In this document: positions 1-62,999 of the stretch, piece after piece | How positions within the stretch are numbered: position 1 is the stretch's first letter | Layout: each line of letters begins with the position of its first letter | Source of the DNA: Candidatus Woesebacteria bacterium RIFCSPHIGHO2_02_FULL_42_20 | GTDB taxonomy: Bacteria > Patescibacteriota > Microgenomatia > UBA8517 | Length of the DNA stretch: 62,999 nucleotides | NCBI GenBank assembly: GCA_001792535.1 | Contig: MGGS01000014.1 | Location: 1-62,999 of the forward strand | Reading direction: 5' to 3' | Notes under the pieces: model-generated | Database searches by the model: none | What the model was told of the DNA's origin: nothing | What the model saw: only the letters and a program-made list of their open reading frames with translations | Translations under genes and position numbers: made by a program

Positions 1-427
1 CCAAATTTTTATCAACCTTACTGTAAAGGATCATGTGTGCCGGCACGTTTAAAACAAGATAACCCCCTTTTTTAAGTAAATTAAACATATTTTTTACGGC
101 TTTTTTATCATCTTTAATGTGTTCCAAAACATTTGAACAAAAAATGCAGTCGAATTTTTTTTTACCAAAAAAATATTTTCCTTTTTCTATATCACCAAAG
201 CCAACTCTTTCACCAAACCTCCTTTTCCCTTCCTTTATATAATCATAATTAACGTCAATCGCCGTAACATAACCATATTTTGAAAGCTTAGTCGTAAAAC
301 TCCCGATCCCAAAACCTACTTCCAAAATCTCGCCTTTCAAATATTGGCAAGCCGTGTCGATAAGCCATTTGTTATACCACTCGGCTCTATCCATGACATC
401 AAGCGTCTTTCTACCGTAATTACCCAT
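1..427 (-). CDS. class I SAM-dependent methyltransferase (3' end cut by window edge)
   Basis: This ORF is missing from the track because it is open at the window edge. My translation from the ATG (complement of 425-427) reads MGNYGRKTLDVMDRAEWYNKWL..GEILEVGFGIGSFT (SAM motif I)..FDCIFCSNVLEHIKDD..LKKGGYLVLNVP. It starts 1 nt after the stop of the upstream gene. Confidence 0.8.
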   Translation of the reverse strand, partial: MGNYGRKTLDVMDRAEWYNKWLIDTACQYLKGEILEVGFGIGSFTTKLSKYGYVTAIDVNYDYIKEGKRRFGERVGFGDIEKGKYFFGKKKFDCIFCSNVLEHIKDDKKAVKNMFNLLKKGGYLVLNVPAHMILYSKVDKNL

Positions 428-428
428 A

Positions 429-1256
429 TCAGTATCCAACGTCACTTCTAAATAACCTCCGTTTTATTTTCCTCAAGGGCGTTTGAAACATTGCTTTTTT
501 AGCGAAATCACTACTCATCTTGCTCCAAGGTGAAGTTATATAGGAGGGAGCCGGTTTAAAAAACGCCTCCGGGTAATAAAAATCTTTCGGAAAATTATTG
601 CCGATCTCATATTTAATTTTCATCTTTCTCTTGGATACAAACACATCCCGGCCCGTTGATCTGGGGACATTGGTAAAATGTAAGTAGCATTTTTTATCAA
701 TAAAAATTCTCTTTGCTTTATCTCTGTTTTGGATAAGAATACCATCTTTGTCAAAAAGGCCTTGTGTTCCGTGCGGTTTTTCAAAGTGAAGACCCGGAAT
801 TTTAAGACTAATAAATCTAATATTAAAGTGTCCCCTTCTGTTGTCAATTTTGTACATCCCAGCAGTCTCTTCTTGATAATAAAAAACGTCTCCGACAACA
901 TTATAGTGAGGAGTAACCACTGTTTCTAAATTGGAATTAAGGCTCTTAATAGTCTCTTTAATCCCCTCTTCCCACCAAACTTCATCACCATCAAGGATCA
1001 TCAGCCAGTCTGCCTGGGTTTGGTCAAGCATCTTCTGGCGGGTCAGCGTGAAATCATATATATCTTTTTGGACAACTTGCCTAAAATCAATCCTTTCCAA
1101 ATAACGTCTTTTTAGTTCTTTCGCGACTTTAATAGTGTCATCAGTACTCCCAGTGTCCCAGAGTAAAATTCTATCGACATAATCAACAACGCTTGTCACA
1201 GTAAACCACAAATACTTATCCTCATTTTTAACCAATGTGTGCGCCCAAATTGACAT
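429..1256 (-). CDS. glycosyltransferase family 2-like
   Basis: 275 aa with an ATG start. It has the VKNEDKYL..ILLWDTGSTDDT nucleotide-sugar-binding pattern and a LDGDE (DxD-type) motif. Confidence 0.7.
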   Translation of the reverse strand: MSIWAHTLVKNEDKYLWFTVTSVVDYVDRILLWDTGSTDDTIKVAKELKRRYLERIDFRQVVQKDIYDFTLTRQKMLDQTQADWLMILDGDEVWWEEGIKETIKSLNSNLETVVTPHYNVVGDVFYYQEETAGMYKIDNRRGHFNIRFISLKIPGLHFEKPHGTQGLFDKDGILIQNRDKAKRIFIDKKCYLHFTNVPRSTGRDVFVSKRKMKIKYEIGNNFPKDFYYPEAFFKPAPSYITSPWSKMSSDFAKKAMFQTPLRKIKRRLFRSDVGY

Positions 1257-1259
1257 AAA

Positions 1260-2552
1260 TTATTTACTTTTAATTTTCAACTTTTTCAATACCCACAACA
1301 AGGGTATTAAAAAATTAACAATATTGCCTATTACTACAATATAAGCTGCCCCAAGAACTCCGTAAAGCGAAATTAAATACAACCCACCAACTACCGTGAT
1401 CGTAAGGTGGACAAGCGAAAGCCAGAAGAAAAGTCTTGGATAGCTGAAGTAATAAAAAACCGCACTGTGTACAGGAACCGAAATAAGGAAAATCAATTCT
1501 CCCAAAAAAAGAATCACAAAGATAGGAATTGATCCCAGGTATTCACTACCAAAGACATAAGGCACTAAAAATGCCACGATAGGTATTGTGACAATACCCA
1601 AAAAGGCAACTCCAAGTATCATTATTTGAGTTTTTTTTAAATACTTTACAAAAACCTCTTTATTTCCCATTGAAGCCATTTTTGGAGAAATTACAGTGCC
1701 CATAGCTACAACAATTTGGGGAATAATAACTGTTAACTGGCTTGCCGCTGAGTAAAGTCCGACTTCAAAGGCAGACAGCAACCGAGCAGAAATAAACGTG
1801 TCTAGCCTGGAAGAAACAGCTGCAACCAAAGTGAAAGCCGCAACCCATTTGTTATAATGAAAAAACTCAGCCCCAACAGACATTTCTTTATCCACTCTCA
1901 AAAATTTCTTAGGCAGTATAGACATACCGACCAAAAAACCCAAAAATGGCGTTGCTATATAGACTGTAAGCGTACTCGTAAGATTAAAAATGCCAAAAAC
2001 TAGAAGTATTATAATTATAACGACGCGCACGGCATTGGTTCCAATTTGAATACCACTCCACGCCCAAAATTTTTGCATTCCCTGTAAAGCATGAGTAATA
2101 AATGAAAAAAACAAAAAACCGCCCACCCCGAAAAATGCCAGTCTTAGAGGATTGGTGAGTTCAACCTTCTTAAATAACAAGAGCGCAATTTGGTCTGAAA
2201 AAACGAACCCAACGCCAAGCACTATTAACCAGACCATAAGTTTTATTTTTAGACCCAATTTTAAGAAACGGTAGGCTTTGAAAGGTTTCTTTTTTATGTT
2301 TCTCCCGACAAAATTAACCAACCCTGTATCGGTTCCTAAATCTCCGATATCGGATATTAAAGTAAGAAGTGTGATTGTAACCATCAAAAGACCGAAACTT
2401 GCAGGCCCAAGAAATCGTGCAACGAGAATATAAAACACCGCCCCGAGAATTCCGTTTATCGCTGTACCCAAAAAAGTTATAGCCGACTGATGAAAGGTAG
2501 CTGACTTTAGCGAAGAGAGGATACTATAACCAAGCCTAGCTATTTGCCCCAT
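1260..2552 (-). CDS. MOP-superfamily (Wzx-like) oligo/polysaccharide flippase
   Basis: About 430 aa that are almost entirely hydrophobic helices (12-14) with no soluble domain, in a polysaccharide-locus context. The track start at 2558 is TTG; I prefer the ATG at 2550-2552. Confidence 0.65.
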   Translation of the reverse strand: MGQIARLGYSILSSLKSATFHQSAITFLGTAINGILGAVFYILVARFLGPASFGLLMVTITLLTLISDIGDLGTDTGLVNFVGRNIKKKPFKAYRFLKLGLKIKLMVWLIVLGVGFVFSDQIALLLFKKVELTNPLRLAFFGVGGFLFFSFITHALQGMQKFWAWSGIQIGTNAVRVVIIIILLVFGIFNLTSTLTVYIATPFLGFLVGMSILPKKFLRVDKEMSVGAEFFHYNKWVAAFTLVAAVSSRLDTFISARLLSAFEVGLYSAASQLTVIIPQIVVAMGTVISPKMASMGNKEVFVKYLKKTQIMILGVAFLGIVTIPIVAFLVPYVFGSEYLGSIPIFVILFLGELIFLISVPVHSAVFYYFSYPRLFFWLSLVHLTITVVGGLYLISLYGVLGAAYIVVIGNIVNFLIPLLWVLKKLKIKSK

Positions 2553-2559
2553 TGCCAAA

Positions 2560-5262
2560 TTATACCCGCATCAGCCGTTTATATACCAGGAAAGTCACCA
2601 TAAGCACACCTACCCAACCAAACAACAGGCCCGGTAACACATACTTTTGAGGTGTAAAATAAACGTCGTACTCACCATTCTCCGCTACCATAAACCCATT
2701 TACAAAGCTATATACCGGATACGCGCCTACATCGTTCATTGTCCAAAGAGGATCAAAGTTTTGAGAAAATACCAATAAACTTTTATCCTCAAGACCCGTA
2801 ACTCTAACTTTAAAGTGTGTCGGAGAAACGGGCGTGTAGTCAACCTCTCCACTATTTTTCCCCTCAAAAAGACTTTTTTGATCTAATTCTGAAATTTCAT
2901 CCCATAAAACCACAGATGCAGCTGCTGCTTTCCTCTTTGCTTCGTCCCAGAGATTCTTTGGGATAACACCGAGCGCATTTACTACGTTTATATTTCCCCG
3001 GGTCTCGATTTGCAATTTCCCCATCGAAGTGACCTCCCCAACTTCACTCCACTCCACATTTCCTTTATCGTATTCTAAAAACTTGTCGGGGGTATCTTTA
3101 TAGCCGGCAAGTTTTCTGACTACTTTTGATGGCTTTTCTAGCTTTGTATTTACTTGCCCTATTTCATTCCCGTCTACACTAAAACGCAGTATCCCCCCTT
3201 GACTACTCAGAAGAAATCTTGCAATAAGAATACAATCACATGATTTAGTAATATTATAAACGGTACGCGATGTCGCCCCTTCGGCTACCGCCCACCCACC
3301 CCCATAATCAAAATCGGTATTTTCGATTTTGTATTTTGACTCTAAAAAGCTTCTCCATGTCAAAAAATCTCCGGTTTCTCTCTTCCACCACCCGGACCCA
3401 TCAGGTGAAAAGTCAAGAGTTCTTGACGGAAACAGAAAATAGTCCCTGCCTAAAAAAAACGCGGCTACGTCAGTAAGATTTTTTTGATACGCTACTATTC
3501 GAGCGTCATCCCCGGTAAGAATTTTTTCGTCCAATAACCCCTCTTCCAAAAAAATAAATGAGGATTGTTTAAAACTCTCCTTTGGTACTTGACCGTAGAT
3601 CTCGTCGGACCCTATTACAAACCAAGGCTCTTGGGTCAAGAAAAATAAATCCTCATGTTCTCTAGTTTTTAATATTAGTAAGTCTTCCTTTCTCTCACTC
3701 CAACTCACCCAAGGTAAATCCGCAAGTTGATCAGAAAATACCTCATAATACTCTGAATCGCTTTTGGAAATAGGTTTTGTATACAGGAGATTTGCAATAG
3801 AGCTAATACGCAAAAACTCATCAACCTCCGGGTAATCCCGTAAAAAATTAAAAAGCTCATAAGTCCCAACCACGCCAATACTAAAAGGGCGCTTAACGGC
3901 CAGCAACGTTGCCTCGGTTAAAGGATGTTTATGATCGGCAAACGCAAATGGATGACGGAATGGCATCCAAAGAGATCTGGAATATTTTTCACCATTCAAG
4001 GAAATGTTTTTTATGTAATCAATTTTTATATTGCTCTGAGGTATCCTCAAAAGTCCTGTCATTTTATCTGACCAGGCCGGATAAAGAAGGACCGACCAAA
4101 TACCTAATACCGATAAAAACAGGCAGATTCTAGCTGTTTTGGTTCGAACCTTAGAAAGAATCCAATCTACACTAAACCCGGCCAGAACACTATAACTAAT
4201 ACCCACCATGAAGAAAAATTTTGTCGAGTCGCGAAACAACGAAAAGCCCGGAAAATTGGTAAAAAGCCATTGATACACCGTGCCCAGTGGAGGACTAACT
4301 CCCTTGGCTAGGAAGACACCACTTAACGCTATAAGTGTCCAAAACCCGACCGACTTACCCTTCTTGATGACAAAGATAGGTAAAAAGGCAAGAAGCGGGA
4401 AAATTACAAAGTAAAATAACACCCCAGTAACTTGGCCGAAAATATTTTGAAACCAATGAGGTGTAATAAAAAAAAGTGCATGGCCAAGTGTTGTAAAGTT
4501 TAAAAATGACAGTTGAGTAACCCTGCCGTAATTTGAAGGCAGTAACGGTGCTCTGGCAAAAATCGCGGGAAGTAACCAATAAAGGTGCAGGAAAAAAAGA
4601 AAACTTGTAGTAATAAATCCAAGTTTAAAATATCTTAAAATCACCTTTCCTCTTTGTTTCTGTACAAGATCAAAAATAAATTTTATAGATACCAAAACGG
4701 CTAAAATATACAGGAAGCGAATATCGGAAATTGAGATGAAAGCTACGACAAGAGCGAACTTAAATGGTGCATTTGGTGAACTTTTATCCATCACTTCCTT
4801 CAAAAAGTAAAAGGCAAGGGGAAACAGAGAATAAGCAAGGGCAATAGATAGCTGACCACCGTCGATGAGAAGGGCAAGATAAGAATTTGCCAAAAATACA
4901 AGTTGCCCGACAAAGATTCCGACCCCTTTAATCCCAAAATCTTCTAAAAGTTTGTGGATCCCGATACATCCAATTACAAATGTCGGAATAATAAAAACAC
5001 CAAGAGTGATCACCCAAAATGGCAACCCTATCAGCGAAAGTAAACCTATACCAAAGTCGAGTGGCCAAGACCAAAGAGTATCAACTGCATAATAGCCCAT
5101 TCCCTCCGACCCCCTTGTCGACCAGACTTGCGGAAGTGAAATATTTTCTTTAAGTGCTTCAGGATAAATATTTGGGAAGTCATGCCCGATATGTATTCCC
5201 GGAAAAAAGATAGTCCAAAATAAAAAAACTGTAAAGATAAGAGAAAAATACCTGCGAACCAT
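2560..5262 (-). CDS. large polytopic membrane protein, GT-C-like (YfhO/DUF3367-like) with C-terminal extracytoplasmic domain
   Basis: 900 aa. About 13 hydrophobic segments fill the first ~400 aa, followed by a ~470-aa soluble region and a final TM helix (LLFGWVGVLMVTFLVY). It shares the FRDSTKF motif (nt 4216-4236) and a C-terminal VNGFMVAENGEYDVYF pattern with ORFs 5772-9224 and 25654-27702. Confidence 0.55.
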   Translation of the reverse strand: MVRRYFSLIFTVFLFWTIFFPGIHIGHDFPNIYPEALKENISLPQVWSTRGSEGMGYYAVDTLWSWPLDFGIGLLSLIGLPFWVITLGVFIIPTFVIGCIGIHKLLEDFGIKGVGIFVGQLVFLANSYLALLIDGGQLSIALAYSLFPLAFYFLKEVMDKSSPNAPFKFALVVAFISISDIRFLYILAVLVSIKFIFDLVQKQRGKVILRYFKLGFITTSFLFFLHLYWLLPAIFARAPLLPSNYGRVTQLSFLNFTTLGHALFFITPHWFQNIFGQVTGVLFYFVIFPLLAFLPIFVIKKGKSVGFWTLIALSGVFLAKGVSPPLGTVYQWLFTNFPGFSLFRDSTKFFFMVGISYSVLAGFSVDWILSKVRTKTARICLFLSVLGIWSVLLYPAWSDKMTGLLRIPQSNIKIDYIKNISLNGEKYSRSLWMPFRHPFAFADHKHPLTEATLLAVKRPFSIGVVGTYELFNFLRDYPEVDEFLRISSIANLLYTKPISKSDSEYYEVFSDQLADLPWVSWSERKEDLLILKTREHEDLFFLTQEPWFVIGSDEIYGQVPKESFKQSSFIFLEEGLLDEKILTGDDARIVAYQKNLTDVAAFFLGRDYFLFPSRTLDFSPDGSGWWKRETGDFLTWRSFLESKYKIENTDFDYGGGWAVAEGATSRTVYNITKSCDCILIARFLLSSQGGILRFSVDGNEIGQVNTKLEKPSKVVRKLAGYKDTPDKFLEYDKGNVEWSEVGEVTSMGKLQIETRGNINVVNALGVIPKNLWDEAKRKAAAASVVLWDEISELDQKSLFEGKNSGEVDYTPVSPTHFKVRVTGLEDKSLLVFSQNFDPLWTMNDVGAYPVYSFVNGFMVAENGEYDVYFTPQKYVLPGLLFGWVGVLMVTFLVYKRLMRV

Positions 5263-5263
5263 T

Positions 5264-5800
5264 TTATTTATGATCAGGTTGTCTAAATCGCCAAATATAA
5301 ATAACTAAGCGCAACAGGACAAAAAGTGCAGTAATCTCTAAAAGTCTTCCTGCCAGTCCCGAATGGTTAACCAAATAAAAAAAGGCCGAAGCGACCAATA
5401 GAAACAGGAAAACCCCAAGCCACACAAATTCTCCGACTTTAACTCTTTTAATAAATCCCAAATAAACCAGATCTTTCACCATGCCTGTAATTAATAACAA
5501 TAACATAATATTAAAAGCAAACTTTGAAAATTCAACGGAAACTATAAATGTAACAACCCCAACCAGATAAGAAACTGTCGCAAGCTTATAGAAAACTTTT
5601 ACGCTTATCTTAAACTTGTAAATTGCAATAAGCATTAAGTACAAGATAACCATATAAAAATACGGTAAGACGGATGCACTTGAGCTTACAAACAGCAAGT
5701 ACAGCTTGATAACCAAAATACAGACCACAAAAACAACTCCAACTACCCACAAAAAAGGGGTGGCGAGAGTTTTACTTAGTGAAATAAGTCTTTTTAGCAT
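5264..5800 (-). CDS. small integral membrane protein, function unknown
   Basis: About 178 aa with 5-6 hydrophobic helices. The track start (5812) is TTG. The ATG at 5798-5800 overlaps the upstream gene's end by 29 nt. I recognise no motif. Confidence 0.5.
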   Translation of the reverse strand: MLKRLISLSKTLATPFLWVVGVVFVVCILVIKLYLLFVSSSASVLPYFYMVILYLMLIAIYKFKISVKVFYKLATVSYLVGVVTFIVSVEFSKFAFNIMLLLLITGMVKDLVYLGFIKRVKVGEFVWLGVFLFLLVASAFFYLVNHSGLAGRLLEITALFVLLRLVIYIWRFRQPDHK

Positions 5801-8800
5801 AAATAAATACAATGAAAGTTAAAAAGACAAATAGGGAAATTACAGAAACAGTTCTTCCAATTAAAAGAACTTTTTCGTCTTGAAACTCAACAACCAGTGT
5901 ATAGTTTCCCAATTTGTCCAAATACCAACCGTTGGCAAATCCGTCGATTAACACATGCTCACCCTCCAATTCCAATGCCTCATCACCTTTAACCTTGATA
6001 CCCCATGACGGGTGAAATAACTGTCTAAAGACCAAAAGATACGGAGTTGTAGCATTTTGAATTTCAACTTCCCAGGAGGAGGAGTTATGTTTTTTAAAAG
6101 TGATATCAGGCGGCACCATTTCGCTTGTCTTTGACTCCTCATTTACAAGAATCAGGCTGTCAAGAAATAATCGCTCAACCCGCAAGTTTTTAACTTCGAC
6201 TTCGACAGGTTTTTCGAATCTGTTCCTATAAGTAATGTCGTCGCATTTAAAGCTCAAGAAAAAATTTGACCGCGGGCAAAAATCAAATTTAGTAGCACCA
6301 AACTCAACCCACGCCCGGGATGATCCGCGGTTTGGGCTTACAGTTGTTTCATAATGTTTCCAATAGTGATCATAACCATCTATTGATATTGTTGAATTTA
6401 TTCTTTGCCTTTCTTCTTCAAGCTTCTCAATATTTAAATCATCTACAATATTTACTGAAAATTTATCCCCTTTCTTAATTAAATAATCAAAAGCTACTCT
6501 ATATGTCGAGTAAGGATTAAAATTATTAATTTCAAATCTGGGGTGATTATCCGACGAGACATTTACCGTTTCTTGCAAGGGAACATCCACTAAGTTTAAA
6601 AGCATGGGAATTGGTATGCTAATTTCATGGTCTCCGGCGGCAAAATAAAAAGATACAATCTTAAGAAAGTTATTATCGACTTGTGGCTCAAGGGTAAGGG
6701 GTTTTCCATCAAGAGCTATCTCCCAAATTTTTGGGTACTCGTAAGTGCCTTTAGAGTCAATTCCGTAGAGATTAACCGTATAATCTCCTTTGTTTTCCAC
6801 ACGAAACTGGTATATTCTCGAAGCCTCGGATAAACCAACCGTTATCGGGTAGAAACTTCTTAAACCCATGATTTGTAATTGTCCGCTCATGTAGGATTCA
6901 AACGTTAACAATATCTTCTGATTTTCCAAACTTGATTCTTTTTGAGCACTTGAAAGTATTACAAAATGTTTATTGAACATTTCGATAAAAAGATCTTTCA
7001 TAAACTGTTCTCGACCCGACTCGCTTATAATTTCGTCGCTTAACTTCGAGAGAAAGTCCTTGTATCGTTCTACTGCCAGTTCTAAAGTCTCCTTACTATC
7101 ATTTTTGACACCGTCAATTTCTATCATGCGTTTCCCGAGTGTTTGAAGGTCATAAAGGAGCCTCGCTGAACTTTCAGTTAAAGCCATTCTTTCAATGGAT
7201 TCCTTAAGAAGAATTAGTGGATAAAGTCTATTTGTCGGCAAAAAACGTATAGCTGGTAGCTGGGCTCGCGCTTGGTCAATATTTATCTGGCGACTAGGGT
7301 TTAGTTGAAACTGTCTAGTTGGACGAAGTATCCTGGCTGAAACATACTTTTCCACTCCTGAGGACACCGGGTTAATTACTGCGACTGTGTCTATATCAGG
7401 ATAAGTGTGTATCTTGTCAAAGAATACATCTCTACCATTTTGCACTGCCACAATGTCATTAGGTGCAGAAAATAACGGAACAAAATACTTGTTTGAAAGT
7501 TCATAAAAGCGCAAATCTTCAAATTCACGCGAGAGTGTAAGATCTCCTTTTTCGACTAAAGCTTCAACATAATCTTTTACTATCCCCGGGTCTCGCATAC
7601 CGCGACGAGAATAATCAATATCCCGCCTTAGCAAAAAATATTTCGAGCTTAGTGTCCCGAGTAAATTTGGAAAAACTTCCGTATTTTGAAAAAGAACCGG
7701 TTCAAGTGTACTAGTGATAGGTTCAAGGTAGGGTACAGAGGTAGAAAAAGAGATAAAAGGAGTAGAAAACAACTCACTTGAAAGTTCCACTCCATTGAAG
7801 GGACGATCCCAGGAATATGTCATCCCTTCCCCGTCTATGGGTAGGGCAACGACCCTGAACCCTTCCCCGAGGGTGGAAAGCCAATTGTCTGCATCTTTAT
7901 AAAAAGAAGGTACTTTTATATAACTAGTTATTTTGTCTTGGTTACCTCCAAAAACCTCTCCGTTCCACATCGGTAATACATAGTAAAAAAACAAAACAGA
8001 CGAGACTAAAATTACTAACGCGTACTTTAGGAGAGAAACTTTGGAGGCAAGAAATTTCGCGATCATTGATAACCCAATGCCGAAAAGAATAGAATATGCC
8101 AACATCAAGGCAAAACCAGCCTTCTCAAAAGGATTACGAAAAACTTCAAGCAAACGGATATTAGAAAAGGAAAACAAAGTAATATTACCCAGGGCGTCAC
8201 TTACACCCTTTGATAACATAAGTACAAAAACCGAAAATATTAGAAAGTACTTAAAGAGCGAACTTTTTTTTCTCTTAAATATTGAAAGCAAACACACCGC
8301 TCCCGGGATGAATCCAATAATTTGAATGACGGGGTTTAAGTAATTGATACCCCAAGTGCTCCCTATTTGATCAATAAAAGACTTATCCAGCAGTCTTAGG
8401 ACAAAAGGCAGCCCACCCACGGCTTGACTAACTGAAACAAAGGATTGAATATTTCCCGTTTGAGTAACTGCTTCAGTAGATGCGTAAGGTGTGGCGAAAG
8501 TCGAATACATTGTCGGGAAAAACCACCAGGCATGAAAAAGTACCCAGAGGATGATGGTAATTCCGAAGTACTTCGTAGAAAAAAGCAAATTCTTTTTAAC
8601 GTGCTTTAACACGTTAAACATTACAAAAGATATAAGTGTAATAAACCATAATATCAATAACGGAAAAGAGGCAAAACTTAAAGAAAAGGCTACGCTGCTT
8701 GCCACTACCAAAAAAGCGTATATGTACTTTCTCGCGGTAATCCCTTTTATGAATAGAAACAAAGATAAGGGGTAAAGCGCATAAAAAAACATGAAAGTAT

Positions 8801-9224
8801 ATTGAAGCCTATTGACGACCGTCACCATGGTAAAAGGATTAAAAATATAAAAGACAGACGCGAAAAACGAGGCAAATTTGTCTTCACTTACGAGACAGGC
8901 TAATTTATACACTGAGACGCTACCTACCGCCAAAACAAAAAAATAAAACATTGCTTGAATAACTACCGATGACATACCGGCGTGAGAAAGCAGCCCAATT
9001 GTACCTAAGAAAATGATGCTAACAGTATTTGAGGGAGACCCAAGTAATGCATCGCTCCACTGGTGAAAGGTTCTCGGTATCAGCCTTGCAAAATTGTGGA
9101 ATGGCAGCCCGGACTCACCCGAACCAACCATAAACCCATCCTTGAACCAAACAAAAATTAAACTTAAGCAAAGAAAGACAATCACACCCATTTGGAATAT
9201 CGGATGTGTTAAAACTTTCTTCAT
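5772..9224 (-). CDS. giant polytopic GT-C-like protein (AftD/DUF3367-like)
   Basis: 1150 aa. An N-terminal ~425-aa polytopic domain carries VWFKDG and FRNPFEK (nt 8121-8141). It is followed by a ~690-aa soluble region and a terminal TM helix. From memory it resembles the family annotated alpha-(1->3)-arabinofuranosyltransferase/DUF3367; this was not verified by HMM. Confidence 0.55.
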   Translation of the reverse strand: MKKVLTHPIFQMGVIVFLCLSLIFVWFKDGFMVGSGESGLPFHNFARLIPRTFHQWSDALLGSPSNTVSIIFLGTIGLLSHAGMSSVVIQAMFYFFVLAVGSVSVYKLACLVSEDKFASFFASVFYIFNPFTMVTVVNRLQYTFMFFYALYPLSLFLFIKGITARKYIYAFLVVASSVAFSLSFASFPLLILWFITLISFVMFNVLKHVKKNLLFSTKYFGITIILWVLFHAWWFFPTMYSTFATPYASTEAVTQTGNIQSFVSVSQAVGGLPFVLRLLDKSFIDQIGSTWGINYLNPVIQIIGFIPGAVCLLSIFKRKKSSLFKYFLIFSVFVLMLSKGVSDALGNITLFSFSNIRLLEVFRNPFEKAGFALMLAYSILFGIGLSMIAKFLASKVSLLKYALVILVSSVLFFYYVLPMWNGEVFGGNQDKITSYIKVPSFYKDADNWLSTLGEGFRVVALPIDGEGMTYSWDRPFNGVELSSELFSTPFISFSTSVPYLEPITSTLEPVLFQNTEVFPNLLGTLSSKYFLLRRDIDYSRRGMRDPGIVKDYVEALVEKGDLTLSREFEDLRFYELSNKYFVPLFSAPNDIVAVQNGRDVFFDKIHTYPDIDTVAVINPVSSGVEKYVSARILRPTRQFQLNPSRQINIDQARAQLPAIRFLPTNRLYPLILLKESIERMALTESSARLLYDLQTLGKRMIEIDGVKNDSKETLELAVERYKDFLSKLSDEIISESGREQFMKDLFIEMFNKHFVILSSAQKESSLENQKILLTFESYMSGQLQIMGLRSFYPITVGLSEASRIYQFRVENKGDYTVNLYGIDSKGTYEYPKIWEIALDGKPLTLEPQVDNNFLKIVSFYFAAGDHEISIPIPMLLNLVDVPLQETVNVSSDNHPRFEINNFNPYSTYRVAFDYLIKKGDKFSVNIVDDLNIEKLEEERQRINSTISIDGYDHYWKHYETTVSPNRGSSRAWVEFGATKFDFCPRSNFFLSFKCDDITYRNRFEKPVEVEVKNLRVERLFLDSLILVNEESKTSEMVPPDITFKKHNSSSWEVEIQNATTPYLLVFRQLFHPSWGIKVKGDEALELEGEHVLIDGFANGWYLDKLGNYTLVVEFQDEKVLLIGRTVSVISLFVFLTFIVFIYAKKTYFTK

Positions 9225-9226
9225 GT

Positions 9227-10135
9227 TTAATTTTTGGAAGCCACGACTCTCACGACTTCCGATCTACCTGTAAGCGATGCCAAGAGTGCTTCCAACAAAG
9301 AAAGTGGCAATGAAACAATAAAAAGTATATTTGCAACAAAAGTTCCGATTTTTTGTGCCACTATTTTCCGGACACTCAGGCTAAAGTTTAGAATCGCACG
9401 AGTAGGGAATGAAAACTCCACAACATGCAAGCCAGCCAGATCCAGAAGTTTTGCAATACTTTGCGGGGAGTAGTAGAAGATATGCTCCGGAACCATTAGC
9501 CAAGAATAATACTGCCTAAATAGCCACAAATTTATAGAATCAGCGTTTGGCAACTCAAAAATAAATTTTCCTTTTGGCTTCAACCAAAGACCTATTTTAT
9601 GCACAAATTCGGAAGGATTAGGTACATGCTCTAAAACGTGCCAGGCAGTAATAACATCAAAACTTGATTTGAGATCGACTTCTGTTACCTCACCCACTTT
9701 TATTTTTCCTATGCCTATTCTTTTTTCGGCCCGTTTTGCAGCCACAATACTTTTTTCAATACACTGAACACTCCACCCCCTCAAAAGCATTTTTTCGGCA
9801 AATTCACCATTGCCACAACCAATATCTAAAAGGGAGCCTTTGCTGGTGTGTTTCTCTACATACTCATCATACTCCGGAAAGAAGCGAATCGATAAAATAG
9901 CATTGAGAAAAGGTGTTGCAATTGGTTTTGCAAGCTTTTCGAAATACTCTACGTCTGAATATAAAGACTCCAACTCGTTAACCTTAAGCATAGGATGAAT
10001 CCTCGTCAGGGTACAAAATTTACATTTTTCATAATACAGCCTCTTTGCTCCAATAGAACGAGGGTTTACAAAAGAAAATAAATGAATGAAAGTATTTGAC
10101 AAACAAAGTGGGCACGGGACACTAGCTTTTTTCAT
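9227..10135 (-). CDS. class I SAM-dependent methyltransferase with N-terminal Cys4 zinc-ribbon-like segment
   Basis: The track ORF extends to 10219, which would overlap the upstream gene by 88 nt. The ATG at 10133-10135 gives an ATGA stop/start overlap instead. Motifs are CPLC..CKFC, then LLDIGCGNGEF (motif I) and ITAWHVLEHV. Confidence 0.8.
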   Translation of the reverse strand: MKKASVPCPLCLSNTFIHLFSFVNPRSIGAKRLYYEKCKFCTLTRIHPMLKVNELESLYSDVEYFEKLAKPIATPFLNAILSIRFFPEYDEYVEKHTSKGSLLDIGCGNGEFAEKMLLRGWSVQCIEKSIVAAKRAEKRIGIGKIKVGEVTEVDLKSSFDVITAWHVLEHVPNPSEFVHKIGLWLKPKGKFIFELPNADSINLWLFRQYYSWLMVPEHIFYYSPQSIAKLLDLAGLHVVEFSFPTRAILNFSLSVRKIVAQKIGTFVANILFIVSLPLSLLEALLASLTGRSEVVRVVASKN

Positions 10136-10815
10136 TTTTGACAAACAGCAAAAACAACAGAATTTACTACACTTGGCGAATCTACTTCTGAGGAGCGAGA
10201 TCTGGAAGAAGGTATCCACTCCCTTTCTTCTCTTATAAAATATTCCAAGAGTAGTATTTTAAAACCACCAAGTAGCTGCTTCAGGTGTTTTTCATCGTAC
10301 ACCCGGTAAGACTTCGTTATCCTCCACTTTCCATATGGAACTGTGAGGATAAACTTGCCTTTAGGCTTTAATATTCGAATTATCTCTTCAACTGCTTTTT
10401 TGTCGCCATCTATATCTTTTTTTGTTTTTTCATAAAAACCCAAGCCAATATGTTCAACTGTAGATACCGCAATTACCGTATTAAAAAAATTCTTCTTGAA
10501 ATTAGTCTTCCGAATGTCCCCTGTCACAAACTTCAAATTCCTGTGACTATAAGGATAAGGTTCGATGTCTATGCCGTAGGTTTTGTACCCAAGACTCGCA
10601 AGTGTAAGAACTAAGTTACTGTAACGGCACCCCACATCAAGCACCACTTTTCCCCCGCCGGGAATATGTCTAACTACCCATGCATATTCTATGATTCGCT
10701 CTGAAACTACATCCTGATAAAAAATGTTTCTTATTTCCTCTTTCAGGCCGAATTCCGGCAATCGTGAAATAAAATCAACGCCTGAATGCACAAATTTTTT
10801 TAGAATAGTATTCAT
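10132..10815 (-). CDS. class I SAM-dependent methyltransferase
   Basis: 227 aa with VLDVGCRYSNL..GIDIEP, STVEHIG and LKPKGKFILTVP. Confidence 0.8.
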   Translation of the reverse strand: MNTILKKFVHSGVDFISRLPEFGLKEEIRNIFYQDVVSERIIEYAWVVRHIPGGGKVVLDVGCRYSNLVLTLASLGYKTYGIDIEPYPYSHRNLKFVTGDIRKTNFKKNFFNTVIAVSTVEHIGLGFYEKTKKDIDGDKKAVEEIIRILKPKGKFILTVPYGKWRITKSYRVYDEKHLKQLLGGFKILLLEYFIREEREWIPSSRSRSSEVDSPSVVNSVVFAVCQK

Positions 10816-11865
10816 TTAACTCGCAAAAACTTCGTGAGCAATTTTGTGGGTTGGGAGAACCTGATTCTTCACGACTTGTAATACATTTCCCTTAATCATC
10901 ACCCTGTTAAAAATGTATTTATCCGATGACTTTCTGATTTCGGCCACCTTTCTCCTTTCTCCAAGGATATATCCGATATTGCCCAAAATCCAGAGCCAAG
11001 CCTTAAGGAATCCTTTCAACGGGAGAGTGTTTCTTTTAAGAATTAGGTGCTTGACCGCGCGGAGCAAATAGATAACAAAAATCCAGGGTAAGTAGTGAAG
11101 CAGGTTAACAAACTGATAGTTTTTAATAAAAACAGCAGGCATTTTGTTAAAATAATACTCTGCTTTAATTGTTGATATCGGCCTTGCAGCTTGAGGCTTC
11201 CCTCCCCAATGGTAAGTTACAGCCTGGGGTACACAAACCGACCTGAACCCTGCTATCCATATTCTCCAACCCAGATCAATGTCGTCAACTTTGTGTCCCA
11301 ATTTTTCATCGAATCCACCGATTTTGTCCAGAATAGCTTTCCTTACGATTGTACCCACTGATCCAATAACTACATTGGCAATTGAATCATCTGCTTCATT
11401 TATTGTCAGGCCGTAATTTCTCATTACAACCCACCCAGTATGGGGAATAAGAAGCATCCCATCGGCTTGAATATATGCTTTTCGCTTTAAGTCAAAAACC
11501 CTGCTGTGACAGGCACCGATTCCTGGTTTTTTTTCAAGTACTCTAACCATTTGACTTATCCATAGAGGGGAAGCTTCCATGTCCGTCTCAAAAAAAACAA
11601 CGTACTTACCTTCGGAATTTTTTACACCAACGTTACGCGTAATAGAAGGGCCGCTGTTCTTTTCGTTAAACAAAACCTTCAGATTTTTGTATTTCCGGGA
11701 AAAACCCAATAATACTTCTCTCGCGCCATCGGTCGACCCGTCGTCAACAATAATAACTTCATAATTTGCGTACCGGGTCGCCACTATGGATTTTAGACAA
11801 GAGCTTATTAGCTCCTTCCTGTTATAGTTTGGGATAACAATCGATACAAGAGGAACGTTTCCCAT
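10816..11865 (-). CDS. glycosyltransferase family 2 (membrane-anchored)
   Basis: 349 aa with VSIVIPNYNR, IIVDDGSTDG, an ETDMEA acidic motif, IGGFDEKL and C-terminal hydrophobic helices. It is a clear paralog of 14421-15419. Confidence 0.85.
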   Translation of the reverse strand: MGNVPLVSIVIPNYNRKELISSCLKSIVATRYANYEVIIVDDGSTDGAREVLLGFSRKYKNLKVLFNEKNSGPSITRNVGVKNSEGKYVVFFETDMEASPLWISQMVRVLEKKPGIGACHSRVFDLKRKAYIQADGMLLIPHTGWVVMRNYGLTINEADDSIANVVIGSVGTIVRKAILDKIGGFDEKLGHKVDDIDLGWRIWIAGFRSVCVPQAVTYHWGGKPQAARPISTIKAEYYFNKMPAVFIKNYQFVNLLHYLPWIFVIYLLRAVKHLILKRNTLPLKGFLKAWLWILGNIGYILGERRKVAEIRKSSDKYIFNRVMIKGNVLQVVKNQVLPTHKIAHEVFAS

Positions 11866-11866
11866 T

Positions 11867-12538
11867 TCAATTATCCTTCCAGCAAAACATATAAATTGCC
11901 CATTCAGGCTTTAGAGCAAGCATGGGCCAAAAAATAAATGATACTAGAGAAAATATATAACTGATAGGCCCCAATTTTCTAACTCGGTTTCCATAACCGT
12001 AAAGAATTCTCGCACCTTGTCCCCAAACTTTATAACCTTTTTCTTTGAAGTCTCTCGGATACCAGGCCGACAAGTGTTTTTGATAAGGGTTGCCATCATA
12101 CGGGTCTTGGGGCAACCCACCCACAGGAATAATAAAAATAATCCTTCTTTTGGCTATATTTTCCAAATTAGCAATCAGTTTTAAGCCTTCCCTTCTAGTC
12201 AAGTGTTCAATTACTTGTGAACACAAAACAATGTCAAACCTACCAATGCTTTCATCTAGGTTTTTAATGTCTTTTTTTACCAATCTTTTATAAATTTTTC
12301 TTGTCTTTGCTTTCTTTAAATAAGGTTCAAAAATATCTACCCCGGTCGGGATTTTATTTTCTTTGGAATTTTTAATAATAAATTCCATAAAAGCGCCATC
12401 AGCACAACCGACATCAAGTATAGTCTCGCCATGACCCCTGACCAGCCTCATAACCAATCCATAGTGGGTAAAGGGCAAAATCGCGTATATCGGGGCAAAA
12501 AAGGCATCTACTTTTTTAAGTATTGGTCTCCAGTCCAT
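11867..12538 (-). CDS. class I SAM-dependent methyltransferase
   Basis: 223 aa with ILDVGCADGAF and QVIEHLT. It is a paralog of 15412-16062; both share the HLT..G..L..I..R.II..P and GY.V.G.GAR strings. Confidence 0.8.
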   Translation of the reverse strand: MDWRPILKKVDAFFAPIYAILPFTHYGLVMRLVRGHGETILDVGCADGAFMEFIIKNSKENKIPTGVDIFEPYLKKAKTRKIYKRLVKKDIKNLDESIGRFDIVLCSQVIEHLTRREGLKLIANLENIAKRRIIFIIPVGGLPQDPYDGNPYQKHLSAWYPRDFKEKGYKVWGQGARILYGYGNRVRKLGPISYIFSLVSFIFWPMLALKPEWAIYMFCWKDN

Positions 12539-12540
12539 AA

Positions 12541-14424
12541 CTATCTAGTTAACCAAAATTTAGATTCTTTACTGATTTCCGACCAAATATTTACCATATC
12601 CTTATAAGGGCTAATGTCCATATGCCTCGAGTCTTTATCAATAAACCTTCTCATCAAAGCCTTTAACATAACGAAAGAAATCGACTCAGCAAGTAAATCT
12701 TTGTTAATTTTTTTGGTATCACAAAAATAACCCCAGATTGTTTTCATTATCTTTGAGTAAACTCCAACGCCCTTTAAGTTCTCTCTAAAATAATCCCAGC
12801 TTTCCCGTCTACTATTATTAATAATAAAAAAAATAAAATCAAAAAAAGGATCTTTTTCTTTCTCAAAAAACTCCCAGTCGATAACATAAATTTTTTTGTT
12901 GTCAATTATTATGTTTGTTTTTACAAAGTCCCCGTGACTGGCCACTTTTTTTATTTTTGTTTCCCCCATTTTCTTTGTGAATAATGCCAGATCCGAAGCA
13001 ACAATTTTTTCAACCTTATCTGTAAAATTTTGTGATCTTAAAAAACCTACTGCGTTTGACATCTCTTTCTCAAATATTCGGGAATCGACTAGCCCGCTTT
13101 CGGTCTTTGTCTGAAACTCAAGTAACCAGCTAACCGCAAGCTCATTGTCTTCAAGACTCAATGATCTACATGTGTGACCCTTAAGGTAAGGCTCAAGAAA
13201 CACATCCCTATCTCCCACCTTAGTCTTCTTGATATTCATCCCATTCCATTTGGCAACTAGAGCTTCCTCCCTAACAAGACTTTCCTGGAACTGTGAAAAA
13301 CGGGCAAACTTAACTACACTCTTGGCTTGCCCGTTTTCAAGTAAAAAATAGTTTATTTTAGAGGTTAACCCATGTGTACCACTTCTTCTTAAAAAACTTG
13401 TTTGCTTTTTACCCAGGCTCAAAACCCGACTTTCAAACAAATCTTTTTTGCTTCCACCTTCTTTATTTGCGTAAATTAAAAAACTCGGTGCAAATATCGG
13501 GAAAAACACTCTTAGTAACCTTGGCCGAAATAGTAATGCTAGCTTTGTCGCAATTTTGCTGGTTATCGTCACGCTGAAATCATGCATTCGCAAAAAATTC
13601 AACAAAAAAGAAAAACTCTCCCCGTCCATTGGTCCTGCCTCACTTGGACTGTTGTAATTAAGGGTCCAATAAATTTTAAAACCGAAAAATCCCGCTTCTT
13701 TCATAATATTTTGATAACCCCAGTAAGAGTAGGTATAAGTTCGATAATCGGACCAATCCAAGCCCATCCTCTTTGTATCTTCATATTTTCCCCCCGTATT
13801 TCTAAACTTTCTGACTAAAACACTTGCCAACCTCCTCGGCATTAAACTTGTGAAAGGAAGCCCACTATGATCAATTGCTCCAAAAAAGAAAAAAAAGGCA
13901 AATCTGTTCTCAATTCCGATATATAACACTCCCCCAGGTTTTAATACTCTTTTCACTTCTTGAAGAAACTTTATCTGAAGTTCTTTCGGATTTTTATTGA
14001 AATCCGAAAGGCCAATCCATTCTAGTACTCCGTTGACTACGACTAAGTCGAAAAAGTTATCAGGAAACGGTAAGGTTAACCAGTCGGACTGAATAAATTT
14101 TATATTTGTCCGACCCTCTTGCTTCGCCCGAACTTTTTGAAACTCAAGGCGCTCTTTTACCAACTCAAGAGAATAAACATCGTCAAACTGGTAAGAGAGA
14201 GAAATTGAATTGGCACCCCATCCGCTACCAATATCCAGAGCCTTATCCCTGCCTTTCAAATTCAGGCAGTCAAAAAGCCAATCTGCCCGATCATAAGCTA
14301 AAATATACTCGTTTAGTCTATTCACTCCTAAAAAATTTGCGGCATTCTGGTAACCAATTCTTTTGGCGACTTCAACAATTTGCCGCGCTTTATCTTGTGG
14401 AATTTCTCCCCAATAATAACTCAT
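12541..14424 (-). CDS. bifunctional SAM-methyltransferase / APH-type kinase fusion (WbdD-like architecture)
   Basis: 627 aa. Residues ~55-175 form a methyltransferase (ALDIGSGWGANS, VVNGVLEWIG, LKPGGVLYIGIE). Residues ~340-560 form a kinase-like fold with the HGDFVKTN catalytic loop (nt 12913-12936) and IDWE (nt 12871-12882). Confidence 0.7.
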   Translation of the reverse strand: MSYYWGEIPQDKARQIVEVAKRIGYQNAANFLGVNRLNEYILAYDRADWLFDCLNLKGRDKALDIGSGWGANSISLSYQFDDVYSLELVKERLEFQKVRAKQEGRTNIKFIQSDWLTLPFPDNFFDLVVVNGVLEWIGLSDFNKNPKELQIKFLQEVKRVLKPGGVLYIGIENRFAFFFFFGAIDHSGLPFTSLMPRRLASVLVRKFRNTGGKYEDTKRMGLDWSDYRTYTYSYWGYQNIMKEAGFFGFKIYWTLNYNSPSEAGPMDGESFSFLLNFLRMHDFSVTITSKIATKLALLFRPRLLRVFFPIFAPSFLIYANKEGGSKKDLFESRVLSLGKKQTSFLRRSGTHGLTSKINYFLLENGQAKSVVKFARFSQFQESLVREEALVAKWNGMNIKKTKVGDRDVFLEPYLKGHTCRSLSLEDNELAVSWLLEFQTKTESGLVDSRIFEKEMSNAVGFLRSQNFTDKVEKIVASDLALFTKKMGETKIKKVASHGDFVKTNIIIDNKKIYVIDWEFFEKEKDPFFDFIFFIINNSRRESWDYFRENLKGVGVYSKIMKTIWGYFCDTKKINKDLLAESISFVMLKALMRRFIDKDSRHMDISPYKDMVNIWSEISKESKFWLTR

Positions 14425-15419
14425 TGGTAGTACCTTCTGTAAATAGTTACAAGACTTTCCTTAGTCATTACTTTCTCATAAATGTAGCCATCATTAACAA
14501 CTCTTAAAGATTGTACAAATTTTCTTCGCTTTAGTGTATCTCGGAAATTAGCGATATTCCATATTACCGCTTTAATAAATTGACTAAATGCGCTAAATTC
14601 TTTGTCTCGAACAACAACAACGACACCCCTTGCAAACAAAATCAAAAATGCCATTGGCAAATATTTGATTAAACTTTTTAATTCATAATTCTTGATTAAG
14701 GTCCTAAAAGTATTTTTATTTATATGAAAATATACAAAACTTTTCGTTGCATTCATCAGTCTTGCACGTTCTTCGTAACCTTTAGACTTATGATAAACGA
14801 CAGAGGCAGGAACATATATTATTTTCCATCCTCCAATCCAGATCCTCCACGAAAAATCCAAATCCTCGGTGTGAACAGCCAGTTTTTCATCGAAACCACC
14901 AATTTTTTCAATTACTCCTTTCCTCACGGCCATACAAGCAGATATTGAAATCACTTCGCGTGTCTTTTCTCCTTTTAAGGCAATACCCCAACCTGTATGG
15001 GGAATCAAAAGCAGCCCCGCTGTAGTAATCCTGCTTTTATCTTGAAGCATTGGCATCTTGGGACACGTCGCACCCACGGCTGTGTTTTCAAAAGGCTTCA
15101 AGAGCTCGTTGAGCCACCACGTTTCAACTTCCGTATCGTTATCCAAAAAAACAATTATTTCACCTATTGCCACCTTAATGGCACGGTTTCTGCTTGCCGC
15201 AGCCCCGATATTCATTTTGTTTCTCAAAAGCTTAATCTTCTTAAATTTTTTTAAATATAATTTAATTACTTTCAGGCTTTCGTCGTATGACCCGTCATCT
15301 ACTAAGATAACTTCAAATTTCTGATACTTAGTCTTCATAAGGCTGGACAAACAAAGAGGCAAATACTTCTCACCGTTATAATTTGCAATAATAATGGAAA
15401 CCTGTGGTTGTTTATTCAT
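14421..15419 (-). CDS. glycosyltransferase family 2 (membrane-anchored)
   Basis: About 332 aa with VSIIIANYNG, ILVDDGSYDES, LDNDTE and IGGFDEKL. The track start at 15422 is TTG; an ATG follows immediately at 15417-15419. Confidence 0.85.
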   Translation of the reverse strand: MNKQPQVSIIIANYNGEKYLPLCLSSLMKTKYQKFEVILVDDGSYDESLKVIKLYLKKFKKIKLLRNKMNIGAAASRNRAIKVAIGEIIVFLDNDTEVETWWLNELLKPFENTAVGATCPKMPMLQDKSRITTAGLLLIPHTGWGIALKGEKTREVISISACMAVRKGVIEKIGGFDEKLAVHTEDLDFSWRIWIGGWKIIYVPASVVYHKSKGYEERARLMNATKSFVYFHINKNTFRTLIKNYELKSLIKYLPMAFLILFARGVVVVVRDKEFSAFSQFIKAVIWNIANFRDTLKRRKFVQSLRVVNDGYIYEKVMTKESLVTIYRRYYQ

Positions 15420-16062
15420 CAAAATCTTTCACGGCAACTAAGTAGCCTGCAATCCGGGGGAAAAAATATGAAATCGGGGTGAGAATATACTGTAAAGCAA
15501 AATAAAACTTTACCTGCCAGAGAGCTCTCGGCGGATAGACCCTGGCACCAAAACCATAAACCCTATAACCGAAACGCTTAAAATCATCTGCTCCCCACTT
15601 TGAGTGGTGGGAGTCGCTTTTGACAAACTCCGGCTGACTATGTTTCATCATGTTCGGACAGACAATAATCGACCGGCCCCGGCAAATCTTATCAAGATCG
15701 CCTAAAAACTTTTCTCCGTTTTTTTTAGTAAGATGAGATATCACTTCAACTGCAAGAATCAAGTCTACGCTTGACTTGACAAAGGGCATTTTATCTAAAC
15801 TCGCAACTACATACTCGTCGTAGACGCGATTTTTTTTAGCGATTGTCAAATATTCATCAGAAACATCAACACCTATCATTTTTGCCTTTGATGTATCCCT
15901 GGTCGCACGTATCAAAAACCCATATACCCCTTTTCCGCAACCGACATCAACAACAACCTTAGCGAACAAATCATGAGGAATAAAATTAAATACAATCGGG
16001 TGGTGGAAAAAAGGTGATATTCCCGCCCACTTAAACTTATTTATTCTTGAACTTTTATTCAT
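15412..16062 (-). CDS. class I SAM-dependent methyltransferase
   Basis: 216 aa with VVDVGCGKGVYG and VEVISHLT. It has an ATGA overlap with the upstream gene. Confidence 0.8.
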   Translation of the reverse strand: MNKSSRINKFKWAGISPFFHHPIVFNFIPHDLFAKVVVDVGCGKGVYGFLIRATRDTSKAKMIGVDVSDEYLTIAKKNRVYDEYVVASLDKMPFVKSSVDLILAVEVISHLTKKNGEKFLGDLDKICRGRSIIVCPNMMKHSQPEFVKSDSHHSKWGADDFKRFGYRVYGFGARVYPPRALWQVKFYFALQYILTPISYFFPRIAGYLVAVKDFDE

Positions 16063-18539
16063 TGCGCTTTAACTGCCAATTCTTCAAGCTTACCATTTCT
16101 GAAATCTTCTGATTTATCAACCAGTCTATAATTTTTTACTTCAAATATATAGATTAATTCTTTGGGGGTATTATACTTTTTTATATAATCTCGAAAGTCC
16201 TCTTTCTTGAAAGTAAACATATACCCTATATCGGAGATTCTCTTAAATCTAGGATATTCAACCCAAATTTTATAAGTAGAACTAAAATCGATCGTTGCAC
16301 CAACTATTTGAGATGACTTTTCGTCCTTTGGCAAAAAAAGAAAGAGAGCGTTGCGTGATCGATCTTTCTCATTATAATTCGGGATGTCTGGCACCAAATT
16401 TATAAAATCAGACCAAACCTGCCTTACTGCAACCGCAGGGTGTTTCTTGTAATTTTCTTCTATGAAAATCCGTGACGAGTGAATATGGACTAGAGTGAAG
16501 AGTGAAAATACAATGTACGCACTATACTTTAAAGTTTTTGCAGCGTGTGATTTTAATACCAATGTCAGAATGCATGACCAAAAAACTGCGACACTAATCA
16601 TGTTGCTTACCAGGTACCGATTAAATATCCCGAAATATGTCAAGGGGAAGTAAATTTGTGATATTAGCGAAAGAGAGGGGATGGTCAAAACCCCAAGTAA
16701 AGCAAATAATCTAAGCTTACGCGTGCCTGAAAACGCAAAACCAATAAATACCGACAGTATAATTGCACCAAGCGACGAAAGGGTATACAAATAATAATCA
16801 TTTAGGTTCAAAGGGTTTAATTTCCTAGCCAAAAATATCACTAACCAAAAGATTGCATAAAAACCAAATGAGATAATTAAAAATCCTTTTCTAGATTTTT
16901 GTTTCATTAGTAAACTAAGACTTGAAAAAGTCCCAATGGCAAAAGCTGCAAGAGTAATAAAATACATAATAAAAATATTGGTACCGCTCGCGAATCTGCC
17001 TAGCAGCGGCATTACAAAATCTTTCTGAACTAAAGTGTCGGGAAGAAACATTTTTGCGGTAGTTGCCAAGGGATTAATTAAAAAATCAAAATTGCTTAAG
17101 TTTATAGCCTGACGAATTTCCCCAACTGCTTTAGTGACTCTAAAAGTATTATCCACGGAAGTACCAAAAAAATGAAATTTATAAAATATAAACTGTAACA
17201 GAATTAAAAGTGTTGAAACAAGCAACAAGTGCTTAAATTTTGCTTTTAAAAAAACCACAGATAAAAATAGGTATGCAATACCAACAATAATCAGTGTGTT
17301 CATTCGGTTCGGCATTAAAATTACACTTAAAGTAAATGTAGAGGTAAGAATAAGGATTTTTAGCAAACTAATTTCTCTTTTCTCCGCGACCAACAATAGT
17401 GTAGCTAAAAATATAGCGGCAAGACCTATCGATAAGTAAGCAGGAGAATTAAATACCCAATCAGTTGTTTGAAGGCCTGTTGAAAGCACAGAAAACAATA
17501 GAGATGCCAAGAAAGCAACAATTCGGCTTCCTGTACCGAAATAGACAAATGAAAAAATTCCTAAAGCGGCAAAAAGTCTTAGAACCATTGATGTTCCATA
17601 GAAGGCAAGAAAATTTTCACGACCGAAAAGATTAATTACAACACGCATAAAAAAGGTGTTCGAGCCGTAAGATCCTGCAAAACTTTCCCAAAAACCCTGG
17701 TATTCTGGTTTCGTTGCAAACCCAACAAATCCCCAATCATCGCCGAAAAGTCCCATATCAAGCGTTTTCCTGAAAACCAAAAATATAATCAGGCCACAAA
17801 CTAATCCAGATACCAGAAAGCCGATAATCCCGATTTTGTGATAAGAAAGACCTTCTTTAAAAATCTTTTTAAAAAATGACCAACCGTCTCTCAAAATCCT
17901 CGATTTTGCCACACCTTTTTCTCTTGCAGGTTCGAAGGTTGGTATCTCAACTACACGATAACCCAACCTTAAAGCGCTTGAGATCAACTCTATCTCGATA
18001 GCATACCCCTCCGGATGGAAAATAAACCGATCATATACATCCCGCCTAAAAACCTTAAACCCGTTTATTGCATCGGTCAGCTTCGTACCAAAGAATAGGT
18101 TAACAAACTTGTTAAGAACAATTCCCCCAAACTTTCTGATATGAGTTTCGTCCGCACTGCCACCGGTAATTCTCGATCCCACAACTAAACCGACTTCATT
18201 GTCTGCCATGCATTTAAGAAGCTTGCTGATGTCTCCTGGCATATGAGACATGTCCGCATCCATCATCACCAATATTTCACCCTTACTTGCAGCAAATCCA
18301 TCAAGCAAAGCTTGTGATTTGCTGGGTTTTGAATATTTTTTTTCGATACAGACAGCCCCAAGCCCTCTTACAACTTTTGCGGAATCGTCGCTGCAATTAT
18401 TACAATTTACGATAATTTCAAAACTAAAATTTTTTATTTTACTCGTCGCAGCTTTTATCTGTGGCAGAAGTAACCTAAGATTTTCGGCCTCGTCATAAGC
18501 TGGGATAATAATACTAACTAATCTTTCGTTTCTTTTCAT
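16059..18539 (-). CDS. Dpm1/GtrB-type GT2 fused to a large polytopic membrane domain
   Basis: 826 aa. Residues 1-~230 are a GT2 domain (VSIIIPAYDEAENL, SKSQALLDGFAASKGEILVMMDADMSH). About 470 aa follow with at least 12 hydrophobic segments, then a ~125-aa soluble tail. Confidence 0.7.
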   Translation of the reverse strand: MKRNERLVSIIIPAYDEAENLRLLLPQIKAATSKIKNFSFEIIVNCNNCSDDSAKVVRGLGAVCIEKKYSKPSKSQALLDGFAASKGEILVMMDADMSHMPGDISKLLKCMADNEVGLVVGSRITGGSADETHIRKFGGIVLNKFVNLFFGTKLTDAINGFKVFRRDVYDRFIFHPEGYAIEIELISSALRLGYRVVEIPTFEPAREKGVAKSRILRDGWSFFKKIFKEGLSYHKIGIIGFLVSGLVCGLIIFLVFRKTLDMGLFGDDWGFVGFATKPEYQGFWESFAGSYGSNTFFMRVVINLFGRENFLAFYGTSMVLRLFAALGIFSFVYFGTGSRIVAFLASLLFSVLSTGLQTTDWVFNSPAYLSIGLAAIFLATLLLVAEKREISLLKILILTSTFTLSVILMPNRMNTLIIVGIAYLFLSVVFLKAKFKHLLLVSTLLILLQFIFYKFHFFGTSVDNTFRVTKAVGEIRQAINLSNFDFLINPLATTAKMFLPDTLVQKDFVMPLLGRFASGTNIFIMYFITLAAFAIGTFSSLSLLMKQKSRKGFLIISFGFYAIFWLVIFLARKLNPLNLNDYYLYTLSSLGAIILSVFIGFAFSGTRKLRLFALLGVLTIPSLSLISQIYFPLTYFGIFNRYLVSNMISVAVFWSCILTLVLKSHAAKTLKYSAYIVFSLFTLVHIHSSRIFIEENYKKHPAVAVRQVWSDFINLVPDIPNYNEKDRSRNALFLFLPKDEKSSQIVGATIDFSSTYKIWVEYPRFKRISDIGYMFTFKKEDFRDYIKKYNTPKELIYIFEVKNYRLVDKSEDFRNGKLEELAVKAQ

Positions 18540-19587
18540 TATGACTTACATAGCTATACCACATTTGACCCCATCTGGTTCTCATAATAGTATCTGCCCT
18601 CTGTTTCGCAAATAAATAAAACCATAAATCGTTATATATTTTGGCGGCAAGCCGGAAAAGATGAAGGATGGGTGTCTTAAACAAAAACCACTCGATTTGC
18701 GGACCCATTCTCCTTAGAGCCATCTCTGTAAAGAACACTATTTGTCTTGGGCTAGGTTTCTTAAACTTTAACATTGGTGGTTGATTCCCTACTAATTTGT
18801 AGTGGCTGGTTCCGACACCGTTCTTTTCACAGGTTCTAATTGTTGGCACCTCTGAGTATTTGTACCCCATTATGTCGGCCGCCAAAGCGTCCATTGCTAC
18901 AAGGTCATGGGAGGCAAAAATGTGTCCCACTTCAACAGGTGTACCAGTTTTTGGACCCGTACCCTCCATCGCCAAAATTGCATCTCCGACAGCAAATCTT
19001 AACTTGTTCGAGAAATATTTATTAACATCGGCTAAGGCTTGGGCAAGAACCAAATGAAAATTATGTCTCATATCATGAATACAACCCCACTGATTTTTTA
19101 TCGCAAAAGTTAGGCCTGACAACCCGTGTGTTTTCATTATCGGCAAAGTCACAATACTGTCAGCAGCAAGCAAAACTTCACTGACCTTCAGGTGATTTAA
19201 AACTGTTCCGTCAAATGGGATAACTTTAAATTTCGTTCTGGTAAGACTGACCAGTTCTGCATTATATTTCTTTGCCAATTTATCTATCCCTAATATTTTA
19301 AATGATATGTCTGTGTGCATCATTGCAGCAGTATCAGTATCAGCAATAATTATTTTTTTTGGTTTAACATATTTTTTTACCATCCGCAAAACCCCCTCCA
19401 ACACCATCGGAGAGGTAACTGCACATGGATATACCTTATCCCACACCGCATTAGTTTTAAGTAGAACTGTTTCTCCTTTTACATACCTCTTCCATGAAGC
19501 TAAATTCATTGCTTTTTCAACCGCATCGAAAACAAGCTCCTTTTTATTCCCCAGACCAACCGCCACGGAAGCAACAATACTCTTCAT
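18514..19587 (-). CDS. DUF362 domain protein
   Basis: 357 aa. The pattern matches my memory of DUF362: VLLKTNAV..P..VTSP.VLEGVL, IIIADTD, TLPIMKTHGLSGLTFAIKNQWG, GDAILAMEGTGPKTGTP, HDLVAMDA. An extra ~80-aa C-terminal hydrophobic/aromatic tail follows. Confidence 0.6.
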   Translation of the reverse strand: MKSIVASVAVGLGNKKELVFDAVEKAMNLASWKRYVKGETVLLKTNAVWDKVYPCAVTSPMVLEGVLRMVKKYVKPKKIIIADTDTAAMMHTDISFKILGIDKLAKKYNAELVSLTRTKFKVIPFDGTVLNHLKVSEVLLAADSIVTLPIMKTHGLSGLTFAIKNQWGCIHDMRHNFHLVLAQALADVNKYFSNKLRFAVGDAILAMEGTGPKTGTPVEVGHIFASHDLVAMDALAADIMGYKYSEVPTIRTCEKNGVGTSHYKLVGNQPPMLKFKKPSPRQIVFFTEMALRRMGPQIEWFLFKTPILHLFRLAAKIYNDLWFYLFAKQRADTIMRTRWGQMWYSYVSHNEKKRKIS

Positions 19588-19612
19588 ATATATAATATAA
19601 TAAATACTGTCA
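19588..19612. promoter_or_regulatory. 25-bp divergent spacer with -10-like box
   Basis: TATAAT at 19591-19596 lies 16 nt before the ATG at 19613. The complement strand reads TATATT/TATTAT directly before the ATG at 19587. There is no room for -35 elements outside coding DNA. Confidence 0.35.
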
Positions 19613-20167
19613 ATGATTTTACTTGCAAATTATACATCTGTCTACCGATCAAAACTACTAATCAACACTATAGAAAATTGGGTAAAAAATGATCAAAAGG
19701 TTTTAGACGTCGGTTGCGGAAATGCCGTTGTAACCAGAGAGCTACAAAAATATTTTAAAATTGACTTTGTAGGATGCGACGTACTCGACTACCGCAAAGA
19801 AATGATAAAGTTCGTTAAAATGAAGTCGGAAGATACTCTCCCTTTCAGAGAAAAGCAGTTTGATTCTACTATTTTTACAGATGTACTTCATCATACATCG
19901 AAAGATACACAGCTAAAATTAATCAAGGAGTCATTAAGAATTTCAAACAAAGTGATACTTTTTGAACTCCTACCGACAATTCGCGGGTATCTTGCTGACT
20001 TTTCGGTTAACAAAATTCACAATCGAAAAATGAGCATACCATTTACATACAGAAAATTAGAGGACTGGAAAAATGTTTTTAGATCCTTTAACGTTTCTTA
20101 CAAAACCAAACTCGTTAAGTCCCCCTGGTGGTACCCATTCTCACATGTCGCCTTTCTTTTATATTAA
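19613..20167 (+). CDS. class I SAM-dependent methyltransferase
   Basis: 184 aa with VLDVGCGNAVV, FTDVLHH and a short N-terminus. Its 3' end overlaps the convergent GT2 gene by 53 nt. Confidence 0.7.
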   Translation: MILLANYTSVYRSKLLINTIENWVKNDQKVLDVGCGNAVVTRELQKYFKIDFVGCDVLDYRKEMIKFVKMKSEDTLPFREKQFDSTIFTDVLHHTSKDTQLKLIKESLRISNKVILFELLPTIRGYLADFSVNKIHNRKMSIPFTYRKLEDWKNVFRSFNVSYKTKLVKSPWWYPFSHVAFLLY

Positions 20168-21044
20168 CTAGCATAAATCCTTCCAATGTCCCTTTCAGAA
20201 ATTTTAAATAGCCAGATAAATGCTTGTATTTAACAGCCAAATACAAATAATAGATTAAATAAATCGGCAAAAAAAACAGAAATATAAAGAGGTTTTTCCC
20301 ATATCTCCTCATAAAAATTATCCTGTTTTTGCCTAAGTTCCTGGCATACCTGACCAAAAGTCTTTCTGCGTCTTTTTGGGTATCGTACTCTATATCATGA
20401 TACGCGATTGCATCTGGGGTATAATAAGTTCTATAACCCTCAAACCTCGCCATATAGCAAAAGTCAGCGTCTTCCCAAGAAGACTCGAAAATGTTGTCAA
20501 ATCCTTCTATTTTTTCAACTAATTCTCTTTTAACCAAAATCGCAGCTGGAGAAACCCCCACTTCCACAGTTTTATCATACTGCCCCACGTCAATTCCGTT
20601 TCGAAAAATTACCTGTCCCGTCCATAAATTTATATCCGTGCCTGCAGACCAAATTCTTTTCCTTTCACTCTTGTAATAAATCTTTGGTGTCACTATTCCT
20701 ATATCATTTTTATTTTCTGCAACCTTCACCAGTTTTTCCAACATTTTCTTATCGGCAAGCATATCGTGGTCAAAAAAAAGTAGGTAATCACTTTCCTTAG
20801 CGCAAACCTCTATTCCTTTATTTCTTCCACCAGTTACTCCCAAATTTTTGTCATTTCTCACAAATTTAACAGTCTTATTTCTTTTAACTAACCTGTTAAC
20901 CAGATCGGGTGTGCTGTCAGTCGAAGCATTATCAATAACAATTGTTTCATAAGGTTTATAAGTCTGGCTGACTAAGGATTTTATACAACCAACAACGCTA
21001 GAACCCCCATTCCACGTTGGCACTATTACTGTTATCCTTTTCAT
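20115..21044 (-). CDS. glycosyltransferase family 2 (rhamnosyltransferase-like)
   Basis: 309 aa with ITVIVPTWNG, IVIDNASTDST, FFDHDM and a C-terminal TM helix. Confidence 0.8.
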   Translation of the reverse strand: MKRITVIVPTWNGGSSVVGCIKSLVSQTYKPYETIVIDNASTDSTPDLVNRLVKRNKTVKFVRNDKNLGVTGGRNKGIEVCAKESDYLLFFDHDMLADKKMLEKLVKVAENKNDIGIVTPKIYYKSERKRIWSAGTDINLWTGQVIFRNGIDVGQYDKTVEVGVSPAAILVKRELVEKIEGFDNIFESSWEDADFCYMARFEGYRTYYTPDAIAYHDIEYDTQKDAERLLVRYARNLGKNRIIFMRRYGKNLFIFLFFLPIYLIYYLYLAVKYKHLSGYLKFLKGTLEGFMLVNIKERRHVRMGTTRGT

Positions 21045-21063
21045 GCTTTGCTAATATAAATAA

Positions 21064-23187
21064 GTGGATACATTAACTTTCATATTCAACCCATCATACT
21101 TTCCACACTATTTTAAGATATTTGCTGTTCTAATCATAATTTGCTTTGGTGGGATAGCTATATTTTCACTTATTTACAGTACTAAAAACAAACTAATTAT
21201 TGTAGGCGGTGGAGCGATACTAGGTTTTTTGACTTTTCTTTTATTACTGGGATTGGCCTCTTACCTTGTTAAAGGCGAAATCGGAATAAGAATAATTTTT
21301 TTGCTGTATATTATAACTTCTGCGTTTGCATTTACCCGTAATAAAAACTTTTACAAACATCTATTTAACCCAAGGTTGAGTATTAATTCTATATTACTGA
21401 TTGGATTAATTTTGGTTAACCTGGCTTTTTTATTCCTATTTATTAGAGACGTTATTTTAGGATCCAGCGCTCCCCTTTACTGGGGGATTGCACTTTCATT
21501 TGCAAGAGGGAATTACCCAACCGTACTGCCTTGGCAACCTGAATTCTTAAGCGCATATCATCAAGGTTCAATGATGGTTATGGGTGCTATTCAAAGCTTG
21601 ACTTCTACTCACATTTCAATCATTCACAGTTCCCTGTCATTTTACCTAATATCCTCAATTTTTCTGTTCCTGACCGGGATAGCCCGTGAAAAAACTCGTT
21701 CTTTACTTTGTCTCCTGCCAGGACTCACAGCAACGGTGTTAATCGGCGGGCCGGTAATATTTATTGGAAACGCGGCTAAATTTCTACAAACAGTTGTTAG
21801 TTTTCCTCTTTTAACACCTCACGCCTGGCAACAAGCTACTTATTTTCTCGATTACTCAAGTTTTTCACTTTGGTTAGGAACCGGGGTAACCAGCCTGCAT
21901 ACTTTGATTTACAATATATACCACTCTTCCGCTTGGGCTGCATTTATATTGTTTCTTGTCTTATTCCTACTAATTCAAAACTCAGTCCGTGATTCGCTTT
22001 TGTCACCTTCACACCAGATGTCAAGATTTCGATTAGCAAACGTAAGCGAATTTCCCACCAGTGCCCCATTTTCATACCTCACAGGTTCTCCTAAATTGAC
22101 TAACCTGGGAATGTGGTTTCTTCCCAATTTTTTGATATTAGCTATTACAACTTGTTTATTTTCGTTCGCAGCAAAGTCAGTCATACCGAAGTATCTAGTC
22201 GTATCTTCAACGATAAGCGCAATATCATCCCTACTTATTGTAGAAACTTTTTTTCCAACAAACAGTGTCCGTTTCGCAAACTACGCATATCATATGATTT
22301 TTTTAGCTTTAGTTTTTGTGCTGACAGAGTTCTTAGCATACAGGCGAAGACTGTACCAATTACTCGGGTTCATTGTTGTGATTTTAGTTTTTATTCCACA
22401 ATTAATTACTACCTATTTCCCGTTTGTAAACAGGGCAATTTTTAACCAGTACGACTCTTTTACAGATTATCTTATGGTGGATTATCCTGCTTTCAGGTGG
22501 TTTGCAAAAAACGTCCCTTACGACAAGCGCATAATAGTCATCGATGAATATCCCTTTGACAAACCCAGTCTTACCCCGGCTGCCGTTGAGTCTTACGGTT
22601 TGTTTATTCCAACATCCCCTCCCGGGTACAAAGTTCATTTACCCGAAACAGGCTTGGAGTGGTTTGACGCGATAACAACACTGAATCCTTCGACCCTCAA
22701 AAAACTAAAAATTGACTATGTATTCATTAAAAATGGTGAAGAAAAGCGCTTCAGCAAGATTCGACAATCACAACTAAAAGACTCTTCCCTTTTTACTCCT
22801 AAATTAGGCGATACTTTAGGAACACTTTTCGAAGTAAGCAGCGAATTTAAACAAAAGGCGGATGATGTAAATACAATTGAGAATATTATTCAGAAAATAC
22901 CCGACAATTCCAATGTCTATATCGGTTTATTCAAAGCTCGGGAAATAAGAAGAGGTGCAGCCCTAGAATTAAAACGGAGAGTTACTCTATACGGACCTGC
23001 TTTCGCGGATCCGTATGTTGACTGGTTCGTAAAAATAGAAACTTCAATGCCTCAACTTAAGGATACAACGGACAAAGTCCAATACTTTTTACTTGATAAA
23101 GAGACGCTCCCGGTTATTTTAACTGACAAAAAGGCGGCAAAAATGATGGATAACGACTTTGCTGTCTTATGGAAAACAATGGACTAG
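21064..23187 (+). CDS. polytopic membrane protein with C-terminal soluble domain, function unknown (possible GT-C/polymerase-like)
   Basis: 707 aa with about 14 hydrophobic segments and then a ~240-aa soluble region. The only in-frame start near the 5' end is GTG at 21064, and I see no SD. I recognise no catalytic motif. Confidence 0.45.
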   Translation: MDTLTFIFNPSYFPHYFKIFAVLIIICFGGIAIFSLIYSTKNKLIIVGGGAILGFLTFLLLLGLASYLVKGEIGIRIIFLLYIITSAFAFTRNKNFYKHLFNPRLSINSILLIGLILVNLAFLFLFIRDVILGSSAPLYWGIALSFARGNYPTVLPWQPEFLSAYHQGSMMVMGAIQSLTSTHISIIHSSLSFYLISSIFLFLTGIAREKTRSLLCLLPGLTATVLIGGPVIFIGNAAKFLQTVVSFPLLTPHAWQQATYFLDYSSFSLWLGTGVTSLHTLIYNIYHSSAWAAFILFLVLFLLIQNSVRDSLLSPSHQMSRFRLANVSEFPTSAPFSYLTGSPKLTNLGMWFLPNFLILAITTCLFSFAAKSVIPKYLVVSSTISAISSLLIVETFFPTNSVRFANYAYHMIFLALVFVLTEFLAYRRRLYQLLGFIVVILVFIPQLITTYFPFVNRAIFNQYDSFTDYLMVDYPAFRWFAKNVPYDKRIIVIDEYPFDKPSLTPAAVESYGLFIPTSPPGYKVHLPETGLEWFDAITTLNPSTLKKLKIDYVFIKNGEEKRFSKIRQSQLKDSSLFTPKLGDTLGTLFEVSSEFKQKADDVNTIENIIQKIPDNSNVYIGLFKAREIRRGAALELKRRVTLYGPAFADPYVDWFVKIETSMPQLKDTTDKVQYFLLDKETLPVILTDKKAAKMMDNDFAVLWKTMD

Positions 23188-24383
23188 GAAGTAATTTTCA
23201 AAATAACTTCCAAAGCGCGCTTATCCCAAGACCAATCTTTTAGTATCATGCCCCTACCTTCTTTTCCAAGTTTAAGTCTCAGCTGTTCGTTGTTTAAAAG
23301 TCTCAAAATAGCCTCAGTAAATTTTTCCAGATCTCCAACCGGGACCTTCAACATGCCTTTTGGATAATATGATTTGTAAGACTTTAAATTAAAACCCACG
23401 GCGGGTAAACCAAAAGCCATTGCTTCGGCTGAGGCCATACCTCCCGAGTCATAAAAAGCCGGATGGACAACAACTTTACTCTGCGTAAAAATCTTGTACT
23501 TCTCTGGTCCATCATACAAATAGCCAAAAAGTTTAATATTTCTTTCCAGTTTTTTGCTCCTAATTTTTGAGACTACATTACTCATAAGTTCTCCATCCCC
23601 TATCATCCCAAGAACAGCACTGCTTCTCTTTCTAACTACCTTAGCCCAAATATCAATTAGCTCTATAACACCTTTTTGGGGGTGAAAACGGCCTTGGTAA
23701 ACTGCATCGTATATTAGTGCTTGGTGTTTGGTGATTAGTGATTGGTAGTTTATAATTTTTTCAAGATCGACGGCGCCTAAAACCACCACGGTTTTGCCCT
23801 TTTTAGCGTGATCCGGAAACTGTCTTCTCTCATTCTCATTGTTTACCAAAACATAATCAGCAAATCTTGAAATTAACGGCTTAGCCAGTTTTTGTGAAAG
23901 CCAATAAAAAAACGCAGTCAGCCTATAGGTATTTTCTCTTTTTCCCTCTCTAAAACCTTTTAATAGGCTTGGAGCTGTTTGGTACCAACCTGCTACCCAC
24001 TTAACTTTACCTCTAAACCTTACTTTGAGTAAAAAAGCCGGAAGCAAATCCATTAAGAAATCAGAGCACGAGTAAACAATATCCAACCGTTCAGGTTTTA
24101 TTTTTAAGCCCAACATGACACCGGCTAAAATTCTGGCAATATAACTAACTAAAAAGCCAAATTTAGGCAAAATGCCCATGTTAACAATTTCAAACTTAAT
24201 GTTTTTGTGCTGAAGTTTTTGCACTTGAGTAATGTTATACCCCTCTGTCCAAAGATGAATATCTAGTCTGTTCCCCCATTTGGCCCAACGCCTGGCAAAT
24301 TCTATAAATAGCCTGTCTCCTCCAGAAAGTCCAACCCCAACGGCTGCAAGTGCAAAAAAATGAAACTTTGATTTCTTAGTCAT
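23184..24383 (-). CDS. glycosyltransferase family 4 (GT-B fold)
   Basis: 399 aa with the C-terminal GT4 signature region HPAFYDSGGMASAEAMAFGLPAV. It has an ATGA overlap with the upstream gene. Confidence 0.8.
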   Translation of the reverse strand: MTKKSKFHFFALAAVGVGLSGGDRLFIEFARRWAKWGNRLDIHLWTEGYNITQVQKLQHKNIKFEIVNMGILPKFGFLVSYIARILAGVMLGLKIKPERLDIVYSCSDFLMDLLPAFLLKVRFRGKVKWVAGWYQTAPSLLKGFREGKRENTYRLTAFFYWLSQKLAKPLISRFADYVLVNNENERRQFPDHAKKGKTVVVLGAVDLEKIINYQSLITKHQALIYDAVYQGRFHPQKGVIELIDIWAKVVRKRSSAVLGMIGDGELMSNVVSKIRSKKLERNIKLFGYLYDGPEKYKIFTQSKVVVHPAFYDSGGMASAEAMAFGLPAVGFNLKSYKSYYPKGMLKVPVGDLEKFTEAILRLLNNEQLRLKLGKEGRGMILKDWSWDKRALEVILKITS

Positions 24384-25669
24384 AAATTTTTCACAAGATC
24401 GGCAACTTTCTCCCCCAATTCTACTGCATAATTAGTACCCCGATCGTGGGGATAAACTTGCTGAATATTTGCCAGGAACACACCGTTAATGGGGGTCTTA
24501 ATTGGTGGAATTTTCTCTGAATAGTTTGTAGCCACAACCGGCTGGGCAAAAGCAGTTTTAAATAGCCAATAGTCATTTATCATTGATCTTTTAAACTCTG
24601 GGTTAATTTTTTTAAGATAGGGTATAAAAATTTTTAATAATTCCTCTTTGTTCTTTGAAAAATAGTCGTGATCATGCGACAAATAGTTGCCTATATAGAG
24701 CAAGTGCTCGCCGTTGTAAAATTTATTATCCATATAATTAGTGTGTTCAACCAAAGCCAGAAACGGATAACTCCTGTCATTAATATTCAACCAGTAAGTG
24801 TTGTCTTCAAAGAACTTTTGCTTTAGTGACAAAATTAAATTTATCGCACCCAATCCCGGTAAACCTGAATAGCTATTTTTATAACTTTCCGGAATTCCGT
24901 GAGTCATTTTTATAAAGACGGTAGTTGGAAGTGTACATATTACTTTGTCAAAATAATATCTTTTACCAACACCCGTTACAACCAATATCCTGCCTTTTAT
25001 ATTTCTAAGAGATTCAACCACCGTATTGTAATGAAACTTAGCATTCAAAATCCTTAATTTTGACTCTATTTTTTGAGCAAAATTTAAAAATCCTCCAGTT
25101 GGGTAAACAAGAGAAGAAGTCCTTTTTGAAATTCTGGACCAAAACCAAGAAGCGCAAATTAAGTCCGAATATTCGCCGAATTTTCCTTTAAAAAGGGGCT
25201 CCCACAAAACCTTCCAAGAAGATGTGCCCATAACTTTTTTTATGAAACCACTTGCCGAAATTTTCTCAAACGGCTTCCAGAAAGGATTAAAACGAAGCAA
25301 CGCTATCCCAACACCGGTTCTAATTCTATCTAAAAATGGTATCGGACTAAACCTCAGAAGACTCATTGGCGAGTCCGTTTGATAAATAACACAGTCGAAA
25401 AAAGTCGATGTTTTGGGCCTTTTTGTAATCACTCTATGCTTTAACTTTTTAGCAAGATTGATTACATGAGTGTCGTTAGTGAACCAATGATGATAATGCT
25501 GCTCTAATGTCCACTTCCAATTCTTTCTCTTAAATCCACCCGCAAGTCCACCAGGACTACTTTCTTTTTCAAAGACCACTACTTTATCCCCTCTTTCGGC
25601 AAGACATAGAGCCGCTGAAAGCCCTACAAACCCTGCGCCGATAATTCCCACTTTTATTCCCATGGCCAT
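24380..25669 (-). CDS. FAD/NAD(P)-binding oxidoreductase (amine-oxidase / UDP-galactopyranose-mutase-like superfamily)
   Basis: 429 aa. The N-terminal Rossmann motif is VGIIGAGFVGLSAALCLAERGDKVVVFEKESSPGGLAG. HHWFTND and LVEHTNY strings are reminiscent of the mutase/oxidase group. Substrate is unknown. Confidence 0.6.
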   Translation of the reverse strand: MAMGIKVGIIGAGFVGLSAALCLAERGDKVVVFEKESSPGGLAGGFKRKNWKWTLEQHYHHWFTNDTHVINLAKKLKHRVITKRPKTSTFFDCVIYQTDSPMSLLRFSPIPFLDRIRTGVGIALLRFNPFWKPFEKISASGFIKKVMGTSSWKVLWEPLFKGKFGEYSDLICASWFWSRISKRTSSLVYPTGGFLNFAQKIESKLRILNAKFHYNTVVESLRNIKGRILVVTGVGKRYYFDKVICTLPTTVFIKMTHGIPESYKNSYSGLPGLGAINLILSLKQKFFEDNTYWLNINDRSYPFLALVEHTNYMDNKFYNGEHLLYIGNYLSHDHDYFSKNKEELLKIFIPYLKKINPEFKRSMINDYWLFKTAFAQPVVATNYSEKIPPIKTPINGVFLANIQQVYPHDRGTNYAVELGEKVADLVKNL

Positions 25670-27702
25670 ACTTTAAGAATTAAATCAATATAAAAATCTC
25701 CTTCTCTTTCTACCAACCAACCATTAGCGAAGCCGTTTACCAAAAAGTGGTTTTGAACCGATTTACCATCTGTTTTGGCTTTCCAGAGGTCACTATAGGT
25801 GTTGGTCAAAACCAAAATGAAATTTCCCCTCGACCCAATTACCCGTACTTTGTAATTCCTCGGGCTTATTTTTTCAAAACTAATCCCCGGCGTCCAGTTA
25901 CTTAGTTTCTTGTCGCTGTCTGTAGCCACAAAACTTAAGGGCTCAAAATTACGATCTAGCATAATCTCCATAGTTTCGTTTGAATCGCGTGCAAGTTTTA
26001 TCTCTGATACAGCATAAATACGAGGCACAACTTTGTTTTTATCCAAAGAGTAAATTTTAATTAACCCTATTTCTTTTTCAAATTTCAGATCGTGCCACTT
26101 TTTAATGTTTTCCTCGGTTATATCCATTCCTGCTTCATTTGCCCAAGATGCATCCACGTCTTTGTGAAAAATAACATTAGACACGCCTGTTGCATATAAG
26201 ATATTGCTAAATTTTTCTTGGTCCAGGTAATGCTTTAATGCCAGGTAAAAATCATCAAAGTACCGCGAGGTCCGAAGTGACTTAGATATAGACTCCCTAT
26301 CAAAGATAAACTCGGATGGTTCCAAGCCCCGATAGCCCCAACTATAGCGAATCCCGTCACCGTTTAAAAAAGGCAAATGAAATAACCTTTCACTCCCAAA
26401 GCTGTTTAAATAGGCATTCGCTGATTTATAATAATCCGGTACCTGAATCTTGACCGACCCGCTTATGAATTTACCTGTCCAAAAAGGCCAAACAAGTACC
26501 AAAGTGATAATCAATATTATTTGTGCTAATATCTTCGATAGTCTGTCTCGCTTAAATAAATAAAAGTATCCCAAGGCAAAAAAGATTGAATACGGGATTA
26601 GTATAATAAGCCCAAATTTCTCAAACGGATTCCTAAAAACGCCCATGAAAGGGAACACATTAAACAGAGTGGAAAAGAACTCTTTACCAAAAGGCGGATT
26701 TAGTCCTTTAACAAAAAATAGCGATGCTACAAGTATAAATAGCAAATATTTGTGAATTTTTGCCTTTCTGCTGACCGAAATACCCAAAATTACAACTGAC
26801 AAAACAGTTAAACTCAAAATCAAATATTTCGCTTCCCCATAAAAGCTCCACAAAGAACCCAAATTATCACCAAAATAACCTTCACGCAAAAAAATAATAC
26901 TATCGAACTTGAAAAATTTACTTAGGCCGGCTAAAACCGAAATACTGTCATTCGGAGTAGCTTGTTTGGAAAACGATTCCGAACTTAAAATCATGTAAGG
27001 AATAAGCCACCAAAAATGAAAAACAGCCCATATAAATCCGCTTAAAAAAAACGATAATATTTTTTTAATCACATTTTTTACCCTAAATACCTCATGGAGA
27101 AAAAATACCACCGAGGGAAACCAGATGGTAATAATATACGATGGTGCACCGTAAGCTATGGGTACTATCAAAGACACGCAAGAGGCAGCCAAAGCGTACC
27201 TGATACGGCTTTCGCGAACAAATTTTATTTGAAAATAGGTAAATACTGGCAGGACCGCCCAGCCTGCAATCTGTGTATACAAAAACCTCCCCCAAATCTG
27301 GATCAGACTGTATAAATTAAAAACATAAAAAACAGCAGCCACAAAGTACAAAACCTTGCTTTTATAGTTTTGTCCAAGAAGTTCTTTGGCCAAAAAGTAA
27401 AAGCCAATTAACCCAAGAAGCAAAAAGAAACATAGTAAAATTGCCTGAGTCAGCCAGTTGGTTATCCCAAGATTAACAAATACGCCAGCCAAGGAGTAAA
27501 ATGACAATCTTGGAAGATTAACCGGCAACAAATATCCAGTGCCTGTTTGGTACCAAGCCGAAGAGTACAGATATTGTGTTCTCTTGGGCTCAAACAAAGT
27601 TATACCCTCTTCTCCAGTCGCCATCATTTTTCCATCCTTAAACCAGATAAAAACCAAAAATACCGCGACCCAAAAATATAGATGTAACACTCGCTTGCTC
27701 AT
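25654..27702 (-). CDS. polytopic GT-C-like protein (AftD/DUF3367-like), shorter paralog
   Basis: 682 aa with IWFKDG, FRNPFEK (about nt 26617-26637) and C-terminal VNGFANGWLVEREGDF. It is a clear paralog of 5772-9224. Confidence 0.55.
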   Translation of the reverse strand: MSKRVLHLYFWVAVFLVFIWFKDGKMMATGEEGITLFEPKRTQYLYSSAWYQTGTGYLLPVNLPRLSFYSLAGVFVNLGITNWLTQAILLCFFLLLGLIGFYFLAKELLGQNYKSKVLYFVAAVFYVFNLYSLIQIWGRFLYTQIAGWAVLPVFTYFQIKFVRESRIRYALAASCVSLIVPIAYGAPSYIITIWFPSVVFFLHEVFRVKNVIKKILSFFLSGFIWAVFHFWWLIPYMILSSESFSKQATPNDSISVLAGLSKFFKFDSIIFLREGYFGDNLGSLWSFYGEAKYLILSLTVLSVVILGISVSRKAKIHKYLLFILVASLFFVKGLNPPFGKEFFSTLFNVFPFMGVFRNPFEKFGLIILIPYSIFFALGYFYLFKRDRLSKILAQIILIITLVLVWPFWTGKFISGSVKIQVPDYYKSANAYLNSFGSERLFHLPFLNGDGIRYSWGYRGLEPSEFIFDRESISKSLRTSRYFDDFYLALKHYLDQEKFSNILYATGVSNVIFHKDVDASWANEAGMDITEENIKKWHDLKFEKEIGLIKIYSLDKNKVVPRIYAVSEIKLARDSNETMEIMLDRNFEPLSFVATDSDKKLSNWTPGISFEKISPRNYKVRVIGSRGNFILVLTNTYSDLWKAKTDGKSVQNHFLVNGFANGWLVEREGDFYIDLILKVWPWE

Positions 27703-28745
27703 AGACCGTGCCTAGCATTAAACCCCAAAGACTTAAATGTTTTTTTATTTTCAAGAAAGTAACTTACGACTATGCTTCCTTTGAAAACAGGAAGGTCTTT
27801 AAGTTTTTTGTGATTTCCGGTCCGTTTTTTAACAAATTTAGGAACCATATAGAAGAGGGTCAAATGAGCCAAAAAAAGAGAGAGGGCAAATTTAAATTTA
27901 AGCTGTACAATATAGCTTACATAGGTAAGAAGTTCAAACATAGGCCTTATGGTCAAAAAAATTAACAAGTCCGTCCTCTCAAGATTCTTTAGCATCAACA
28001 GTACATTATTTCTGTGTTCCCAGAATCTTTTTTTAAGCAAATTTTTACCGGCACTCCCTGCAACTTTATGATATACAACAGATTGGGGGACAGAATATAT
28101 TCTGTAACCTTTATTCATCAGTCTCCAGCAGAAATCTATTTCTTCCATATAGTTAAAAAAATCGTCGTCAAAAAGATAATCTTCATCCTCTAGTATGCTT
28201 TTTTTAATTAGCATTACCGCGCCACTAGCCCAAAATATTCTCGCGGGGTTGTCATATTGTCCTCTATCAATTTCCCGACTTTCAAATATTCTTCCCCTTG
28301 TGAAGGGATAGCCAAAATAGTCGATATATCCTCCGCATGCACCTGCATAATCAAACCTTTTTTGGTCGTAACTAAGTTTTATTTTAGGCTGGAAAACCGC
28401 GCCATCTTTTTTTCTTTGGGCAAAACCGACAAGTCTTTTAAGCCAAAATTTGTCAACTATCGTGTCGTTATTCAAAAGTACAAAATACTTGCTTTTAACA
28501 CGCCTCACTAACCAATTATTTCCACCAGTAAAACCAAGATTTTGACCAATTTTGAATACTTTTAGCTTCTTACTATTAATACTTCTTTGAATAATTTTTG
28601 CTTCGTTTGATGTCGAACCATTATCAAGTACTAGTATTTCAAAATCAGGATAATCTGTCTTCAGTAAGGATTTTAAGCAAGTAATAGTATCATCTATGCC
28701 GTTATAATTTAAGATGATTATAGAAACACCAGGCAACCTAATCAT
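27699..28745 (-). CDS. glycosyltransferase family 2
   Basis: It has VSIIILNYNG, LVLDNGSTSNE and LLNNDT. The track start at 28757 is TTG. The ATG at 28743-28745 has a GGAGGG SD (complement of 28750-28755) 4 nt upstream and an ATGA overlap with the upstream stop. Confidence 0.85.
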   Translation of the reverse strand: MIRLPGVSIIILNYNGIDDTITCLKSLLKTDYPDFEILVLDNGSTSNEAKIIQRSINSKKLKVFKIGQNLGFTGGNNWLVRRVKSKYFVLLNNDTIVDKFWLKRLVGFAQRKKDGAVFQPKIKLSYDQKRFDYAGACGGYIDYFGYPFTRGRIFESREIDRGQYDNPARIFWASGAVMLIKKSILEDEDYLFDDDFFNYMEEIDFCWRLMNKGYRIYSVPQSVVYHKVAGSAGKNLLKKRFWEHRNNVLLMLKNLERTDLLIFLTIRPMFELLTYVSYIVQLKFKFALSLFLAHLTLFYMVPKFVKKRTGNHKKLKDLPVFKGSIVVSYFLENKKTFKSLGFNARHGL

Positions 28746-30109
28746 TGTTCCCTCCAATAAATTCTGGCTATCGAATATTTGCTTTCGATTTTGTATTTGT
28801 TCTCAGACAAAAACTCCAAAAACCATTTTTCCTCTTGCCCTCCATAGGTAACCATAACTTTAGGTTTTTTCGAGAGTCCATTTTTGAGTACTTCCAATTG
28901 CACAGGAATTAACGTACCAAAGGTATTTAGGTGGCGGGACGTAGAATTTCGATTCGAATAAAACAAGATCTCGGGCTCGTCAATCCAAAGAAAAATCAGG
29001 TCTTCCTTTGAGGTCCTTTCTTTTATTTCAAAACCAATTTCCCGGCCTTCATATGCATACCTGACTGTGCTCCCAAAAGTTTTCGTATAAGCGCTTCTTG
29101 GGTTTATAAACCATAAATAGCCCCAGAGGGATAAAAAAATAAAGATGTTGACAAAAAATATTTTTGGGGCTTGTCTTTCTTGCCAAAATACACCAAAAAC
29201 CAAAACGCCAGCAGAAATTATCGGGAAATAGTAATGTAACACATCCCTACTAGTGAGCTTCGCAGCAATCCAATACGCAGCTAACCACAACAAAAAGAAA
29301 ATTCTTTGATTGTTAAGCTTCTTTCTATATACAAATCCTAAAACTAAGGCAGAAACAAGCAACATGTTCATAAGTAAATTACCTCGAGTAACAATGCCGA
29401 CTAGCCCGACTTTGTCAACCACATTTTCTATCCCTGAACTTACATAGATACGGTTAAAAACCACGACAGATTCCCAAAACGCACCCCAAGCTCCGCGAAA
29501 ATAGAAATATATTATGACTGCAGCAACGGGTACAGCTAGCCCTGCCCCAAACTTAGCAAAAGCTAATAATTTACTCTTTAAAAAGATTAACAATATGACT
29601 AAGACTCCGATATTCGTGAAAGCAATAGGTTTAATTAAAAAGGAAAACCCGGCCAAAAATCCGGCCAAGACATATAACCTTTTTTGAATAACAAGTAATA
29701 GTGATAGCATCAAAAACGTAACCATAAACATCTCTGTATTGGCGACCAGCCCTTCCAAGACAAAGGAGTTTGCCATCAACATATAAAAGCCGACTAAAAG
29801 AAATTTCTTTTTAACCTTAACTATTTCTAAAATATTTATTATTATCAAAGTTGAAACAACGGAGTTTATAAATGAGAGTATCCTTACACTAAGTTGGGAT
29901 TCCCCAAAAATTTGAAAACCAATCCAGTACAGCAAATGGATACCAGGAGGCTTGTGCTCGAAAGCATCTTTATAAAGAACAAAGTCGCTGTCAAAAAATC
30001 GAGTTGCCATGTAAGCATATGCACCTTCATCGCGGTTTAAGGGCAACCCCCAAGATTGCCATCGCAGTATTAAACTAAAAAAGGAAATAATTAAAATCTT
30101 TTTAAGCAC
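28742..30109 (-). CDS. ArnT/PMT-like GT-C glycosyltransferase (GT39/83-type)
   Basis: 455 aa and polytopic. The first-loop acidic motif is LNRDEGAYAY, followed by HKPPG. The GTG start at 30107-30109 overlaps the upstream gene by 8 nt. Confidence 0.65.
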   Translation of the reverse strand: MLKKILIISFFSLILRWQSWGLPLNRDEGAYAYMATRFFDSDFVLYKDAFEHKPPGIHLLYWIGFQIFGESQLSVRILSFINSVVSTLIIINILEIVKVKKKFLLVGFYMLMANSFVLEGLVANTEMFMVTFLMLSLLLVIQKRLYVLAGFLAGFSFLIKPIAFTNIGVLVILLIFLKSKLLAFAKFGAGLAVPVAAVIIYFYFRGAWGAFWESVVVFNRIYVSSGIENVVDKVGLVGIVTRGNLLMNMLLVSALVLGFVYRKKLNNQRIFFLLWLAAYWIAAKLTSRDVLHYYFPIISAGVLVFGVFWQERQAPKIFFVNIFIFLSLWGYLWFINPRSAYTKTFGSTVRYAYEGREIGFEIKERTSKEDLIFLWIDEPEILFYSNRNSTSRHLNTFGTLIPVQLEVLKNGLSKKPKVMVTYGGQEEKWFLEFLSENKYKIESKYSIARIYWREQ

Positions 30110-30941
30110 GTTGCTTTATAGCCACAAGAGAAATTCCTACAGTGGATGTATCGAGACTAAATTCTTTATCGTTAAAACGGTCAATAAAATTAACAGCTTT
30201 TAATAAAAGATGGTACAAATCCCGACTTCCGCCATCATCTGAAGAAAACTTACTTAGAGACTTTGTAATATTACGAGGAAGCGTTTTAGATTTTCTGATC
30301 TTGTATCCCAGATTCAAAAGAAAGTGATTAAACGGTAATCCGTAATGGGTCAATACTTTCACTTCTTCCACTTTTAACCCAGACTTTTTGACTGCTTGGA
30401 TTAAGCCATCGGGTGTGTAAAGTCTTATGTGCTGATTCCAAACCCCAGCCCAAAAACCGTTTGTTATGTGGGTACCAAAAACATTTTCCAAAATGAAACT
30501 TACCGGGTCCCATAAAAAAGGGTAATTATGAGACGGTACTGTAATCGCCAAAACTCCGCCTTTTTTCAAAACGCGCTTAAACTCTCTCAAACCCCCAACA
30601 TCGTCCGGTAAATGCTCCAAGACTTCACTGCAAATTATCTTGTCAAATTTATTATTATTAAAAGGCATCTTCATCACGCTGCCTTCAACCAATTTCAGTC
30701 GCTTACTTTTAACATAATTTTTGGCTAAATCTAGAGCCTTCGGATTGTCGTCTAAACCAATAAGATGAGCATTGGTAAATTTTGACAACAAGTGGAGGTA
30801 AAACCCATCGCCACAACCAGCGTCTAATACAATCTCATTTTTTTTGGGAGATAGAGATGTGATAATCGCTTTGGCTCTTCTTTTAAGACACATATCCCCT
30901 GTATTAGAAAGTAGTTCGTCCAGTATTTTAGTGTTAATCAT
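30102..30941 (-). CDS. class I SAM-dependent methyltransferase (type 11-like)
   Basis: 279 aa with VLDAGCGDGFY, ICSEVLEHL and LKKGGVLAITVP. Confidence 0.85.
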   Translation of the reverse strand: MINTKILDELLSNTGDMCLKRRAKAIITSLSPKKNEIVLDAGCGDGFYLHLLSKFTNAHLIGLDDNPKALDLAKNYVKSKRLKLVEGSVMKMPFNNNKFDKIICSEVLEHLPDDVGGLREFKRVLKKGGVLAITVPSHNYPFLWDPVSFILENVFGTHITNGFWAGVWNQHIRLYTPDGLIQAVKKSGLKVEEVKVLTHYGLPFNHFLLNLGYKIRKSKTLPRNITKSLSKFSSDDGGSRDLYHLLLKAVNFIDRFNDKEFSLDTSTVGISLVAIKQRA

Positions 30942-30968
30942 TAAGGTTTTATAATGTAATATTAATGC
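30942..30968. promoter_or_regulatory. 27-bp divergent spacer with -10-like box
   Basis: TATAAT at 30950-30955 lies 13 nt before the ATG at 30969. Confidence 0.35.
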
Positions 30969-31703
30969 ATGAGTGAATATAATTCCATATCGGTTGTACT
31001 TCCTGCATACAACGAGGAAGACAATATTAAAAAAGCGCTAACAAGCATCTATTCGTATTTAGCCGCAAAATTCGAGACTTTTGAAATTATAGTTGTAAGT
31101 GATGGCAGCACTGACAGAACCAATACTATTGTTAAAAAATTATCTAACAAATTTAAAAATATTCATCTTGTCTTACACCCAAAAAACAAAGGCTATGGCT
31201 CAACTTTAAGATCAGGGTTTAAGGCTGCCAAAAACGATTTAATTTTTTATACCGACTCGGACAATCAATATAACATCAACGATCTCGATAAACTTTTAAA
31301 TCTTGTCAAAAAATTCGACATTGTAGCCGGTTACAGAGTCAAACGAAAAGACCCGCTATTTAGAATTTTTATTGCAAGCGTTTATAATTTAATAATCAAA
31401 ACCCTTTTGGGCTTAAACACAAAAGACATTGATTGCTCGTTTAAAATTTACAAAAAGGAAGTCATTAAAACTTTAAAACTAAAGTCTAAAACCGGACTCA
31501 TAGACGCCGAAATACTAATCAAAGCCCAAAAAAAGGGTTTTAAAGTCGGTCAGGTAGGAGTAAGCCATTTCCCAAGAGTCAAAGGTCGAACAATCTATGA
31601 AGCTGGCCCGAGAAACAAAATCTTGGCCTTTGTCAAACCCTCTGTTGTCATAAATATTTTTAAAGAGATTAAAGAACTTTGGCCCGATCTTAAGCGCTCC
31701 TAA
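30969..31703 (+). CDS. Dpm1/ArnC-type GT2 (polyprenyl-phosphate glycosyltransferase-like)
   Basis: 244 aa with ISVVLPAYNEEDNI, IVVSDGSTDRT, KNKGYGSTLRSGFKAAKNDLIFYTDSDNQ and GYRVKRKD. Confidence 0.75.
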   Translation: MSEYNSISVVLPAYNEEDNIKKALTSIYSYLAAKFETFEIIVVSDGSTDRTNTIVKKLSNKFKNIHLVLHPKNKGYGSTLRSGFKAAKNDLIFYTDSDNQYNINDLDKLLNLVKKFDIVAGYRVKRKDPLFRIFIASVYNLIIKTLLGLNTKDIDCSFKIYKKEVIKTLKLKSKTGLIDAEILIKAQKKGFKVGQVGVSHFPRVKGRTIYEAGPRNKILAFVKPSVVINIFKEIKELWPDLKRS

Positions 31704-32850
31704 CCAGCTTATCGTAAACATCTGTTATGATTTTAGCCAAACGATCACCAAAACGTGTCGCAAATCTTCTGGCTTGCTTGGACATACTGCCCGCAAGCTT
31801 TGAATTCTTCATTAGCAGTTCAATCTTGTCTGCAATCTCGCCCTCATACGGCTTAACTACAAAGGCAACATCTTCACTCAACGCGTAAACCCCCGAACCA
31901 GGATTGGTATTAATCACTGGCGTACCACAAGACAGGGCATCAAGCAAAACATAAGCCATATCCTCTTTGTACAGCGCCGGATAAACTAGAACATCGGCTG
32001 CCTGATAATATTTAGCAAGCTCCCTGTAACTCTTGGAACCCAAAAAATCTATGTTGGAATTTTGAACTGCCTTTTGCTTCACGAACTCTTCTTCCGGTCC
32101 TTCACTTCCGATTATTTTCATTTGGCAACCGTTTGCAACCTTCTCAAAAGCGCCTATAGCCAATCTCACGCCTTTTTCAGGAATAAGCCTGCCGACATAC
32201 AACACTGTGAATTTATTTTCCCAGCCAAGTCTTTTCTTGGCAACAGATTTATCTGTCGGCTTAAATAAATTCAGATCTACCCAGTGGCTAAAAACGACTA
32301 TCTTCTTAGGGTTAACACCCAAATCAACAAATTCTTTCTTTGACTGCTCGGACTGTGCCAGAAGTATGTCAGTATTCTCAACAACCCACTTAGCAACTCC
32401 TGCAAACAAACTTTTACTATTAAAATTGAATAAAGTTTCTGTTGTCATTATAACCGGCTTTTTAAAAACCCTTTTAAACACAACGGCAGGCATAGCCACC
32501 GAAAGACCTATCGCGTGAATCAAATCAACCTTACTATGATGGGTAAGCAAAAATAAAAATAATCTGACCGCAAGGTAAGGTGTCAGATAGAAAAAGTTAA
32601 AAATTGGATGCCAGTTAACAAAGATATTAAAGTAATTTCCCGAAAACCAACTGTATCGATGAACTTCCAAGTTTTTCTTTTTTTCAACTCCAAGTCCTTT
32701 AATACTGACCGTTATTGGCTGATACGTAAGGACATAAGAAAAATAATCATTCTTGGCGAGGTGCTCAGTCAAATCAGTCAGGTGTGTCTCTACTCCCCCC
32801 AAATTTGGGCGGAAAGCAGGAGTCAAAATCAAAATTCTTAGCCTGCTCAC
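31690..32850 (-). CDS. glycosyltransferase family 4
   Basis: 386 aa. It has a GTG start in a GTGA overlap, RILILTPAFRPNLGGVE, and C-terminal YPALYKEDMAYVLLDALSCGTPVI. Confidence 0.8.
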   Translation of the reverse strand: MSRLRILILTPAFRPNLGGVETHLTDLTEHLAKNDYFSYVLTYQPITVSIKGLGVEKKKNLEVHRYSWFSGNYFNIFVNWHPIFNFFYLTPYLAVRLFLFLLTHHSKVDLIHAIGLSVAMPAVVFKRVFKKPVIMTTETLFNFNSKSLFAGVAKWVVENTDILLAQSEQSKKEFVDLGVNPKKIVVFSHWVDLNLFKPTDKSVAKKRLGWENKFTVLYVGRLIPEKGVRLAIGAFEKVANGCQMKIIGSEGPEEEFVKQKAVQNSNIDFLGSKSYRELAKYYQAADVLVYPALYKEDMAYVLLDALSCGTPVINTNPGSGVYALSEDVAFVVKPYEGEIADKIELLMKNSKLAGSMSKQARRFATRFGDRLAKIITDVYDKLVRSA

Positions 32851-33953
32851 AATAGCTTTTTAAACTCCCTGTAACTCTTTTCCCAATCAAATTTTGCTGC
32901 CCACTTAATGGCGTTGGAAGATAATTTGCTTCTTAGTTTGTGGTCTTCAACTATTCTAAACATCGCTTCAGCAAGCTCTTCAACCGACGGATTAGTATTC
33001 ACTATCATACCAGTTTTGCTGCCAATGACAGAATCCCGCAAACCAGAAACGTCCGTAACTATTGATAACGTTCCACAAGCAGCACATTCAGTTACAGTCA
33101 TTCCCCAACCCTCTTTAATCGAAGGGAAAACCAAAGCCCAGGCCTGTTGCATCAATTTAACTTTTTGATCCTTCACATTTTTACTAAAAAACAAGTTGTC
33201 TTTGTCCACGAAATATACAGCTTCACCAAGTCCCAAAGTATCTCTTACCTCTTCAAGTCTTTTTCTTTCATACCCATTGCCAACAACAGCCAGTTTTGCA
33301 TCATTATATTTAGTAAACACACTCTTAAATGCGTTAATAACCAGATCGTTTCTTTTCATTTTTACCAACCTACTTACTGCTAAAAATAGAGGGTAAGAAG
33401 CTTTTTTGCCGGGTCGATATCTAGTGTGATCAATACCCAAATTAAATACCCCAATACTCTTTTTTGGAACACCAACCGAAATTAAGTCATCCCTTGTACT
33501 GTTTGAGTAACAAATAAATTTTATTTTTTTATAAGTGAGATATTGCAAACGCTCAACCAAATATCCGAAATGTGAAACAAAAGGAGGAAATTCATAAAAA
33601 AACACTTCCTTTGCCATTTGGTTAAGATAGCCAATTCTCTTTGATTTTAAAGCCCAAACAGGTGTTTGCCAAAAAATAGTATTAGAGCAATCCAAAACAA
33701 CATCAGGCTTTTTTTGTAATAACCAATAATAGAGAGGAGCAAGTAAGTACATTATAACTCTATTCCTCCCCATTCTAACAATTTTTATTTGATCAACGGA
33801 CTCAAACCTTTTACCTTCGGGAAAACTCCGGCAAAACCAATTAACTTCATGACCATCCTTGACTAATCTCTTGGCAAGCTCGTACAGTATTATCTCAGCG
33901 CCGCCGACTTCTGGATGTTTTATATCTTTCCAATTCAAAATTAAAACATTCAT
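32847..33953 (-). CDS. glycosyltransferase family 4
   Basis: 368 aa with HPEVGGAE and FPSIKEGWGMTVTECAACGTLSIV. Confidence 0.8.
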   Translation of the reverse strand: MNVLILNWKDIKHPEVGGAEIILYELAKRLVKDGHEVNWFCRSFPEGKRFESVDQIKIVRMGRNRVIMYLLAPLYYWLLQKKPDVVLDCSNTIFWQTPVWALKSKRIGYLNQMAKEVFFYEFPPFVSHFGYLVERLQYLTYKKIKFICYSNSTRDDLISVGVPKKSIGVFNLGIDHTRYRPGKKASYPLFLAVSRLVKMKRNDLVINAFKSVFTKYNDAKLAVVGNGYERKRLEEVRDTLGLGEAVYFVDKDNLFFSKNVKDQKVKLMQQAWALVFPSIKEGWGMTVTECAACGTLSIVTDVSGLRDSVIGSKTGMIVNTNPSVEELAEAMFRIVEDHKLRSKLSSNAIKWAAKFDWEKSYREFKKLL

Positions 33954-34966
33954 ACCATATATTTATACTTTTTAATTAAACTTAAAACTGTTCCATAGCC
34001 ATACATCAAAGTTACTCCGAAACACATGATGGGATGGACAAACCAAGCAAAATCCCGCAATTTAACATAGCCCTTAAACGAGTCCAGGGTGGGCTTCACA
34101 AAAGTAATAGATATAATAATAAATTTTGCCAATTTCCAAAAGTCTCCAGGCATATAGACACTGTACCGCCTTCTCGACAAATCCTCAAAATGATATTCTC
34201 GCATAAATTTAAGTCTCCTTTTCAAAAAAAAGACCAGTCCTCGAGCGCCCGTTGCGTGGATAAGCGAGTTTTTAACAAATGCGAATTTATTAAATCCTCG
34301 CAGTATCACATCCGTCATTACGTCGATTGGATAATGATAGTTGGGTGAAATTTTTGCATTCTCAAAAACAATTTTTCTTCTCATCATACAACCGTTTGTT
34401 CCTACCGTCGGAATTTTTCGCGGATCACTTTTAAACTCCACCAAAAAGTATTTTCCCATATCACGTGATTCCCCGAGTCCGTTCCATTTTTTTTGAATCC
34501 ACATCAAACGGTCTGCTTTGCCAAAATAATACGGGACCGGGTCGAGTGCGCCAAAAAGAGCAAAATACCTGTCCATCAAGCTCATTTTGGGGTCATAGTG
34601 GTACCAACAGCTCTCAACTGCCACAAGGTCTTTGTGATTTAAGAAAGGCTCAACATACTCTCTCAGAAAATTTTTCGTCGGCATATAATTGTCATGATCC
34701 AAAATAAGCACAAGCTCGCCTTTGGCCCTGTTGAAAGCAACTCCTCTATTGTATTCCGCATTTTGTTTGCTTTCAGAAATCTTGACAACTTCCGCCCTGT
34801 ACTTTTTAGCTACATCCAGCGTGTCGTCGTTTGAGTCACCGTCACCTATAATTATTTCAATTTTACTTTGAGGATAATTCTGCACCCGTACACGTTTAAG
34901 ACACTCATTAAGAGTTTTACCTGAATTATACGTTGCTGTAACAATACTAATTGTCGGCAATTTCAT
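33950..34966 (-). CDS. glycosyltransferase family 2
   Basis: It has ISIVTATYNSG, IIIGDGDSNDDT and LILDHDN. The track start at 34978 is TTG. The ATG at 34964-34966 shares one nt with the upstream TAA stop. Confidence 0.8.
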   Translation of the reverse strand: MKLPTISIVTATYNSGKTLNECLKRVRVQNYPQSKIEIIIGDGDSNDDTLDVAKKYRAEVVKISESKQNAEYNRGVAFNRAKGELVLILDHDNYMPTKNFLREYVEPFLNHKDLVAVESCWYHYDPKMSLMDRYFALFGALDPVPYYFGKADRLMWIQKKWNGLGESRDMGKYFLVEFKSDPRKIPTVGTNGCMMRRKIVFENAKISPNYHYPIDVMTDVILRGFNKFAFVKNSLIHATGARGLVFFLKRRLKFMREYHFEDLSRRRYSVYMPGDFWKLAKFIIISITFVKPTLDSFKGYVKLRDFAWFVHPIMCFGVTLMYGYGTVLSLIKKYKYMV

Positions 34967-35727
34967 TACTTGTTCCAAATAAACTTTTGAAGCTTATCCC
35001 ACAAAGCTCTGGGTAATAATCTATTTAAAACCCAAATTATTTTAGCATCGCGGCCTACGACTGTTATTACGGGCGGTCTATCCATTTTTATAATCTCGTA
35101 TATTTTTTGGACAATTTTCTCTCCCCTGACAAAGGGTAATAGCAATCTTAAGGGCCACAATTTTTGTCTCGCACTTTTGTGTTGTAATTTAACTTTTTCC
35201 TCTGAATAAATTGCTCCCGGCGCAACAACAGTAATATTTATATTGTCTTTGAGTAGCTCATATCTAATACTTTCCGAAAACGCCTGGAAAGCAAACTTTG
35301 AAGCCGAATAAACACTAAAGTTGGGAAAAGAAACAAGTCCGGACAATGATGTTATGTTAATTATTTTACCGCCGCCCCGGCTTTTCATATTTACCAATAC
35401 TTCCTTAATTAAACGGAATGCCCCAACTGCGTTTGTGTCCAATATCTTTAGATAGTCATAACTCGAGAATTTTTCAAATGGCCCTGAAAGGGCATAACCG
35501 GCATTATTTATCAAAACATCGATCTTTCCCTCTTTTTTGATAATTTCATGGACAGCCTCCTTACAGCTTTTATCCGAAGTAATATCGAGTTTTAGCCATT
35601 TCACTCCATCAATCTCTGTCTCCGTCCTCGACCCCCCATAAACTACAAAATCCTTTTTACTCAAAAAAAGCGTAATTTCCTGCCCCAACCCCGATGAAGA
35701 ACCTGTTACCAAAACAACTTCTTTCAC
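34966..35727 (-). CDS. SDR-family oxidoreductase
   Basis: 253 aa with a GTG start. Motifs are VTGSSSGLG (TGxxxGxG), NNAG and YSASK (YxxxK). Confidence 0.85.
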   Translation of the reverse strand: MKEVVLVTGSSSGLGQEITLFLSKKDFVVYGGSRTETEIDGVKWLKLDITSDKSCKEAVHEIIKKEGKIDVLINNAGYALSGPFEKFSSYDYLKILDTNAVGAFRLIKEVLVNMKSRGGGKIINITSLSGLVSFPNFSVYSASKFAFQAFSESIRYELLKDNINITVVAPGAIYSEEKVKLQHKSARQKLWPLRLLLPFVRGEKIVQKIYEIIKMDRPPVITVVGRDAKIIWVLNRLLPRALWDKLQKFIWNK

Positions 35728-35746
35728 AAATCACAGTATACAACTT

Positions 35747-37660
35747 TCATTTGATCCTTCGCCACACCTGGGTGTTGGCATTACCAAAAATCTTTTCTAC
35801 ACCAAAGTCCCCCGGTGAGAACGGGAGACTCTCTTTGTACTCGCCGTACCTTACCAGGTAAATGTAATCTACTCCAAGACTTTTAAAAATTCGTGTTGCT
35901 TTTTCCCTGTCAATCTCTGTAAAAATTCTTTTGTCAGAAACAATTTTTTTGCCGGAAATATTTTGCACATACCCCTTTTTAGTAATAAATGCCGCCGGTT
36001 TATAAGGTGTTTCATACGGACACTGTAAGCATTCTCTATCACTAATCAATACTTTGTCGCCCGTATTTGCTTTAATATAAGTAAGTGCCGCTATTTCATC
36101 TTGGCTCACATAATAAGTTAAAGAATTTTTCTTGTACCATAGATATACTCCGATTCCTAGTAAAAAGAGACTTACAAAAATGATTATTTTCTTTTTTCGA
36201 AAAAAAAATGCGGGTGCCACAAATAAAAGTCCGTTCAAAAGCCACAGTTTTTTATTTTTCAAAAGGTGGATTGCTTCAGGTGACAAGTGAGAAAGTAATA
36301 ATCCTTCCTTCCCGACAAACCAGTTATAACGAGGCTTAATAATCAAGTCACCCCCATACCTCTCAACCTCCAAAGTTTCTTTATAAGCCGGCCAATCGGG
36401 AATATCACCCTGATACCCTCGAAGAACAACCCTGTCTTCAAAGTAGTCAAATAACGTGTCCCCCAAATTCCACACACTTTTTTCGTCACTTGCCTCATCA
36501 ATATAAAAGGGTACATTAACGGCTAATTGAAAATCGGAGTTTGGATTTACAAAGTAGGGCTCGACCAGATCTTCATGATAACTTCTGAAATCAAATATTT
36601 GTGCTTTCCCTTCCCCATCATGGTATCTTACGCCAATCCGAAATTTCGCAGACTGGTACCAAGTTACATTTTTTGCTTTAATTTTATATGAAGGTGAACC
36701 CTCGGGATATGTTTTTCGGAACCACTCTCCAAACTCGCTCATCGAAAGGACTACAAGTTTATGGTTTTTTTGTCTGTCTGAAATCAGTTTTAACTGATCT
36801 TCATATTCACCTTTATAAGCCGATGGATCCAAATCTGCCTCCAGTCCAATTGTAAACTGGCCGAAGTCGTTTTCATTGTCTAAGTAAACGTCCATCAGCC
36901 ACTCAAAATATTTTAAATCAAGCTTCTCAGGTAAAATATGATAATCCTGCGCACTATAAAGACTGTTTTTATATCCCCTGTCGGGGTCTCTGGGCGCCCA
37001 CTGAATAGTTACAATATCTATTTTAGATTTCCGACTGCCTGGTACTCCGGCATGGCTCATTGACGGATAAAAAGGGACTCCGAAGTATTGACCCCACACC
37101 TGATAACCATCCACTGAAAATTGATCGGCTACTCCAAGATTTGTTATAGAACCATATTTTTCCCTGATGTAGGCAAGGGAAAAACTGTCCGTCCACCAGG
37201 ATCCGACAGACTTGGGGTAGAATCCAAAAACTTCATAAAATTTACTAAACACTTTATTAATAAGTTTTAGTCTATCCTCCCTTTTATATCCTGATAGAAA
37301 AACAGATGCGGCGTGATGCCACGAGCCTGTATCGTTATAAATAACGCCGGAATCTTCCGAGAACTTCTTTGAGACTTCCAGAAAAATGCCAACCTCTTGT
37401 TTAGCATCCATACCCAAAATTACTTTAAGTGCCTTCTCGTCTCTTAAAACATCGTATGTCAAAAGCCAGGTCGCGGCTAAATTGTTTTCCTGAACCGGTT
37501 TGTAACTGGCTAAAATACTCCTAGACACATCTTTTGTGTAAGGAGCAATTCTGACCGGATTAACAATGTTCACAAATTTTTCTCTTTCATTTGCAAAAAT
37601 ATTTTTTGGTAAAGAAAAAATTAGCACAAATAAAATAATTACAAGGAGAACTTTTCTCAC
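35747..37660 (-). CDS. exported/membrane-anchored protein, function unknown (possible polysaccharide deacetylase-like N-domain)
   Basis: 637 aa with a GTG start in a GTGA overlap. A signal-peptide-like N-terminus (..LPKNIFA) is followed by a ~450-aa soluble region (ATWLLTYDVL.., WHHAAS), two TM helices (aa ~475-520) and a ~115-aa tail. The deacetylase idea is weak. Confidence 0.35.
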   Translation of the reverse strand: MRKVLLVIILFVLIFSLPKNIFANEREKFVNIVNPVRIAPYTKDVSRSILASYKPVQENNLAATWLLTYDVLRDEKALKVILGMDAKQEVGIFLEVSKKFSEDSGVIYNDTGSWHHAASVFLSGYKREDRLKLINKVFSKFYEVFGFYPKSVGSWWTDSFSLAYIREKYGSITNLGVADQFSVDGYQVWGQYFGVPFYPSMSHAGVPGSRKSKIDIVTIQWAPRDPDRGYKNSLYSAQDYHILPEKLDLKYFEWLMDVYLDNENDFGQFTIGLEADLDPSAYKGEYEDQLKLISDRQKNHKLVVLSMSEFGEWFRKTYPEGSPSYKIKAKNVTWYQSAKFRIGVRYHDGEGKAQIFDFRSYHEDLVEPYFVNPNSDFQLAVNVPFYIDEASDEKSVWNLGDTLFDYFEDRVVLRGYQGDIPDWPAYKETLEVERYGGDLIIKPRYNWFVGKEGLLLSHLSPEAIHLLKNKKLWLLNGLLFVAPAFFFRKKKIIIFVSLFLLGIGVYLWYKKNSLTYYVSQDEIAALTYIKANTGDKVLISDRECLQCPYETPYKPAAFITKKGYVQNISGKKIVSDKRIFTEIDREKATRIFKSLGVDYIYLVRYGEYKESLPFSPGDFGVEKIFGNANTQVWRRIK

Positions 37661-38460
37661 AAAGACACCCTTAACATCTCTTCCAAAAGATGAATTTTAT
37701 TCTTTTCGACTGCGTGCTCCCAAAGAAAAATTATTACACCTTTCGAGGGTGGTTTTACAGCCTCTTTTGCCGCACTTAAGGCTTCTTCCCTGCTCAATTT
37801 GTCTACAAGACTATCGGGCATATCTTTAATTTGAATTATTGGCATAATCGGCCTATTTGTTAAATTATACAAATATTCAACGTACTCATGAATATAGCTT
37901 ATTGGCTTTTTTATCATTCTGTGATAAAGCATGGGGCTTATTGCGTCAAAATACTTAGCCAGAAGTTTGTGGTCTTGTCCTAAAATAGTCACCAAGTCCG
38001 AATATTCCTCATGTTTGAAAGGAACTGCAAAATAGCCAATCTCTACGTTTTTGGGAACATACTTTCTGACTTTGTTTGCAATATTTAATAATACTTTAAA
38101 TCTTGACTTTTTTATACAAAATTTACACTCCTTATGAACTTTGGCTAATTTTTGAGTTCTTACTTCCCACCTTCCGTCAAACCTAAAGTGATCTAACCAA
38201 ATCTCGTTGGGTTTATACTTTAAAGCATTGTCGATTTTGACTCTGAGCTTTCCAAAGGACGCAGGATTAGCTGGGCAACCGTCTTCACCAAAACAATCCA
38301 CACAGATTCCGATTTTACACTTTAATTTATTAAACTGTTTTATATTTTCTCTGTTAATCCTGCTTTCCGAAAGAATAAAATGATTAGCACCAATTTCATC
38401 CAAATCTTTATAGTCTTCCCCCCTACCCCAGAGCGCCACAAATACAGAGTTTATTATCAT
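37657..38460 (-). CDS. hypothetical protein, possible glycoside-hydrolase-like TIM barrel
   Basis: 267 aa with Cys-rich stretches (CKIGICVDCFGEDGC; HKECKFC). The strings WLDHFRF and ISPMLYH are reminiscent of GH-like barrels of unknown function. Functional confidence is low. Confidence 0.3.
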   Translation of the reverse strand: MIINSVFVALWGRGEDYKDLDEIGANHFILSESRINRENIKQFNKLKCKIGICVDCFGEDGCPANPASFGKLRVKIDNALKYKPNEIWLDHFRFDGRWEVRTQKLAKVHKECKFCIKKSRFKVLLNIANKVRKYVPKNVEIGYFAVPFKHEEYSDLVTILGQDHKLLAKYFDAISPMLYHRMIKKPISYIHEYVEYLYNLTNRPIMPIIQIKDMPDSLVDKLSREEALSAAKEAVKPPSKGVIIFLWEHAVEKNKIHLLEEMLRVSL

Positions 38461-39221
38461 TTCTTATCAAATAATCCTTTCCTAGTCCAATAATGGGTAT
38501 GGGCGAGCGAGAACCCACCGTCAACTACTATAGCTTGACCTGTAATATAATTTCCCTTTTCGGAAGCAAGAAAAACCATTACATTAGCAATATCTTGAGG
38601 TGTTCCAGAATACCCCAGTGGAACATGGATGTTTTTCCGATTTTTCTCACCGCGTATGGCAATCGCTCCAGGCGAAACTGCGTTAACCCTAATTCCGTAT
38701 TCCGCAAGCTCAAGCGCAATATCCTTTACAAACATCTCTAGGGCAGCTTTTGAAGAAGAATATGCTGGATGCAGTTGTGTGATATGACTATGTATCGAGG
38801 AAGTAAAAAGAATACTACCTGTAATCTCCTTCTTAATCATCACGTTTACCACTCTTTGTGTCAGAAAGAAAGGACCTATTAAATTTGTATTAAAAACACT
38901 TATCGCTTCTTCCCTGCCAATCTCAGTTATCCCTCCTCGTGTATTTATTCCAGCGTTATTTATTAAAATATCAATTTTCCCAAACGTTCTAAGAGTCACA
39001 TCAACCAGCTCGTTATTATCTTTTTCTATACTGACATCTGTACATACAGTAAGCGATTTATTGCCAAAGGTTTTTAGCATTTTTTGGGTTATTTTAGAAT
39101 TTTTTTCATCTATGTCAGCAATCACAACATGTGCCCCTTCCCGGGCCATCTCAGTTGCTATACACCTGCCGATGCCCTTGGCTGAACCTGTCACGATAGC
39201 AACTTTACCCTTTAATAGCAT
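38457..39221 (-). CDS. SDR-family oxidoreductase
   Basis: It has KVAIVTGSAKGIGR, NNAG and YSSSK. The track start at 39263 would overlap the upstream gene by 31 nt. I prefer the internal ATG (39219-39221), which gives the canonical MLLKGKVAIVTG N-terminus. Confidence 0.85.
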   Translation of the reverse strand: MLLKGKVAIVTGSAKGIGRCIATEMAREGAHVVIADIDEKNSKITQKMLKTFGNKSLTVCTDVSIEKDNNELVDVTLRTFGKIDILINNAGINTRGGITEIGREEAISVFNTNLIGPFFLTQRVVNVMIKKEITGSILFTSSIHSHITQLHPAYSSSKAALEMFVKDIALELAEYGIRVNAVSPGAIAIRGEKNRKNIHVPLGYSGTPQDIANVMVFLASEKGNYITGQAIVVDGGFSLAHTHYWTRKGLFDKK

Positions 39222-39232
39222 ATTAAGAATAA

Positions 39233-40258
39233 TTAAAACAGTTCCTTGTTCTCCTCCACCCATTTACAAAGCATTCTTATTCCCTTTTCTGGGGAAACCT
39301 TTGGTTTCCACCCCAACATTTTCCCAATCTTTCTAATATCACTTACATAAATTTTTTGATCACCCGGCCGCCAATCTGAGAACTTGACATCTATCTTTCT
39401 CCCAAAATAATCCTTCAAAACAGAACCAAATTCGCTCCATACAGAAATCGTAAATTTTCGGCCTCCACCTACGTTAAAAATCTCCCCACGCATTGCCAGT
39501 CTGTTTGCGAATGCCAGTTCGTAAGCCTTAACCAGATCGTCAATATACAAAATATCCCTGACCTGCCGACCGTCACCATAGATGGTAATCGGCTTGCCCG
39601 TTACAATTGCGATAATAAACCAGGCAACCCAACCTTGATCTTCAACTCCAAACTGCCGCGGGCCATAAACACAAGATTGCCGGAAAACACACGTTTTAAG
39701 CCCATAAATCCTGGAATAATCACGAACATATTGATCGGCAGCTCCCTTGGAACAACCGTAAGGTGAATGAAAATCCAAAGGTTTATCCTCTGAAATCCCA
39801 AAGGGATAAGTTTCATACGCATATCTGCTCTGCAATTGCCTGACTCTGATCCCCTCCATCCCACCATAAACTTTATTCGTTGATGCAAAAATTAACGCCG
39901 GTTTATTCTTGCTCTTTCGAACTGCTTCCAAAACATTAAGGGTCCCTAATGCATTAATCTCAAAATCTTCTTTTGGATAACTAACAGAGGTCGTAACTGC
40001 AACCTGAGCTGCTAAATGGAGAACTGTGTCTGTTTGGGCTATTTCTTTATCCAAAAGTCTTTGGTCATGTCTTATATCCCCTTTTACCATTTGAATATTT
40101 CTTTTTAAACTTTTTAAAAACTTGGCATTCTTAACACTCCCGGCTCTGGAAAAATTATCAAAAACTGTAACTTTCCAACCTTTACCCGCAAAATATTCTG
40201 CCGAATTACTGCCGATAAACCCAGCTCCCCCAGTTATGAACATTCTTTTTTTAGTCAT
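39233..40258 (-). CDS. NAD-dependent sugar epimerase/dehydratase, CDP-paratose 2-epimerase-like
   Basis: 341 aa with ITGGAGFIGSN, DNFSRAGS, FHSPYGCSKGAADQY (YxxxK) and QGWVAWF. These strings closely match my memory of CDP-paratose/tyvelose 2-epimerase. Confidence 0.7.
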   Translation of the reverse strand: MTKKRMFITGGAGFIGSNSAEYFAGKGWKVTVFDNFSRAGSVKNAKFLKSLKRNIQMVKGDIRHDQRLLDKEIAQTDTVLHLAAQVAVTTSVSYPKEDFEINALGTLNVLEAVRKSKNKPALIFASTNKVYGGMEGIRVRQLQSRYAYETYPFGISEDKPLDFHSPYGCSKGAADQYVRDYSRIYGLKTCVFRQSCVYGPRQFGVEDQGWVAWFIIAIVTGKPITIYGDGRQVRDILYIDDLVKAYELAFANRLAMRGEIFNVGGGRKFTISVWSEFGSVLKDYFGRKIDVKFSDWRPGDQKIYVSDIRKIGKMLGWKPKVSPEKGIRMLCKWVEENKELF

Positions 40259-41081
40259 GCTTATTATTCAAAGTAAGATACTTGGGTGTTAACCAATTTT
40301 TACGGTTTGCCCAATCATAATAATGCAATATGCGTAGCCTATAAAAAACTGCTGCGGTATCCCAAATCATACTAAAAACTGTAGAGGCGAATCCTTTTGT
40401 TAAAATCGTGGAATTTTTAAAATCCATTTTGGACTCTATTGGTGCCTCGTAAATACGCCTAAAACCAAGGTAGTTAGCAACAGCCAATAATTCAATATCA
40501 AATGCAAACTGTTTAACCAATACCCTCGGCAATACTTTCTCCAGCACTTCCCGCCTAAAGAATTTAATTCCGACCTGAGTATCTCTAACCTTTAAACCGA
40601 ATAACAATTTTACCAACATCTGGTATACAAACGATATTAATGCACGAAATTTCGTGTAATGTACTTTTGATACTGGATGTCTTTTAGAACCAACAATTAT
40701 GTCTGCGTCATACCATTCAAAATGCGAAAGTAGCATCTGAATACCAACTGGGTTTATATCCATACCAGCGTCCACAAATCCCACTATGTCACCCTTTGCT
40801 TTTGCCATGCCAAAGCGCACTGCGTGGCCCTTGCCGTGGTTTATGGAATAACCAACAACTTTAATTACCTCGGGAAACTTTTTGGCCGCTTTGTGAGCAA
40901 TTTCTTTGGTTCTATCAGCTGAAGTGCCATCTACACAACAAACTATTTCGTAAGGATATCTGATCTGATCAAGCACGTTTTTAACTTTAAGTATGTCACG
41001 ATATATCGTCTTCTCTTTCAAGTAAGCTGGCATCACAACCGAAACCAGTTTGGTTTTTCTATCAGTTACTTTTGAGTTCAC
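40251..41081 (-). CDS. Dpm1/GtrB-type GT2 (polyprenyl-phosphate glycosyltransferase-like)
   Basis: 276 aa with a GTG start. Motifs are VSVVMPAY, CCVDGTSADRT, NHGKGHAVRFGMAKAKGDIVGFVDAGMD and a C-terminal hydrophobic segment. Confidence 0.7.
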   Translation of the reverse strand: MNSKVTDRKTKLVSVVMPAYLKEKTIYRDILKVKNVLDQIRYPYEIVCCVDGTSADRTKEIAHKAAKKFPEVIKVVGYSINHGKGHAVRFGMAKAKGDIVGFVDAGMDINPVGIQMLLSHFEWYDADIIVGSKRHPVSKVHYTKFRALISFVYQMLVKLLFGLKVRDTQVGIKFFRREVLEKVLPRVLVKQFAFDIELLAVANYLGFRRIYEAPIESKMDFKNSTILTKGFASTVFSMIWDTAAVFYRLRILHYYDWANRKNWLTPKYLTLNNKHD

Positions 41082-42342
41082 GCTTCAGATATATTAACAA
41101 ACCAATAAACAAAAATGAAATGCATGCTATTGAAATTTTAACCACATTAAAAAGCGAGTTGTGAAACATCAAAATTCCCCCTATTTGAAGTAGCGCCGCC
41201 GCAAGTTGCAGTCGCACTATCCAAGTCTTGCCAATTGAAAAAAAGAAATTTGCCAAAATACCAGTCAGTGCAAAAACGAAAAAGAAAGAGCCAAAGATGA
41301 AGATGAGAGGGGTGGCTTCCAAAAATTCTTTACCGTAAAGAACCATTATTGCAAATTCCGGAAAAAGATAATAAAAAACCAAGATACAAAGTGACAAGAT
41401 CGCGGTCAAAAAGAGACTATACACCAGAACCTTTTTATACTCGGCCCCCTTAGAGTGTCTTTTGGCAATTATTGGGAACATCACCGCTCCAATCGGCCCA
41501 GTACCAAAATAAATTATTTTCCCCAAATTAGACGCAGCAGCATAAAGCCCTGCGTCATGCGCACCAAAATAGTGCTTCACTAAAATGACATCCAGCGACA
41601 TCAGACTGGTAGTTGCTATAGCCTGTAACAACACAGGAACACCATAGGAAACCAACTTTCGACCATCCTGATAATTACTTCTAACGCCGAAAATTCTCAA
41701 CTTAGGCAGGAAAGGGAAAGTTACTAGCCAACCAATCACAACCGAGACCAATACTCCGAATGTTGCCCCCGCAACCGAAAAACCTATATAAACCAGGATT
41801 GATCCGACAATTAGTCTGGTAATCATTTCTATATTCAAGGTAAAAATCATGGCGTTAAATTTTATAAATCCTTGAAGAAACGAGCGGTTCAAAAAACCTA
41901 AAACAGAAAAAAAGACAATGAAACCCGATATCACTACCGGCAAATATTCTATCCTTAAAAAATTTGAAATAAAACTCGAAACCAACAACACCAGGATGCT
42001 TAAGACTGCGGCAAAGATAAGAATTCTTTTAGCTATCCAAGAATAAAAAATTCTGTTTTGTTTCAAGTGACTTGAAGAAACGAATTTAACTATCGCCATC
42101 CCGAGCGACGTATAGGTCACCGAAATTATTCCCAGAAATGATAAAATAGAAGCTACTTCCGAAAATTTTACGGGCCCCAACAAATTGCCTAAAATAATAT
42201 GGTAGACAAATGCTAAAAAATTGGCAAAATTGCTTCCGAGCATCATTACCAAACTTCCGGAAAATAAAGGATGAACCAGCATGGAAGCAGCTACAGGACC
42301 GAAAATCGGTACTTTTGCAACTAGTAATGATACTCTTTTCAT
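41062..42342 (-). CDS. MOP-superfamily (Wzx-like) flippase
   Basis: About 426 aa, all-helical and hydrophobic. The track start at 42351 is TTG; the ATG at 42340-42342 forms an ATGA overlap. Confidence 0.65.
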   Translation of the reverse strand: MKRVSLLVAKVPIFGPVAASMLVHPLFSGSLVMMLGSNFANFLAFVYHIILGNLLGPVKFSEVASILSFLGIISVTYTSLGMAIVKFVSSSHLKQNRIFYSWIAKRILIFAAVLSILVLLVSSFISNFLRIEYLPVVISGFIVFFSVLGFLNRSFLQGFIKFNAMIFTLNIEMITRLIVGSILVYIGFSVAGATFGVLVSVVIGWLVTFPFLPKLRIFGVRSNYQDGRKLVSYGVPVLLQAIATTSLMSLDVILVKHYFGAHDAGLYAAASNLGKIIYFGTGPIGAVMFPIIAKRHSKGAEYKKVLVYSLFLTAILSLCILVFYYLFPEFAIMVLYGKEFLEATPLIFIFGSFFFVFALTGILANFFFSIGKTWIVRLQLAAALLQIGGILMFHNSLFNVVKISIACISFLFIGLLIYLKRELKSN

Positions 42343-43487
42343 GAAATCCAAAAACCTCTGAAAAATAATCCGAAGGCCACGGTTAATAATAGCGCGCTAC
42401 CGGCAATAAAAACAATTCGAGAAAACTTTCGACATGTACTTAACCACCTGCCAAACAAAATAAACGCTGGAAACAAAACCAAAACGTAACGAGGAAGAGA
42501 GGAAAAACTTCCCGAAAAGGTAGGAATTAAAAAAGCTAATGTTGTATAGATGGCGTAGGAAGGTCTAAGGCGGAAAAACGTCAAAACTGTGAGCGCTGAG
42601 AATACGGAGGCCACTGAGAATTCAAGAAAAGTAGTTAATATTACTGGAAAATATGAGTAGTCCAAGCTGGGTAAAATTTTAAATATGTAGCGGTAAAAAA
42701 CCTGTGGCAATAAAATTAAAGTTGACGACCGCTGGCTTCCAAATATTTCTACCGAATGTAAAAATTCCAAAGGATCACCCGTCACTTTATTTAAATAAAG
42801 TATATATATAATTAGTCCCGTGGGAACAACAACTAATGAGACTTTCTTAAATAGTTTTGTTTTATCCCAAAAAAGCGCCGGTAGTAACACAACTCCAACT
42901 AATCTAGTCGCAGAAGCAAAGGCACCTAATAACCCTGAAAACAAATACATTTTTTTTCTGGCAAAATAAAATGACCATATAACAAGCATCAAAAATATGC
43001 TTTCGGTGTAAAAGCTAGCAAAATAAAATGACGTCGGAAAAACAAGAAGCGCAATCAAACTCCATTTAGCCACATTTTCCTTAAAATCCAATTTCACCAA
43101 TTTATAAAACCCAACCAGTGTTAAAAAAAATGATAGGTGTGATATTAACAAACCGACAACGGCGTAAACAGTTACTGAGCTACTGATTAATTGAGTTATT
43201 GACTTAACTAACAGTGGATATCCCGGAAAATAAAAATACTCCAAGTCACGGTAACTCCTTTGGGCTATCGCTAAATAGTGCTCTCCGTCAAAGTTGACGT
43301 GACCCCAAAATAAAGGATTTTGTATATATAATTGTCTGCCACCACCAATAAAATTGTCCTGAAGCTCAAAAAAAACTGGGACAACCAAAGCAATGAGTAG
43401 TAAAAATAGTCTCCATAGTACAAAAATTTCAAAAATATTCTTGACTGTCCACCGACTACTGCCCACTAGCCACTTCTCTGTAAGCAT
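42339..43487 (-). CDS. PIG-V-like (GT76-type) GT-C mannosyltransferase-like membrane protein
   Basis: About 382 aa and polytopic. NFDGEHYLAIAQRSYRDLEYFYFPGYPLLVK matches the WD..(Y/F)..IA..GY....AFFP signature I recall for the PIG-V family. The start is uncertain (ATG 43485-43487). Confidence 0.5.
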   Translation of the reverse strand: MLTEKWLVGSSRWTVKNIFEIFVLWRLFLLLIALVVPVFFELQDNFIGGGRQLYIQNPLFWGHVNFDGEHYLAIAQRSYRDLEYFYFPGYPLLVKSITQLISSSVTVYAVVGLLISHLSFFLTLVGFYKLVKLDFKENVAKWSLIALLVFPTSFYFASFYTESIFLMLVIWSFYFARKKMYLFSGLLGAFASATRLVGVVLLPALFWDKTKLFKKVSLVVVPTGLIIYILYLNKVTGDPLEFLHSVEIFGSQRSSTLILLPQVFYRYIFKILPSLDYSYFPVILTTFLEFSVASVFSALTVLTFFRLRPSYAIYTTLAFLIPTFSGSFSSLPRYVLVLFPAFILFGRWLSTCRKFSRIVFIAGSALLLTVAFGLFFRGFWIS

Positions 43488-44571
43488 CAAGGATAAGTTT
43501 AGCAGTTTTTATCCATGAGAAGAACTTAAGTCTTTTTTTGCCTTTCAGAACTAGTTCTTTTCGTAACTTATCGTCGGAAATCACTTTTATTAAACCCTTC
43601 GCAATGTCTTTATAATCTCTTGGGTTTACATACCGGGCAGCGTCGCCTGCAATTTCAACCAGTGCCTGCGTCCTGGCATCCACAACCGGAACCCCGGCCG
43701 TAAATGCTTCCAGTACCCCCATACCAAACCCTTCATAAAACGATGGCTGGCAGTATGCTGATGCAAGGCTATAAATTGCCGAAAGTTCATCTGCTTCCAC
43801 AAATCCCAACCTTCTGATTAACTTAGTGCTCCCAATCTCGTTTAATAATTTTTTGTAGTGCGAAATCTCTGGATGAAGTTTACCCATAAACCATCTGACC
43901 ATATCTCTAGGACCTTCCAAGTGCACTTCATAATTAACACTGTCTTCAAGCATTGTTGCATGTTTACCTACAATCACCAGAGGAATCTTGGCTATTTTTA
44001 TAGCTTTCACCAGATTGACTATGTTTTTGTTATAATTTACATCTCCGACATACAAAATAAACTTCTCCGGCAAATCATATTTCTTCTTGATCCCATCTTG
44101 CTTACCCCGCAAAACCTTGTGCGAAGTGGGGTTTCCCGGACCCGCATAAACGACGTGAATTTTCTCGGCTGGCACATCTAAAAACCTAACGATGTCTTTC
44201 TTGGAAGTTTCCGAAATTGTGATTACCGCATCCGCCTTTTTTAGAGCATTTTTTTGTTGTCGAAAATTTATCATCCCGCGGAATCCAGCCGGATAGTGCT
44301 TTGAGTAAATAAGTGGAATGCAGTCGTAAACAGTTACGACATTTTTCACTCCAGAAGCAGGCTTTAGTGTGTCAAAGAAAAAATCAAAATACGGCCAGTG
44401 AATAATGGCATCACCTGTCTGCGCAGGCAGGTGATGGGTGATCGATTCAATACTAAAGCCACGCTTTTTACCCAGCTTTTGAAGCTCAGGTAGTAAGTTT
44501 TTGTTATATACATCGATCCCCCGCACGGCATGGCCTTTTGGCTCCCCAATTACATACGCGACTCGAAGCAT
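43456..44571 (-). CDS. glycosyltransferase family 4
   Basis: 371 aa with C-terminal QPSFYEGFGMGVLEAFTAGVPVV. Confidence 0.8.
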   Translation of the reverse strand: MLRVAYVIGEPKGHAVRGIDVYNKNLLPELQKLGKKRGFSIESITHHLPAQTGDAIIHWPYFDFFFDTLKPASGVKNVVTVYDCIPLIYSKHYPAGFRGMINFRQQKNALKKADAVITISETSKKDIVRFLDVPAEKIHVVYAGPGNPTSHKVLRGKQDGIKKKYDLPEKFILYVGDVNYNKNIVNLVKAIKIAKIPLVIVGKHATMLEDSVNYEVHLEGPRDMVRWFMGKLHPEISHYKKLLNEIGSTKLIRRLGFVEADELSAIYSLASAYCQPSFYEGFGMGVLEAFTAGVPVVDARTQALVEIAGDAARYVNPRDYKDIAKGLIKVISDDKLRKELVLKGKKRLKFFSWIKTAKLILDAYREVASGQ

Positions 44572-44576
44572 ATATC

Positions 44577-45332
44577 CTATTTTAGCGCGGTTTTGCCCTT
44601 TTTGCTCTCGGCAAAGTAATGTGAGGGATAGATTGTGACTTCGTCCTCCAAAGTATCGTTTTTAATTTTGGCAACGATTGTGTGAGCAAGCCAGGACGGG
44701 TCCAAATACTTCTTTCCCTTTTTTTGACTCGCCAGCTTATCTTCCAACGACAGCGGACCGAATGCTGTCAGGACACTTCCCAAAGTCAGATGACAAAATT
44801 GAATATTAGTCTTTTTATATTCTTTTGCCAAACTTAACATTAGCCCACGGAGGGCAAATTTACTCGTGCAATAGGCTGATCTTTTAGCCATAGCAACCCT
44901 TCCCATACCGCTTCCTGTACTTAAAACACAAGCTTTTTGAGACTTTTTAAGTAAGGGGAGTAATTTTTGAATAAGCAAAAACGGTGCCGTAACATTTACT
45001 TCGAGAGACCTCTGCCATTCATCAAGTTTAATTTCTGGAAGCGGTTTATAAACTCCTACTCCTGCAGCGTTAATTAAAACATCAACTTGTTTATGGTCCT
45101 TGTTAAGGACAGAAACGAATTTCTCTACCGAGCCGGATTTGGTCAGATCGCATTCAAACACGTCTACTTTTGCACCAAGTTTTTCGGTTTCCTGTTTTAG
45201 AGAATCCAATATAACTTTTCTTCTCGCAACCAAAACCAAGTTGACCTTTTCTTTTGCAAAAGCCTTGGTGATTTCCCTGCCTATTCCTCCCGTCGCCCCG
45301 GCGATTACTACAACTTTATTTTTAAGATCCAT
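44577..45332 (-). CDS. SDR-family oxidoreductase
   Basis: 251 aa with IAGATGGIGRE, NAAG and YCTSK. Confidence 0.85.
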   Translation of the reverse strand: MDLKNKVVVIAGATGGIGREITKAFAKEKVNLVLVARRKVILDSLKQETEKLGAKVDVFECDLTKSGSVEKFVSVLNKDHKQVDVLINAAGVGVYKPLPEIKLDEWQRSLEVNVTAPFLLIQKLLPLLKKSQKACVLSTGSGMGRVAMAKRSAYCTSKFALRGLMLSLAKEYKKTNIQFCHLTLGSVLTAFGPLSLEDKLASQKKGKKYLDPSWLAHTIVAKIKNDTLEDEVTIYPSHYFAESKKGKTALK

Positions 45333-45333
45333 A

Positions 45334-45798
45334 CTACAATCTTACAGTTTTACATCCTTCTTCGCCATAAAGTTTTTGGTTGAAGTATTTAATGAAAGTC
45401 GGCTGAATTTTGTAAACTCTGGAGCTGATTATTTTTTCCTTCATACTTTTAACATTTACAACTCCCTCCATTCCAGGCGCTGCCCGATGCCACATTTTCA
45501 AAAGTACTTTTGTTCTCTCCCAACCTTTTACTTGACTCGCAACTCCCTGAGCTTGGATACCCACTTTTTTAGCCGAGTTTGGTGTGTGCGAATCGGCAAC
45601 ATTGACAGCGACTTTGCTGTTCTTTTCAATATCTTTACAGTGCTTTGATTTAGGTGAGCTAACAAAATAGAAATTCAGGTCATTATCAACAGCAAAATAC
45701 ACTGTCGCAACCCATGGTTTATCTGCACAAGTCGCCAAAGTCATCAACCGCTGACTTTTCAGGTATTTCGAGAACTCTTTCTTAATATCTTTATTCAT
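45334..45798 (-). CDS. pyridoxamine 5'-phosphate oxidase-like FMN-binding protein
   Basis: About 154 aa. The pattern MTLATC..KPWVATVYFAVDNDLNFYFVS..SKHCKDIEKNSKVAVNV is typical of the split-barrel family. The track start is TTG; the ATG lies at 45796-45798. Confidence 0.6.
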   Translation of the reverse strand: MNKDIKKEFSKYLKSQRLMTLATCADKPWVATVYFAVDNDLNFYFVSSPKSKHCKDIEKNSKVAVNVADSHTPNSAKKVGIQAQGVASQVKGWERTKVLLKMWHRAAPGMEGVVNVKSMKEKIISSRVYKIQPTFIKYFNQKLYGEEGCKTVRL

Positions 45799-46342
45799 TT
45801 TCAATCAATTTTAACAGAAAAGGAAATTTTTTATACTCTGGACCCTTTTCAAGATTGAAATGGCCTTGGCCTTCTTTGATTATTAACTCCCCATTCAAAT
45901 TTTTGGCCAGCATTTTCGCCTGACTCAAAGGAGTATAAGGATCATTATCCGAGTGAATCAAAATAAACTTTTTTGAGTGCCTTTTTATTTTTTTCCAATC
46001 GTACTTATAGTCAAAAAGTTCACTGTTTGCCTCCCAGTCAGATTTTATAAACGCACTAACAAAAATGCACATACTTACGATTACGTCATCCGGCAATTCT
46101 TGCAAAATGGCCCATATAGTCGCCGGGCTTGAGGAATGCCCGACCAGAACAGAATCTCTGTCAAATTTCCATTTTCTCTTGAAAATATAATCTACATTTT
46201 CCGAAACTCGGGGTTTTTCGGATTTTGGCAATTTTGGCACCCAAACTTTATATCCCTTTTTGACCAGCTCACTTTCTAACCATCGAAACCAGTTACCATC
46301 AGGGCTTCCCATCGTCCCGTGCAAAATCAGCGCATTTTTCAT
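45791..46342 (-). CDS. RBBP9/YdeN-like alpha/beta serine hydrolase
   Basis: 183 aa with ALILHGTMGSPDGNWF, VGHSSSP (an atypical nucleophile elbow), HSDNDPY and GQGHF. It is a paralog of 52300-52833. Confidence 0.6.
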   Translation of the reverse strand: MKNALILHGTMGSPDGNWFRWLESELVKKGYKVWVPKLPKSEKPRVSENVDYIFKRKWKFDRDSVLVGHSSSPATIWAILQELPDDVIVSMCIFVSAFIKSDWEANSELFDYKYDWKKIKRHSKKFILIHSDNDPYTPLSQAKMLAKNLNGELIIKEGQGHFNLEKGPEYKKFPFLLKLIENE

Positions 46343-46680
46343 TTTCTTTGAATAAACTCTACTTTATTACCGTCTGGGTCAACCACGCTAAATTCGTTTC
46401 CCCATGGCCTAACTTGCATATGTTTAATAAAATTAACGTCCTCTTTTATCATTCTTTTATAATCTTTTTCTATACTGTCGGTTGCAATAAAAATGGTCTG
46501 TGCCCCTGGAATTTCCCTTTTTTCGACTTTTTTCTTAACGCCAAGTCGAGCATTGTCGAACAAAAATGAAGCATACTTTTCCTGTTCGACATATTCAACT
46601 TTTAACCCAATAATATCTCGATAAAACTCGATGGCTTTATTAATATCATTGCTATACAAAACCGCACTATCTAATTTCAT
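46339..46680 (-). CDS. VOC (glyoxalase/bleomycin-resistance) family protein
   Basis: 113 aa with AIEFYRDIIGLKV and PWGNEFSVVDPDGNKVEF. It is the first gene of the long minus-strand gene train. Confidence 0.65.
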   Translation of the reverse strand: MKLDSAVLYSNDINKAIEFYRDIIGLKVEYVEQEKYASFLFDNARLGVKKKVEKREIPGAQTIFIATDSIEKDYKRMIKEDVNFIKHMQVRPWGNEFSVVDPDGNKVEFIQRK

Positions 46681-46886
46681 CTCAATCTTCCACTTCCTCT
46701 GACTGTTCCATGTAAAAAGCTGGAAAGTCTATTGTAATGTATTTCATTTTACAAACTCGCAATATCACTTTTAAATTTCATCCCCTCGCGCAAAACAGAA
46801 ACTTTTAAATACCCCTCCCCGTTACCCATTATTTCCAAGATTTGCAGAGCACAAAGCCCGCTCGTAAGGTATAATATACTAAATAT
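46681..46886. promoter_or_regulatory. divergent promoter region (largest non-coding gap in the window)
   Basis: These 206 bp lie between the minus-strand gene train and the plus-strand AbiEii-like pair. TATAAT sits at 46870-46875, 11 nt before the ATG at 46887. On the minus strand, a GGAAG SD-like element lies about 6 nt before the ATG at 46680, with TACAAT further upstream. Confidence 0.4.
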
Positions 46887-47186
46887 ATGCCTACTATACC
46901 ACAATCACTCCAAGGTGTTTTATGGTCACGTAAAATTAAAAATCTGGATCTTAAAAAGGATAAAAATTATATAATCCACCAAGTTTTAGCATACGGAACG
47001 TGGGAAGACCTCAAATGGCTTTTTAAAACCTACTCAAGGTTACAAATTAAAAACATTTTTCTAAAATATCCCGCCAAAGATTACAAACCGGTGGTTTTTA
47101 ACTTCGTTACCAAAATCCTACTTGGCTTAAAACAATACCCCGACCAGCAAAAATATGTCACAACTTATCCTCGCATCATTGAATAA
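46887..47186 (+). CDS. small conserved protein, putative partner/antitoxin of the downstream nucleotidyltransferase
   Basis: 99 aa. LWSRKIKNLDLKKDKNYIIHQVLAYGTWEDLKWLFKTY resembles short proteins I recall upstream of AbiEii-like genes (possibly DUF6922). It overlaps the next gene by 32 nt. Confidence 0.45.
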   Translation: MPTIPQSLQGVLWSRKIKNLDLKKDKNYIIHQVLAYGTWEDLKWLFKTYSRLQIKNIFLKYPAKDYKPVVFNFVTKILLGLKQYPDQQKYVTTYPRIIE

Positions 47187-47793
47187 AAACAGGTTTAAAG
47201 TTTTTAATAAATTAAGAGCTTTTAAAAATATGGGGGTGCTCGGTGGTGGTACGGCTTTAGCCCTGCAAGTCGGTCATAGAGTTTCCTTTGACTTCGATAT
47301 TTTTTCCTACCACGCGTTACCTGGCCATTTATGGAAAGATGCCAAAAAAGTTTTAGGGCAAGATTGCGAAAAGCTGCTGGACTTTGAGGATCAACTGAAT
47401 TTAATAACTCCAGGGGGTGTTGAGGTAACTTTTTTCCATGACGAATATCAGCCTCTCTTCAAAGCAATAAAAACTAACTTCATCGACCTCATGGATCTTC
47501 GGGATATAGCCTGTAATAAAGCTTATATTATTGGGAGAAGACCCAAATGGAGAGACTATGTAGATATATATTTTCTACTCAAAGATAAAAAAATATCTTT
47601 AGATCAACTTTTAAAGTTATCGATAAGGAAATTTAAAAACGATTTCTCTAAGCGCCTATTCCTACAACAACTTGTTTATTATAGTGATATTACTGACTAT
47701 AAAATAGAGTTTCTAAAGGATGAAATATCACCAGATAAGATTAAAGTCTTCCTAGAAGGAGAAGTAAGCAGATACAAAACGAGAGAGCTGTAA
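47155..47793 (+). CDS. AbiEii/AbiGii-family nucleotidyltransferase (toxin-like)
   Basis: 212 aa. The N-terminal GGGTALALQVGHRVSFDFDIF matches the GGTAL..R.S.D.D NTase motif of AbiEii. Confidence 0.6.
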   Translation: MSQLILASLNKNRFKVFNKLRAFKNMGVLGGGTALALQVGHRVSFDFDIFSYHALPGHLWKDAKKVLGQDCEKLLDFEDQLNLITPGGVEVTFFHDEYQPLFKAIKTNFIDLMDLRDIACNKAYIIGRRPKWRDYVDIYFLLKDKKISLDQLLKLSIRKFKNDFSKRLFLQQLVYYSDITDYKIEFLKDEISPDKIKVFLEGEVSRYKTREL

Positions 47794-47794
47794 T

Positions 47795-49339
47795 TTAATC
47801 AGTAACAATGCCAACGGCTTCGGAAATGTTTTTAAAGCCTTTCCTTTCCATTATATCCAATAGTTCAAAATTAATCTGGTTAACCAGTTGCGGGCCTTCG
47901 TAAACTAATCCTGTTATTAATTGCACAAGCGACGCTCCAAGTGTAATTTTCTCCCACGCATCCCGGCCACTGAATACTCCGCCGCAACCGATGATTATAA
48001 ACCTGTCCCTGTAATGTTTATAAGCAAGCTTTATAAGTTCGTTGCTTCTTTTGTAAGTCGGTTTACCGCTAAAACTGCCTACTTTAAACTTTTTTACTTC
48101 TTCTTTAACAAGCGCCGGGTCGTTCCTGTCCTTTTGCAGGTTGCCAAAAATCACGCCCTTGGGGCAGCGCTTCGCAATCACTTCCAACATCTCTAGCACT
48201 TCAGTGTCGTTTTTTTCAATCGGCATTTTGGCAAAAATCGGTTTTTTGATTCTTAGTTTATCAACTGCTTTCAGAAGTTCTTCCAAATTTTTCGGAGGAT
48301 AAAACGCCACATTTCCGTGAATCAAGTTAGGACAACTGATATTCAATTCGTAGTAAGAATTATTAACGTGCGCTTTCTCAAAAGTTTCAAAAGCTTGAAC
48401 AATATCTTTGATGCTGTCTTTCTGATTGGATAACTTGGGAGAATTTGTCCGTCCGATACTTATTCCGACCGGAATCTTGAAATCTAATCCCTTCAATCTG
48501 CTCGCAACATTTATTGCGCCTGAGCTTTTAAAACCTTTATTTACCATCAAAGATTTGGACATTGGAAGGCGCCCAAGCATAGGTTTGGGATTTCCCTCGT
48601 AGGGCATATTGGTCACTGTCCCGACACTCATAAAACCAAAATTAAGTGACGGCAGAAATTGAGTCAACCGGGCTTCATAATCAAAACCGGCAGCCAAACC
48701 AATAGGATTACCGAAGCCGATTCCGTAAATTTTTTGGCTAAGCCGCGTGTTTTTGCTCTTCAAAAAGATTTCAGCAGTTTTTTTAATTAAATTAGATTTT
48801 CCTGCAAATTCGCCTGCAACAAGCATGTTATTGTGAACAGCCTCAGGATCAATTAGAAATAAAATATTTTTAATAAAATGCTTATACAGCACATTAATTT
48901 TTATCGCAGCCAGTCTTTTTCTCTCCCCACTAAATTTAGTCCAGATAAAATAAAATAAACCGAAACTGATCAGGGCCGACGCCGTACAGTACAAACAAAT
49001 CGAACCTATTACAAAAAACTGTAAATACATCAAATACACAGACACTACTAATCCGACCAAAGTTTGAAGTAAACTCAAATATCTAAATATTTTTTTACCC
49101 GCTTTAATACTCAACACAACAAATCCCATCAACACCAGATAATTAACCAACCCAACCAGTGCAAGCGGGATACCGAAAACTACAGAATACTGGCTGTTTA
49201 ACACTTTCCCACAATCAATAAAAATATTTGTTGAGCAGGGTGGGATTGAATTTGAATAATGCTCCCAAGTCAGGTAGGCGGTATCCAAAATCCCAAAAAA
49301 AACCAATGAAATAATAACTTTAAACTTATTAAATTTCAT
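47795..49339 (-). CDS. pyrD: VKOR domain fused to dihydroorotate dehydrogenase (class-2-like)
   Basis: 514 aa. Residues 1-~135 form four TM helices with loop Cys35/Cys43 (PPCSTNIFIDCGKVLNSQYS) and CLYC (aa 115-118, nt 48986-48997), which I read as a VKOR signature. Residues ~150-514 are DHODH: LIDPEAVH, GLAAGFD, GTVTNMPYEGNPKPMLGRL, NKGFKSSG, ELNISCPN (nt 48326-48343) and IIGCGGV..GASLVQL. Confidence 0.8.
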   Translation of the reverse strand: MKFNKFKVIISLVFFGILDTAYLTWEHYSNSIPPCSTNIFIDCGKVLNSQYSVVFGIPLALVGLVNYLVLMGFVVLSIKAGKKIFRYLSLLQTLVGLVVSVYLMYLQFFVIGSICLYCTASALISFGLFYFIWTKFSGERKRLAAIKINVLYKHFIKNILFLIDPEAVHNNMLVAGEFAGKSNLIKKTAEIFLKSKNTRLSQKIYGIGFGNPIGLAAGFDYEARLTQFLPSLNFGFMSVGTVTNMPYEGNPKPMLGRLPMSKSLMVNKGFKSSGAINVASRLKGLDFKIPVGISIGRTNSPKLSNQKDSIKDIVQAFETFEKAHVNNSYYELNISCPNLIHGNVAFYPPKNLEELLKAVDKLRIKKPIFAKMPIEKNDTEVLEMLEVIAKRCPKGVIFGNLQKDRNDPALVKEEVKKFKVGSFSGKPTYKRSNELIKLAYKHYRDRFIIIGCGGVFSGRDAWEKITLGASLVQLITGLVYEGPQLVNQINFELLDIMERKGFKNISEAVGIVTD

Positions 49340-49380
49340 AAAAATTCGCTTACCAGTATAATACTACTTAGCTCCCCAAT
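49340..49380. promoter_or_regulatory. 41-bp divergent spacer with -10-like box
   Basis: TATAAT at 49357-49362 lies 18 nt before the ATG at 49381. The complement strand carries TATTAT about 22 nt before the ATG at 49339. Confidence 0.35.
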
Positions 49381-50508
49381 ATGGAACTTAAAAAGATACT
49401 GATTTTAATGGCTAAAACCGGCGGAGGCCACAATGCAGTCGCCGAAGCAGTCAAAGAAGTTTTTGATAAAAGCTACAAAGGCCGTGTGGAGGCGCAAGTA
49501 GTTGACGGCTTGAGAACGTTTGCTCCTTTCCCAATCAGTCACCTGGACTCGACTTACCCCTGGCAAATTAAGCTTGACGGAGGTTTGACCTACGGGGCGG
49601 CCTGGAGACTATTGAATCACAAAGGAATAGCCAAAGGATTTATGAGGTCATGGCAACCTGTAGTCGAGTCAGCAGCCAAAAAAATCGTAAACCAAAAAGT
49701 TGATGCAATTGTCATAACCCACCCAGTTTTTGTCCACCCATGCGTCTGGGCAATCAAGAAATTTAAAAAGAAAACAAAATTTATCGTCATTGTCCCGGAT
49801 CTTAAAGTCACTCACGCCTTGTACGGTAATCCTGATATTGATTTAATGTTAGTTCCTTCGCATGAATGTTTCGATCAAGCAATTCGTCATGGAGTTTCTT
49901 CGCAAAAAATTAAATTAGTAGGTCTACCTCTACGAATGAGTTTTAGAAAAAAATATCCCGCCAAAAAAGATTTGAGGAAAAATCTGGGATTTGATCCTAA
50001 TAAATCTCTAGTTTTATTAATGGGTGGAGGGGAAGGGTTAGGAAGTTTTAAAAAAACAGCAGTTTACTTAAACAAACTAAAAGATATTCAGACAATCGCA
50101 TTTGTCGGCAAAAATGACAATCTCAAAAATTCTTTACTTAATGAAAATCTAGGCCCGGATTTTCATGTCCAGGGGTTTACCGACGAAATCGCGATGTTTA
50201 TGAAAGCAGCTGACATCGTGGTGACAAAGGCTGGCCCCACGACAATCTGCGAAGCACTTGTCTGTGGGTTACCAATAATAATTAACGGTTTTATCCCAAA
50301 TCAGGAAAGCAAAAATGCAAAATATGTTGAAGAGATCGGCTCCGGAAAAATTGTCGAGGATCCCGAAAAAATTACCAGAACGGTAAAAAGATGGCTTAAA
50401 GACAAGTCCCTGCTTACTAAAATGGCAAAAAACGCACTAGACAGTTCCGACCCAAAATCTGCTTTGAAAGCCGCAAAAGAGATTTACAATTTTTTAGCCA
50501 CTAAATGA
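49381..50508 (+). CDS. GT28 MGDG-synthase/UgtP-like diacylglycerol glycosyltransferase
   Basis: 375 aa with ILILMAKTGGGHNAVAEAV and C-terminal DIVVTKAGPTTICEALVCGLPIII..NQESKNA. Confidence 0.75.
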   Translation: MELKKILILMAKTGGGHNAVAEAVKEVFDKSYKGRVEAQVVDGLRTFAPFPISHLDSTYPWQIKLDGGLTYGAAWRLLNHKGIAKGFMRSWQPVVESAAKKIVNQKVDAIVITHPVFVHPCVWAIKKFKKKTKFIVIVPDLKVTHALYGNPDIDLMLVPSHECFDQAIRHGVSSQKIKLVGLPLRMSFRKKYPAKKDLRKNLGFDPNKSLVLLMGGGEGLGSFKKTAVYLNKLKDIQTIAFVGKNDNLKNSLLNENLGPDFHVQGFTDEIAMFMKAADIVVTKAGPTTICEALVCGLPIIINGFIPNQESKNAKYVEEIGSGKIVEDPEKITRTVKRWLKDKSLLTKMAKNALDSSDPKSALKAAKEIYNFLATK

Positions 50509-51401
50509 TAATAGTAACTTCCGGAACAAAATATACAGACGTCGATGTTTTGGCCTGTGCAACAGCGTATAGCGATTTGCTAAATCTGCTAAATAAACCT
50601 GCAACGGCGGTTCTTTACGGACCATTAAACGCAAGTATCACAAAAACAGTCAAATCTTGGAAACTTAATTACAAAAGCCGGCATAGTCCAAAACCAAAAG
50701 ACTGTTTTGTTTTAGTGGATACATCAAATCCGGATGTTTTTTTGAATAAAGTCAATTTAGATAACGTAATCGAAATTTACGACCACCATTTTGGCTGGGA
50801 AAAATATTGGTCCGCGAAACTCGGAAGAAATTCACACATTGAACACGTAGGTGCCTGTGCCACATTAATTTGGGAAGAATTTAGAAAGAAAAAGTTAACA
50901 AACAAAGTATCCAAGACGTCAGCAAGATTGTTACTCACCGCAATAGTTTCAAACACATTAAACTTCAAGTCGTCTGTGACTATAAATAGAGATAAGAACG
51001 CTTACAAAGAATTATCGAAATATGCCAGACTGGGTAATAACTGGGCACAAAAATACTTTAGGGAAGTAGAGGAAAACGTTTACCAAAATCCTGACGCTTC
51101 GCTAAAAAACGACTCCAAAGGTCTTAGTGACATAGCCATAGGTCAAATAGAACTTTGGGACAGTAGTAAGTTTTTCTCGAAGTACCTACCAATAGCTAAA
51201 AAAGTTCTTACAGGATTTGGCAATCCAAAATGGTTTCTTACGTCACCAAGCATATCTGAAGGAGTCAACTACATATACTCTGAGAATGATGAGGTTAAAT
51301 TCCTTCTTTCGAAACACATCGGCGCAAAATTTGAAGGGGACATCGGAAAAACAAGGAAACTTTGGCTCAGGAAAGAGATTTTAAAAGTATTAAACTTGTG
51401 A
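50505..51401 (+). CDS. DHH/DHHA2 phosphoesterase, family-II pyrophosphatase (PpaC)-like with altered metal motifs
   Basis: 298 aa with an ATGA overlap to the GT28 gene. Motifs are TDVDVLACA (DxD), VLVDTSN, IYDHH, GACATLIWEEF and LLLTAIVSNTLNFKSSVT. Compared with my memory of PpaC, the first His and the DHN motif are substituted. Confidence 0.6.
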   Translation: MIIVTSGTKYTDVDVLACATAYSDLLNLLNKPATAVLYGPLNASITKTVKSWKLNYKSRHSPKPKDCFVLVDTSNPDVFLNKVNLDNVIEIYDHHFGWEKYWSAKLGRNSHIEHVGACATLIWEEFRKKKLTNKVSKTSARLLLTAIVSNTLNFKSSVTINRDKNAYKELSKYARLGNNWAQKYFREVEENVYQNPDASLKNDSKGLSDIAIGQIELWDSSKFFSKYLPIAKKVLTGFGNPKWFLTSPSISEGVNYIYSENDEVKFLLSKHIGAKFEGDIGKTRKLWLRKEILKVLNL

Positions 51402-51413
51402 CAAAAGAGTTCC

Positions 51414-52190
51414 CTAAAATTGTAACAAGCTAATTAAATCATCAAGATCGATCTCTGGCCTAAGTCTTTTTGTTCTATGGCTCGTTTGCATTGTATCAGT
51501 AAGTGGAATAATACTTCGAATATCAAATGTTCTCCCTCTTCGTATTTTTGTTGCAAGATTGGGATCACCCCTAGTTGTAAAACTCAAGTCGACTCCTGTT
51601 CTTCTAACTACATCGGCATAAAAAACGTTCATATCCTCTGTAACATCCCTCGGTGGAATCATCCCGGTATACCCGACATACGGCCAGTAGTCCCAAAGTG
51701 ATAAGATTACCGTTCTTGGCAAAAAAGGTCTTCTTCTTCCTGGATTTTGCCCAAAATAAGAATCAGGCTCAAATAAATAAACAACTTTGTCGACAACACC
51801 GCTCATATATTCCGCCGCACTTCGATGGCCGGCATGGCCTTCGCCCGTTGCAAGTAAAAGAACTCCACTCGTAAGCCCGTGACTACGGTCAACTTCGACA
51901 GCGGCAGCCAAATCAACCAAATTCCTTTGCAGTTTCACCGAAGGAGTTAAAGTGGTACTTTCCGGAGAGAATTTACTCAAGTGGTTTATCCAAAAATTTA
52001 ACCAGTCCCTCAAACCTTCTCGTCTTTGGTTCAAATGTGGGCCGGGTACTGTTGACAAAAATTCTGATGCTTCTGCCAACGCAACACCCAAGTAACCGGG
52101 AGAGATTACCATCCTGTTTTGGACCATCTCGTCAAGGGTTAGTCCGCCCAAAACTTCAGGTCTAAAATCACTTAAGTATTCCGGAGCCAT
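51414..52190 (-). CDS. nucleotidyltransferase-superfamily (HxGH, cytidylyltransferase-like) protein with N-terminal extension
   Basis: 258 aa. LLLATGEGHAGHRSAAEYM..VVYLFEPD resembles the G-x-x-x-x-H-x-G-H plus beta-strand pattern. C-terminal TMQTSHRTKRL resembles the ISxTxIR motif. The gene is visibly GC-richer than its neighbours. Confidence 0.35.
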   Translation of the reverse strand: MAPEYLSDFRPEVLGGLTLDEMVQNRMVISPGYLGVALAEASEFLSTVPGPHLNQRREGLRDWLNFWINHLSKFSPESTTLTPSVKLQRNLVDLAAAVEVDRSHGLTSGVLLLATGEGHAGHRSAAEYMSGVVDKVVYLFEPDSYFGQNPGRRRPFLPRTVILSLWDYWPYVGYTGMIPPRDVTEDMNVFYADVVRRTGVDLSFTTRGDPNLATKIRRGRTFDIRSIIPLTDTMQTSHRTKRLRPEIDLDDLISLLQF

Positions 52191-52299
52191 TGATCAGATT
52201 ATACCCTCTCTTTCAAGCACCGATTATATAATCAAATTGCTATGATTGTTCACATTGAAATGGACGCTGGGTCAATAGGGATAGATTTTGAAGACAACG
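52191..52299 (-). promoter_or_regulatory. promoter region of 51414-52190, -10 box 7 nt from the start codon
   Basis: The minus strand reads ..GAGAGGGTATAATCTGATCA-ATG. TATAAT is the complement of 52198-52203, and exactly 7 nt separate it from the ATG (52188-52190). Confidence 0.4.
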
Positions 52300-52833
52300 C
52301 TATGCATATTTAAGAAGTTGTGGTATTTTTACTACACCGTCTTTTTTAGTAAAATGGCCTGAATCTTTAATTAGAATAAATTTCCCTTTTAATCTTTTGC
52401 TCATTTGCTCAGTTACGACAGCTGTTGTATACGGGTCATTATCTGAAGATACACAATAGATTTCTTTAACATTTTTCTTTATTTTCGAATGATTAATTTT
52501 ATTCTTCCAAAACAAACGATGTCGTGGCTCTGTTAAATCGTCAAAATCCCAACCTGCAACCAGAAACATTTTCTGATATTTATATCTTTCGGCTAACCTC
52601 AAGGCCAAAATTGCCCCTAAACTGTGGCCGATAATTACCGTACTTTCGTCAATTCTGAAATTTTTCTCGACGAACTTTATTTGCTTTTGCATGTCAGGAA
52701 GTTTTGTGTCCATCGTCGGCAACTCGGGAATATAAACCTTGTATCCTTTCTTCTCCAATTCTTTTTTTAGCCATGGGTACCAATTATCATCCGGATTATT
52801 AAACCACCCCTCCAAGATCAGTGCTTTTCTCAC
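52300..52833 (-). CDS. RBBP9/YdeN-like alpha/beta serine hydrolase
   Basis: 177 aa with a GTG start. Motifs are ALILEGWFNNPDDNWYPW, GHSLGA (GxSxG), SSDNDPY and DSGHF. Confidence 0.65.
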   Translation of the reverse strand: MRKALILEGWFNNPDDNWYPWLKKELEKKGYKVYIPELPTMDTKLPDMQKQIKFVEKNFRIDESTVIIGHSLGAILALRLAERYKYQKMFLVAGWDFDDLTEPRHRLFWKNKINHSKIKKNVKEIYCVSSDNDPYTTAVVTEQMSKRLKGKFILIKDSGHFTKKDGVVKIPQLLKYA

Positions 52834-52841
52834 AGCTTTAA

Positions 52842-53828
52842 CTACTTAATAATACTTTCAATATCTTGTATAGTCTTTTCGTCAACATCGACAAAACCGC
52901 TTTTCATGGTTCGATTGCGAATTCCTATTTTATTTTCACCGGGAATCCGAATCTTTTCACCACTAACAGACTTTGAGTTTCTCACCCTGCCAACCAGCTT
53001 CTCTACTTTTTCCTTAAACTTACCAGTACTAGTTAACAGGCCGGGATCAATCACGATAAACAAATTTCCCCAACCGTCACCGTCTTTTAAATCCAGATAT
53101 TGCGCACCCGGAAACACTCCAGCAAGAATTTCGACCATCATTGCAAGACCGTAACCTTTGTATGAATTATCGAAGGTTAAAAACGCCCCTTCAAGCGCCT
53201 CGCTTGGATCTGTGGTCATTTTCCCTTGCCTATCAATTGCAACATTCTCAGGAAGTTTTTCACCAAGATTTTTTGCCCGTGCTACCGCTCCATAACTTAT
53301 GGCTGCAGTTGCCATATCAAAAATCAAAGGGCTCCCCTTTTTGGGAATACCGAATGAAATTGGATTGGTTCCAAACAATCTGTCCAGCCCTCCGTGAGGA
53401 GCAACGTCCGAAGGAGCCCTTGCCATCACGATTGCAATCAAATCTTCATTAGCTATCTTTTCTAGATAATAAGTAAGACACCCTGAAGAACTGGTCGAGT
53501 CTTTGCTGCCCACAATACCAATACCGTATTTTTTACCAAGCTTAATAACCGCTTGGCAGGCAATTGCTCCAATTAACATACCGGGGTTACCTTTCCCTTG
53601 GATTAGTTCTGAGTTTCTTGATCTTTTTACTACTGAAGGATAGCCTTTGGGCTTCCGCGAAAGAATATTTTCACCAGATGAGCATATCCTGATAATTCCG
53701 TGAGATTTTGTGTTTGACAACTCCCCAAACATAATAATTGGAGTCATTAAGTCAACCGCCCTTTTGTCGTATTTTGTAAACAGAGCTTTACGTACTACCT
53801 TTTCCAGTTCTTTAATTTTTATTTTCAT
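52842..53828 (-). CDS. Ldh_2-family (malate/L-lactate/sulfolactate dehydrogenase type 2) oxidoreductase
   Basis: 328 aa with SHGIIR, GTNPISFGIP, ISYGAVARA and YKGYGLAMMVEILAG. Confidence 0.7.
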   Translation of the reverse strand: MKIKIKELEKVVRKALFTKYDKRAVDLMTPIIMFGELSNTKSHGIIRICSSGENILSRKPKGYPSVVKRSRNSELIQGKGNPGMLIGAIACQAVIKLGKKYGIGIVGSKDSTSSSGCLTYYLEKIANEDLIAIVMARAPSDVAPHGGLDRLFGTNPISFGIPKKGSPLIFDMATAAISYGAVARAKNLGEKLPENVAIDRQGKMTTDPSEALEGAFLTFDNSYKGYGLAMMVEILAGVFPGAQYLDLKDGDGWGNLFIVIDPGLLTSTGKFKEKVEKLVGRVRNSKSVSGEKIRIPGENKIGIRNRTMKSGFVDVDEKTIQDIESIIK

Positions 53829-54756
53829 TTTTTAGTTTCCTAAAATTACCAACCAGTCCAACATTTGTTATCCTAAAATGTTGTAAGGTCAACCAAAACA
53901 TTCCTCCTCCAATAAGCATTAGGCCTAAGTATTGATTTAGTGTCGGTACTTCTTTTAGAATCAAAATCGAACCGAGGAAAGAAATAGCAACCGACAAAGG
54001 AAGTATTGCCGATGCTTTTGATAGCGGTAACCTAGCCAATCCTTGATGCCACAGGAAAAAATCAAAAGCTCTAAAAATCAAGCCAAAAATAACTATATTA
54101 AAAAGATTATTAAAACTTGATAGTTGCGTTATATCGGCCGGGTTAGATATTAAAGCAACAATTGTAACAATCAACCCTCCATACAGAAGCCTGGAGACTA
54201 TAATAAAGTTTGGGTCTTTCAATCTAACAAGTATTTTCTTCATTATTACATGAGAAAGCTGAAAAAATAATGGAACCGTAACCAGAAACAAATCTCCAAT
54301 ATTTACAGCCGAGAGCCCTTTATAGGCAACTACCATCGCACCAAAAACCATTATAATTGTGGAAAACAATTGGTCTTTTTTAATAACTTCGTGTAATAAG
54401 ATTGCAGAAAGTATTACCGAGTAGACCGGTTCTATTTGGATAATAAGCCCTGTATTTATCCCACTCGATAACCTTGTTCCCGAGAAAAATGCCATACTGC
54501 CAAGAGCTGTCAGCAGGGCAATCATAAGAAGTGGTTTTAAGTAAAGTGCAGAATACATTGTGTTAAACTTTTTTTGTTTTGCAAGCAAGACTGTAAACGG
54601 GAGAGACCCAACCAGCATTGCCAATCCAGCAAATAGTAAAGGGTTCATTGTATATGAAAATTTATGGGCAAAGACCGGGAATAACCCATAAATAAACATG
54701 TCAGCTACAACTAAGAAATACCCTAAATTAACCGACTTTGAAAATTTATTTTTCAT
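53812..54756 (-). CDS. DMT-superfamily (EamA-like) transporter
   Basis: 314 aa with ten hydrophobic helices arranged as two similar halves. It has an ATGA overlap with the upstream GT2. Confidence 0.65.
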   Translation of the reverse strand: MKNKFSKSVNLGYFLVVADMFIYGLFPVFAHKFSYTMNPLLFAGLAMLVGSLPFTVLLAKQKKFNTMYSALYLKPLLMIALLTALGSMAFFSGTRLSSGINTGLIIQIEPVYSVILSAILLHEVIKKDQLFSTIIMVFGAMVVAYKGLSAVNIGDLFLVTVPLFFQLSHVIMKKILVRLKDPNFIIVSRLLYGGLIVTIVALISNPADITQLSSFNNLFNIVIFGLIFRAFDFFLWHQGLARLPLSKASAILPLSVAISFLGSILILKEVPTLNQYLGLMLIGGGMFWLTLQHFRITNVGLVGNFRKLKNENKN

Positions 54757-55625
54757 TTCTTGTTATTATACTCCCCAGTCCAGTATTTAAAGTAAGAAAT
54801 TGGGAAATGCCAGGCGGAAAAAACCGACCAGACAAAGCCGTACATTCCGTCGAGGAAACCTTTGTGGCGAATATATAACTTCAGAAATGTGAATAGTGGT
54901 TTGTGGATGGTGTAAAGAGCGAGATAAAACAAATTCTTGGGAACTTTTTCGTCAGCAAGCTCTTGGGCCTGCAAGTCGGTGTAGCGGTTAAGTCGTGCTA
55001 TATAGCGAGCGAGTGTCGGTGAATCGGTGTGAATCAAATCATTAAACAACCATGCCACTTCTCCGTCTATTATCATCTGCTCATGAACGGATTTTGCCGG
55101 AAGCCTTGCCTTTCCTTGTTTAATTAAACGAATTACGGCATCAGGATAAACTCCGGCATGGATTAAGGGTTTGCCCAAAAACAGGTTTCTGCGGGGAATA
55201 AAAAAAGCGACGACTTCGCCTGTATTTTTGCCTAGTTTCCCATCCCGGGTTTCAATGACCCTTTGATGCCTCGCAAAAAGTCTCGCTTTTTTGCTGGATG
55301 GTGGATGGTGAATTGTGGATGGTGAATTAATAACCTCCCTAATCTCTTTTGCAAGTTCGGGAGTAACGCTCTCGTCTGCATCGAGTTGTAAAACCCATTC
55401 TCCTAAGGCCTTATCAATCGCCTTCTGTTTAGTTTTATGGAAAATCGGCTCGTGTGAAACAATAAAAACTTTAGCGCCGAATTTTTTTGCGATCTCGCGA
55501 GTTTTGTCAGTTGACTCTTCGTCAAAAACAATGATTTCTCCGGCAATGTCCTTTACTGACTCAAGACATCTGCCAATGTTTTCCTCTTCGTTTCTAGTGG
55601 CCAAAACAACTGAAAGCCTTTTCAT
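54753..55625 (-). CDS. glycosyltransferase family 2 (WaaE/KdtX-like)
   Basis: It has LSVVLATRNEEENI, IIVFDEESTDKT, LQLDADE, GVYPDAVIRL and two C-terminal hydrophobic helices. The track start at 55637 is TTG; the ATG at 55623-55625 lies 1 nt after the upstream stop. Confidence 0.8.
   Translation of the reverse strand: MKRLSVVLATRNEEENIGRCLESVKDIAGEIIVFDEESTDKTREIAKKFGAKVFIVSHEPIFHKTKQKAIDKALGEWVLQLDADESVTPELAKEIREVINSPSTIHHPPSSKKARLFARHQRVIETRDGKLGKNTGEVVAFFIPRRNLFLGKPLIHAGVYPDAVIRLIKQGKARLPAKSVHEQMIIDGEVAWLFNDLIHTDSPTLARYIARLNRYTDLQAQELADEKVPKNLFYLALYTIHKPLFTFLKLYIRHKGFLDGMYGFVWSVFSAWHFPISYFKYWTGEYNNKK
55301..55328 (-). repeat. perfect 14-nt tandem duplication inside the GT2 gene
   Basis: GTGGATGGTGAATT occurs at 55301-55314 and again at 55315-55328, preceded by the related CTGGATG (55294-55300). 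The two copies are read in different frames (NSPST / IHHPP). Confidence 0.9.
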
Positions 55626-55626
55626 T

Positions 55627-57255
55627 TCAATTTTCAACTACCCTAAAATACCTGAAACCATTTGTTCCATAAATATCCTTAATAACGTTCACGCCCTCCG
55701 GAATTTCTTCTTCCGTCCCTATTATAAGACTATTGGGATAATTTTCCCGCGTCTCATTAAACTTTATTGACTCAAATTTAAAATTGGCGAATTCCCGAAC
55801 AGTCGAGAAACCAAAATTATCGCGGGACGTCAGTGTGTGTTTATTTTGAAACTTCTCCGGAGGATACTTCAAATAAAATAAAAACAACACATATGGTTGG
55901 TCATATCTGTCCGTAACTATTATCCTGTCAAACTTCCCACTGATTTCTTTTACATAGGCTACCAACTCTTTTACTCCGTATTGTGACGAATACGGATACT
56001 CTTTAGCCATATGTACCCAGTACATGTGTAAATACCGGCTGGATTCCAAAGCAACAATCCCGAACACCATACACCATACACCGAGCACTAAAATTCTTTT
56101 CCCAAATATATATCTTATAAAATCAAAGAACTTTAATAGCCCGTATGCGGATATGATTGTCAACGGTATTACCATGTTTTGAGATCGCAGCGCATGCGGC
56201 GACTGAAAAGTCAATGCGGCGGCAACGGGCGAAACCAATAACCAATAGCTAATAACCAAGAACTTTTTATTGAGTTTTTTGACCATAAACCATAAACCAA
56301 CGACTAAAGCTATTAATTGGAACAAATATAATTGCCCTGTTTCCGGGGCTCTGTTTCTTTGAATGTCGTCCCCGGATAAAAACAAAAACTCACCCCAAAA
56401 ATGCTTTCCCCAGTTTTCCAAAAATGCGAGACTGTAGTTGACAATTTTATTGTGCAAAATTATTGACGGAAGCCCGACATGGTTCTCATGCTCACCCCTT
56501 TGCTCTTGTATTCTTGAAATAATTCCCTGATCAGCAAAAATTCCGACACCTTGCACACGAGAAAAGAAACTGCCACCTGATGTTTCCTTGATCAAAGGCA
56601 TTAGTAAAAAAAGACCGATGACCGCAGACACTACTAAACTTTTTTTATTTTTGAATATTTCTTTGGAGTAAATACCAAGAAGTCCAAAAACCAATAACGG
56701 AGTTATTATTCTCGCGGCATGATAAGTATATAAAGAAAGTACAAACAACGTACAACTTACAACTAAGTACTTTGAATTTTTTAAAGACTTGAAAAAGAAT
56801 AATAATCCGGACGTGATAAAAAATGTCGCAACATTTACTTCCCAACCACCGCGAGAAAAATGAATATGCCAAGGACTAATCACCAGCAGAGCCGGCGCCA
56901 TAATTTCCAATTTCCAATTTCCAATTTTCAATTGTTTAACTAATAAATACAAAACCAGAACTGTTCCTACGCCGGCTAAGGCTCCAGGAACTCTGACCGC
57001 CCAGACATTTAACCCTAAAGTCTTGACAAACGGTAAAACCAAGTAAACTAAAAGCCCCGGTTTATAGTCATTAAAAGATTGGAAACTAATTGGCCAAGGA
57101 TTCCCATGCTGATCCTTGCCTGTTTGAATAAGAGAATACGCGTCATAGCCGATAGAAGCTTCATCGGCATTTAAAGCGGGGTAATCTCCGAGTTGCCAAA
57201 AACGTAAAACAGTAACTAATAAAAGTATTAATATCAATAAAACTTTAGTTTTCAT
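55627..57255 (-). CDS. GT39-type ArnT/PMT-like GT-C glycosyltransferase (paralog 1 of 4)
   Basis: 542 aa. The first-loop motif is LNADEASIGYDAYSLIQTGKDQHGN..FQSFNDYKPGL. It is polytopic with a ~150-aa C-terminal soluble domain. Confidence 0.75.
   Translation of the reverse strand: MKTKVLLILILLLVTVLRFWQLGDYPALNADEASIGYDAYSLIQTGKDQHGNPWPISFQSFNDYKPGLLVYLVLPFVKTLGLNVWAVRVPGALAGVGTVLVLYLLVKQLKIGNWKLEIMAPALLVISPWHIHFSRGGWEVNVATFFITSGLLFFFKSLKNSKYLVVSCTLFVLSLYTYHAARIITPLLVFGLLGIYSKEIFKNKKSLVVSAVIGLFLLMPLIKETSGGSFFSRVQGVGIFADQGIISRIQEQRGEHENHVGLPSIILHNKIVNYSLAFLENWGKHFWGEFLFLSGDDIQRNRAPETGQLYLFQLIALVVGLWFMVKKLNKKFLVISYWLLVSPVAAALTFQSPHALRSQNMVIPLTIISAYGLLKFFDFIRYIFGKRILVLGVWCMVFGIVALESSRYLHMYWVHMAKEYPYSSQYGVKELVAYVKEISGKFDRIIVTDRYDQPYVLFLFYLKYPPEKFQNKHTLTSRDNFGFSTVREFANFKFESIKFNETRENYPNSLIIGTEEEIPEGVNVIKDIYGTNGFRYFRVVEN
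56064..56082 (-). repeat. heptanucleotide tandem repeat inside GT39 paralog 1
   Basis: ACACCAT ACACCAT ACACC, about 2.7 copies. This stretch encodes GVWCMV. Confidence 0.8.
56903..56930 (-). repeat. heptanucleotide tandem repeat inside GT39 paralog 1
   Basis: ATTTCCA x3 (56903-56923) is followed by ATTTTCA (56924-56930). This stretch encodes KIGNWKLEI. Confidence 0.85.
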
Positions 57256-58901
57256 CTAGTCTCAACAATTCTAAAAGCAACTTGCCCGTCCGGATAAGTC
57301 ACATCGTTTACCAATTTAAATTCAGGTATTCTAGTCAATATCTCTTCCGGCAAAGTAACGTAATTGGCAACTACCAAATACTTATTTTGATTACGCAGAT
57401 CTGGGATATTAATATCGGCAAACTCGATTTTCTCCAAACTCTTGACCAAACCGACATCCGGACCGGTCAAGACCAGGTTTGCTTGTTTTTGAAAAGTTGA
57501 AGGATCGTATTTTGCATAAAACAAAAAATACATATATGGCTGACTGTAGCTTTGCTGAAAAACTATTTTTGTATAATTTTCTCTAGCTGGCCAAATTTGC
57601 TGAACAACCTGTTCATAGCCATAGAACCAATACTTGGCGTTGTGAGTCGGCTGATGAACAAAATAGGAATCGAGAAAGTAAATAATATTTCCGAAATACA
57701 AAATACAAAATACGACATATACCAAACGCTTAAATTTAAATCTTCTAACAAATTCAAAAAACTGGATTACACCTAATGCAACTATAATAATCAACGAAAC
57801 TGCCATACTTAGGCTTCTGATTGAATTTACCTGATCACGAGAAACCGCCCCCGGTAAAGGAGCCAGGATCAGCCATGCCAAAACAAACCACTTAAATCGG
57901 GATTTGAATTTTACCAAATACATAAGACCTAGAATTAGCAATACAGAATCTAAAAGCAATAACATTCCGGCATTCGGCGGAGTGTGACCGGGATTTGCAT
58001 AGTCACCTTCAAAAAACAGAAATCTGGCAGAAAAGTAATTAAACCACCGGCCCATTACACCCCTTAGGAAGTTGAAAGTTTCCGAGTGAAACAAATAGTA
58101 ATTGATACCTCCGATTTTTTCTCCACCTTCGTCTAAAAAGTTTTGCATATAGTCAACCGGTCTTGGATAAGAAAAAACACTAAAGACTTCGAGTCTTCCT
58201 GCTTGACCATGCAGGAGACTCAGTATAATCGGTGCACAAATAAGTAGACCCAAAACCCCTGACGAAACCAAAACTTGCCGATCAATTTTTAATACAGATT
58301 TGAAATACACAATTACCAATACCGCAACTACAATTGTCGTTGACAATTTTGCTCCTTGGTAAGTCAAATACGTCAATGCCAAAAAACCGGATGACAGAAG
58401 CAAAAGTTTGCTGTATTTAAAAGATTTAAAAAAGAAATAAATGCCCGCCAGAGTAAGAGTTAGCGCTACATTTGCTTCCCAAGCACCGCGGGAAAAGTAA
58501 ATCAACCAAGGATTGACCGCAGCAAAAAAAGCCGCGGGAATTGCCAATTTCCAATTATCAGTTTTCAAACAAATTCTAAATATCAAAAATACCGATAAAA
58601 TACCAAAAAGGGCACTTGGAAGCCGAACGGCAAATTCCGTAAGCCCAAAGATGGCCACAAAGGGAACTGTCAAATATACATACAGACCTGGTTTATAATC
58701 ACCAAAGGATTTGAAAATGACAGGTAAAATCTGCCCATACTCGTCTTTACCTGTCTTTAATATAGAATAAGCATTGTATCCCAACGCCGCCTCGTCTGGC
58801 GTTAAATGCGGCGGATTACCGCCCAAATTCCAGAGGCGCAAGATTGCTGCAATAATAATTATTACTAATAAAATTATTTTTATAACAATGAATCGATTCA
58901 T
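57252..58901 (-). CDS. GT39-type ArnT/PMT-like GT-C glycosyltransferase (paralog 2 of 4)
   Basis: It has LTPDEAALGYNAYSILKTGKDEYGQ..FKSFGDYKPGL. The track start at 58913 is GTG; the ATG at 58899-58901 forms an ATGA overlap. Confidence 0.75.
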   Translation of the reverse strand: MNRFIVIKIILLVIIIIAAILRLWNLGGNPPHLTPDEAALGYNAYSILKTGKDEYGQILPVIFKSFGDYKPGLYVYLTVPFVAIFGLTEFAVRLPSALFGILSVFLIFRICLKTDNWKLAIPAAFFAAVNPWLIYFSRGAWEANVALTLTLAGIYFFFKSFKYSKLLLLSSGFLALTYLTYQGAKLSTTIVVAVLVIVYFKSVLKIDRQVLVSSGVLGLLICAPIILSLLHGQAGRLEVFSVFSYPRPVDYMQNFLDEGGEKIGGINYYLFHSETFNFLRGVMGRWFNYFSARFLFFEGDYANPGHTPPNAGMLLLLDSVLLILGLMYLVKFKSRFKWFVLAWLILAPLPGAVSRDQVNSIRSLSMAVSLIIIVALGVIQFFEFVRRFKFKRLVYVVFCILYFGNIIYFLDSYFVHQPTHNAKYWFYGYEQVVQQIWPARENYTKIVFQQSYSQPYMYFLFYAKYDPSTFQKQANLVLTGPDVGLVKSLEKIEFADINIPDLRNQNKYLVVANYVTLPEEILTRIPEFKLVNDVTYPDGQVAFRIVETR

Positions 58902-59524
58902 CGAAATATACACTTATCTAACAATTTCGATACACTCCCGAACTCTCCTTTTTCGGCTAACGCCAGACCCTGAATACGCCCTTCAAAATTTCTGAACTCT
59001 TTAATTAGTTTATTCATTGCCTTAATTCCCAAACTTTCATTTTCGAATTTAACTAAATTCATGTGAGGTCTATACAAATCCAAAACATAAGGATAACCAA
59101 ATTCCCTTATATTTATAGCTTCTGATTGCGAGTAAATCCCTTTTTCTATCTCCTCGTGATACTTTTCTCTCACGTGTCCCTCTCTAAGTAAATTAAGTTC
59201 TTTAACTAAATCTTCATGTATTTTCAAGATATCTTTTGTTTTTTTAAAGTTCACCCCCACATATCCCCAACCGCTTTCCAAGCCCTGAGACCACAGCTTA
59301 CTGCCATGCAACTTATTAGAATAATTTTTGAGGGAAGATCTAATCTTACTTAAATTCTTTACCGGGTATTCGGCGTGGTAGATTGTAATGTGTGGTAGGT
59401 GATCTACATCTAACTTGAATTGGCATTTACCAAATTTTTCAGCTTCATTCGCTAGTCTGTATGCAAGTTTTTCTGATCTTTCATCTAGTAAAAATAAGAC
59501 TCTTAGAGCGATAAATTTACTCAT
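58898..59524 (-). CDS. hypothetical protein, possible 2H-phosphoesterase (LigT-like) fold
   Basis: 208 aa. One clear H-x-T motif (LPHITIYH) is present. A second His motif is degenerate (RPHMNLV). ATGA overlaps occur on both sides. Confidence 0.3.
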   Translation of the reverse strand: MSKFIALRVLFLLDERSEKLAYRLANEAEKFGKCQFKLDVDHLPHITIYHAEYPVKNLSKIRSSLKNYSNKLHGSKLWSQGLESGWGYVGVNFKKTKDILKIHEDLVKELNLLREGHVREKYHEEIEKGIYSQSEAINIREFGYPYVLDLYRPHMNLVKFENESLGIKAMNKLIKEFRNFEGRIQGLALAEKGEFGSVSKLLDKCIFR

Positions 59525-61203
59525 ATATTTTCATAAATTTCAAACGCCAGATCGCCGTCCAGAAAATTGATTGTTTCAAACTTTTTCCAAATACCTGAAA
59601 AATCTTGACCTCCGGCAATCAATAAACATTTTGAGCTTTTGCAATCAACAGTTATTTTGCTTTCCAAAATAAACTTCCTTTCCCTCACTCTATCTTCCGT
59701 TATTTCCCAGTCATTAACAAAATAAAATTTGTCAAACCCATCCACCCACCACCAATTCGATTGATAAAAGCGAACGAGACTAGTATCCTTCAAATAATTT
59801 CCCGGGTCCCACTTTAAATAAAACAATATAAACTCATGCGGTTCACCATGTTTTTTTGTAATTAATATTTTGTCGTACTTGTCATAATTTTCCTTTACAA
59901 AACCTACCATTTCTTTATATCCGTACTGCCAACTGTCAGAATAATTAACCCTGTAATCATTAAAATAAGTCTGCATGTAACCTTCCAATGAAATAAGGAC
60001 CAAGACAAGGTATACAAAAACAAATAAATGTTTGAATTTTTTTAAGAAAAACCCCAAGCCAAGGGCAGTCAAGATCATCGGAACAGGAAGAATGACAATA
60101 GACCGCAAAACATGGGGGGCCTCGCGGGTCAAGCTTGAAGCGGTTGGTGCCAAAAGTAACCAAACAATTAACAACCGTCCATATTTATAATTTCTGAATT
60201 TTAAAAATACCATCACCAGTCCCAAATAAAAAAACGGTAAATTAACCAAATGTAATAATCCACGCTCCGGAATACTGAATTGATAATTGCTTCCGCCTTC
60301 AAAAAACAAAAACCTCGGACCGAAATGCGGTATGTAGTTCTTTACAAATATGGGTACAAAATAAGTTACCTTATTACACACAAGTCTTGAGCAACCGTTG
60401 TTTCTGGCTTCATTAATTTTGGCAATTAGACCTTGATCCAATATTTGCACTTCACCGTAGCGCGCTTGGCCAATTGGGCGGGCAAGCTGCCAAAACATGG
60501 GCACTAAAAACACCAGTGCAGTGATTAGTGAACAGCGAATAGTGGATGGTGATATTTTATAAATTGCCAAGAATTTTTCACGATAAATAATTACTAAGGA
60601 AACTAAAAATAGTGGTACAAACACTCTAGCCGAGTTATAAGACCAAACCGATAAACCAAAAAAAAGCGAGGCAAATAACAAATAGTTTTTTGTTCTTAGC
60701 CCTCTTAGAAAAAAATAGGTGCCGGAGATAATGAAAAACACCGCAATATCAGCCTCGAGAGCTATCCTGGAAGTAAACAAACTCCAAGGCTCGACTGCCA
60801 TGAGCAGGGCGGAAAGCGCTGCAAACGTTCGAGTGTATGGTGTCCGGTGTTTTTTACTATCAAATAGCTCTAAAACAAGAAAATAGGTAAACAAAATACT
60901 CAATGTCCCGGCAACTAGCGAAGGAAGCCGGACGGCGAACTCGGTCAAACCGAAAACGGCAATACCCGGGATGGATATATATACGTATGCCGGTAATTTA
61001 TAATCGCCGTATGCTCTAAAAATTGTCGGCAGCTTATTTCCCCATTCATCATGGCCCGTTTTAAAAACCGAATAGGCATTATACCCGAGGCTTACCTCAT
61101 CCCAATTCAAAGCCGGCGGTACTTGCGAAATTTGATAAATCCGCAGAGCCAGCGACAGTAATAGAATCAAAAAGATAGAGATGTTAGCTTTAATTAGCCG
61201 CAT
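59521..61203 (-). CDS. GT39-type ArnT/PMT-like GT-C glycosyltransferase (paralog 3 of 4)
   Basis: It has LNWDEVSLGYNAYSVFKTGHDEWGN..FRAYGDYKLPA. The track start at 61233 is TTG; the ATG at 61201-61203 overlaps the upstream gene by 14 nt. Confidence 0.75.
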   Translation of the reverse strand: MRLIKANISIFLILLLSLALRIYQISQVPPALNWDEVSLGYNAYSVFKTGHDEWGNKLPTIFRAYGDYKLPAYVYISIPGIAVFGLTEFAVRLPSLVAGTLSILFTYFLVLELFDSKKHRTPYTRTFAALSALLMAVEPWSLFTSRIALEADIAVFFIISGTYFFLRGLRTKNYLLFASLFFGLSVWSYNSARVFVPLFLVSLVIIYREKFLAIYKISPSTIRCSLITALVFLVPMFWQLARPIGQARYGEVQILDQGLIAKINEARNNGCSRLVCNKVTYFVPIFVKNYIPHFGPRFLFFEGGSNYQFSIPERGLLHLVNLPFFYLGLVMVFLKFRNYKYGRLLIVWLLLAPTASSLTREAPHVLRSIVILPVPMILTALGLGFFLKKFKHLFVFVYLVLVLISLEGYMQTYFNDYRVNYSDSWQYGYKEMVGFVKENYDKYDKILITKKHGEPHEFILFYLKWDPGNYLKDTSLVRFYQSNWWWVDGFDKFYFVNDWEITEDRVRERKFILESKITVDCKSSKCLLIAGGQDFSGIWKKFETINFLDGDLAFEIYENI

Positions 61204-62839
61204 AATACTCTGCTTTACCGCGCACAATAACAACAGCTTCTTCGCCAGAAGGGTAGCTAAAAGAAATTAGTTTAGCAAGTTTATCGCCAAACTCCGACGG
61301 CTTGCCTACCAAATAGTGTGCCTCGTTTATGTCCAAATCCAATTCTATGTTTTTAAAAGTAAAATTGGCCAACTGATAAATGGGGATCTGGTCGACCCAA
61401 TTGACTCCGTTAGCTTTGTAATCCCATCGCTTGCTTGCATTCTGGAAAAGCTCCGGGTCAATTTTTTTTGCAAAAGCGATATATATTTGAGGTTCGGACA
61501 ACCCTCGACTAACAATCACCTTTTCATTTTTTCCTATATTTTCGCTTAGCCACTCGGCAACTTCCAAGTTACCATAAAGCATTCCCTGAGCAATAACCCT
61601 AGGAGCTACAAGAAAGTAGCCCTCAAGAAAAAAGTATAAAAACACAAAACTGGCGACAAATACGACCTTGTAGACCAGTTTACTAACACGTTCCCGATTA
61701 GCAAAAAACAAAATTCCCAAAGCGGAAAAAATATGAATGACAGGCAGCATTCCGGCGGCCCGATTGGCAGCATACCCTGACCCGCTGGTTAGTGCGGCAG
61801 GCATGGGAGAAACCAAAAGCCACACCAGCAAAACCTTAACGGCTTTAACTGAAAATAATTTACGAAAATGCACTAAAAATGCCAAAAGAAGCGGCAACTC
61901 AAGCCAAAAAAGAGCCCCCCGCCCGGGAAACATTCCATAAGTCGTTTCCGCAGCCCCGCTTGAAAAAAGAAATTGCGGCGAAAAGTAGCTAAAATAATTA
62001 CCAGCAGCCATCCTCACCCCAACAAAATATTTATTGTGGACAAAGCGGGCAACCCAAGCGGGGGCACCGTTGGACAGGAGAGCGGCACGCGCTTGTGTAG
62101 CCGGTCCTAATGCAGTATTAAAAATATTGACCTCCGACACACGCGATCCCCCCCCTTGAAACATAGTCACAAAACCAAGAAGCAAAAAAATAGCAAGAAC
62201 CGAAGAAAAGATCACCAAATGGCCTTTGGAAACCTTTTTCACTTCGGTTCTGAAAAACCAAAGGCAGGCAAAAACAACAAAAGGAGTAAGCAGTTTTGCA
62301 GAATGATATGTAAACAAATTAAGCCCGAAAACTACGGCGCTTAGTACAAAATAGCTATTCTTTTTAAGGCCCTTCAAAAAGAAATACAAACCAAGCGGCA
62401 TAAAAAAACTCGTAAGGTTGGCTTCAAAGGCACCCCGCGAAAGCATTGTATGCCAAGGGGAAACAACAAGAAGAAAACCGGCCAAAAGTCCGACCCTTGC
62501 CTTTTTAAACATTTCTTTGACTAACAAATACGTTGCAAGGACAGCAAAAGTTCCCAAAAGCGCATTTGGCAACCTGACAGCAAACTTAGTAAGCCCAAAA
62601 ACTGCAACTGTGGGCACCGCAAGATAAGAATAAAGTGGAGCCTTAAAGTCACCAAACGACTTTAAAACCAACGGCATGGGATTACCCCACTGATCCCTAC
62701 CAGTTTTTAATATTGAATATGCATCATATCCGAAAGATGCTTCATCGGGGGTAAAACCGGGAGGAAAATTATCCAGCCACAAAACCCTCAGCAGGAAGGC
62801 CAGTACCAATAGCAGCCCCAGTGTCCAGCTAATTTTCAC
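61190..62839 (-). CDS. GT39-type ArnT/PMT-like GT-C glycosyltransferase (paralog 4 of 4, GC-richer)
   Basis: 549 aa with a GTG start. It has FTPDEASFGYDAYSILKTGRDQWGN..LKSFGDFKAPL. It is the first gene of this minus-strand operon. Confidence 0.75.
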   Translation of the reverse strand: MKISWTLGLLLVLAFLLRVLWLDNFPPGFTPDEASFGYDAYSILKTGRDQWGNPMPLVLKSFGDFKAPLYSYLAVPTVAVFGLTKFAVRLPNALLGTFAVLATYLLVKEMFKKARVGLLAGFLLVVSPWHTMLSRGAFEANLTSFFMPLGLYFFLKGLKKNSYFVLSAVVFGLNLFTYHSAKLLTPFVVFACLWFFRTEVKKVSKGHLVIFSSVLAIFLLLGFVTMFQGGGSRVSEVNIFNTALGPATQARAALLSNGAPAWVARFVHNKYFVGVRMAAGNYFSYFSPQFLFSSGAAETTYGMFPGRGALFWLELPLLLAFLVHFRKLFSVKAVKVLLVWLLVSPMPAALTSGSGYAANRAAGMLPVIHIFSALGILFFANRERVSKLVYKVVFVASFVFLYFFLEGYFLVAPRVIAQGMLYGNLEVAEWLSENIGKNEKVIVSRGLSEPQIYIAFAKKIDPELFQNASKRWDYKANGVNWVDQIPIYQLANFTFKNIELDLDINEAHYLVGKPSEFGDKLAKLISFSYPSGEEAVVIVRGKAEYYAAN

Positions 62840-62869
62840 TAACTAAATTATATCTGATATGATAATTTA
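62840..62869. promoter_or_regulatory. 30-bp divergent spacer with face-to-face -10-like boxes
   Basis: The minus-strand TATAAT (complement of 62847-62852) lies 7 nt before the GTG at 62839. On the plus strand, TATGAT/GATAAT (62858-62866) lies 3-6 nt before the ATG at 62870. Confidence 0.35.
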
Positions 62870-62999
62870 ATGCCCGATTTGGTCCTACTAACTATCTTTG
62901 TGGGTTTGTTTACACTCCTGAGTCCTTTTTACATGATACTTCGCAATAAAATGGTCCTGCAAGCAAAAAAAAGAAAACACCCTCTGAGTTATTACTCTA
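62870..62999 (+). CDS. 5' fragment of an unknown ORF (hydrophobic N-terminus)
   Basis: My translation from the ATG at 62870 reads MPDLVLLTIFVGLFTLLSPFYMILRNKMVLQAKKRKHPLSYYS.. and stays open to the window edge. Only 43 codons are visible. Confidence 0.3.
   Translation, partial: MPDLVLLTIFVGLFTLLSPFYMILRNKMVLQAKKRKHPLSYYS

Follow-up and report, generated by a model that had tools for sequence, protein, structure and literature searches.

The locus analyzed here raises the question of whether a protein that joins a methyltransferase to a kinase has to be a relative of WbdD, the enzyme of E. coli O9a and Klebsiella O3 (PDB 4AZS series) that makes a methyl-phosphate cap (PMC3482155), and, if it is not, what such a protein might do in the assembly of a surface glycan. 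A preliminary description of the DNA under study, a Woesebacteria (CPR) stretch of 62,999 nucleotides that is referred to below as the window, had called the protein WbdD-like and suggested that it could set chain length by means of a cap, outside an ABC-transporter pathway.

The gene, its two modules and its locus

The features needed to follow the analysis are listed below.

12541..14424, minus strand: whole open reading frame of the methyltransferase-kinase fusion, 627 aa plus stop (open reading frame listing, Pfam, AF2)
13429..14424, minus strand: extended class I SAM methyltransferase module, aa 1-332 (Pfam, conservation)
14215..14241, minus strand: SAM-binding motif I ALDIGSGWG, aa 62-70
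12544..13428, minus strand: APH/choline-kinase-type kinase module, aa 333-627 (profile, AF2, Foldseek)
13297..13317, minus strand: VVKFARF, aa 370-376, strand β3 with the putative ATP-binding Lys372 (predicted secondary structure)
12913..12936, minus strand: catalytic loop HGDFVKTN, aa 497-504
12871..12882, minus strand: IDWE, aa 515-518, with the metal-binding Asp516
14421..16062, minus strand: upstream pair in the same operon, a small methyltransferase (15412-16062) and a GT2 (14421-15422)
10816..12538, minus strand: downstream paralogous pair, a small methyltransferase (11867-12538) and a GT2 (10816-11865)
1260..2558, minus strand: nearest Wzx-type (MOP) flippase gene of the locus
41062..42351, minus strand: second Wzx-type flippase gene

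The open reading frame opens with an ATG that overlaps the stop codon of the GT2 gene upstream (ATGA). An orthologue of 626 aa in Candidatus Woesebacteria is 87% identical, and because of this protein and of hundreds of homologues with the same architecture, we regard the open reading frame as real. NCBIfam contained no specific family for the 627-aa protein and returned generic methyltransferase matches only, which scored far under the cut-offs. The open reading frame listing, Pfam and profile searches agreed with the preliminary description in that one polypeptide carries an N-terminal SAM methyltransferase and a C-terminal kinase, and the motifs ALDIGSGWG, HGDFVKTN and IDWE were located exactly where it had placed them. 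The full-length AF2 model had a pLDDT of 92 and a pTM of 0.91, which suggests that both domains would pack as one rigid body. A membrane segment was sought in the whole protein, including the linker at aa 285-320, and none was found (the maximal Kyte-Doolittle average over 19 residues was 1.49); part of this linker is predicted by AF2 to form a β strand of the fold.

The methyltransferase module is built from a Rossmann core at aa 45-175, followed by a lid (aa 176-270) that is strongly conserved. The Rossmann core with its glycine-rich motif I places it among class I SAM methyltransferases (Methyltransf_11); PF08241 scored E 8.6e-19 at aa 63-169, and Foldseek matched 3mgg and 1xxl at E about 1e-9. 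The catalytic set, i.e. D64, G66, S67, G68 and G70, is invariant in 39 homologues, and D185, Y227, T231, Y237 and W253 are further invariant residues of this module, a stand-alone form of which, about 350 aa long, is present in other genomes. According to both profile and Foldseek comparisons, the Rossmann core fits many O-, N- and C-methyltransferases equally well, so that no residue diagnostic of phosphate methylation can be named, and it resembles the sugar O-methyltransferases RebM and AtmM as much as anything. Phosphoethanolamine methyltransferases (PMTs) were among the Foldseek matches as well, but profile matches to PMTs (4iv8, 5wp5) span profile positions about 100-211 only, which correspond to the SAM-binding core, and neither the PMT substrate-binding lid nor the catalytic Tyr/His dyad was matched by the methyltransferase profile. 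The residues E135/W136 (LEW after strand 4) were considered as an argument against a phosphate acceptor, because WbdD has His-His at this place, and the argument was rejected, since LEH/LEW is a generic Methyltransf_11 motif.

A single-sequence phmmer search against PDB sequences gave methyltransferase matches only, and profiles were used instead; likewise, Foldseek of the full-length model was dominated by matches of the methyltransferase domain, and the kinase was modelled alone. With the single sequence, Pfam APH (PF01636) matched aa 492-549 at E 1.7e-4 and 21.9 bits, just below the 23.2-bit cut-off. The doubt arising from this score was removed by the family kinase profile, which matched the LicA choline kinase 4r77 among PDB sequences at E 9.6e-10, and by the AF2 model of the kinase alone (pLDDT 94), for which Foldseek retrieved APH and choline-kinase structures at E about 1e-7 to 2e-8 with TM values of 0.5-0.6. 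YtaA, APH(2''), choline kinases, LicA and a macrolide phosphotransferase headed this list, and all of its top 50 entries were of the APH/ChoK/YtaA type. Among the 120 best homologues, 47 carried a precomputed PF01636 match, and two homologues had a Pfam Choline_kinase match. The module belongs to the APH/choline kinase family by its H-x-D-x4-N loop, its I-D-x-E metal Asp and the significant profile and fold matches.

Residues H497, G498, D499, N504 and D516 of the kinase are invariant in the 39 homologues, as are W517 and the downstream D529, which complete a choline-kinase-like motif. Both catalytic sets are thus intact, and the invariance of the kinase residues speaks against a pseudokinase. 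In the N-lobe, the alignment of which is loose, K372 ends the predicted strand 366-374, and E386/E387 lie within the next helix, αC (377-394); column 372 holds K in 23 and R in 9 of the 39 sequences, while E386 is E in 24 of 39. The VVKFARF stretch aligns with IVKF of LicA, though the alignment of that stretch is not significant.

The fusion gene is flanked by the two paralogous pairs, the GT2s of which are 35% identical to each other (E 6e-70) and the methyltransferases 29% (E 3e-25), and the gene order of the locus is repeated in a related one (L003) at 45% identity. At least seven other small class I methyltransferases adjoin GT2s in the locus and point to a glycan with extensive O-methylation. 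The presence of two Wzx-like genes and of several GT-C genes in the 63-kb window bears out the earlier assignment of the region to glycan synthesis with Wzx-like flippases and GT-C enzymes. The statement that no Wzm/Wzt is in view proved equally sound: a six-frame scan of the window for Walker A and LSGGQ motifs was negative, E. coli HS Wzt and Wzm used as phmmer queries retrieved nothing from it at E ≤ 10, and Pfam scans of 50 window open reading frames revealed no ABC family. Pfam scans of the window also gave no match to a nucleotidyltransferase or LicD.

Comparison with WbdD and other known systems

WbdD and the 627-aa protein share a general plan. In each of them, a class I SAM methyltransferase is followed by a protein-kinase-like kinase in one polypeptide (PMC3482155), so that the domain order had been recognized correctly, and each is encoded in a surface-glycan locus. 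As for kinship, hhalign of the family profile (A1) against E. coli HS WbdD (L008:7967-10093) yielded a probability of 6.9% over 46 columns, which covered SAM motif I only, and the kinase profile (A2) yielded 1.3% over 25 columns of the catalytic loop. BLASTP of the protein against the same WbdD found nothing significant (E ≥ 3.4). WbdD was not among the 37 PDB sequence matches of the kinase profile (E ≤ 10) or the top 50 Foldseek matches of the kinase model, and it was also missing from the PDB profile matches and the top Foldseek matches of the methyltransferase and full-length queries. The two proteins differ in the following respects: (i) the WbdD kinase is Src-like, with H-x-D...DFG, whereas that of the 627-aa protein is of the APH/choline-kinase type, with HGD...IDWE; (ii) in WbdD, the catalytic domains are accompanied by a coiled-coil ruler of about 250 aa, a membrane helix and a docking site for WbdA, whereas the 627-aa protein is devoid of these and, in keeping with the short tail reported before, stops 109 aa after IDWE, this segment being the helical C-lobe of the kinase in the AF2 model; and (iii) WbdD pairs with a Wzm/Wzt-CBM exporter, whereas the family of the 627-aa protein is tied to Wzx, an ABC ATPase motif being present in 1 of 38 related fused loci.

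Judged by sequence, the 627-aa protein is not related to WbdD, no homology being detectable beyond superfamily motifs. Its kinase models as a choline/aminoglycoside-type kinase, an outcome that the preliminary description itself had named as refuting its proposal, and the term WbdD-like had to be abandoned as a statement of kinship; convergence, not descent, is the best explanation of the resemblance. The proposed cap-based control of chain length is unsupported too, because the protein has no ruler and its family is tied to Wzx, a flippase that transfers short completed units.

The functional analogy with WbdD would be strengthened by the methyltransferase-kinase terminator of Klebsiella O7, which is unrelated to WbdD, contains an APH-like kinase and makes methyl phosphate (PMC11231755), so that an APH-like fold alone does not exclude methyl-phosphate chemistry. 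As described, this protein (ORF6 of Klebsiella pneumoniae O7; PMC11231755) is set apart from the one studied here: it comprises 1,414 aa with a CBM, a coiled coil and two GT2 modules and belongs to an ABC-transporter pathway, whereas the 627-aa protein has no CBM, coiled coil or GT2 module, and its kinase (223 aa) is unrecognizable by sequence, whereas ours (295 aa) is recognizable. The fold, the HxD...N loop and IDWE...D are shared with LicA of Streptococcus pneumoniae (PDB 4R77/4R7B) and APH/ChoK proteins (PF01636/PF01633), the identity of the kinase module with LicA being about 17%. LicA, however, is a stand-alone small-molecule kinase that operates with LicC and LicD, whereas the kinase in question comes with a specific methyltransferase, in the same protein or encoded by an adjacent gene, and no enrichment of LicC/LicD partners is seen around its family. 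Finally, the pneumococcal MOP flippase TacF, which monitors teichoic acid precursors for phosphocholine, provides a precedent for a Wzx-type flippase dependent on a phospho-substituent added in the cytoplasm, although neither that decoration nor the enzymes adding it are those proposed below (PMC13385700).

Pairing of the modules and their link to Wzx

The protein represents a large uncharacterized family, members of which are encoded next to genes for glycan flippases in numerous bacteria and archaea. This family amounts to 1,244 clusters at 50% identity and is carried by CPR, Chloroflexota, Acidobacteriota, Thaumarchaeota, Methanosarcinaceae and others, among them several phyla of soils and sediments. 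The pairing of its modules was followed in 84 loci from GTDB species representatives. Methyltransferase and kinase are plainly fused in 38 of them; for longer forms, the kinase was detected by profile in the same or an adjacent open reading frame in 18 of 19 cases; and of 27 stand-alone methyltransferase genes, 21 lie directly next to a gene for a kinase domain, at a distance of 0-24 bp in 20 cases and of 123 bp in one. The two modules are therefore paired near-obligately, being either fused or adjacent in about 77 of the 84 loci. They are conserved to different degrees, with a mean pairwise identity of 52% for the methyltransferase core and 46% for its lid as compared with 26% for the kinase (46% for its catalytic segment alone), an asymmetry that fits a kinase reading a variable sugar and a methyltransferase reading a constant group, e.g. 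phosphate.

Among 119 genes located within two positions of 36 fused genes, Polysacc_synt/Polysacc_synt_3 was the commonest Pfam family, with 14 matches, followed by GT2 (12), GT4 (11) and Wzy_C (5). Wzx genes were called with an iteratively built HMM, since single-sequence phmmer was too insensitive (1-2 matches), and were present in the flank of 23 of the 38 fused loci and within 211 bp in 16. At least 15 of the 38 loci have Wzx directly upstream on the same strand, and such loci span Chloroflexota, Acidobacteriota, Zixibacteria, Caldithrix, Gemmatimonadota, Methanosarcinaceae and CPR. Moreover, a natural Wzx-methyltransferase-kinase fusion (P0103, contigs L001 and L002) adjoins Wzy_C. In L004, an archaeal locus, nonulosonic-acid genes surround the gene and the flanks contain Wzx and AglB/STT3; another locus (L005) has nonulosonic-acid genes only. 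The genes directly next to the fusion are methyltransferase-GT2 pairs, and not Wzx, in the window and in the loci most closely related to it (L003, L009); in the window, the nearest Wzx gene is 10 kb from the fusion gene. In both neighbour censuses, LicD fell outside the 25 commonest families. NTP_transf_3 was counted 4 times in the wider set of 150 neighbours; some of these, at least, are probably CMP-nonulosonate synthetases, as in L004 and L005. Taken together, the family is linked to Wzx and to glycan loci.

A candidate function and its alternatives

These findings led us to favour, as a tentative best explanation that may well be right, the phosphorylation of a lipid-linked glycan by a cytoplasmic enzyme that probably also methylates this phosphate before Wzx exports the glycan. 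The gene product would be located in the cytoplasm, either soluble or peripheral, would have two active sites and would take part in building a cell-surface glycan on its polyprenyl carrier. Its C-terminal choline-kinase/APH-type domain would use ATP to place a phosphate on a hydroxyl of the lipid-linked oligosaccharide, and the N-terminal SAM methyltransferase would then methylate, most likely, this new phosphate, so that a methyl phosphodiester would result. A Wzx-type (MOP) flippase would export the unit thus modified, which would then serve on the outer side of the membrane, e.g. as a substrate of the GT-C enzymes of the locus. Since no molecular ruler is present, the enzyme would mark or block a finished unit and not measure polymer length. 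The glycan acceptor, the order of the two reactions and the position of the methyl group on the phosphate are what we infer.

This explanation is supported by the intact catalytic sets, the near-obligate pairing, the Wzx link, the asymmetric conservation and the methyl-phosphate precedents, and by the fact that partners for a small-molecule head group (LicD, NTP_transf_3) are not enriched. The following points speak against it: (i) LicA, the best solved relative of the kinase, is a small-molecule (choline) kinase; (ii) the methyltransferase has no residue diagnostic of phosphate methylation; and (iii) Wzx is not an immediate neighbour in the window, L003 and L009. The literature, when searched for methyl phosphate on CPR glycans or on the N-glycans of archaea, yielded nothing relevant, and we know of no methyl-phosphate glycan from any organism that carries the family.

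It is also conceivable, if rather unlikely, that the kinase, like LicA, phosphorylates a free alcohol such as ethanolamine or choline and that the methyltransferase, like a phosphoethanolamine N-methyltransferase, acts on the resulting phospho-compound, the product being activated, moved to the glycan and checked by the flippase. Such a route would agree with LicA as the best solved sequence relative (E 9.6e-10), with the retained IDWE...D motif, the Choline_kinase match of two homologues and the PMTs among the Foldseek matches, and with TacF, a MOP flippase that monitors phosphocholine (PMC13385700); the obligate pairing of the modules would fit it equally well. However, LicD is missing from the 25 commonest families in both censuses, NTP_transf_3 accounts for only 4 of 150 neighbours, some of them likely CMP-nonulosonate synthetases, and is lacking in the window, and the PMT matches are confined to the generic Rossmann core. 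In addition, constant substrates predict equal conservation of both modules, whereas the kinase is conserved at 26% and the methyltransferase at 42-52%.

Another possibility, which we consider improbable, is that sugar O-methylation and the addition of a phosphate elsewhere on the lipid-linked glycan are independent decorations, with the fusion merely co-localizing the two steps. The methyltransferases beside GT2s (at least seven), which suggest a heavily O-methylated glycan, the equal likeness of the core to RebM and AtmM, and the glycan-locus and Wzx context are all consistent with it. On the other hand, independent steps would hardly account for the pairing of the same two modules across phyla, fused or adjacent, in about 77 of 84 loci, and the strong conservation of the lid across organisms with necessarily different glycans argues for a constant acceptor group.

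A non-glycan target of the kinase (an antibiotic or a protein), or a mere binding module placed in the locus incidentally, is very improbable: although phosphotransferases for aminoglycosides and for macrolides, together with YtaA, which is spore-coat kinase-like, are found at the top of the Foldseek list, the gene sits in a tight operon with an ATGA overlap to a GT2 gene, the glycan/Wzx context is conserved in bacteria and archaea and includes a fusion with Wzx, and, given its invariant catalytic residues, the domain is not a pseudokinase. We see hardly any chance that the protein is a genuine relative of WbdD and controls the chain length of a polymer by capping its non-reducing end, a reading for which the domain order, the intact catalytic sets and the glycan locus could be cited, since kinship is refuted by hhalign and BLASTP (generic motifs or nothing), by the absence of WbdD from PDB sequence and top Foldseek matches, by HGD...IDWE in place of a Src-like kinase with DFG, and by a normal helical kinase lobe in place of a coiled coil, and since Wzm/Wzt is lacking, with an ABC ATPase motif in only 1 of 38 related loci.

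If the phosphorylation and methylation of a lipid-linked glycan before its export is accepted, a TacF-like logic would explain both the conserved pair of wzx and methyltransferase-kinase genes and their natural fusion. As to how Wzx-type flippases recognize a completed lipid-linked unit, few decoration-dependent cases have, to our knowledge, been described, TacF being one of them. A more far-reaching version, to which we assign a low probability, is that methyl phosphate serves as a "finished" tag on the lipid-linked glycan and is read by the neighbouring or fused Wzx, a checkpoint common to bacteria and archaea that would include archaeal N-glycosylation. If true, the tag would be a counterpart of the WbdD cap/Wzt-CBM and TacF/phosphocholine checkpoints. 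The addition of a methyl-phosphate tag before export would, if it takes place, extend to the other main export route and to archaea a mechanism that is known only from enterobacterial O-antigens made by ABC-transporter pathways; the methyltransferase-kinase pair would have a third independent origin, and an unusual substituent would be predicted on the surface glycans of uncultured CPR bacteria and ammonia-oxidizing archaea. If no such tag is added, this kinase and methyltransferase family of about 1,200 clusters, encoded repeatedly directly behind a flippase gene or fused to it, still constitutes a large unannotated pair of glycan-tailoring enzymes that is labelled "methyltransferase type 11" today.

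The gene and its two modules

The methyltransferase-kinase gene was found exactly where the preliminary description had placed it, as were the three motifs quoted from it (ALDIGSGWG, HGDFVKTN, and IDWE). This gene and the neighboring glycan genes, the latter assigned using Pfam, are as follows:

12541..14424, minus strand: methyltransferase-kinase ORF, 627 aa, ATG start
10816-12538, minus strand: small-methyltransferase and GT2 pair, downstream of the methyltransferase-kinase gene
14421-16062, minus strand: small-methyltransferase and GT2 pair, upstream of the methyltransferase-kinase gene
1260-2558, minus strand: Wzx-type flippase 1
41062-42351, minus strand: Wzx-type flippase 2
2560-9224, 25654-30109, and 57252-61233, minus strand: GT-C membrane glycosyltransferases

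The start codon of the gene overlaps the stop codon of the upstream GT2 gene as ATGA, and 2 nt separate its stop codon from the next start, which places it inside a long minus-strand operon. The closest named homolog is a 626-aa protein from Candidatus Woesebacteria (87% identity), indicating a CPR/Patescibacteria genome as the origin of the window. The Pfam score was clear for the methyltransferase (Methyltransf_11, aa 63-169, E = 8.6e-19) and weak for the kinase (APH, PF01636, aa 492-549, 21.9 bits vs. a cut-off of 23.2). In an alignment of 39 full-length homologs, residues D64, G66, S67, G68, and G70 of the methyltransferase and H497, G498, D499, N504, D516, W517, and D529 of the kinase were invariant, while R174, H186, and R197 in the methyltransferase lid were nearly so. 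The putative β3 lysine, K372, which falls in the loosely aligned N-lobe, is K in 23/39 and R in 9/39 sequences. An N-terminal CPxC...CxxC zinc ribbon (Trm112-like) of the family consensus is absent from the window protein and its 87% ortholog, both of which begin directly at the conserved YWGEI (N-terminus at nt 14424).

The full-length AlphaFold2 model (pLDDT 92, pTM 0.91; pLDDT 94 for the kinase module modeled alone) predicts two intact catalytic modules packed as one body. A profile of the kinase module (aa 333-627) was compared with all PDB sequences, and all 37 matches at E ≤ 10 were examined. The best hit was the pneumococcal choline kinase LicA (E = 9.6e-10), followed by the APH domain of ACAD11, macrolide, spectinomycin, and hygromycin phosphotransferases, and ribulosamine kinase; WbdD, the methyltransferase-kinase chain terminator of E. 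coli O9a, was not among the 37. It was also absent from the top 50 Foldseek matches of the kinase model, which comprised YtaA, APH(2''), choline kinases, LicA, macrolide phosphotransferase, and methylthioribose kinase (E = 2e-8 to 1e-6, TM 0.45-0.6). The full-length model retrieved single-domain methyltransferases only (TM ≈0.25 against the query), and Foldseek found its two-domain arrangement in no solved structure. The kinase is a member of the APH/choline-kinase family, and the methyltransferase is a class I enzyme (Methyltransf_11) with a family-specific lid.

Comparison with WbdD and Klebsiella O7 ORF6

The protein had been described as WbdD-like. The 708-aa WbdD encoded between wzt and wbdA in the O9 rfb cluster of E. 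coli HS served as the reference. This genuine WbdD (L008, NC_009800, 7967-10093) carries just the label ‘class I SAM-dependent methyltransferase’ in RefSeq, with no mention of the kinase or the coiled coil, and WbdD-type proteins therefore escape name-based searches. WbdD consists of a methyltransferase (residues 1-210), a Src-like kinase (211-459), and a coiled-coil region (460-708) (PMC3482155), so the domain order given in the preliminary description was correct. In the WbdD methyltransferase, phosphate is held by R203, H132, and H133, for which no confident counterparts emerged in the window protein.

Kinship with WbdD was not borne out, as the two proteins have only superfamily-level motifs in common. 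Aligned with WbdD using hhalign, the family profile gave a probability of 6.9% over 46 columns around SAM motif I and the kinase profile 1.3% over 25 columns, with HGDFVKTN...IDWE opposite WHDDVRPWN...IDFG, while BLASTP returned no match between the window protein and E. coli HS WbdD. Taken together, the profile, Foldseek, and hhalign results mark the kinase as a choline/aminoglycoside type that does not specifically resemble WbdD, the very outcome that the preliminary description had named as refuting its proposal. The suggestion that a coiled-coil ruler is missing proved right, since the last 109 aa form the ordinary helical C-lobe of the APH fold in the AlphaFold2 models.

Like WbdD and Klebsiella O7 ORF6-N, the protein unites the same pair of activities (predicted here) in one polypeptide encoded in a glycan locus; however, it is placed outside both families, on sequence and fold for WbdD and on architecture (no CBM, coiled coil, or GT2 modules) for the methyltransferase-kinase terminator ORF6. 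It would represent a new, third and independent methyltransferase-kinase lineage alongside these two. Also new is that this lineage is tied to the Wzx route in bacteria and archaea, and not to ABC exporters.

Glycan loci, module pairing, and Wzx flippases

Pfam scans of 50 window ORFs revealed a very large glycan locus with about ten GT2s, four GT4s, at least seven small class I methyltransferases, and SDR and dehydratase genes. Its GT-C proteins comprise two AftD-like, at least three PMT_2, and one weak PTPS_related match (2560-5262, below the Pfam cut-off), a number unusually high for a small CPR genome and reminiscent of actinobacterial arabinan/mannan assembly outside the membrane. As the preliminary description had noted, Wzm/Wzt are not in view: no ABC transporter was found among the 50 ORFs using Pfam, Walker A and LSGGQ motifs occur zero times in any of the six frames, and phmmer searches of the window with E. 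coli Wzt and Wzm returned nothing at E ≤ 10. The two methyltransferase-GT2 pairs flanking the gene are paralogous (GT2s 35% identical, E = 6e-70; methyltransferases 29% identical, E = 3e-25), and the gene order around it is conserved in L003, the locus of a relative (45% identity). Since the nearest Wzx lies 10 kb off and the immediate neighbors are these pairs, likewise in the closest relatives, the Wzx link of the window gene is one of locus, not of adjacency.

A word-indexed search yielded at least 735 homologs, of which almost none has a name other than ‘methyltransferase type 11’ or ‘UbiE’, and a HMMER scan covering 1.84 billion cluster representatives in full gave 1,244 clusters at E ≤ 1e-30. 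Relatives are encoded in 186 genomes of GTDB species representatives, both bacterial (Woesebacteria and other Patescibacteria, Chloroflexota, Acidobacteriota, Gemmatimonadota, Armatimonadota, Zixibacteria, Caldithrix, and Omnitrophota) and archaeal (Nitrosopumilaceae, Nitrosocosmicus, Methanosarcinaceae, and Thermoplasmatota). Three module arrangements were distinguished in 84 non-redundant loci: (i) plain methyltransferase-kinase fusions (38 loci), (ii) longer forms (19 loci), which end in a kinase-profile match in 16 cases, have the kinase domain in an adjacent ORF in two, and are without a detected kinase in one, and (iii) stand-alone extended methyltransferases of about 350 aa (27 loci), directly beside a separate kinase-module gene of about 300 aa in 21 cases (separated by 0-24 bp in 20 and by 123 bp in one). 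That the modules are almost always together, fused or split, is strong comparative evidence for their action in one pathway. In L006 (10001-12002), on a 1.09-Mb ENA contig, the gene is broken into 528-aa and 145-aa pieces, probably by a frameshift or assembly error. Its surroundings, which contain sulfotransferase, APS kinase, and C5-epimerase genes, form another kind of glycan context, with sulfated, heparosan-like features.

Among the 119 genes located within two positions of 36 fused genes, Wzx flippases (Polysacc_synt/Polysacc_synt_3) were the commonest Pfam family with 14 members, followed by GT2 (12), GT4 (11), methyltransferases (9), and Wzy_C (5), while ABC_tran was outside the top 25. 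The 150 genes located three to five positions away in either direction added further glycosyltransferases, methyltransferases, and sugar-nucleotide enzymes; NTP_transf_3 occurred just four times, and LicD and ABC_tran were outside the top 25 families. A purpose-built HMM detected Wzx in the available flank of 23/38 fused loci, within 211 bp in 16, as compared with an ABC ATPase motif in 1/38. In at least 15 fused loci, from bacterial and archaeal phyla alike, a Wzx gene directly precedes the fused gene on the same strand, separated from it by 0-136 bp. The same order recurs within a single polypeptide, the natural Wzx-methyltransferase-kinase fusion P0103 (1,086 aa; present on two contigs, L001 2865-6125 and L002 125-3385), which has an N-terminal Wzx-type flippase of about 430 aa and adjoins a Wzy_C gene. 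In archaeal L004, nonulosonic-acid genes surround the gene, and Wzx and AglB/STT3 occur in its flanks; L005, a second locus, has the nonulosonic-acid genes only.

Proposed chemistry and alternative explanations

The intact modules, their near-constant pairing, and their occurrence within Wzx-type glycan loci are shown directly, whereas the remaining mechanism is what we infer; the observation is solid and the comparative pattern striking, with the chemistry predicted only. Most economically, both domains would act in sequence on a single substrate on the cytoplasmic side of the membrane: the kinase would first phosphorylate a sugar of a polyprenyl-linked unit, and the methyltransferase would then methylate the phosphorylated unit. 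Phosphate is favored as the methyl acceptor because the methyltransferase core and lid are conserved (mean pairwise identities of 52% and 46%) vs. a variable kinase (26%, with the catalytic segment alone reaching 46%), a contrast expected if the kinase fits varying sugars and the methyltransferase sees a constant group. With no ruler and a pathway that flips short finished units, the chain-length cap suggested earlier does not hold, and the added group would be a decoration or completion mark. The substrate is probably a lipid-linked glycan of a Wzx-type pathway. The proposal as a whole is tentative, the balance leaning slightly against it, and a methyl phosphate product is possible, with the balance somewhat unfavorable. 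By analogy with the pneumococcal MOP flippase TacF, which monitors phosphocholine (PMC13385700), the modification might be a tag read by the neighboring or fused flippase, though we consider this unlikely.

It is similarly doubtful that the protein serves a head-group route, in which a LicA-like kinase and a PMT-like methyltransferase modify a free small alcohol. LicA is indeed the best solved relative of the kinase and the near-constant pairing is compatible; however, the required cytidylyltransferase and LicD partners are not enriched among neighbors and do not occur in the window, the matches to PMTs span the Rossmann core only, and the kinase varies more than a constant small substrate would allow. 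That the glycan receives two independent decorations would fit the methyl-rich locus and seems to us equally unlikely; this reading accounts poorly for the near-constant pairing and for the conservation of the lid. That the substrate is not a glycan, or the kinase domain a pseudokinase, is highly improbable given the operon structure, conserved context, and invariant catalytic residues, and still more so is a true WbdD-type chain-length terminator, whose kinship is refuted and whose every accessory feature is lacking.

As a separate observation, a PF04185 phosphoesterase (phospholipase C/acid phosphatase family) gene lies directly upstream of the methyltransferase-kinase gene in thaumarchaeal L007 (7899-9611), and the family accounts for 3/119 near neighbors; such an enzyme could remove or process the phospho-group after export. 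The window also contains an AbiEii-type nucleotidyltransferase toxin domain (47155-47793, plus strand; type IV toxin-antitoxin/abortive infection) just beyond the glycan locus, and two paralogous Ser_hydrolase (PF06821) genes (45791-46342 and 52300-52833, minus strand) about 6 kb apart. Finally, a 514-aa ORF (47795-49339, minus strand) is an unusual fusion of VKOR (aa 8-132) and dihydroorotate dehydrogenase (aa 200-497) domains, through which pyrimidine synthesis might be linked to a membrane quinone/thiol redox module.

What the first reader, a model, noticed from the sequence alone, without database searches (positions are those of the whole stretch)
47795..49339. Single ORF fusing a VKOR (quinone-dependent disulfide oxidoreductase) membrane domain to a class-2-like dihydroorotate dehydrogenase with a class-1-type Cys base
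Residues 1-~135 have the hallmarks of bacterial VKOR homologs. There are four TM helices, a loop Cys pair (C35, C43 in PPCSTNIFIDCGKVLNSQYS) and a CxxC at the start of TM4 (CLYC, nt 48986-48997). The same ORF continues without a stop into a full DHODH. The DHODH retains the class-2-specific N-terminal helix region (LIDPEAVH, compare E. coli LDPERAH) and GNPKPMLGRL. However, it has Cys where class-2 enzymes have the catalytic Ser (ELNISCPN, nt 48326-48343; E. coli reads NISSPN). With four TM helices, the DHODH domain is predicted to be cytoplasmic, which is topologically sensible. Known VKOR fusions are to thioredoxin-like domains, and class-2 DHODHs normally use an amphipathic N-terminus to reach membrane quinone. 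I see three possibilities. First, VKOR may simply act as a quinone-presenting membrane anchor. Second, the two quinone-reducing activities may share one bound quinone. Third, pyrimidine synthesis may be linked to envelope disulfide chemistry in an organism that may lack a respiratory chain to re-oxidise quinol. I do not know of a described example.
Basis: partly seen in the sequence, partly recalled or inferred. Interest (0 to 1): 0.7.

Follow-up and report, generated by a model that had tools for sequence, protein, structure and literature searches.

The report
VKOR fused to Cys-type dihydroorotate dehydrogenase
One real, widely conserved gene of ultra-small (CPR/Microgenomates) bacteria joins a membrane disulfide-forming enzyme (VKOR) to the pyrimidine enzyme DHODH; I found no paper describing the fusion, and it most likely anchors DHODH in the membrane while both halves reduce the same quinone.

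Summary
Window 47795-49339 (-) encodes one 514-aa protein. Residues 8-132 match Pfam VKOR (E 7e-29). Residues ~150-512 are a class-2-type DHODH that passes two NCBIfam cut-offs for quinone-dependent DHODH. The protein has Cys336 where class 2 enzymes have the catalytic Ser.

It is not a chimera. The identical protein lies on at least 24 contigs from independent assemblies, and the 120 best homologues (55-99% identity; named ones Roizmanbacteria and Woesebacteria) all carry both domains. The four VKOR cysteines and the loop Ser are invariant down to 38% identity. The junction has a fixed length (51 residues in 118/121). AlphaFold gives pTM 0.90, with TM4 running directly into the DHODH quinone-tunnel helices.

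The Cys base is not specific to the fusion: it marks a whole CPR/DPANN clade that is mostly unfused, and anaerobic fungal class-II DHODs are a precedent. The same DHODH clade is also fused to PAP2 in Peregrinibacteria.

Best reading: a bifunctional protein in which an active VKOR also anchors DHODH, both reducing one membrane quinone in parallel. A serial electron relay is not excluded. No describing paper was found. It is a new variant of known kinds, of moderate interest.

The parts
47795..49339 (-). Single 514-aa ORF: VKOR-DHODH fusion protein
   Evidence: identical product on at least 24 contigs
48944..49318 (-). VKOR domain (residues 8-132): four TM helices at 5-29, 50-79, 83-111 and 116-135
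   Evidence: Pfam PF07884 E 6.9e-29; PDB 4nv2/3kp9 E 2e-9; AF2 helices
49211..49237 (-). Extracytoplasmic loop Cys pair C35...C43, followed by the conserved VLxS Ser49
   Evidence: C35 and C43 are 121/121 conserved and S49 is 119/121. They are also kept in all 24 divergent fused members and loci checked.
48986..48997 (-). CXXC redox motif CLYC (C115, C118) at the outer end of TM4
   Evidence: 121/121 conserved; aligns to CMYC of Synechococcus VKOR
48761..48931 (-). Rigid junction: helix 137-160 follows directly on TM4 and runs into the class-2 N-terminal (quinone-tunnel) helices 165-181 and 183-193. Y152, F161 and H169 are invariant.
   Evidence: AF2 secondary structure, pLDDT >90, pTM 0.90. 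The C118-to-H169 distance is 51 residues in 118/121 sequences. Alignment to class-2 DHODH starts at residue 152.
47849..48742 (-). DHODH catalytic (beta/alpha)8 barrel, residues 200-497
   Evidence: PF01180 E 1.8e-50. Foldseek match to full-length M. tuberculosis class-2 DHODH 8ofw: TM 0.94 normalised to the target, rmsd 1.7.
48332..48334 (-). Cys336 (in NISCPN, nt 48326-48343) at the catalytic-base position, where canonical class 2 enzymes have Ser
   Evidence: Alignment to 6b8s NLSSPN; 120/121 Cys in the family; 126 Cys against 12 Ser among the best representatives

Best explanation
This is a bifunctional integral membrane enzyme of a Microgenomates-group CPR bacterium.

The N-terminal four-helix VKOR domain is still a working thiol oxidase. 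Its outward-facing loop cysteines (C35/C43) take electrons from a secreted DsbA/MdbA-type protein, pass them to C115-x-x-C118, and from there to a membrane quinone.

The same domain also serves as the permanent membrane anchor of the cytoplasmic DHODH domain. TM4 continues, with no flexible linker, into the two N-terminal helices that form the acceptor tunnel of class-2 DHODHs. Dihydroorotate is oxidised at FMN with Cys336 as base, and the electrons leave to a membrane-borne acceptor, most likely the same quinone. CPR bacteria do not make quinone and probably scavenge it.

The two half-reactions therefore run in parallel into one quinone pool, not in series. The fusion gives anchoring, fixed geometry and co-expression of two quinone-dependent enzymes, much as the single N-terminal TM helix does for mitochondrial DHODH.

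Shown: domain identity, conservation of the catalytic residues, the rigid junction, the distribution of the architecture, and the existence of unfused and PAP2-fused orthologues. Inferred: topology, quinone as the acceptor, the parallel mode, and the quinone's origin.
For: Both domains pass curated thresholds.

VKOR is under selection for redox function. All four Cys and the loop Ser are invariant in 121 sequences, and also in divergent fused members down to 38% identity.

The DHODH tunnel region is strongly conserved (Y152, F161 and H169 invariant; H169 corresponds to human His56), and the substrate-site Asn/Lys residues are invariant.

The junction length is fixed, and the model has pTM 0.90 and pLDDT 92.6.

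For anchoring as the general logic:
- The same Cys-type DHODH clade is independently fused to the unrelated polytopic PAP2 domain in 9 clusters from Peregrinibacteria/Gracilibacteria.
- Other representatives carry different N-terminal TM regions (P0241, P0218, P0224).
- Unfused orthologues at 47-60% identity exist in Levy-, Davies-, Curtiss-, Pacei- and Saccharibacteria, with no VKOR ORF within 10 kb.
- No redox partner gene is conserved next to the fusion.

Literature: VKOR and MdbA-like oxidoreductases are widespread in CPR (PMC6744442). CPR genomes lack quinone biosynthesis genes and most of the electron transport chain (PMC8407418).
Against: Nothing shows which acceptor the DHODH domain uses.

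The Cys-type clade has changed two tunnel residues that are conserved in Ser-type enzymes. The human Tyr356 equivalent is Ile in 119/121. The Arg136 equivalent is Met in the window protein and splits 59 Met / 59 Arg in the family. Fungal Cys-type class-II enzymes work without respiration, and one uses free flavins.

If both domains only reduce quinone, something must re-oxidise quinol in an organism expected to lack a respiratory chain. No such enzyme was seen, though only 63 kb of the genome was visible.

VKOR-DHODH may have arisen more than once. The VKOR domain of P0149 is closer to stand-alone VKORs than to the main fused family, its linker is about 7 residues shorter, and it sits at a different place in the DHODH tree. 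That hints at a VKOR-specific advantage beyond anchoring.
Confidence: 0.55

Rival explanations
1. Serial redox conduit. Electrons from dihydroorotate go FMN -> quinone -> VKOR CXXC -> loop cysteines -> an extracytoplasmic disulfide or oxidant. VKOR would run opposite to its usual direction and give a bacterium without a respiratory chain an electron sink for pyrimidine synthesis.
For: Gene fusions often join consecutive partners. The junction is rigid and of fixed length, and the model has pTM 0.90. All redox cysteines are invariant. VKOR-DHODH fusion is possibly recurrent. CPR genomes lack quinone synthesis genes and most of the electron transport chain, so quinol needs a sink. By textbook potentials, the overall reaction of DHO (about -250 mV) with a DsbA-type disulfide (about -120 mV) is downhill (own knowledge).
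Against: No VKOR or DsbB is known to run physiologically from quinol to disulfide, and the menaquinol-to-disulfide step is uphill (own knowledge). Unfused orthologues and the PAP2 fusion show that this DHODH clade works without a covalently attached VKOR. The two quinone sites lie in opposite membrane leaflets (inference).
Confidence: 0.15
2. The DHODH domain no longer uses quinone. Like the anaerobic fungal Cys-type class-II enzymes, it hands electrons to another acceptor (free flavin, fumarate at the pyrimidine site, or O2). VKOR would be an unrelated activity that merely shares the polypeptide.
For: The Cys base is linked to respiration-independent activity in fungi, and ArUra9 uses free FMN/FAD (PMC8520639). 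The Tyr356 and Arg136 equivalents are not conserved in the Cys-type clade, whereas every Ser-type representative keeps Arg and 11 of 12 keep Tyr. CPR genomes lack quinone biosynthesis genes.
Against: The N-terminal tunnel helices are among the best conserved parts (Y152, F161, E166, H169), and they are welded to a membrane domain. The flavin-using fungal enzyme, by contrast, has lost 76-81 N-terminal residues and is cytosolic. Repeated fusion to membrane proteins argues for a membrane-borne acceptor.
Confidence: 0.2
3. The VKOR domain is only a degenerate hydrophobic anchor with no redox activity.
For: The PAP2 and other TM fusions show that any polytopic domain can serve as the anchor.
Against: C35, C43, C115 and C118 are 100% conserved and S49 about 98%, across 121 sequences and all divergent fused lineages. 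The full-length VKOR HMM matches positions 2-133 of 134.
Confidence: 0.05
4. Assembly chimera, or a frameshift joining two adjacent genes.
For: None found.
Against: The identical 514-aa product is found in 35 blocks, with at least 24 contigs read, including separate NCBI and ENA assemblies. There are 120 homologous clusters with the same architecture. The junction region is conserved and of fixed length. The gene's GC equals the window's.
Confidence: 0.01

Closest known systems
Mitochondrial class 2 DHODH (human DHODH, e.g. PDB 1d3g)
   Same: The layout is the same: an N-terminal transmembrane anchor, then the two-helix tunnel domain with the conserved His (human His56 = H169), then the FMN barrel. 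Sequence match E 3e-37 over residues 153-510. Foldseek TM about 0.88 normalised to the target.
   Different: The anchor here is a complete four-helix VKOR enzyme rather than a single helix. The catalytic base is Cys, not Ser. The Tyr356 equivalent is Ile, and the Arg136 equivalent is Met in this protein.
Bacterial class 2 DHODH (E. coli PyrD 1f76, H. pylori 6b8s, M. tuberculosis 8ofw)
   Same: These are the best sequence and structure matches (E 1e-34 to 7e-42; TM 0.94 to 8ofw). The amphipathic N-terminal helices are retained.
   Different: Those enzymes are monotopic, unfused and Ser-based.
Anaerobically active fungal class-II DHODs with a Cys base (SjUra9, DbUra9, ArUra9; PMC8520639)
   Same: They combine a class-2 sequence type with Cys at the catalytic-base position, and they come from organisms of anoxic habitats that do not rely on a respiratory chain.
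   Different: They are eukaryotic and not fused to VKOR. ArUra9 has lost the N-terminal domain and is cytosolic. No direct relationship to them was tested here.
Bacterial VKOR homologues (Synechococcus VKOR-Trx 3kp9/4nv2; M. tuberculosis and Actinomyces oris VKOR)
   Same: Four-helix core, loop Cys pair, loop Ser, and CXXC at the TM4 start. VKOR is widespread in CPR, often next to MdbA-like genes.
   Different: The known fusions are to thioredoxin-like domains carried outside by a fifth TM helix (PMC4555120). Here there are four TM helices, and the partner is a cytoplasmic flavoenzyme that is not a thiol-disulfide protein.
PAP2-DHODH fusion of Peregrinibacteria/Gracilibacteria
   Same: The same Cys-type DHODH clade is fused at the same point, just before the tunnel helices, to a polytopic membrane enzyme.
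   Different: The partner is a PAP2-superfamily (phosphatase-type) domain with no redox or quinone chemistry, and the family is much smaller.

Membership tests
VKOR family (Pfam PF07884) | Profile match above the curated threshold over the whole core | tested here: met
   101.1 bits against a cut-off of 27.5; profile positions 2-133 of 134
VKOR family (Pfam PF07884) | Four-transmembrane-helix bundle | tested here: met
   AF2 helices 5-29, 50-79, 83-111 and 116-135, with block-mean pLDDT mostly above 80 (59 in the 31-40 loop block); hydropathy segments
VKOR family (Pfam PF07884) | Four conserved cysteines (loop pair plus CXXC at TM4) and a conserved loop Ser/Thr | tested here: met
   C35, C43, C115 and C118 are 121/121 conserved and S49 is 119/121. 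They align to the Synechococcus cysteines.
VKOR family (Pfam PF07884) | Thiol-to-quinone oxidoreductase activity / re-oxidation of a DsbA- or MdbA-like partner | not testable with these tools
   Needs dsbB complementation or an enzyme assay
Class 2 (quinone-dependent, membrane-associated) DHODH | Sequence membership: closer to class 2 than to class 1, and passes the equivalog cut-offs | tested here: met
   NF003652 273.1 against 267; TIGR01036 219.8 against 200. PDB class 2 matches at E 1e-34 to 7e-42, against class 1A at about 1e-16 or weaker.
Class 2 (quinone-dependent, membrane-associated) DHODH | N-terminal two-helix extension forming the acceptor tunnel, with the conserved His | tested here: met
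   Alignment starts at residue 152. Helices 165-181 and 183-193 are present and H169 is invariant. TM 0.94 to full-length M. tuberculosis DHODH.
Class 2 (quinone-dependent, membrane-associated) DHODH | Serine as catalytic base | tested here: not met
   Cys336 occupies the position and is Cys in 120/121 family members. The protein is therefore filed as 'class-2-like, Cys-type', not as a canonical class 2 enzyme.
Class 2 (quinone-dependent, membrane-associated) DHODH | Conserved polar tunnel residues (human Arg136 and Tyr356 equivalents) | tested here: not met
   Position 254 is Met here (59 Met / 59 Arg in the family). Position 475 is Ile in 119/121. Ser-type representatives have Arg in 12/12 and Tyr in 11/12.
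Class 2 (quinone-dependent, membrane-associated) DHODH | Respiratory quinone as the physiological electron acceptor | not testable with these tools
   Needs an enzyme assay or complementation in quinone-deficient hosts
Class 1 DHODH (1A fumarate-dependent / 1B NAD-dependent) | Cysteine as catalytic base | tested here: met
   NISCPN matches the class-1 motif. The pattern ELNISCPN also retrieved many loci aligning at only 24-30% identity from about residue 200 and lacking the extension, presumably class 1 (not classified individually).
Class 1 DHODH (1A fumarate-dependent / 1B NAD-dependent) | Soluble protein without the N-terminal extension; class-1 sequence type | tested here: not met
   The extension is present. 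The class 1 models score far below their cut-offs (TIGR01037 87 against 270; PRK07259 82 against 269).

The most novel reading that the evidence does not exclude
The fusion is a self-contained transmembrane electron conduit. Dihydroorotate oxidation in the cytoplasm is coupled, through one scavenged quinone and the VKOR cysteines running in reverse, to the reduction of extracytoplasmic disulfides or oxidants. This would give CPR bacteria, which lack a respiratory chain and quinone synthesis, a dedicated sink for the one obligatory oxidation step of pyrimidine synthesis. It would also be the first VKOR-family protein working as a quinol:disulfide reductase.
Probability: 0.13. Interest if true: 0.85.

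Novelty: new variant of a known kind. Interest (0 to 1): 0.55.

Why it matters
CPR/Patescibacteria are thought to lack respiratory chains and quinone biosynthesis, yet this lineage keeps two enzymes of quinone-dependent families and has welded them into one polypeptide. That makes a concrete question testable with a single clonable gene: do these ultra-small episymbionts carry, presumably steal, and recycle membrane quinones, and what accepts the electrons of pyrimidine synthesis and of disulfide-bond formation?

The work also defines a large, unnoticed Cys-type branch of class-2-like DHODHs in CPR/DPANN. This branch parallels the anaerobic fungal enzymes and blurs the textbook 'class 1 = Cys, class 2 = Ser' rule. 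Finally, database annotation as plain 'quinone-dependent DHODH' hides the VKOR half.

Tried and rejected
- Chimera or frameshift: rejected.
- 'Cys base is specific to the fusion': rejected.
- 'One quinone shared in a common pocket': judged unlikely from topology only. Model coordinates and PAE were not available, so inter-site distances could not be measured (one search shows no model file).
- Search for a conserved operon partner (Dsb/Trx, pyr, quinone or quinol-oxidase genes). None is in the 63-kb window, which is a surface-glycan cluster, nor in the 10-kb flanks of two other fused loci.
- Taxon census of the fusion in GTDB genomes. The first scan was swamped by loci lacking the N-terminal extension, presumably class 1, that share NISCPN. 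The VKOR-region alignment was too variable to seed a scan. A single-sequence scan found one locus.
- Cluster look-up returned no organism names.
- Two contig look-ups with TTG/GTG-start ORFs found nothing.
- A VKOR-only search with the divergent P0149 domain returned only six stand-alone VKORs. This allows only a weak statement about independent fusion events.
- The NJ tree is crude and has no support values. It was used only to note that fused and unfused forms interleave.
- The promoter/terminator scan around the gene found no more than chance.
- Seven literature searches found no description of the architecture. The library lacks most subscription-journal papers.
Full report
**1. The observation**

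The window holds one uninterrupted ORF at 47795..49339 on the minus strand: ATG start, 514 aa. Pfam calls VKOR (PF07884) on residues 8-132 (E 6.9e-29, nearly the whole profile) and DHO_dh (PF01180) on residues 200-497 (E 1.8e-50). NCBIfam places the C-terminal 360 residues in quinone-dependent (class 2) DHODH. Two models are above their curated cut-offs (NF003652, 273.1 against 267; TIGR01036, 219.8 against 200). Both alignments begin at about residue 151, so they include the class-2 N-terminal extension. Class 1 models score far below their cut-offs.

Against solved structures, the DHODH part matches class 2 enzymes at E 1e-34 to 7e-42 (H. pylori 6b8s, M. tuberculosis 8ofw, human 1d3g, E. coli 1f76). 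Class 1A enzymes match at only about 1e-16 or weaker. The printed alignment puts the query's NISCPN on NLSSPN/NVSSPN, so Cys336 occupies the position of the catalytic Ser.

The VKOR part alone matches Synechococcus VKOR (4nv2/3kp9, E 2e-9). C35/C43 fall on the loop cysteine pair, VLNS on VLSS, and CLYC on CMYC.

Nt 48326-48343 cover only NISCPN; ELNISCPN is 48326-48349.

**2. The fusion is real**

- The identical 514-aa product is recorded in 35 blocks of the assembly collection. 24 contigs were read, many of them 50 kb to 1 Mb, and they include separate ENA and NCBI assemblies.
- The 120 best homologue clusters (55-99% identity, about 500-580 aa) all carry PF07884 plus PF01180. The named ones are Candidatus Roizmanbacteria and Woesebacteria, annotated simply as (quinone-dependent) dihydroorotate dehydrogenase.
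- The gene's GC (0.379) equals the window's (0.38).
- In an exhaustive search of 50%-identity representatives, about 8-10 full-length clusters plus a dozen fragments carry both domains, down to 38% identity.

**3. Anatomy**

- *Model.* An AlphaFold model built on 64 family members is very confident: mean pLDDT 92.6, pTM 0.90. It has four long helices (5-29, 50-79, 83-111, 116-135). A helix at 137-160 follows TM4 after a one-residue break and runs into the two helices (165-181, 183-193) that form the acceptor tunnel in class 2 DHODHs. The barrel comes after that.
- *Structural match.* Foldseek superposes the model on full-length M. tuberculosis class 2 DHODH with TM 0.94 normalised to the target and rmsd 1.7 Å.
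- *Topology.* Lys/Arg residues cluster at the N-terminus, in the 80-86 loop and after TM4. By the positive-inside rule this gives an N-in/C-in topology, with the cysteines outside and DHODH in the cytoplasm. This is an inference.
- *Junction.* The distance from C118 to H169 is 51 residues in 118 of 121 sequences. Almost no indels occur between residues 120 and 205.
- *VKOR conservation.* C35, C43, C115 and C118 are conserved in 121/121 sequences, and S49 in 119/121. The same five residues are kept in all 24 divergent fused proteins and loci checked.
- *DHODH conservation.* Y152, F161 and H169 (the human His56 equivalent) are invariant. So are the Asn/Lys residues of the pyrimidine site: N250, N333, N338, N400, K371.
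- *Tunnel differences.* Two polar tunnel residues of canonical class 2 enzymes are not kept. The Arg136 equivalent is Met in this protein (59 Met / 59 Arg in the family). The Tyr356 equivalent is Ile in 119/121.

**4. The Cys base belongs to a clade, not to the fusion**

Among the 150 best representatives, 126 have Cys and 12 have Ser at the base position; the rest are fragments. Most Cys-type proteins are unfused, 350-390 aa long, and begin at the tunnel helices.

Named members come from Peregrini-, Gracili-, Davies-, Curtiss-, Woyke-, Levy-, Pacei- and Saccharibacteria and from Pacearchaeota. Loci with unfused orthologues at 47-60% identity have no VKOR ORF within 10 kb.

In this clade the Tyr356 equivalent is mostly Ile/Val/Leu. 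The Ser-type representatives have Tyr in 11 of 12.

There is a published precedent. Fungal class-II DHODs with Cys in place of Ser support anaerobic, respiration-independent pyrimidine synthesis. The Cys is essential for this in SjUra9, and ArUra9 uses free FMN/FAD (PMC8520639).

**5. Other fusions of the same DHODH clade**

- P0146 is PAP2 plus DHO_dh, joined at the same point before the tunnel helices. It is a conserved small family: 9 clusters at 80-86% identity, from several assemblies of Peregrinibacteria/Gracilibacteria.
- Other representatives carry unrelated N-terminal TM regions (P0241, P0218, P0224) or a C-terminal cytidylyltransferase-like domain (P0140).
- In a crude NJ tree, fused and unfused forms interleave.
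- The divergent fused protein P0149 has a linker about 7 residues shorter. Its VKOR domain is more similar to stand-alone 140-150-aa VKORs than to the main fused family. VKOR-DHODH may therefore have arisen more than once, but this evidence is weak.

**6. Context**

The window is a large surface-glycan cluster of glycosyltransferases, methyltransferases and polysaccharide synthases. It contains no pyr, quinone, Dsb/Trx or oxidase genes. Neighbours of the fused gene are not conserved in two other genomes.

From the literature: VKOR and MdbA-like thiol-disulfide oxidoreductases are widespread in CPR and often adjacent (PMC6744442). CPR genomes lack quinone biosynthesis genes and most of the electron transport chain, although some have a bo3 quinol oxidase (PMC8407418).

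**7. Mechanism**

My best reading (confidence 0.55) is a bifunctional protein. The VKOR half is an active thiol-to-quinone oxidase facing outward. It also acts as a rigid membrane anchor that holds the DHODH acceptor tunnel at the inner leaflet. Both halves reduce the same membrane quinone, which is probably scavenged, and they do so in parallel.

Anchoring as the general logic rests on three things: the PAP2 fusion, the other TM fusions, and the existence of unfused orthologues. Retained VKOR chemistry rests on the invariant cysteines. A membrane-borne acceptor rests on the strong conservation of the tunnel helices and their repeated attachment to membrane domains. The flavin-using fungal enzyme, by contrast, has lost these helices.

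Rivals:
- *Serial conduit, DHO -> quinone -> VKOR cysteines -> outside (0.15).* It is attractive because quinol needs a sink and the junction is rigid. However, it requires VKOR to run against its known direction, and unfused orthologues exist.
- *Quinone-independent DHODH (0.2).* It is supported by the Cys/Ile signature and the fungal precedent.
- *Redox-dead anchor (0.05)* and *assembly artefact (0.01).* Both are essentially excluded.

The VKOR CXXC pocket lies at the outer end of TM4, and the DHODH tunnel lies at the cytoplasmic face.

**8. Comparison and novelty**

The protein works like a mitochondrial class 2 DHODH whose single TM anchor has been replaced by a complete bacterial VKOR.

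- It meets every sequence-testable VKOR criterion.
- It meets the class 2 DHODH criteria for sequence type and N-terminal domain.
- It fails the Ser-base criterion and two tunnel-residue criteria, so I file it as 'class-2-like, Cys-type'.
- Known VKOR fusions are to thioredoxin-like domains (PMC4555120).
- Seven full-text searches found no description of a VKOR-DHODH protein. The library misses most subscription-journal papers.

The architecture is visible in databases but annotated only as DHODH. Verdict: a real, common, uncharacterised new variant of known kinds, of moderate interest (0.55).

Noticed in passing
window 46887-47793 (+): A DUF6922 ORF (99 aa, 46887-47186) overlaps an AbiEii-like nucleotidyltransferase ORF (212 aa, 47155-47793; faint Pfam hit). 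They look like a toxin-antitoxin pair. The pair converges on the VKOR-DHODH gene with a 1-nt gap and has lower GC (0.34-0.35). It is absent from the partly syntenic Woesebacteria locus L086 (shared PNPOx_N and SDR genes), so it is probably a mobile insertion.
   Followed up: partly
window 1-45000 and 52000-62999: Almost the whole window is a cell-surface glycan cluster. It contains many GT2/GT4 glycosyltransferases, at least 6 SAM methyltransferases, PMT_2 and GT-C_AftD-like membrane glycosyltransferases, and Polysacc_synt flippases. Three large proteins have no Pfam hit: 1150 aa at 5772-9224, 900 aa at 2560-5262 and 707 aa at 21064-23187.
   Followed up: partly
window, whole length: GC skew is negative in all 31 consecutive 2-kb windows (-0.03 to -0.26; cumulative -4.78), and most genes lie on the minus strand. 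This is a strong strand compositional asymmetry. A paper listed (PMC7143001) reports unusual strand disparity in a Microgenomates genome; I did not read it.
   Followed up: no
P0146 and P0287-P0294 (related proteins, not in the window): A PAP2 (PF01569) + DHO_dh fusion of 519-550 aa is conserved at 80-86% identity in Peregrinibacteria/Gracilibacteria assemblies. It is a second, independent N-terminal fusion of the Cys-type DHODH to a polytopic membrane enzyme, and apparently also undescribed.
   Followed up: partly
representatives P0129-P0270 (one search list): Class-2-like DHODHs with a Cys base form a large clade that is mostly CPR/DPANN: 126 of the 138 best representatives with that position aligned. 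The Cys co-varies with loss of the tunnel Tyr (human Tyr356 equivalent becomes Ile/Val/Leu). A few look eukaryotic, with a targeting peptide and a single TM helix (P0218, P0224).
   Followed up: partly
P0140 (related protein): A Cys-type DHODH with a C-terminal cytidylyltransferase-like domain (PF01467), 497 aa. Only one representative was seen.
   Followed up: no
window 44577-45804 (-); L086 11570-12768: A PNPOx_N-type FMN-binding protein (154 aa) and a short-chain dehydrogenase lie just downstream of the fused gene in the Woesebacteria locus L086. The same pair lies about 2 kb downstream in the window, behind the inserted genes. The pair is absent in L085. This may be mere synteny.
   Followed up: no
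window 51414-52190 (-): A 258-aa ORF has no Pfam hit and a higher GC (0.432 against 0.38 for the window). It is conserved in the other assemblies of this organism.
   Followed up: no
L002, L005, L006, L012, L087 (genome contigs): Several loci carry the fused gene or a close unfused one, yet their records are titled 'uncultured Gammaproteobacteria/Pseudomonadales bacterium' (TPA co-assembly MAGs). One is a 950-kb contig. The titles may be mislabelled CPR genomes; I did not verify this.
   Followed up: no
VKOR domain residues 19 and 27 (window nt 49283-49285 and 49259-49261): An Asp in the middle of TM1 (D19, 119/121) and a His at its outer end (H27, 121/121) are conserved in the main fused family. 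Synechococcus VKOR has Leu at the D19 position and no His at the H27 position, and both residues are replaced in the divergent fused lineages P0134, P0138 and P0149. Their role is unknown; they may line the quinone pocket.
   Followed up: partly
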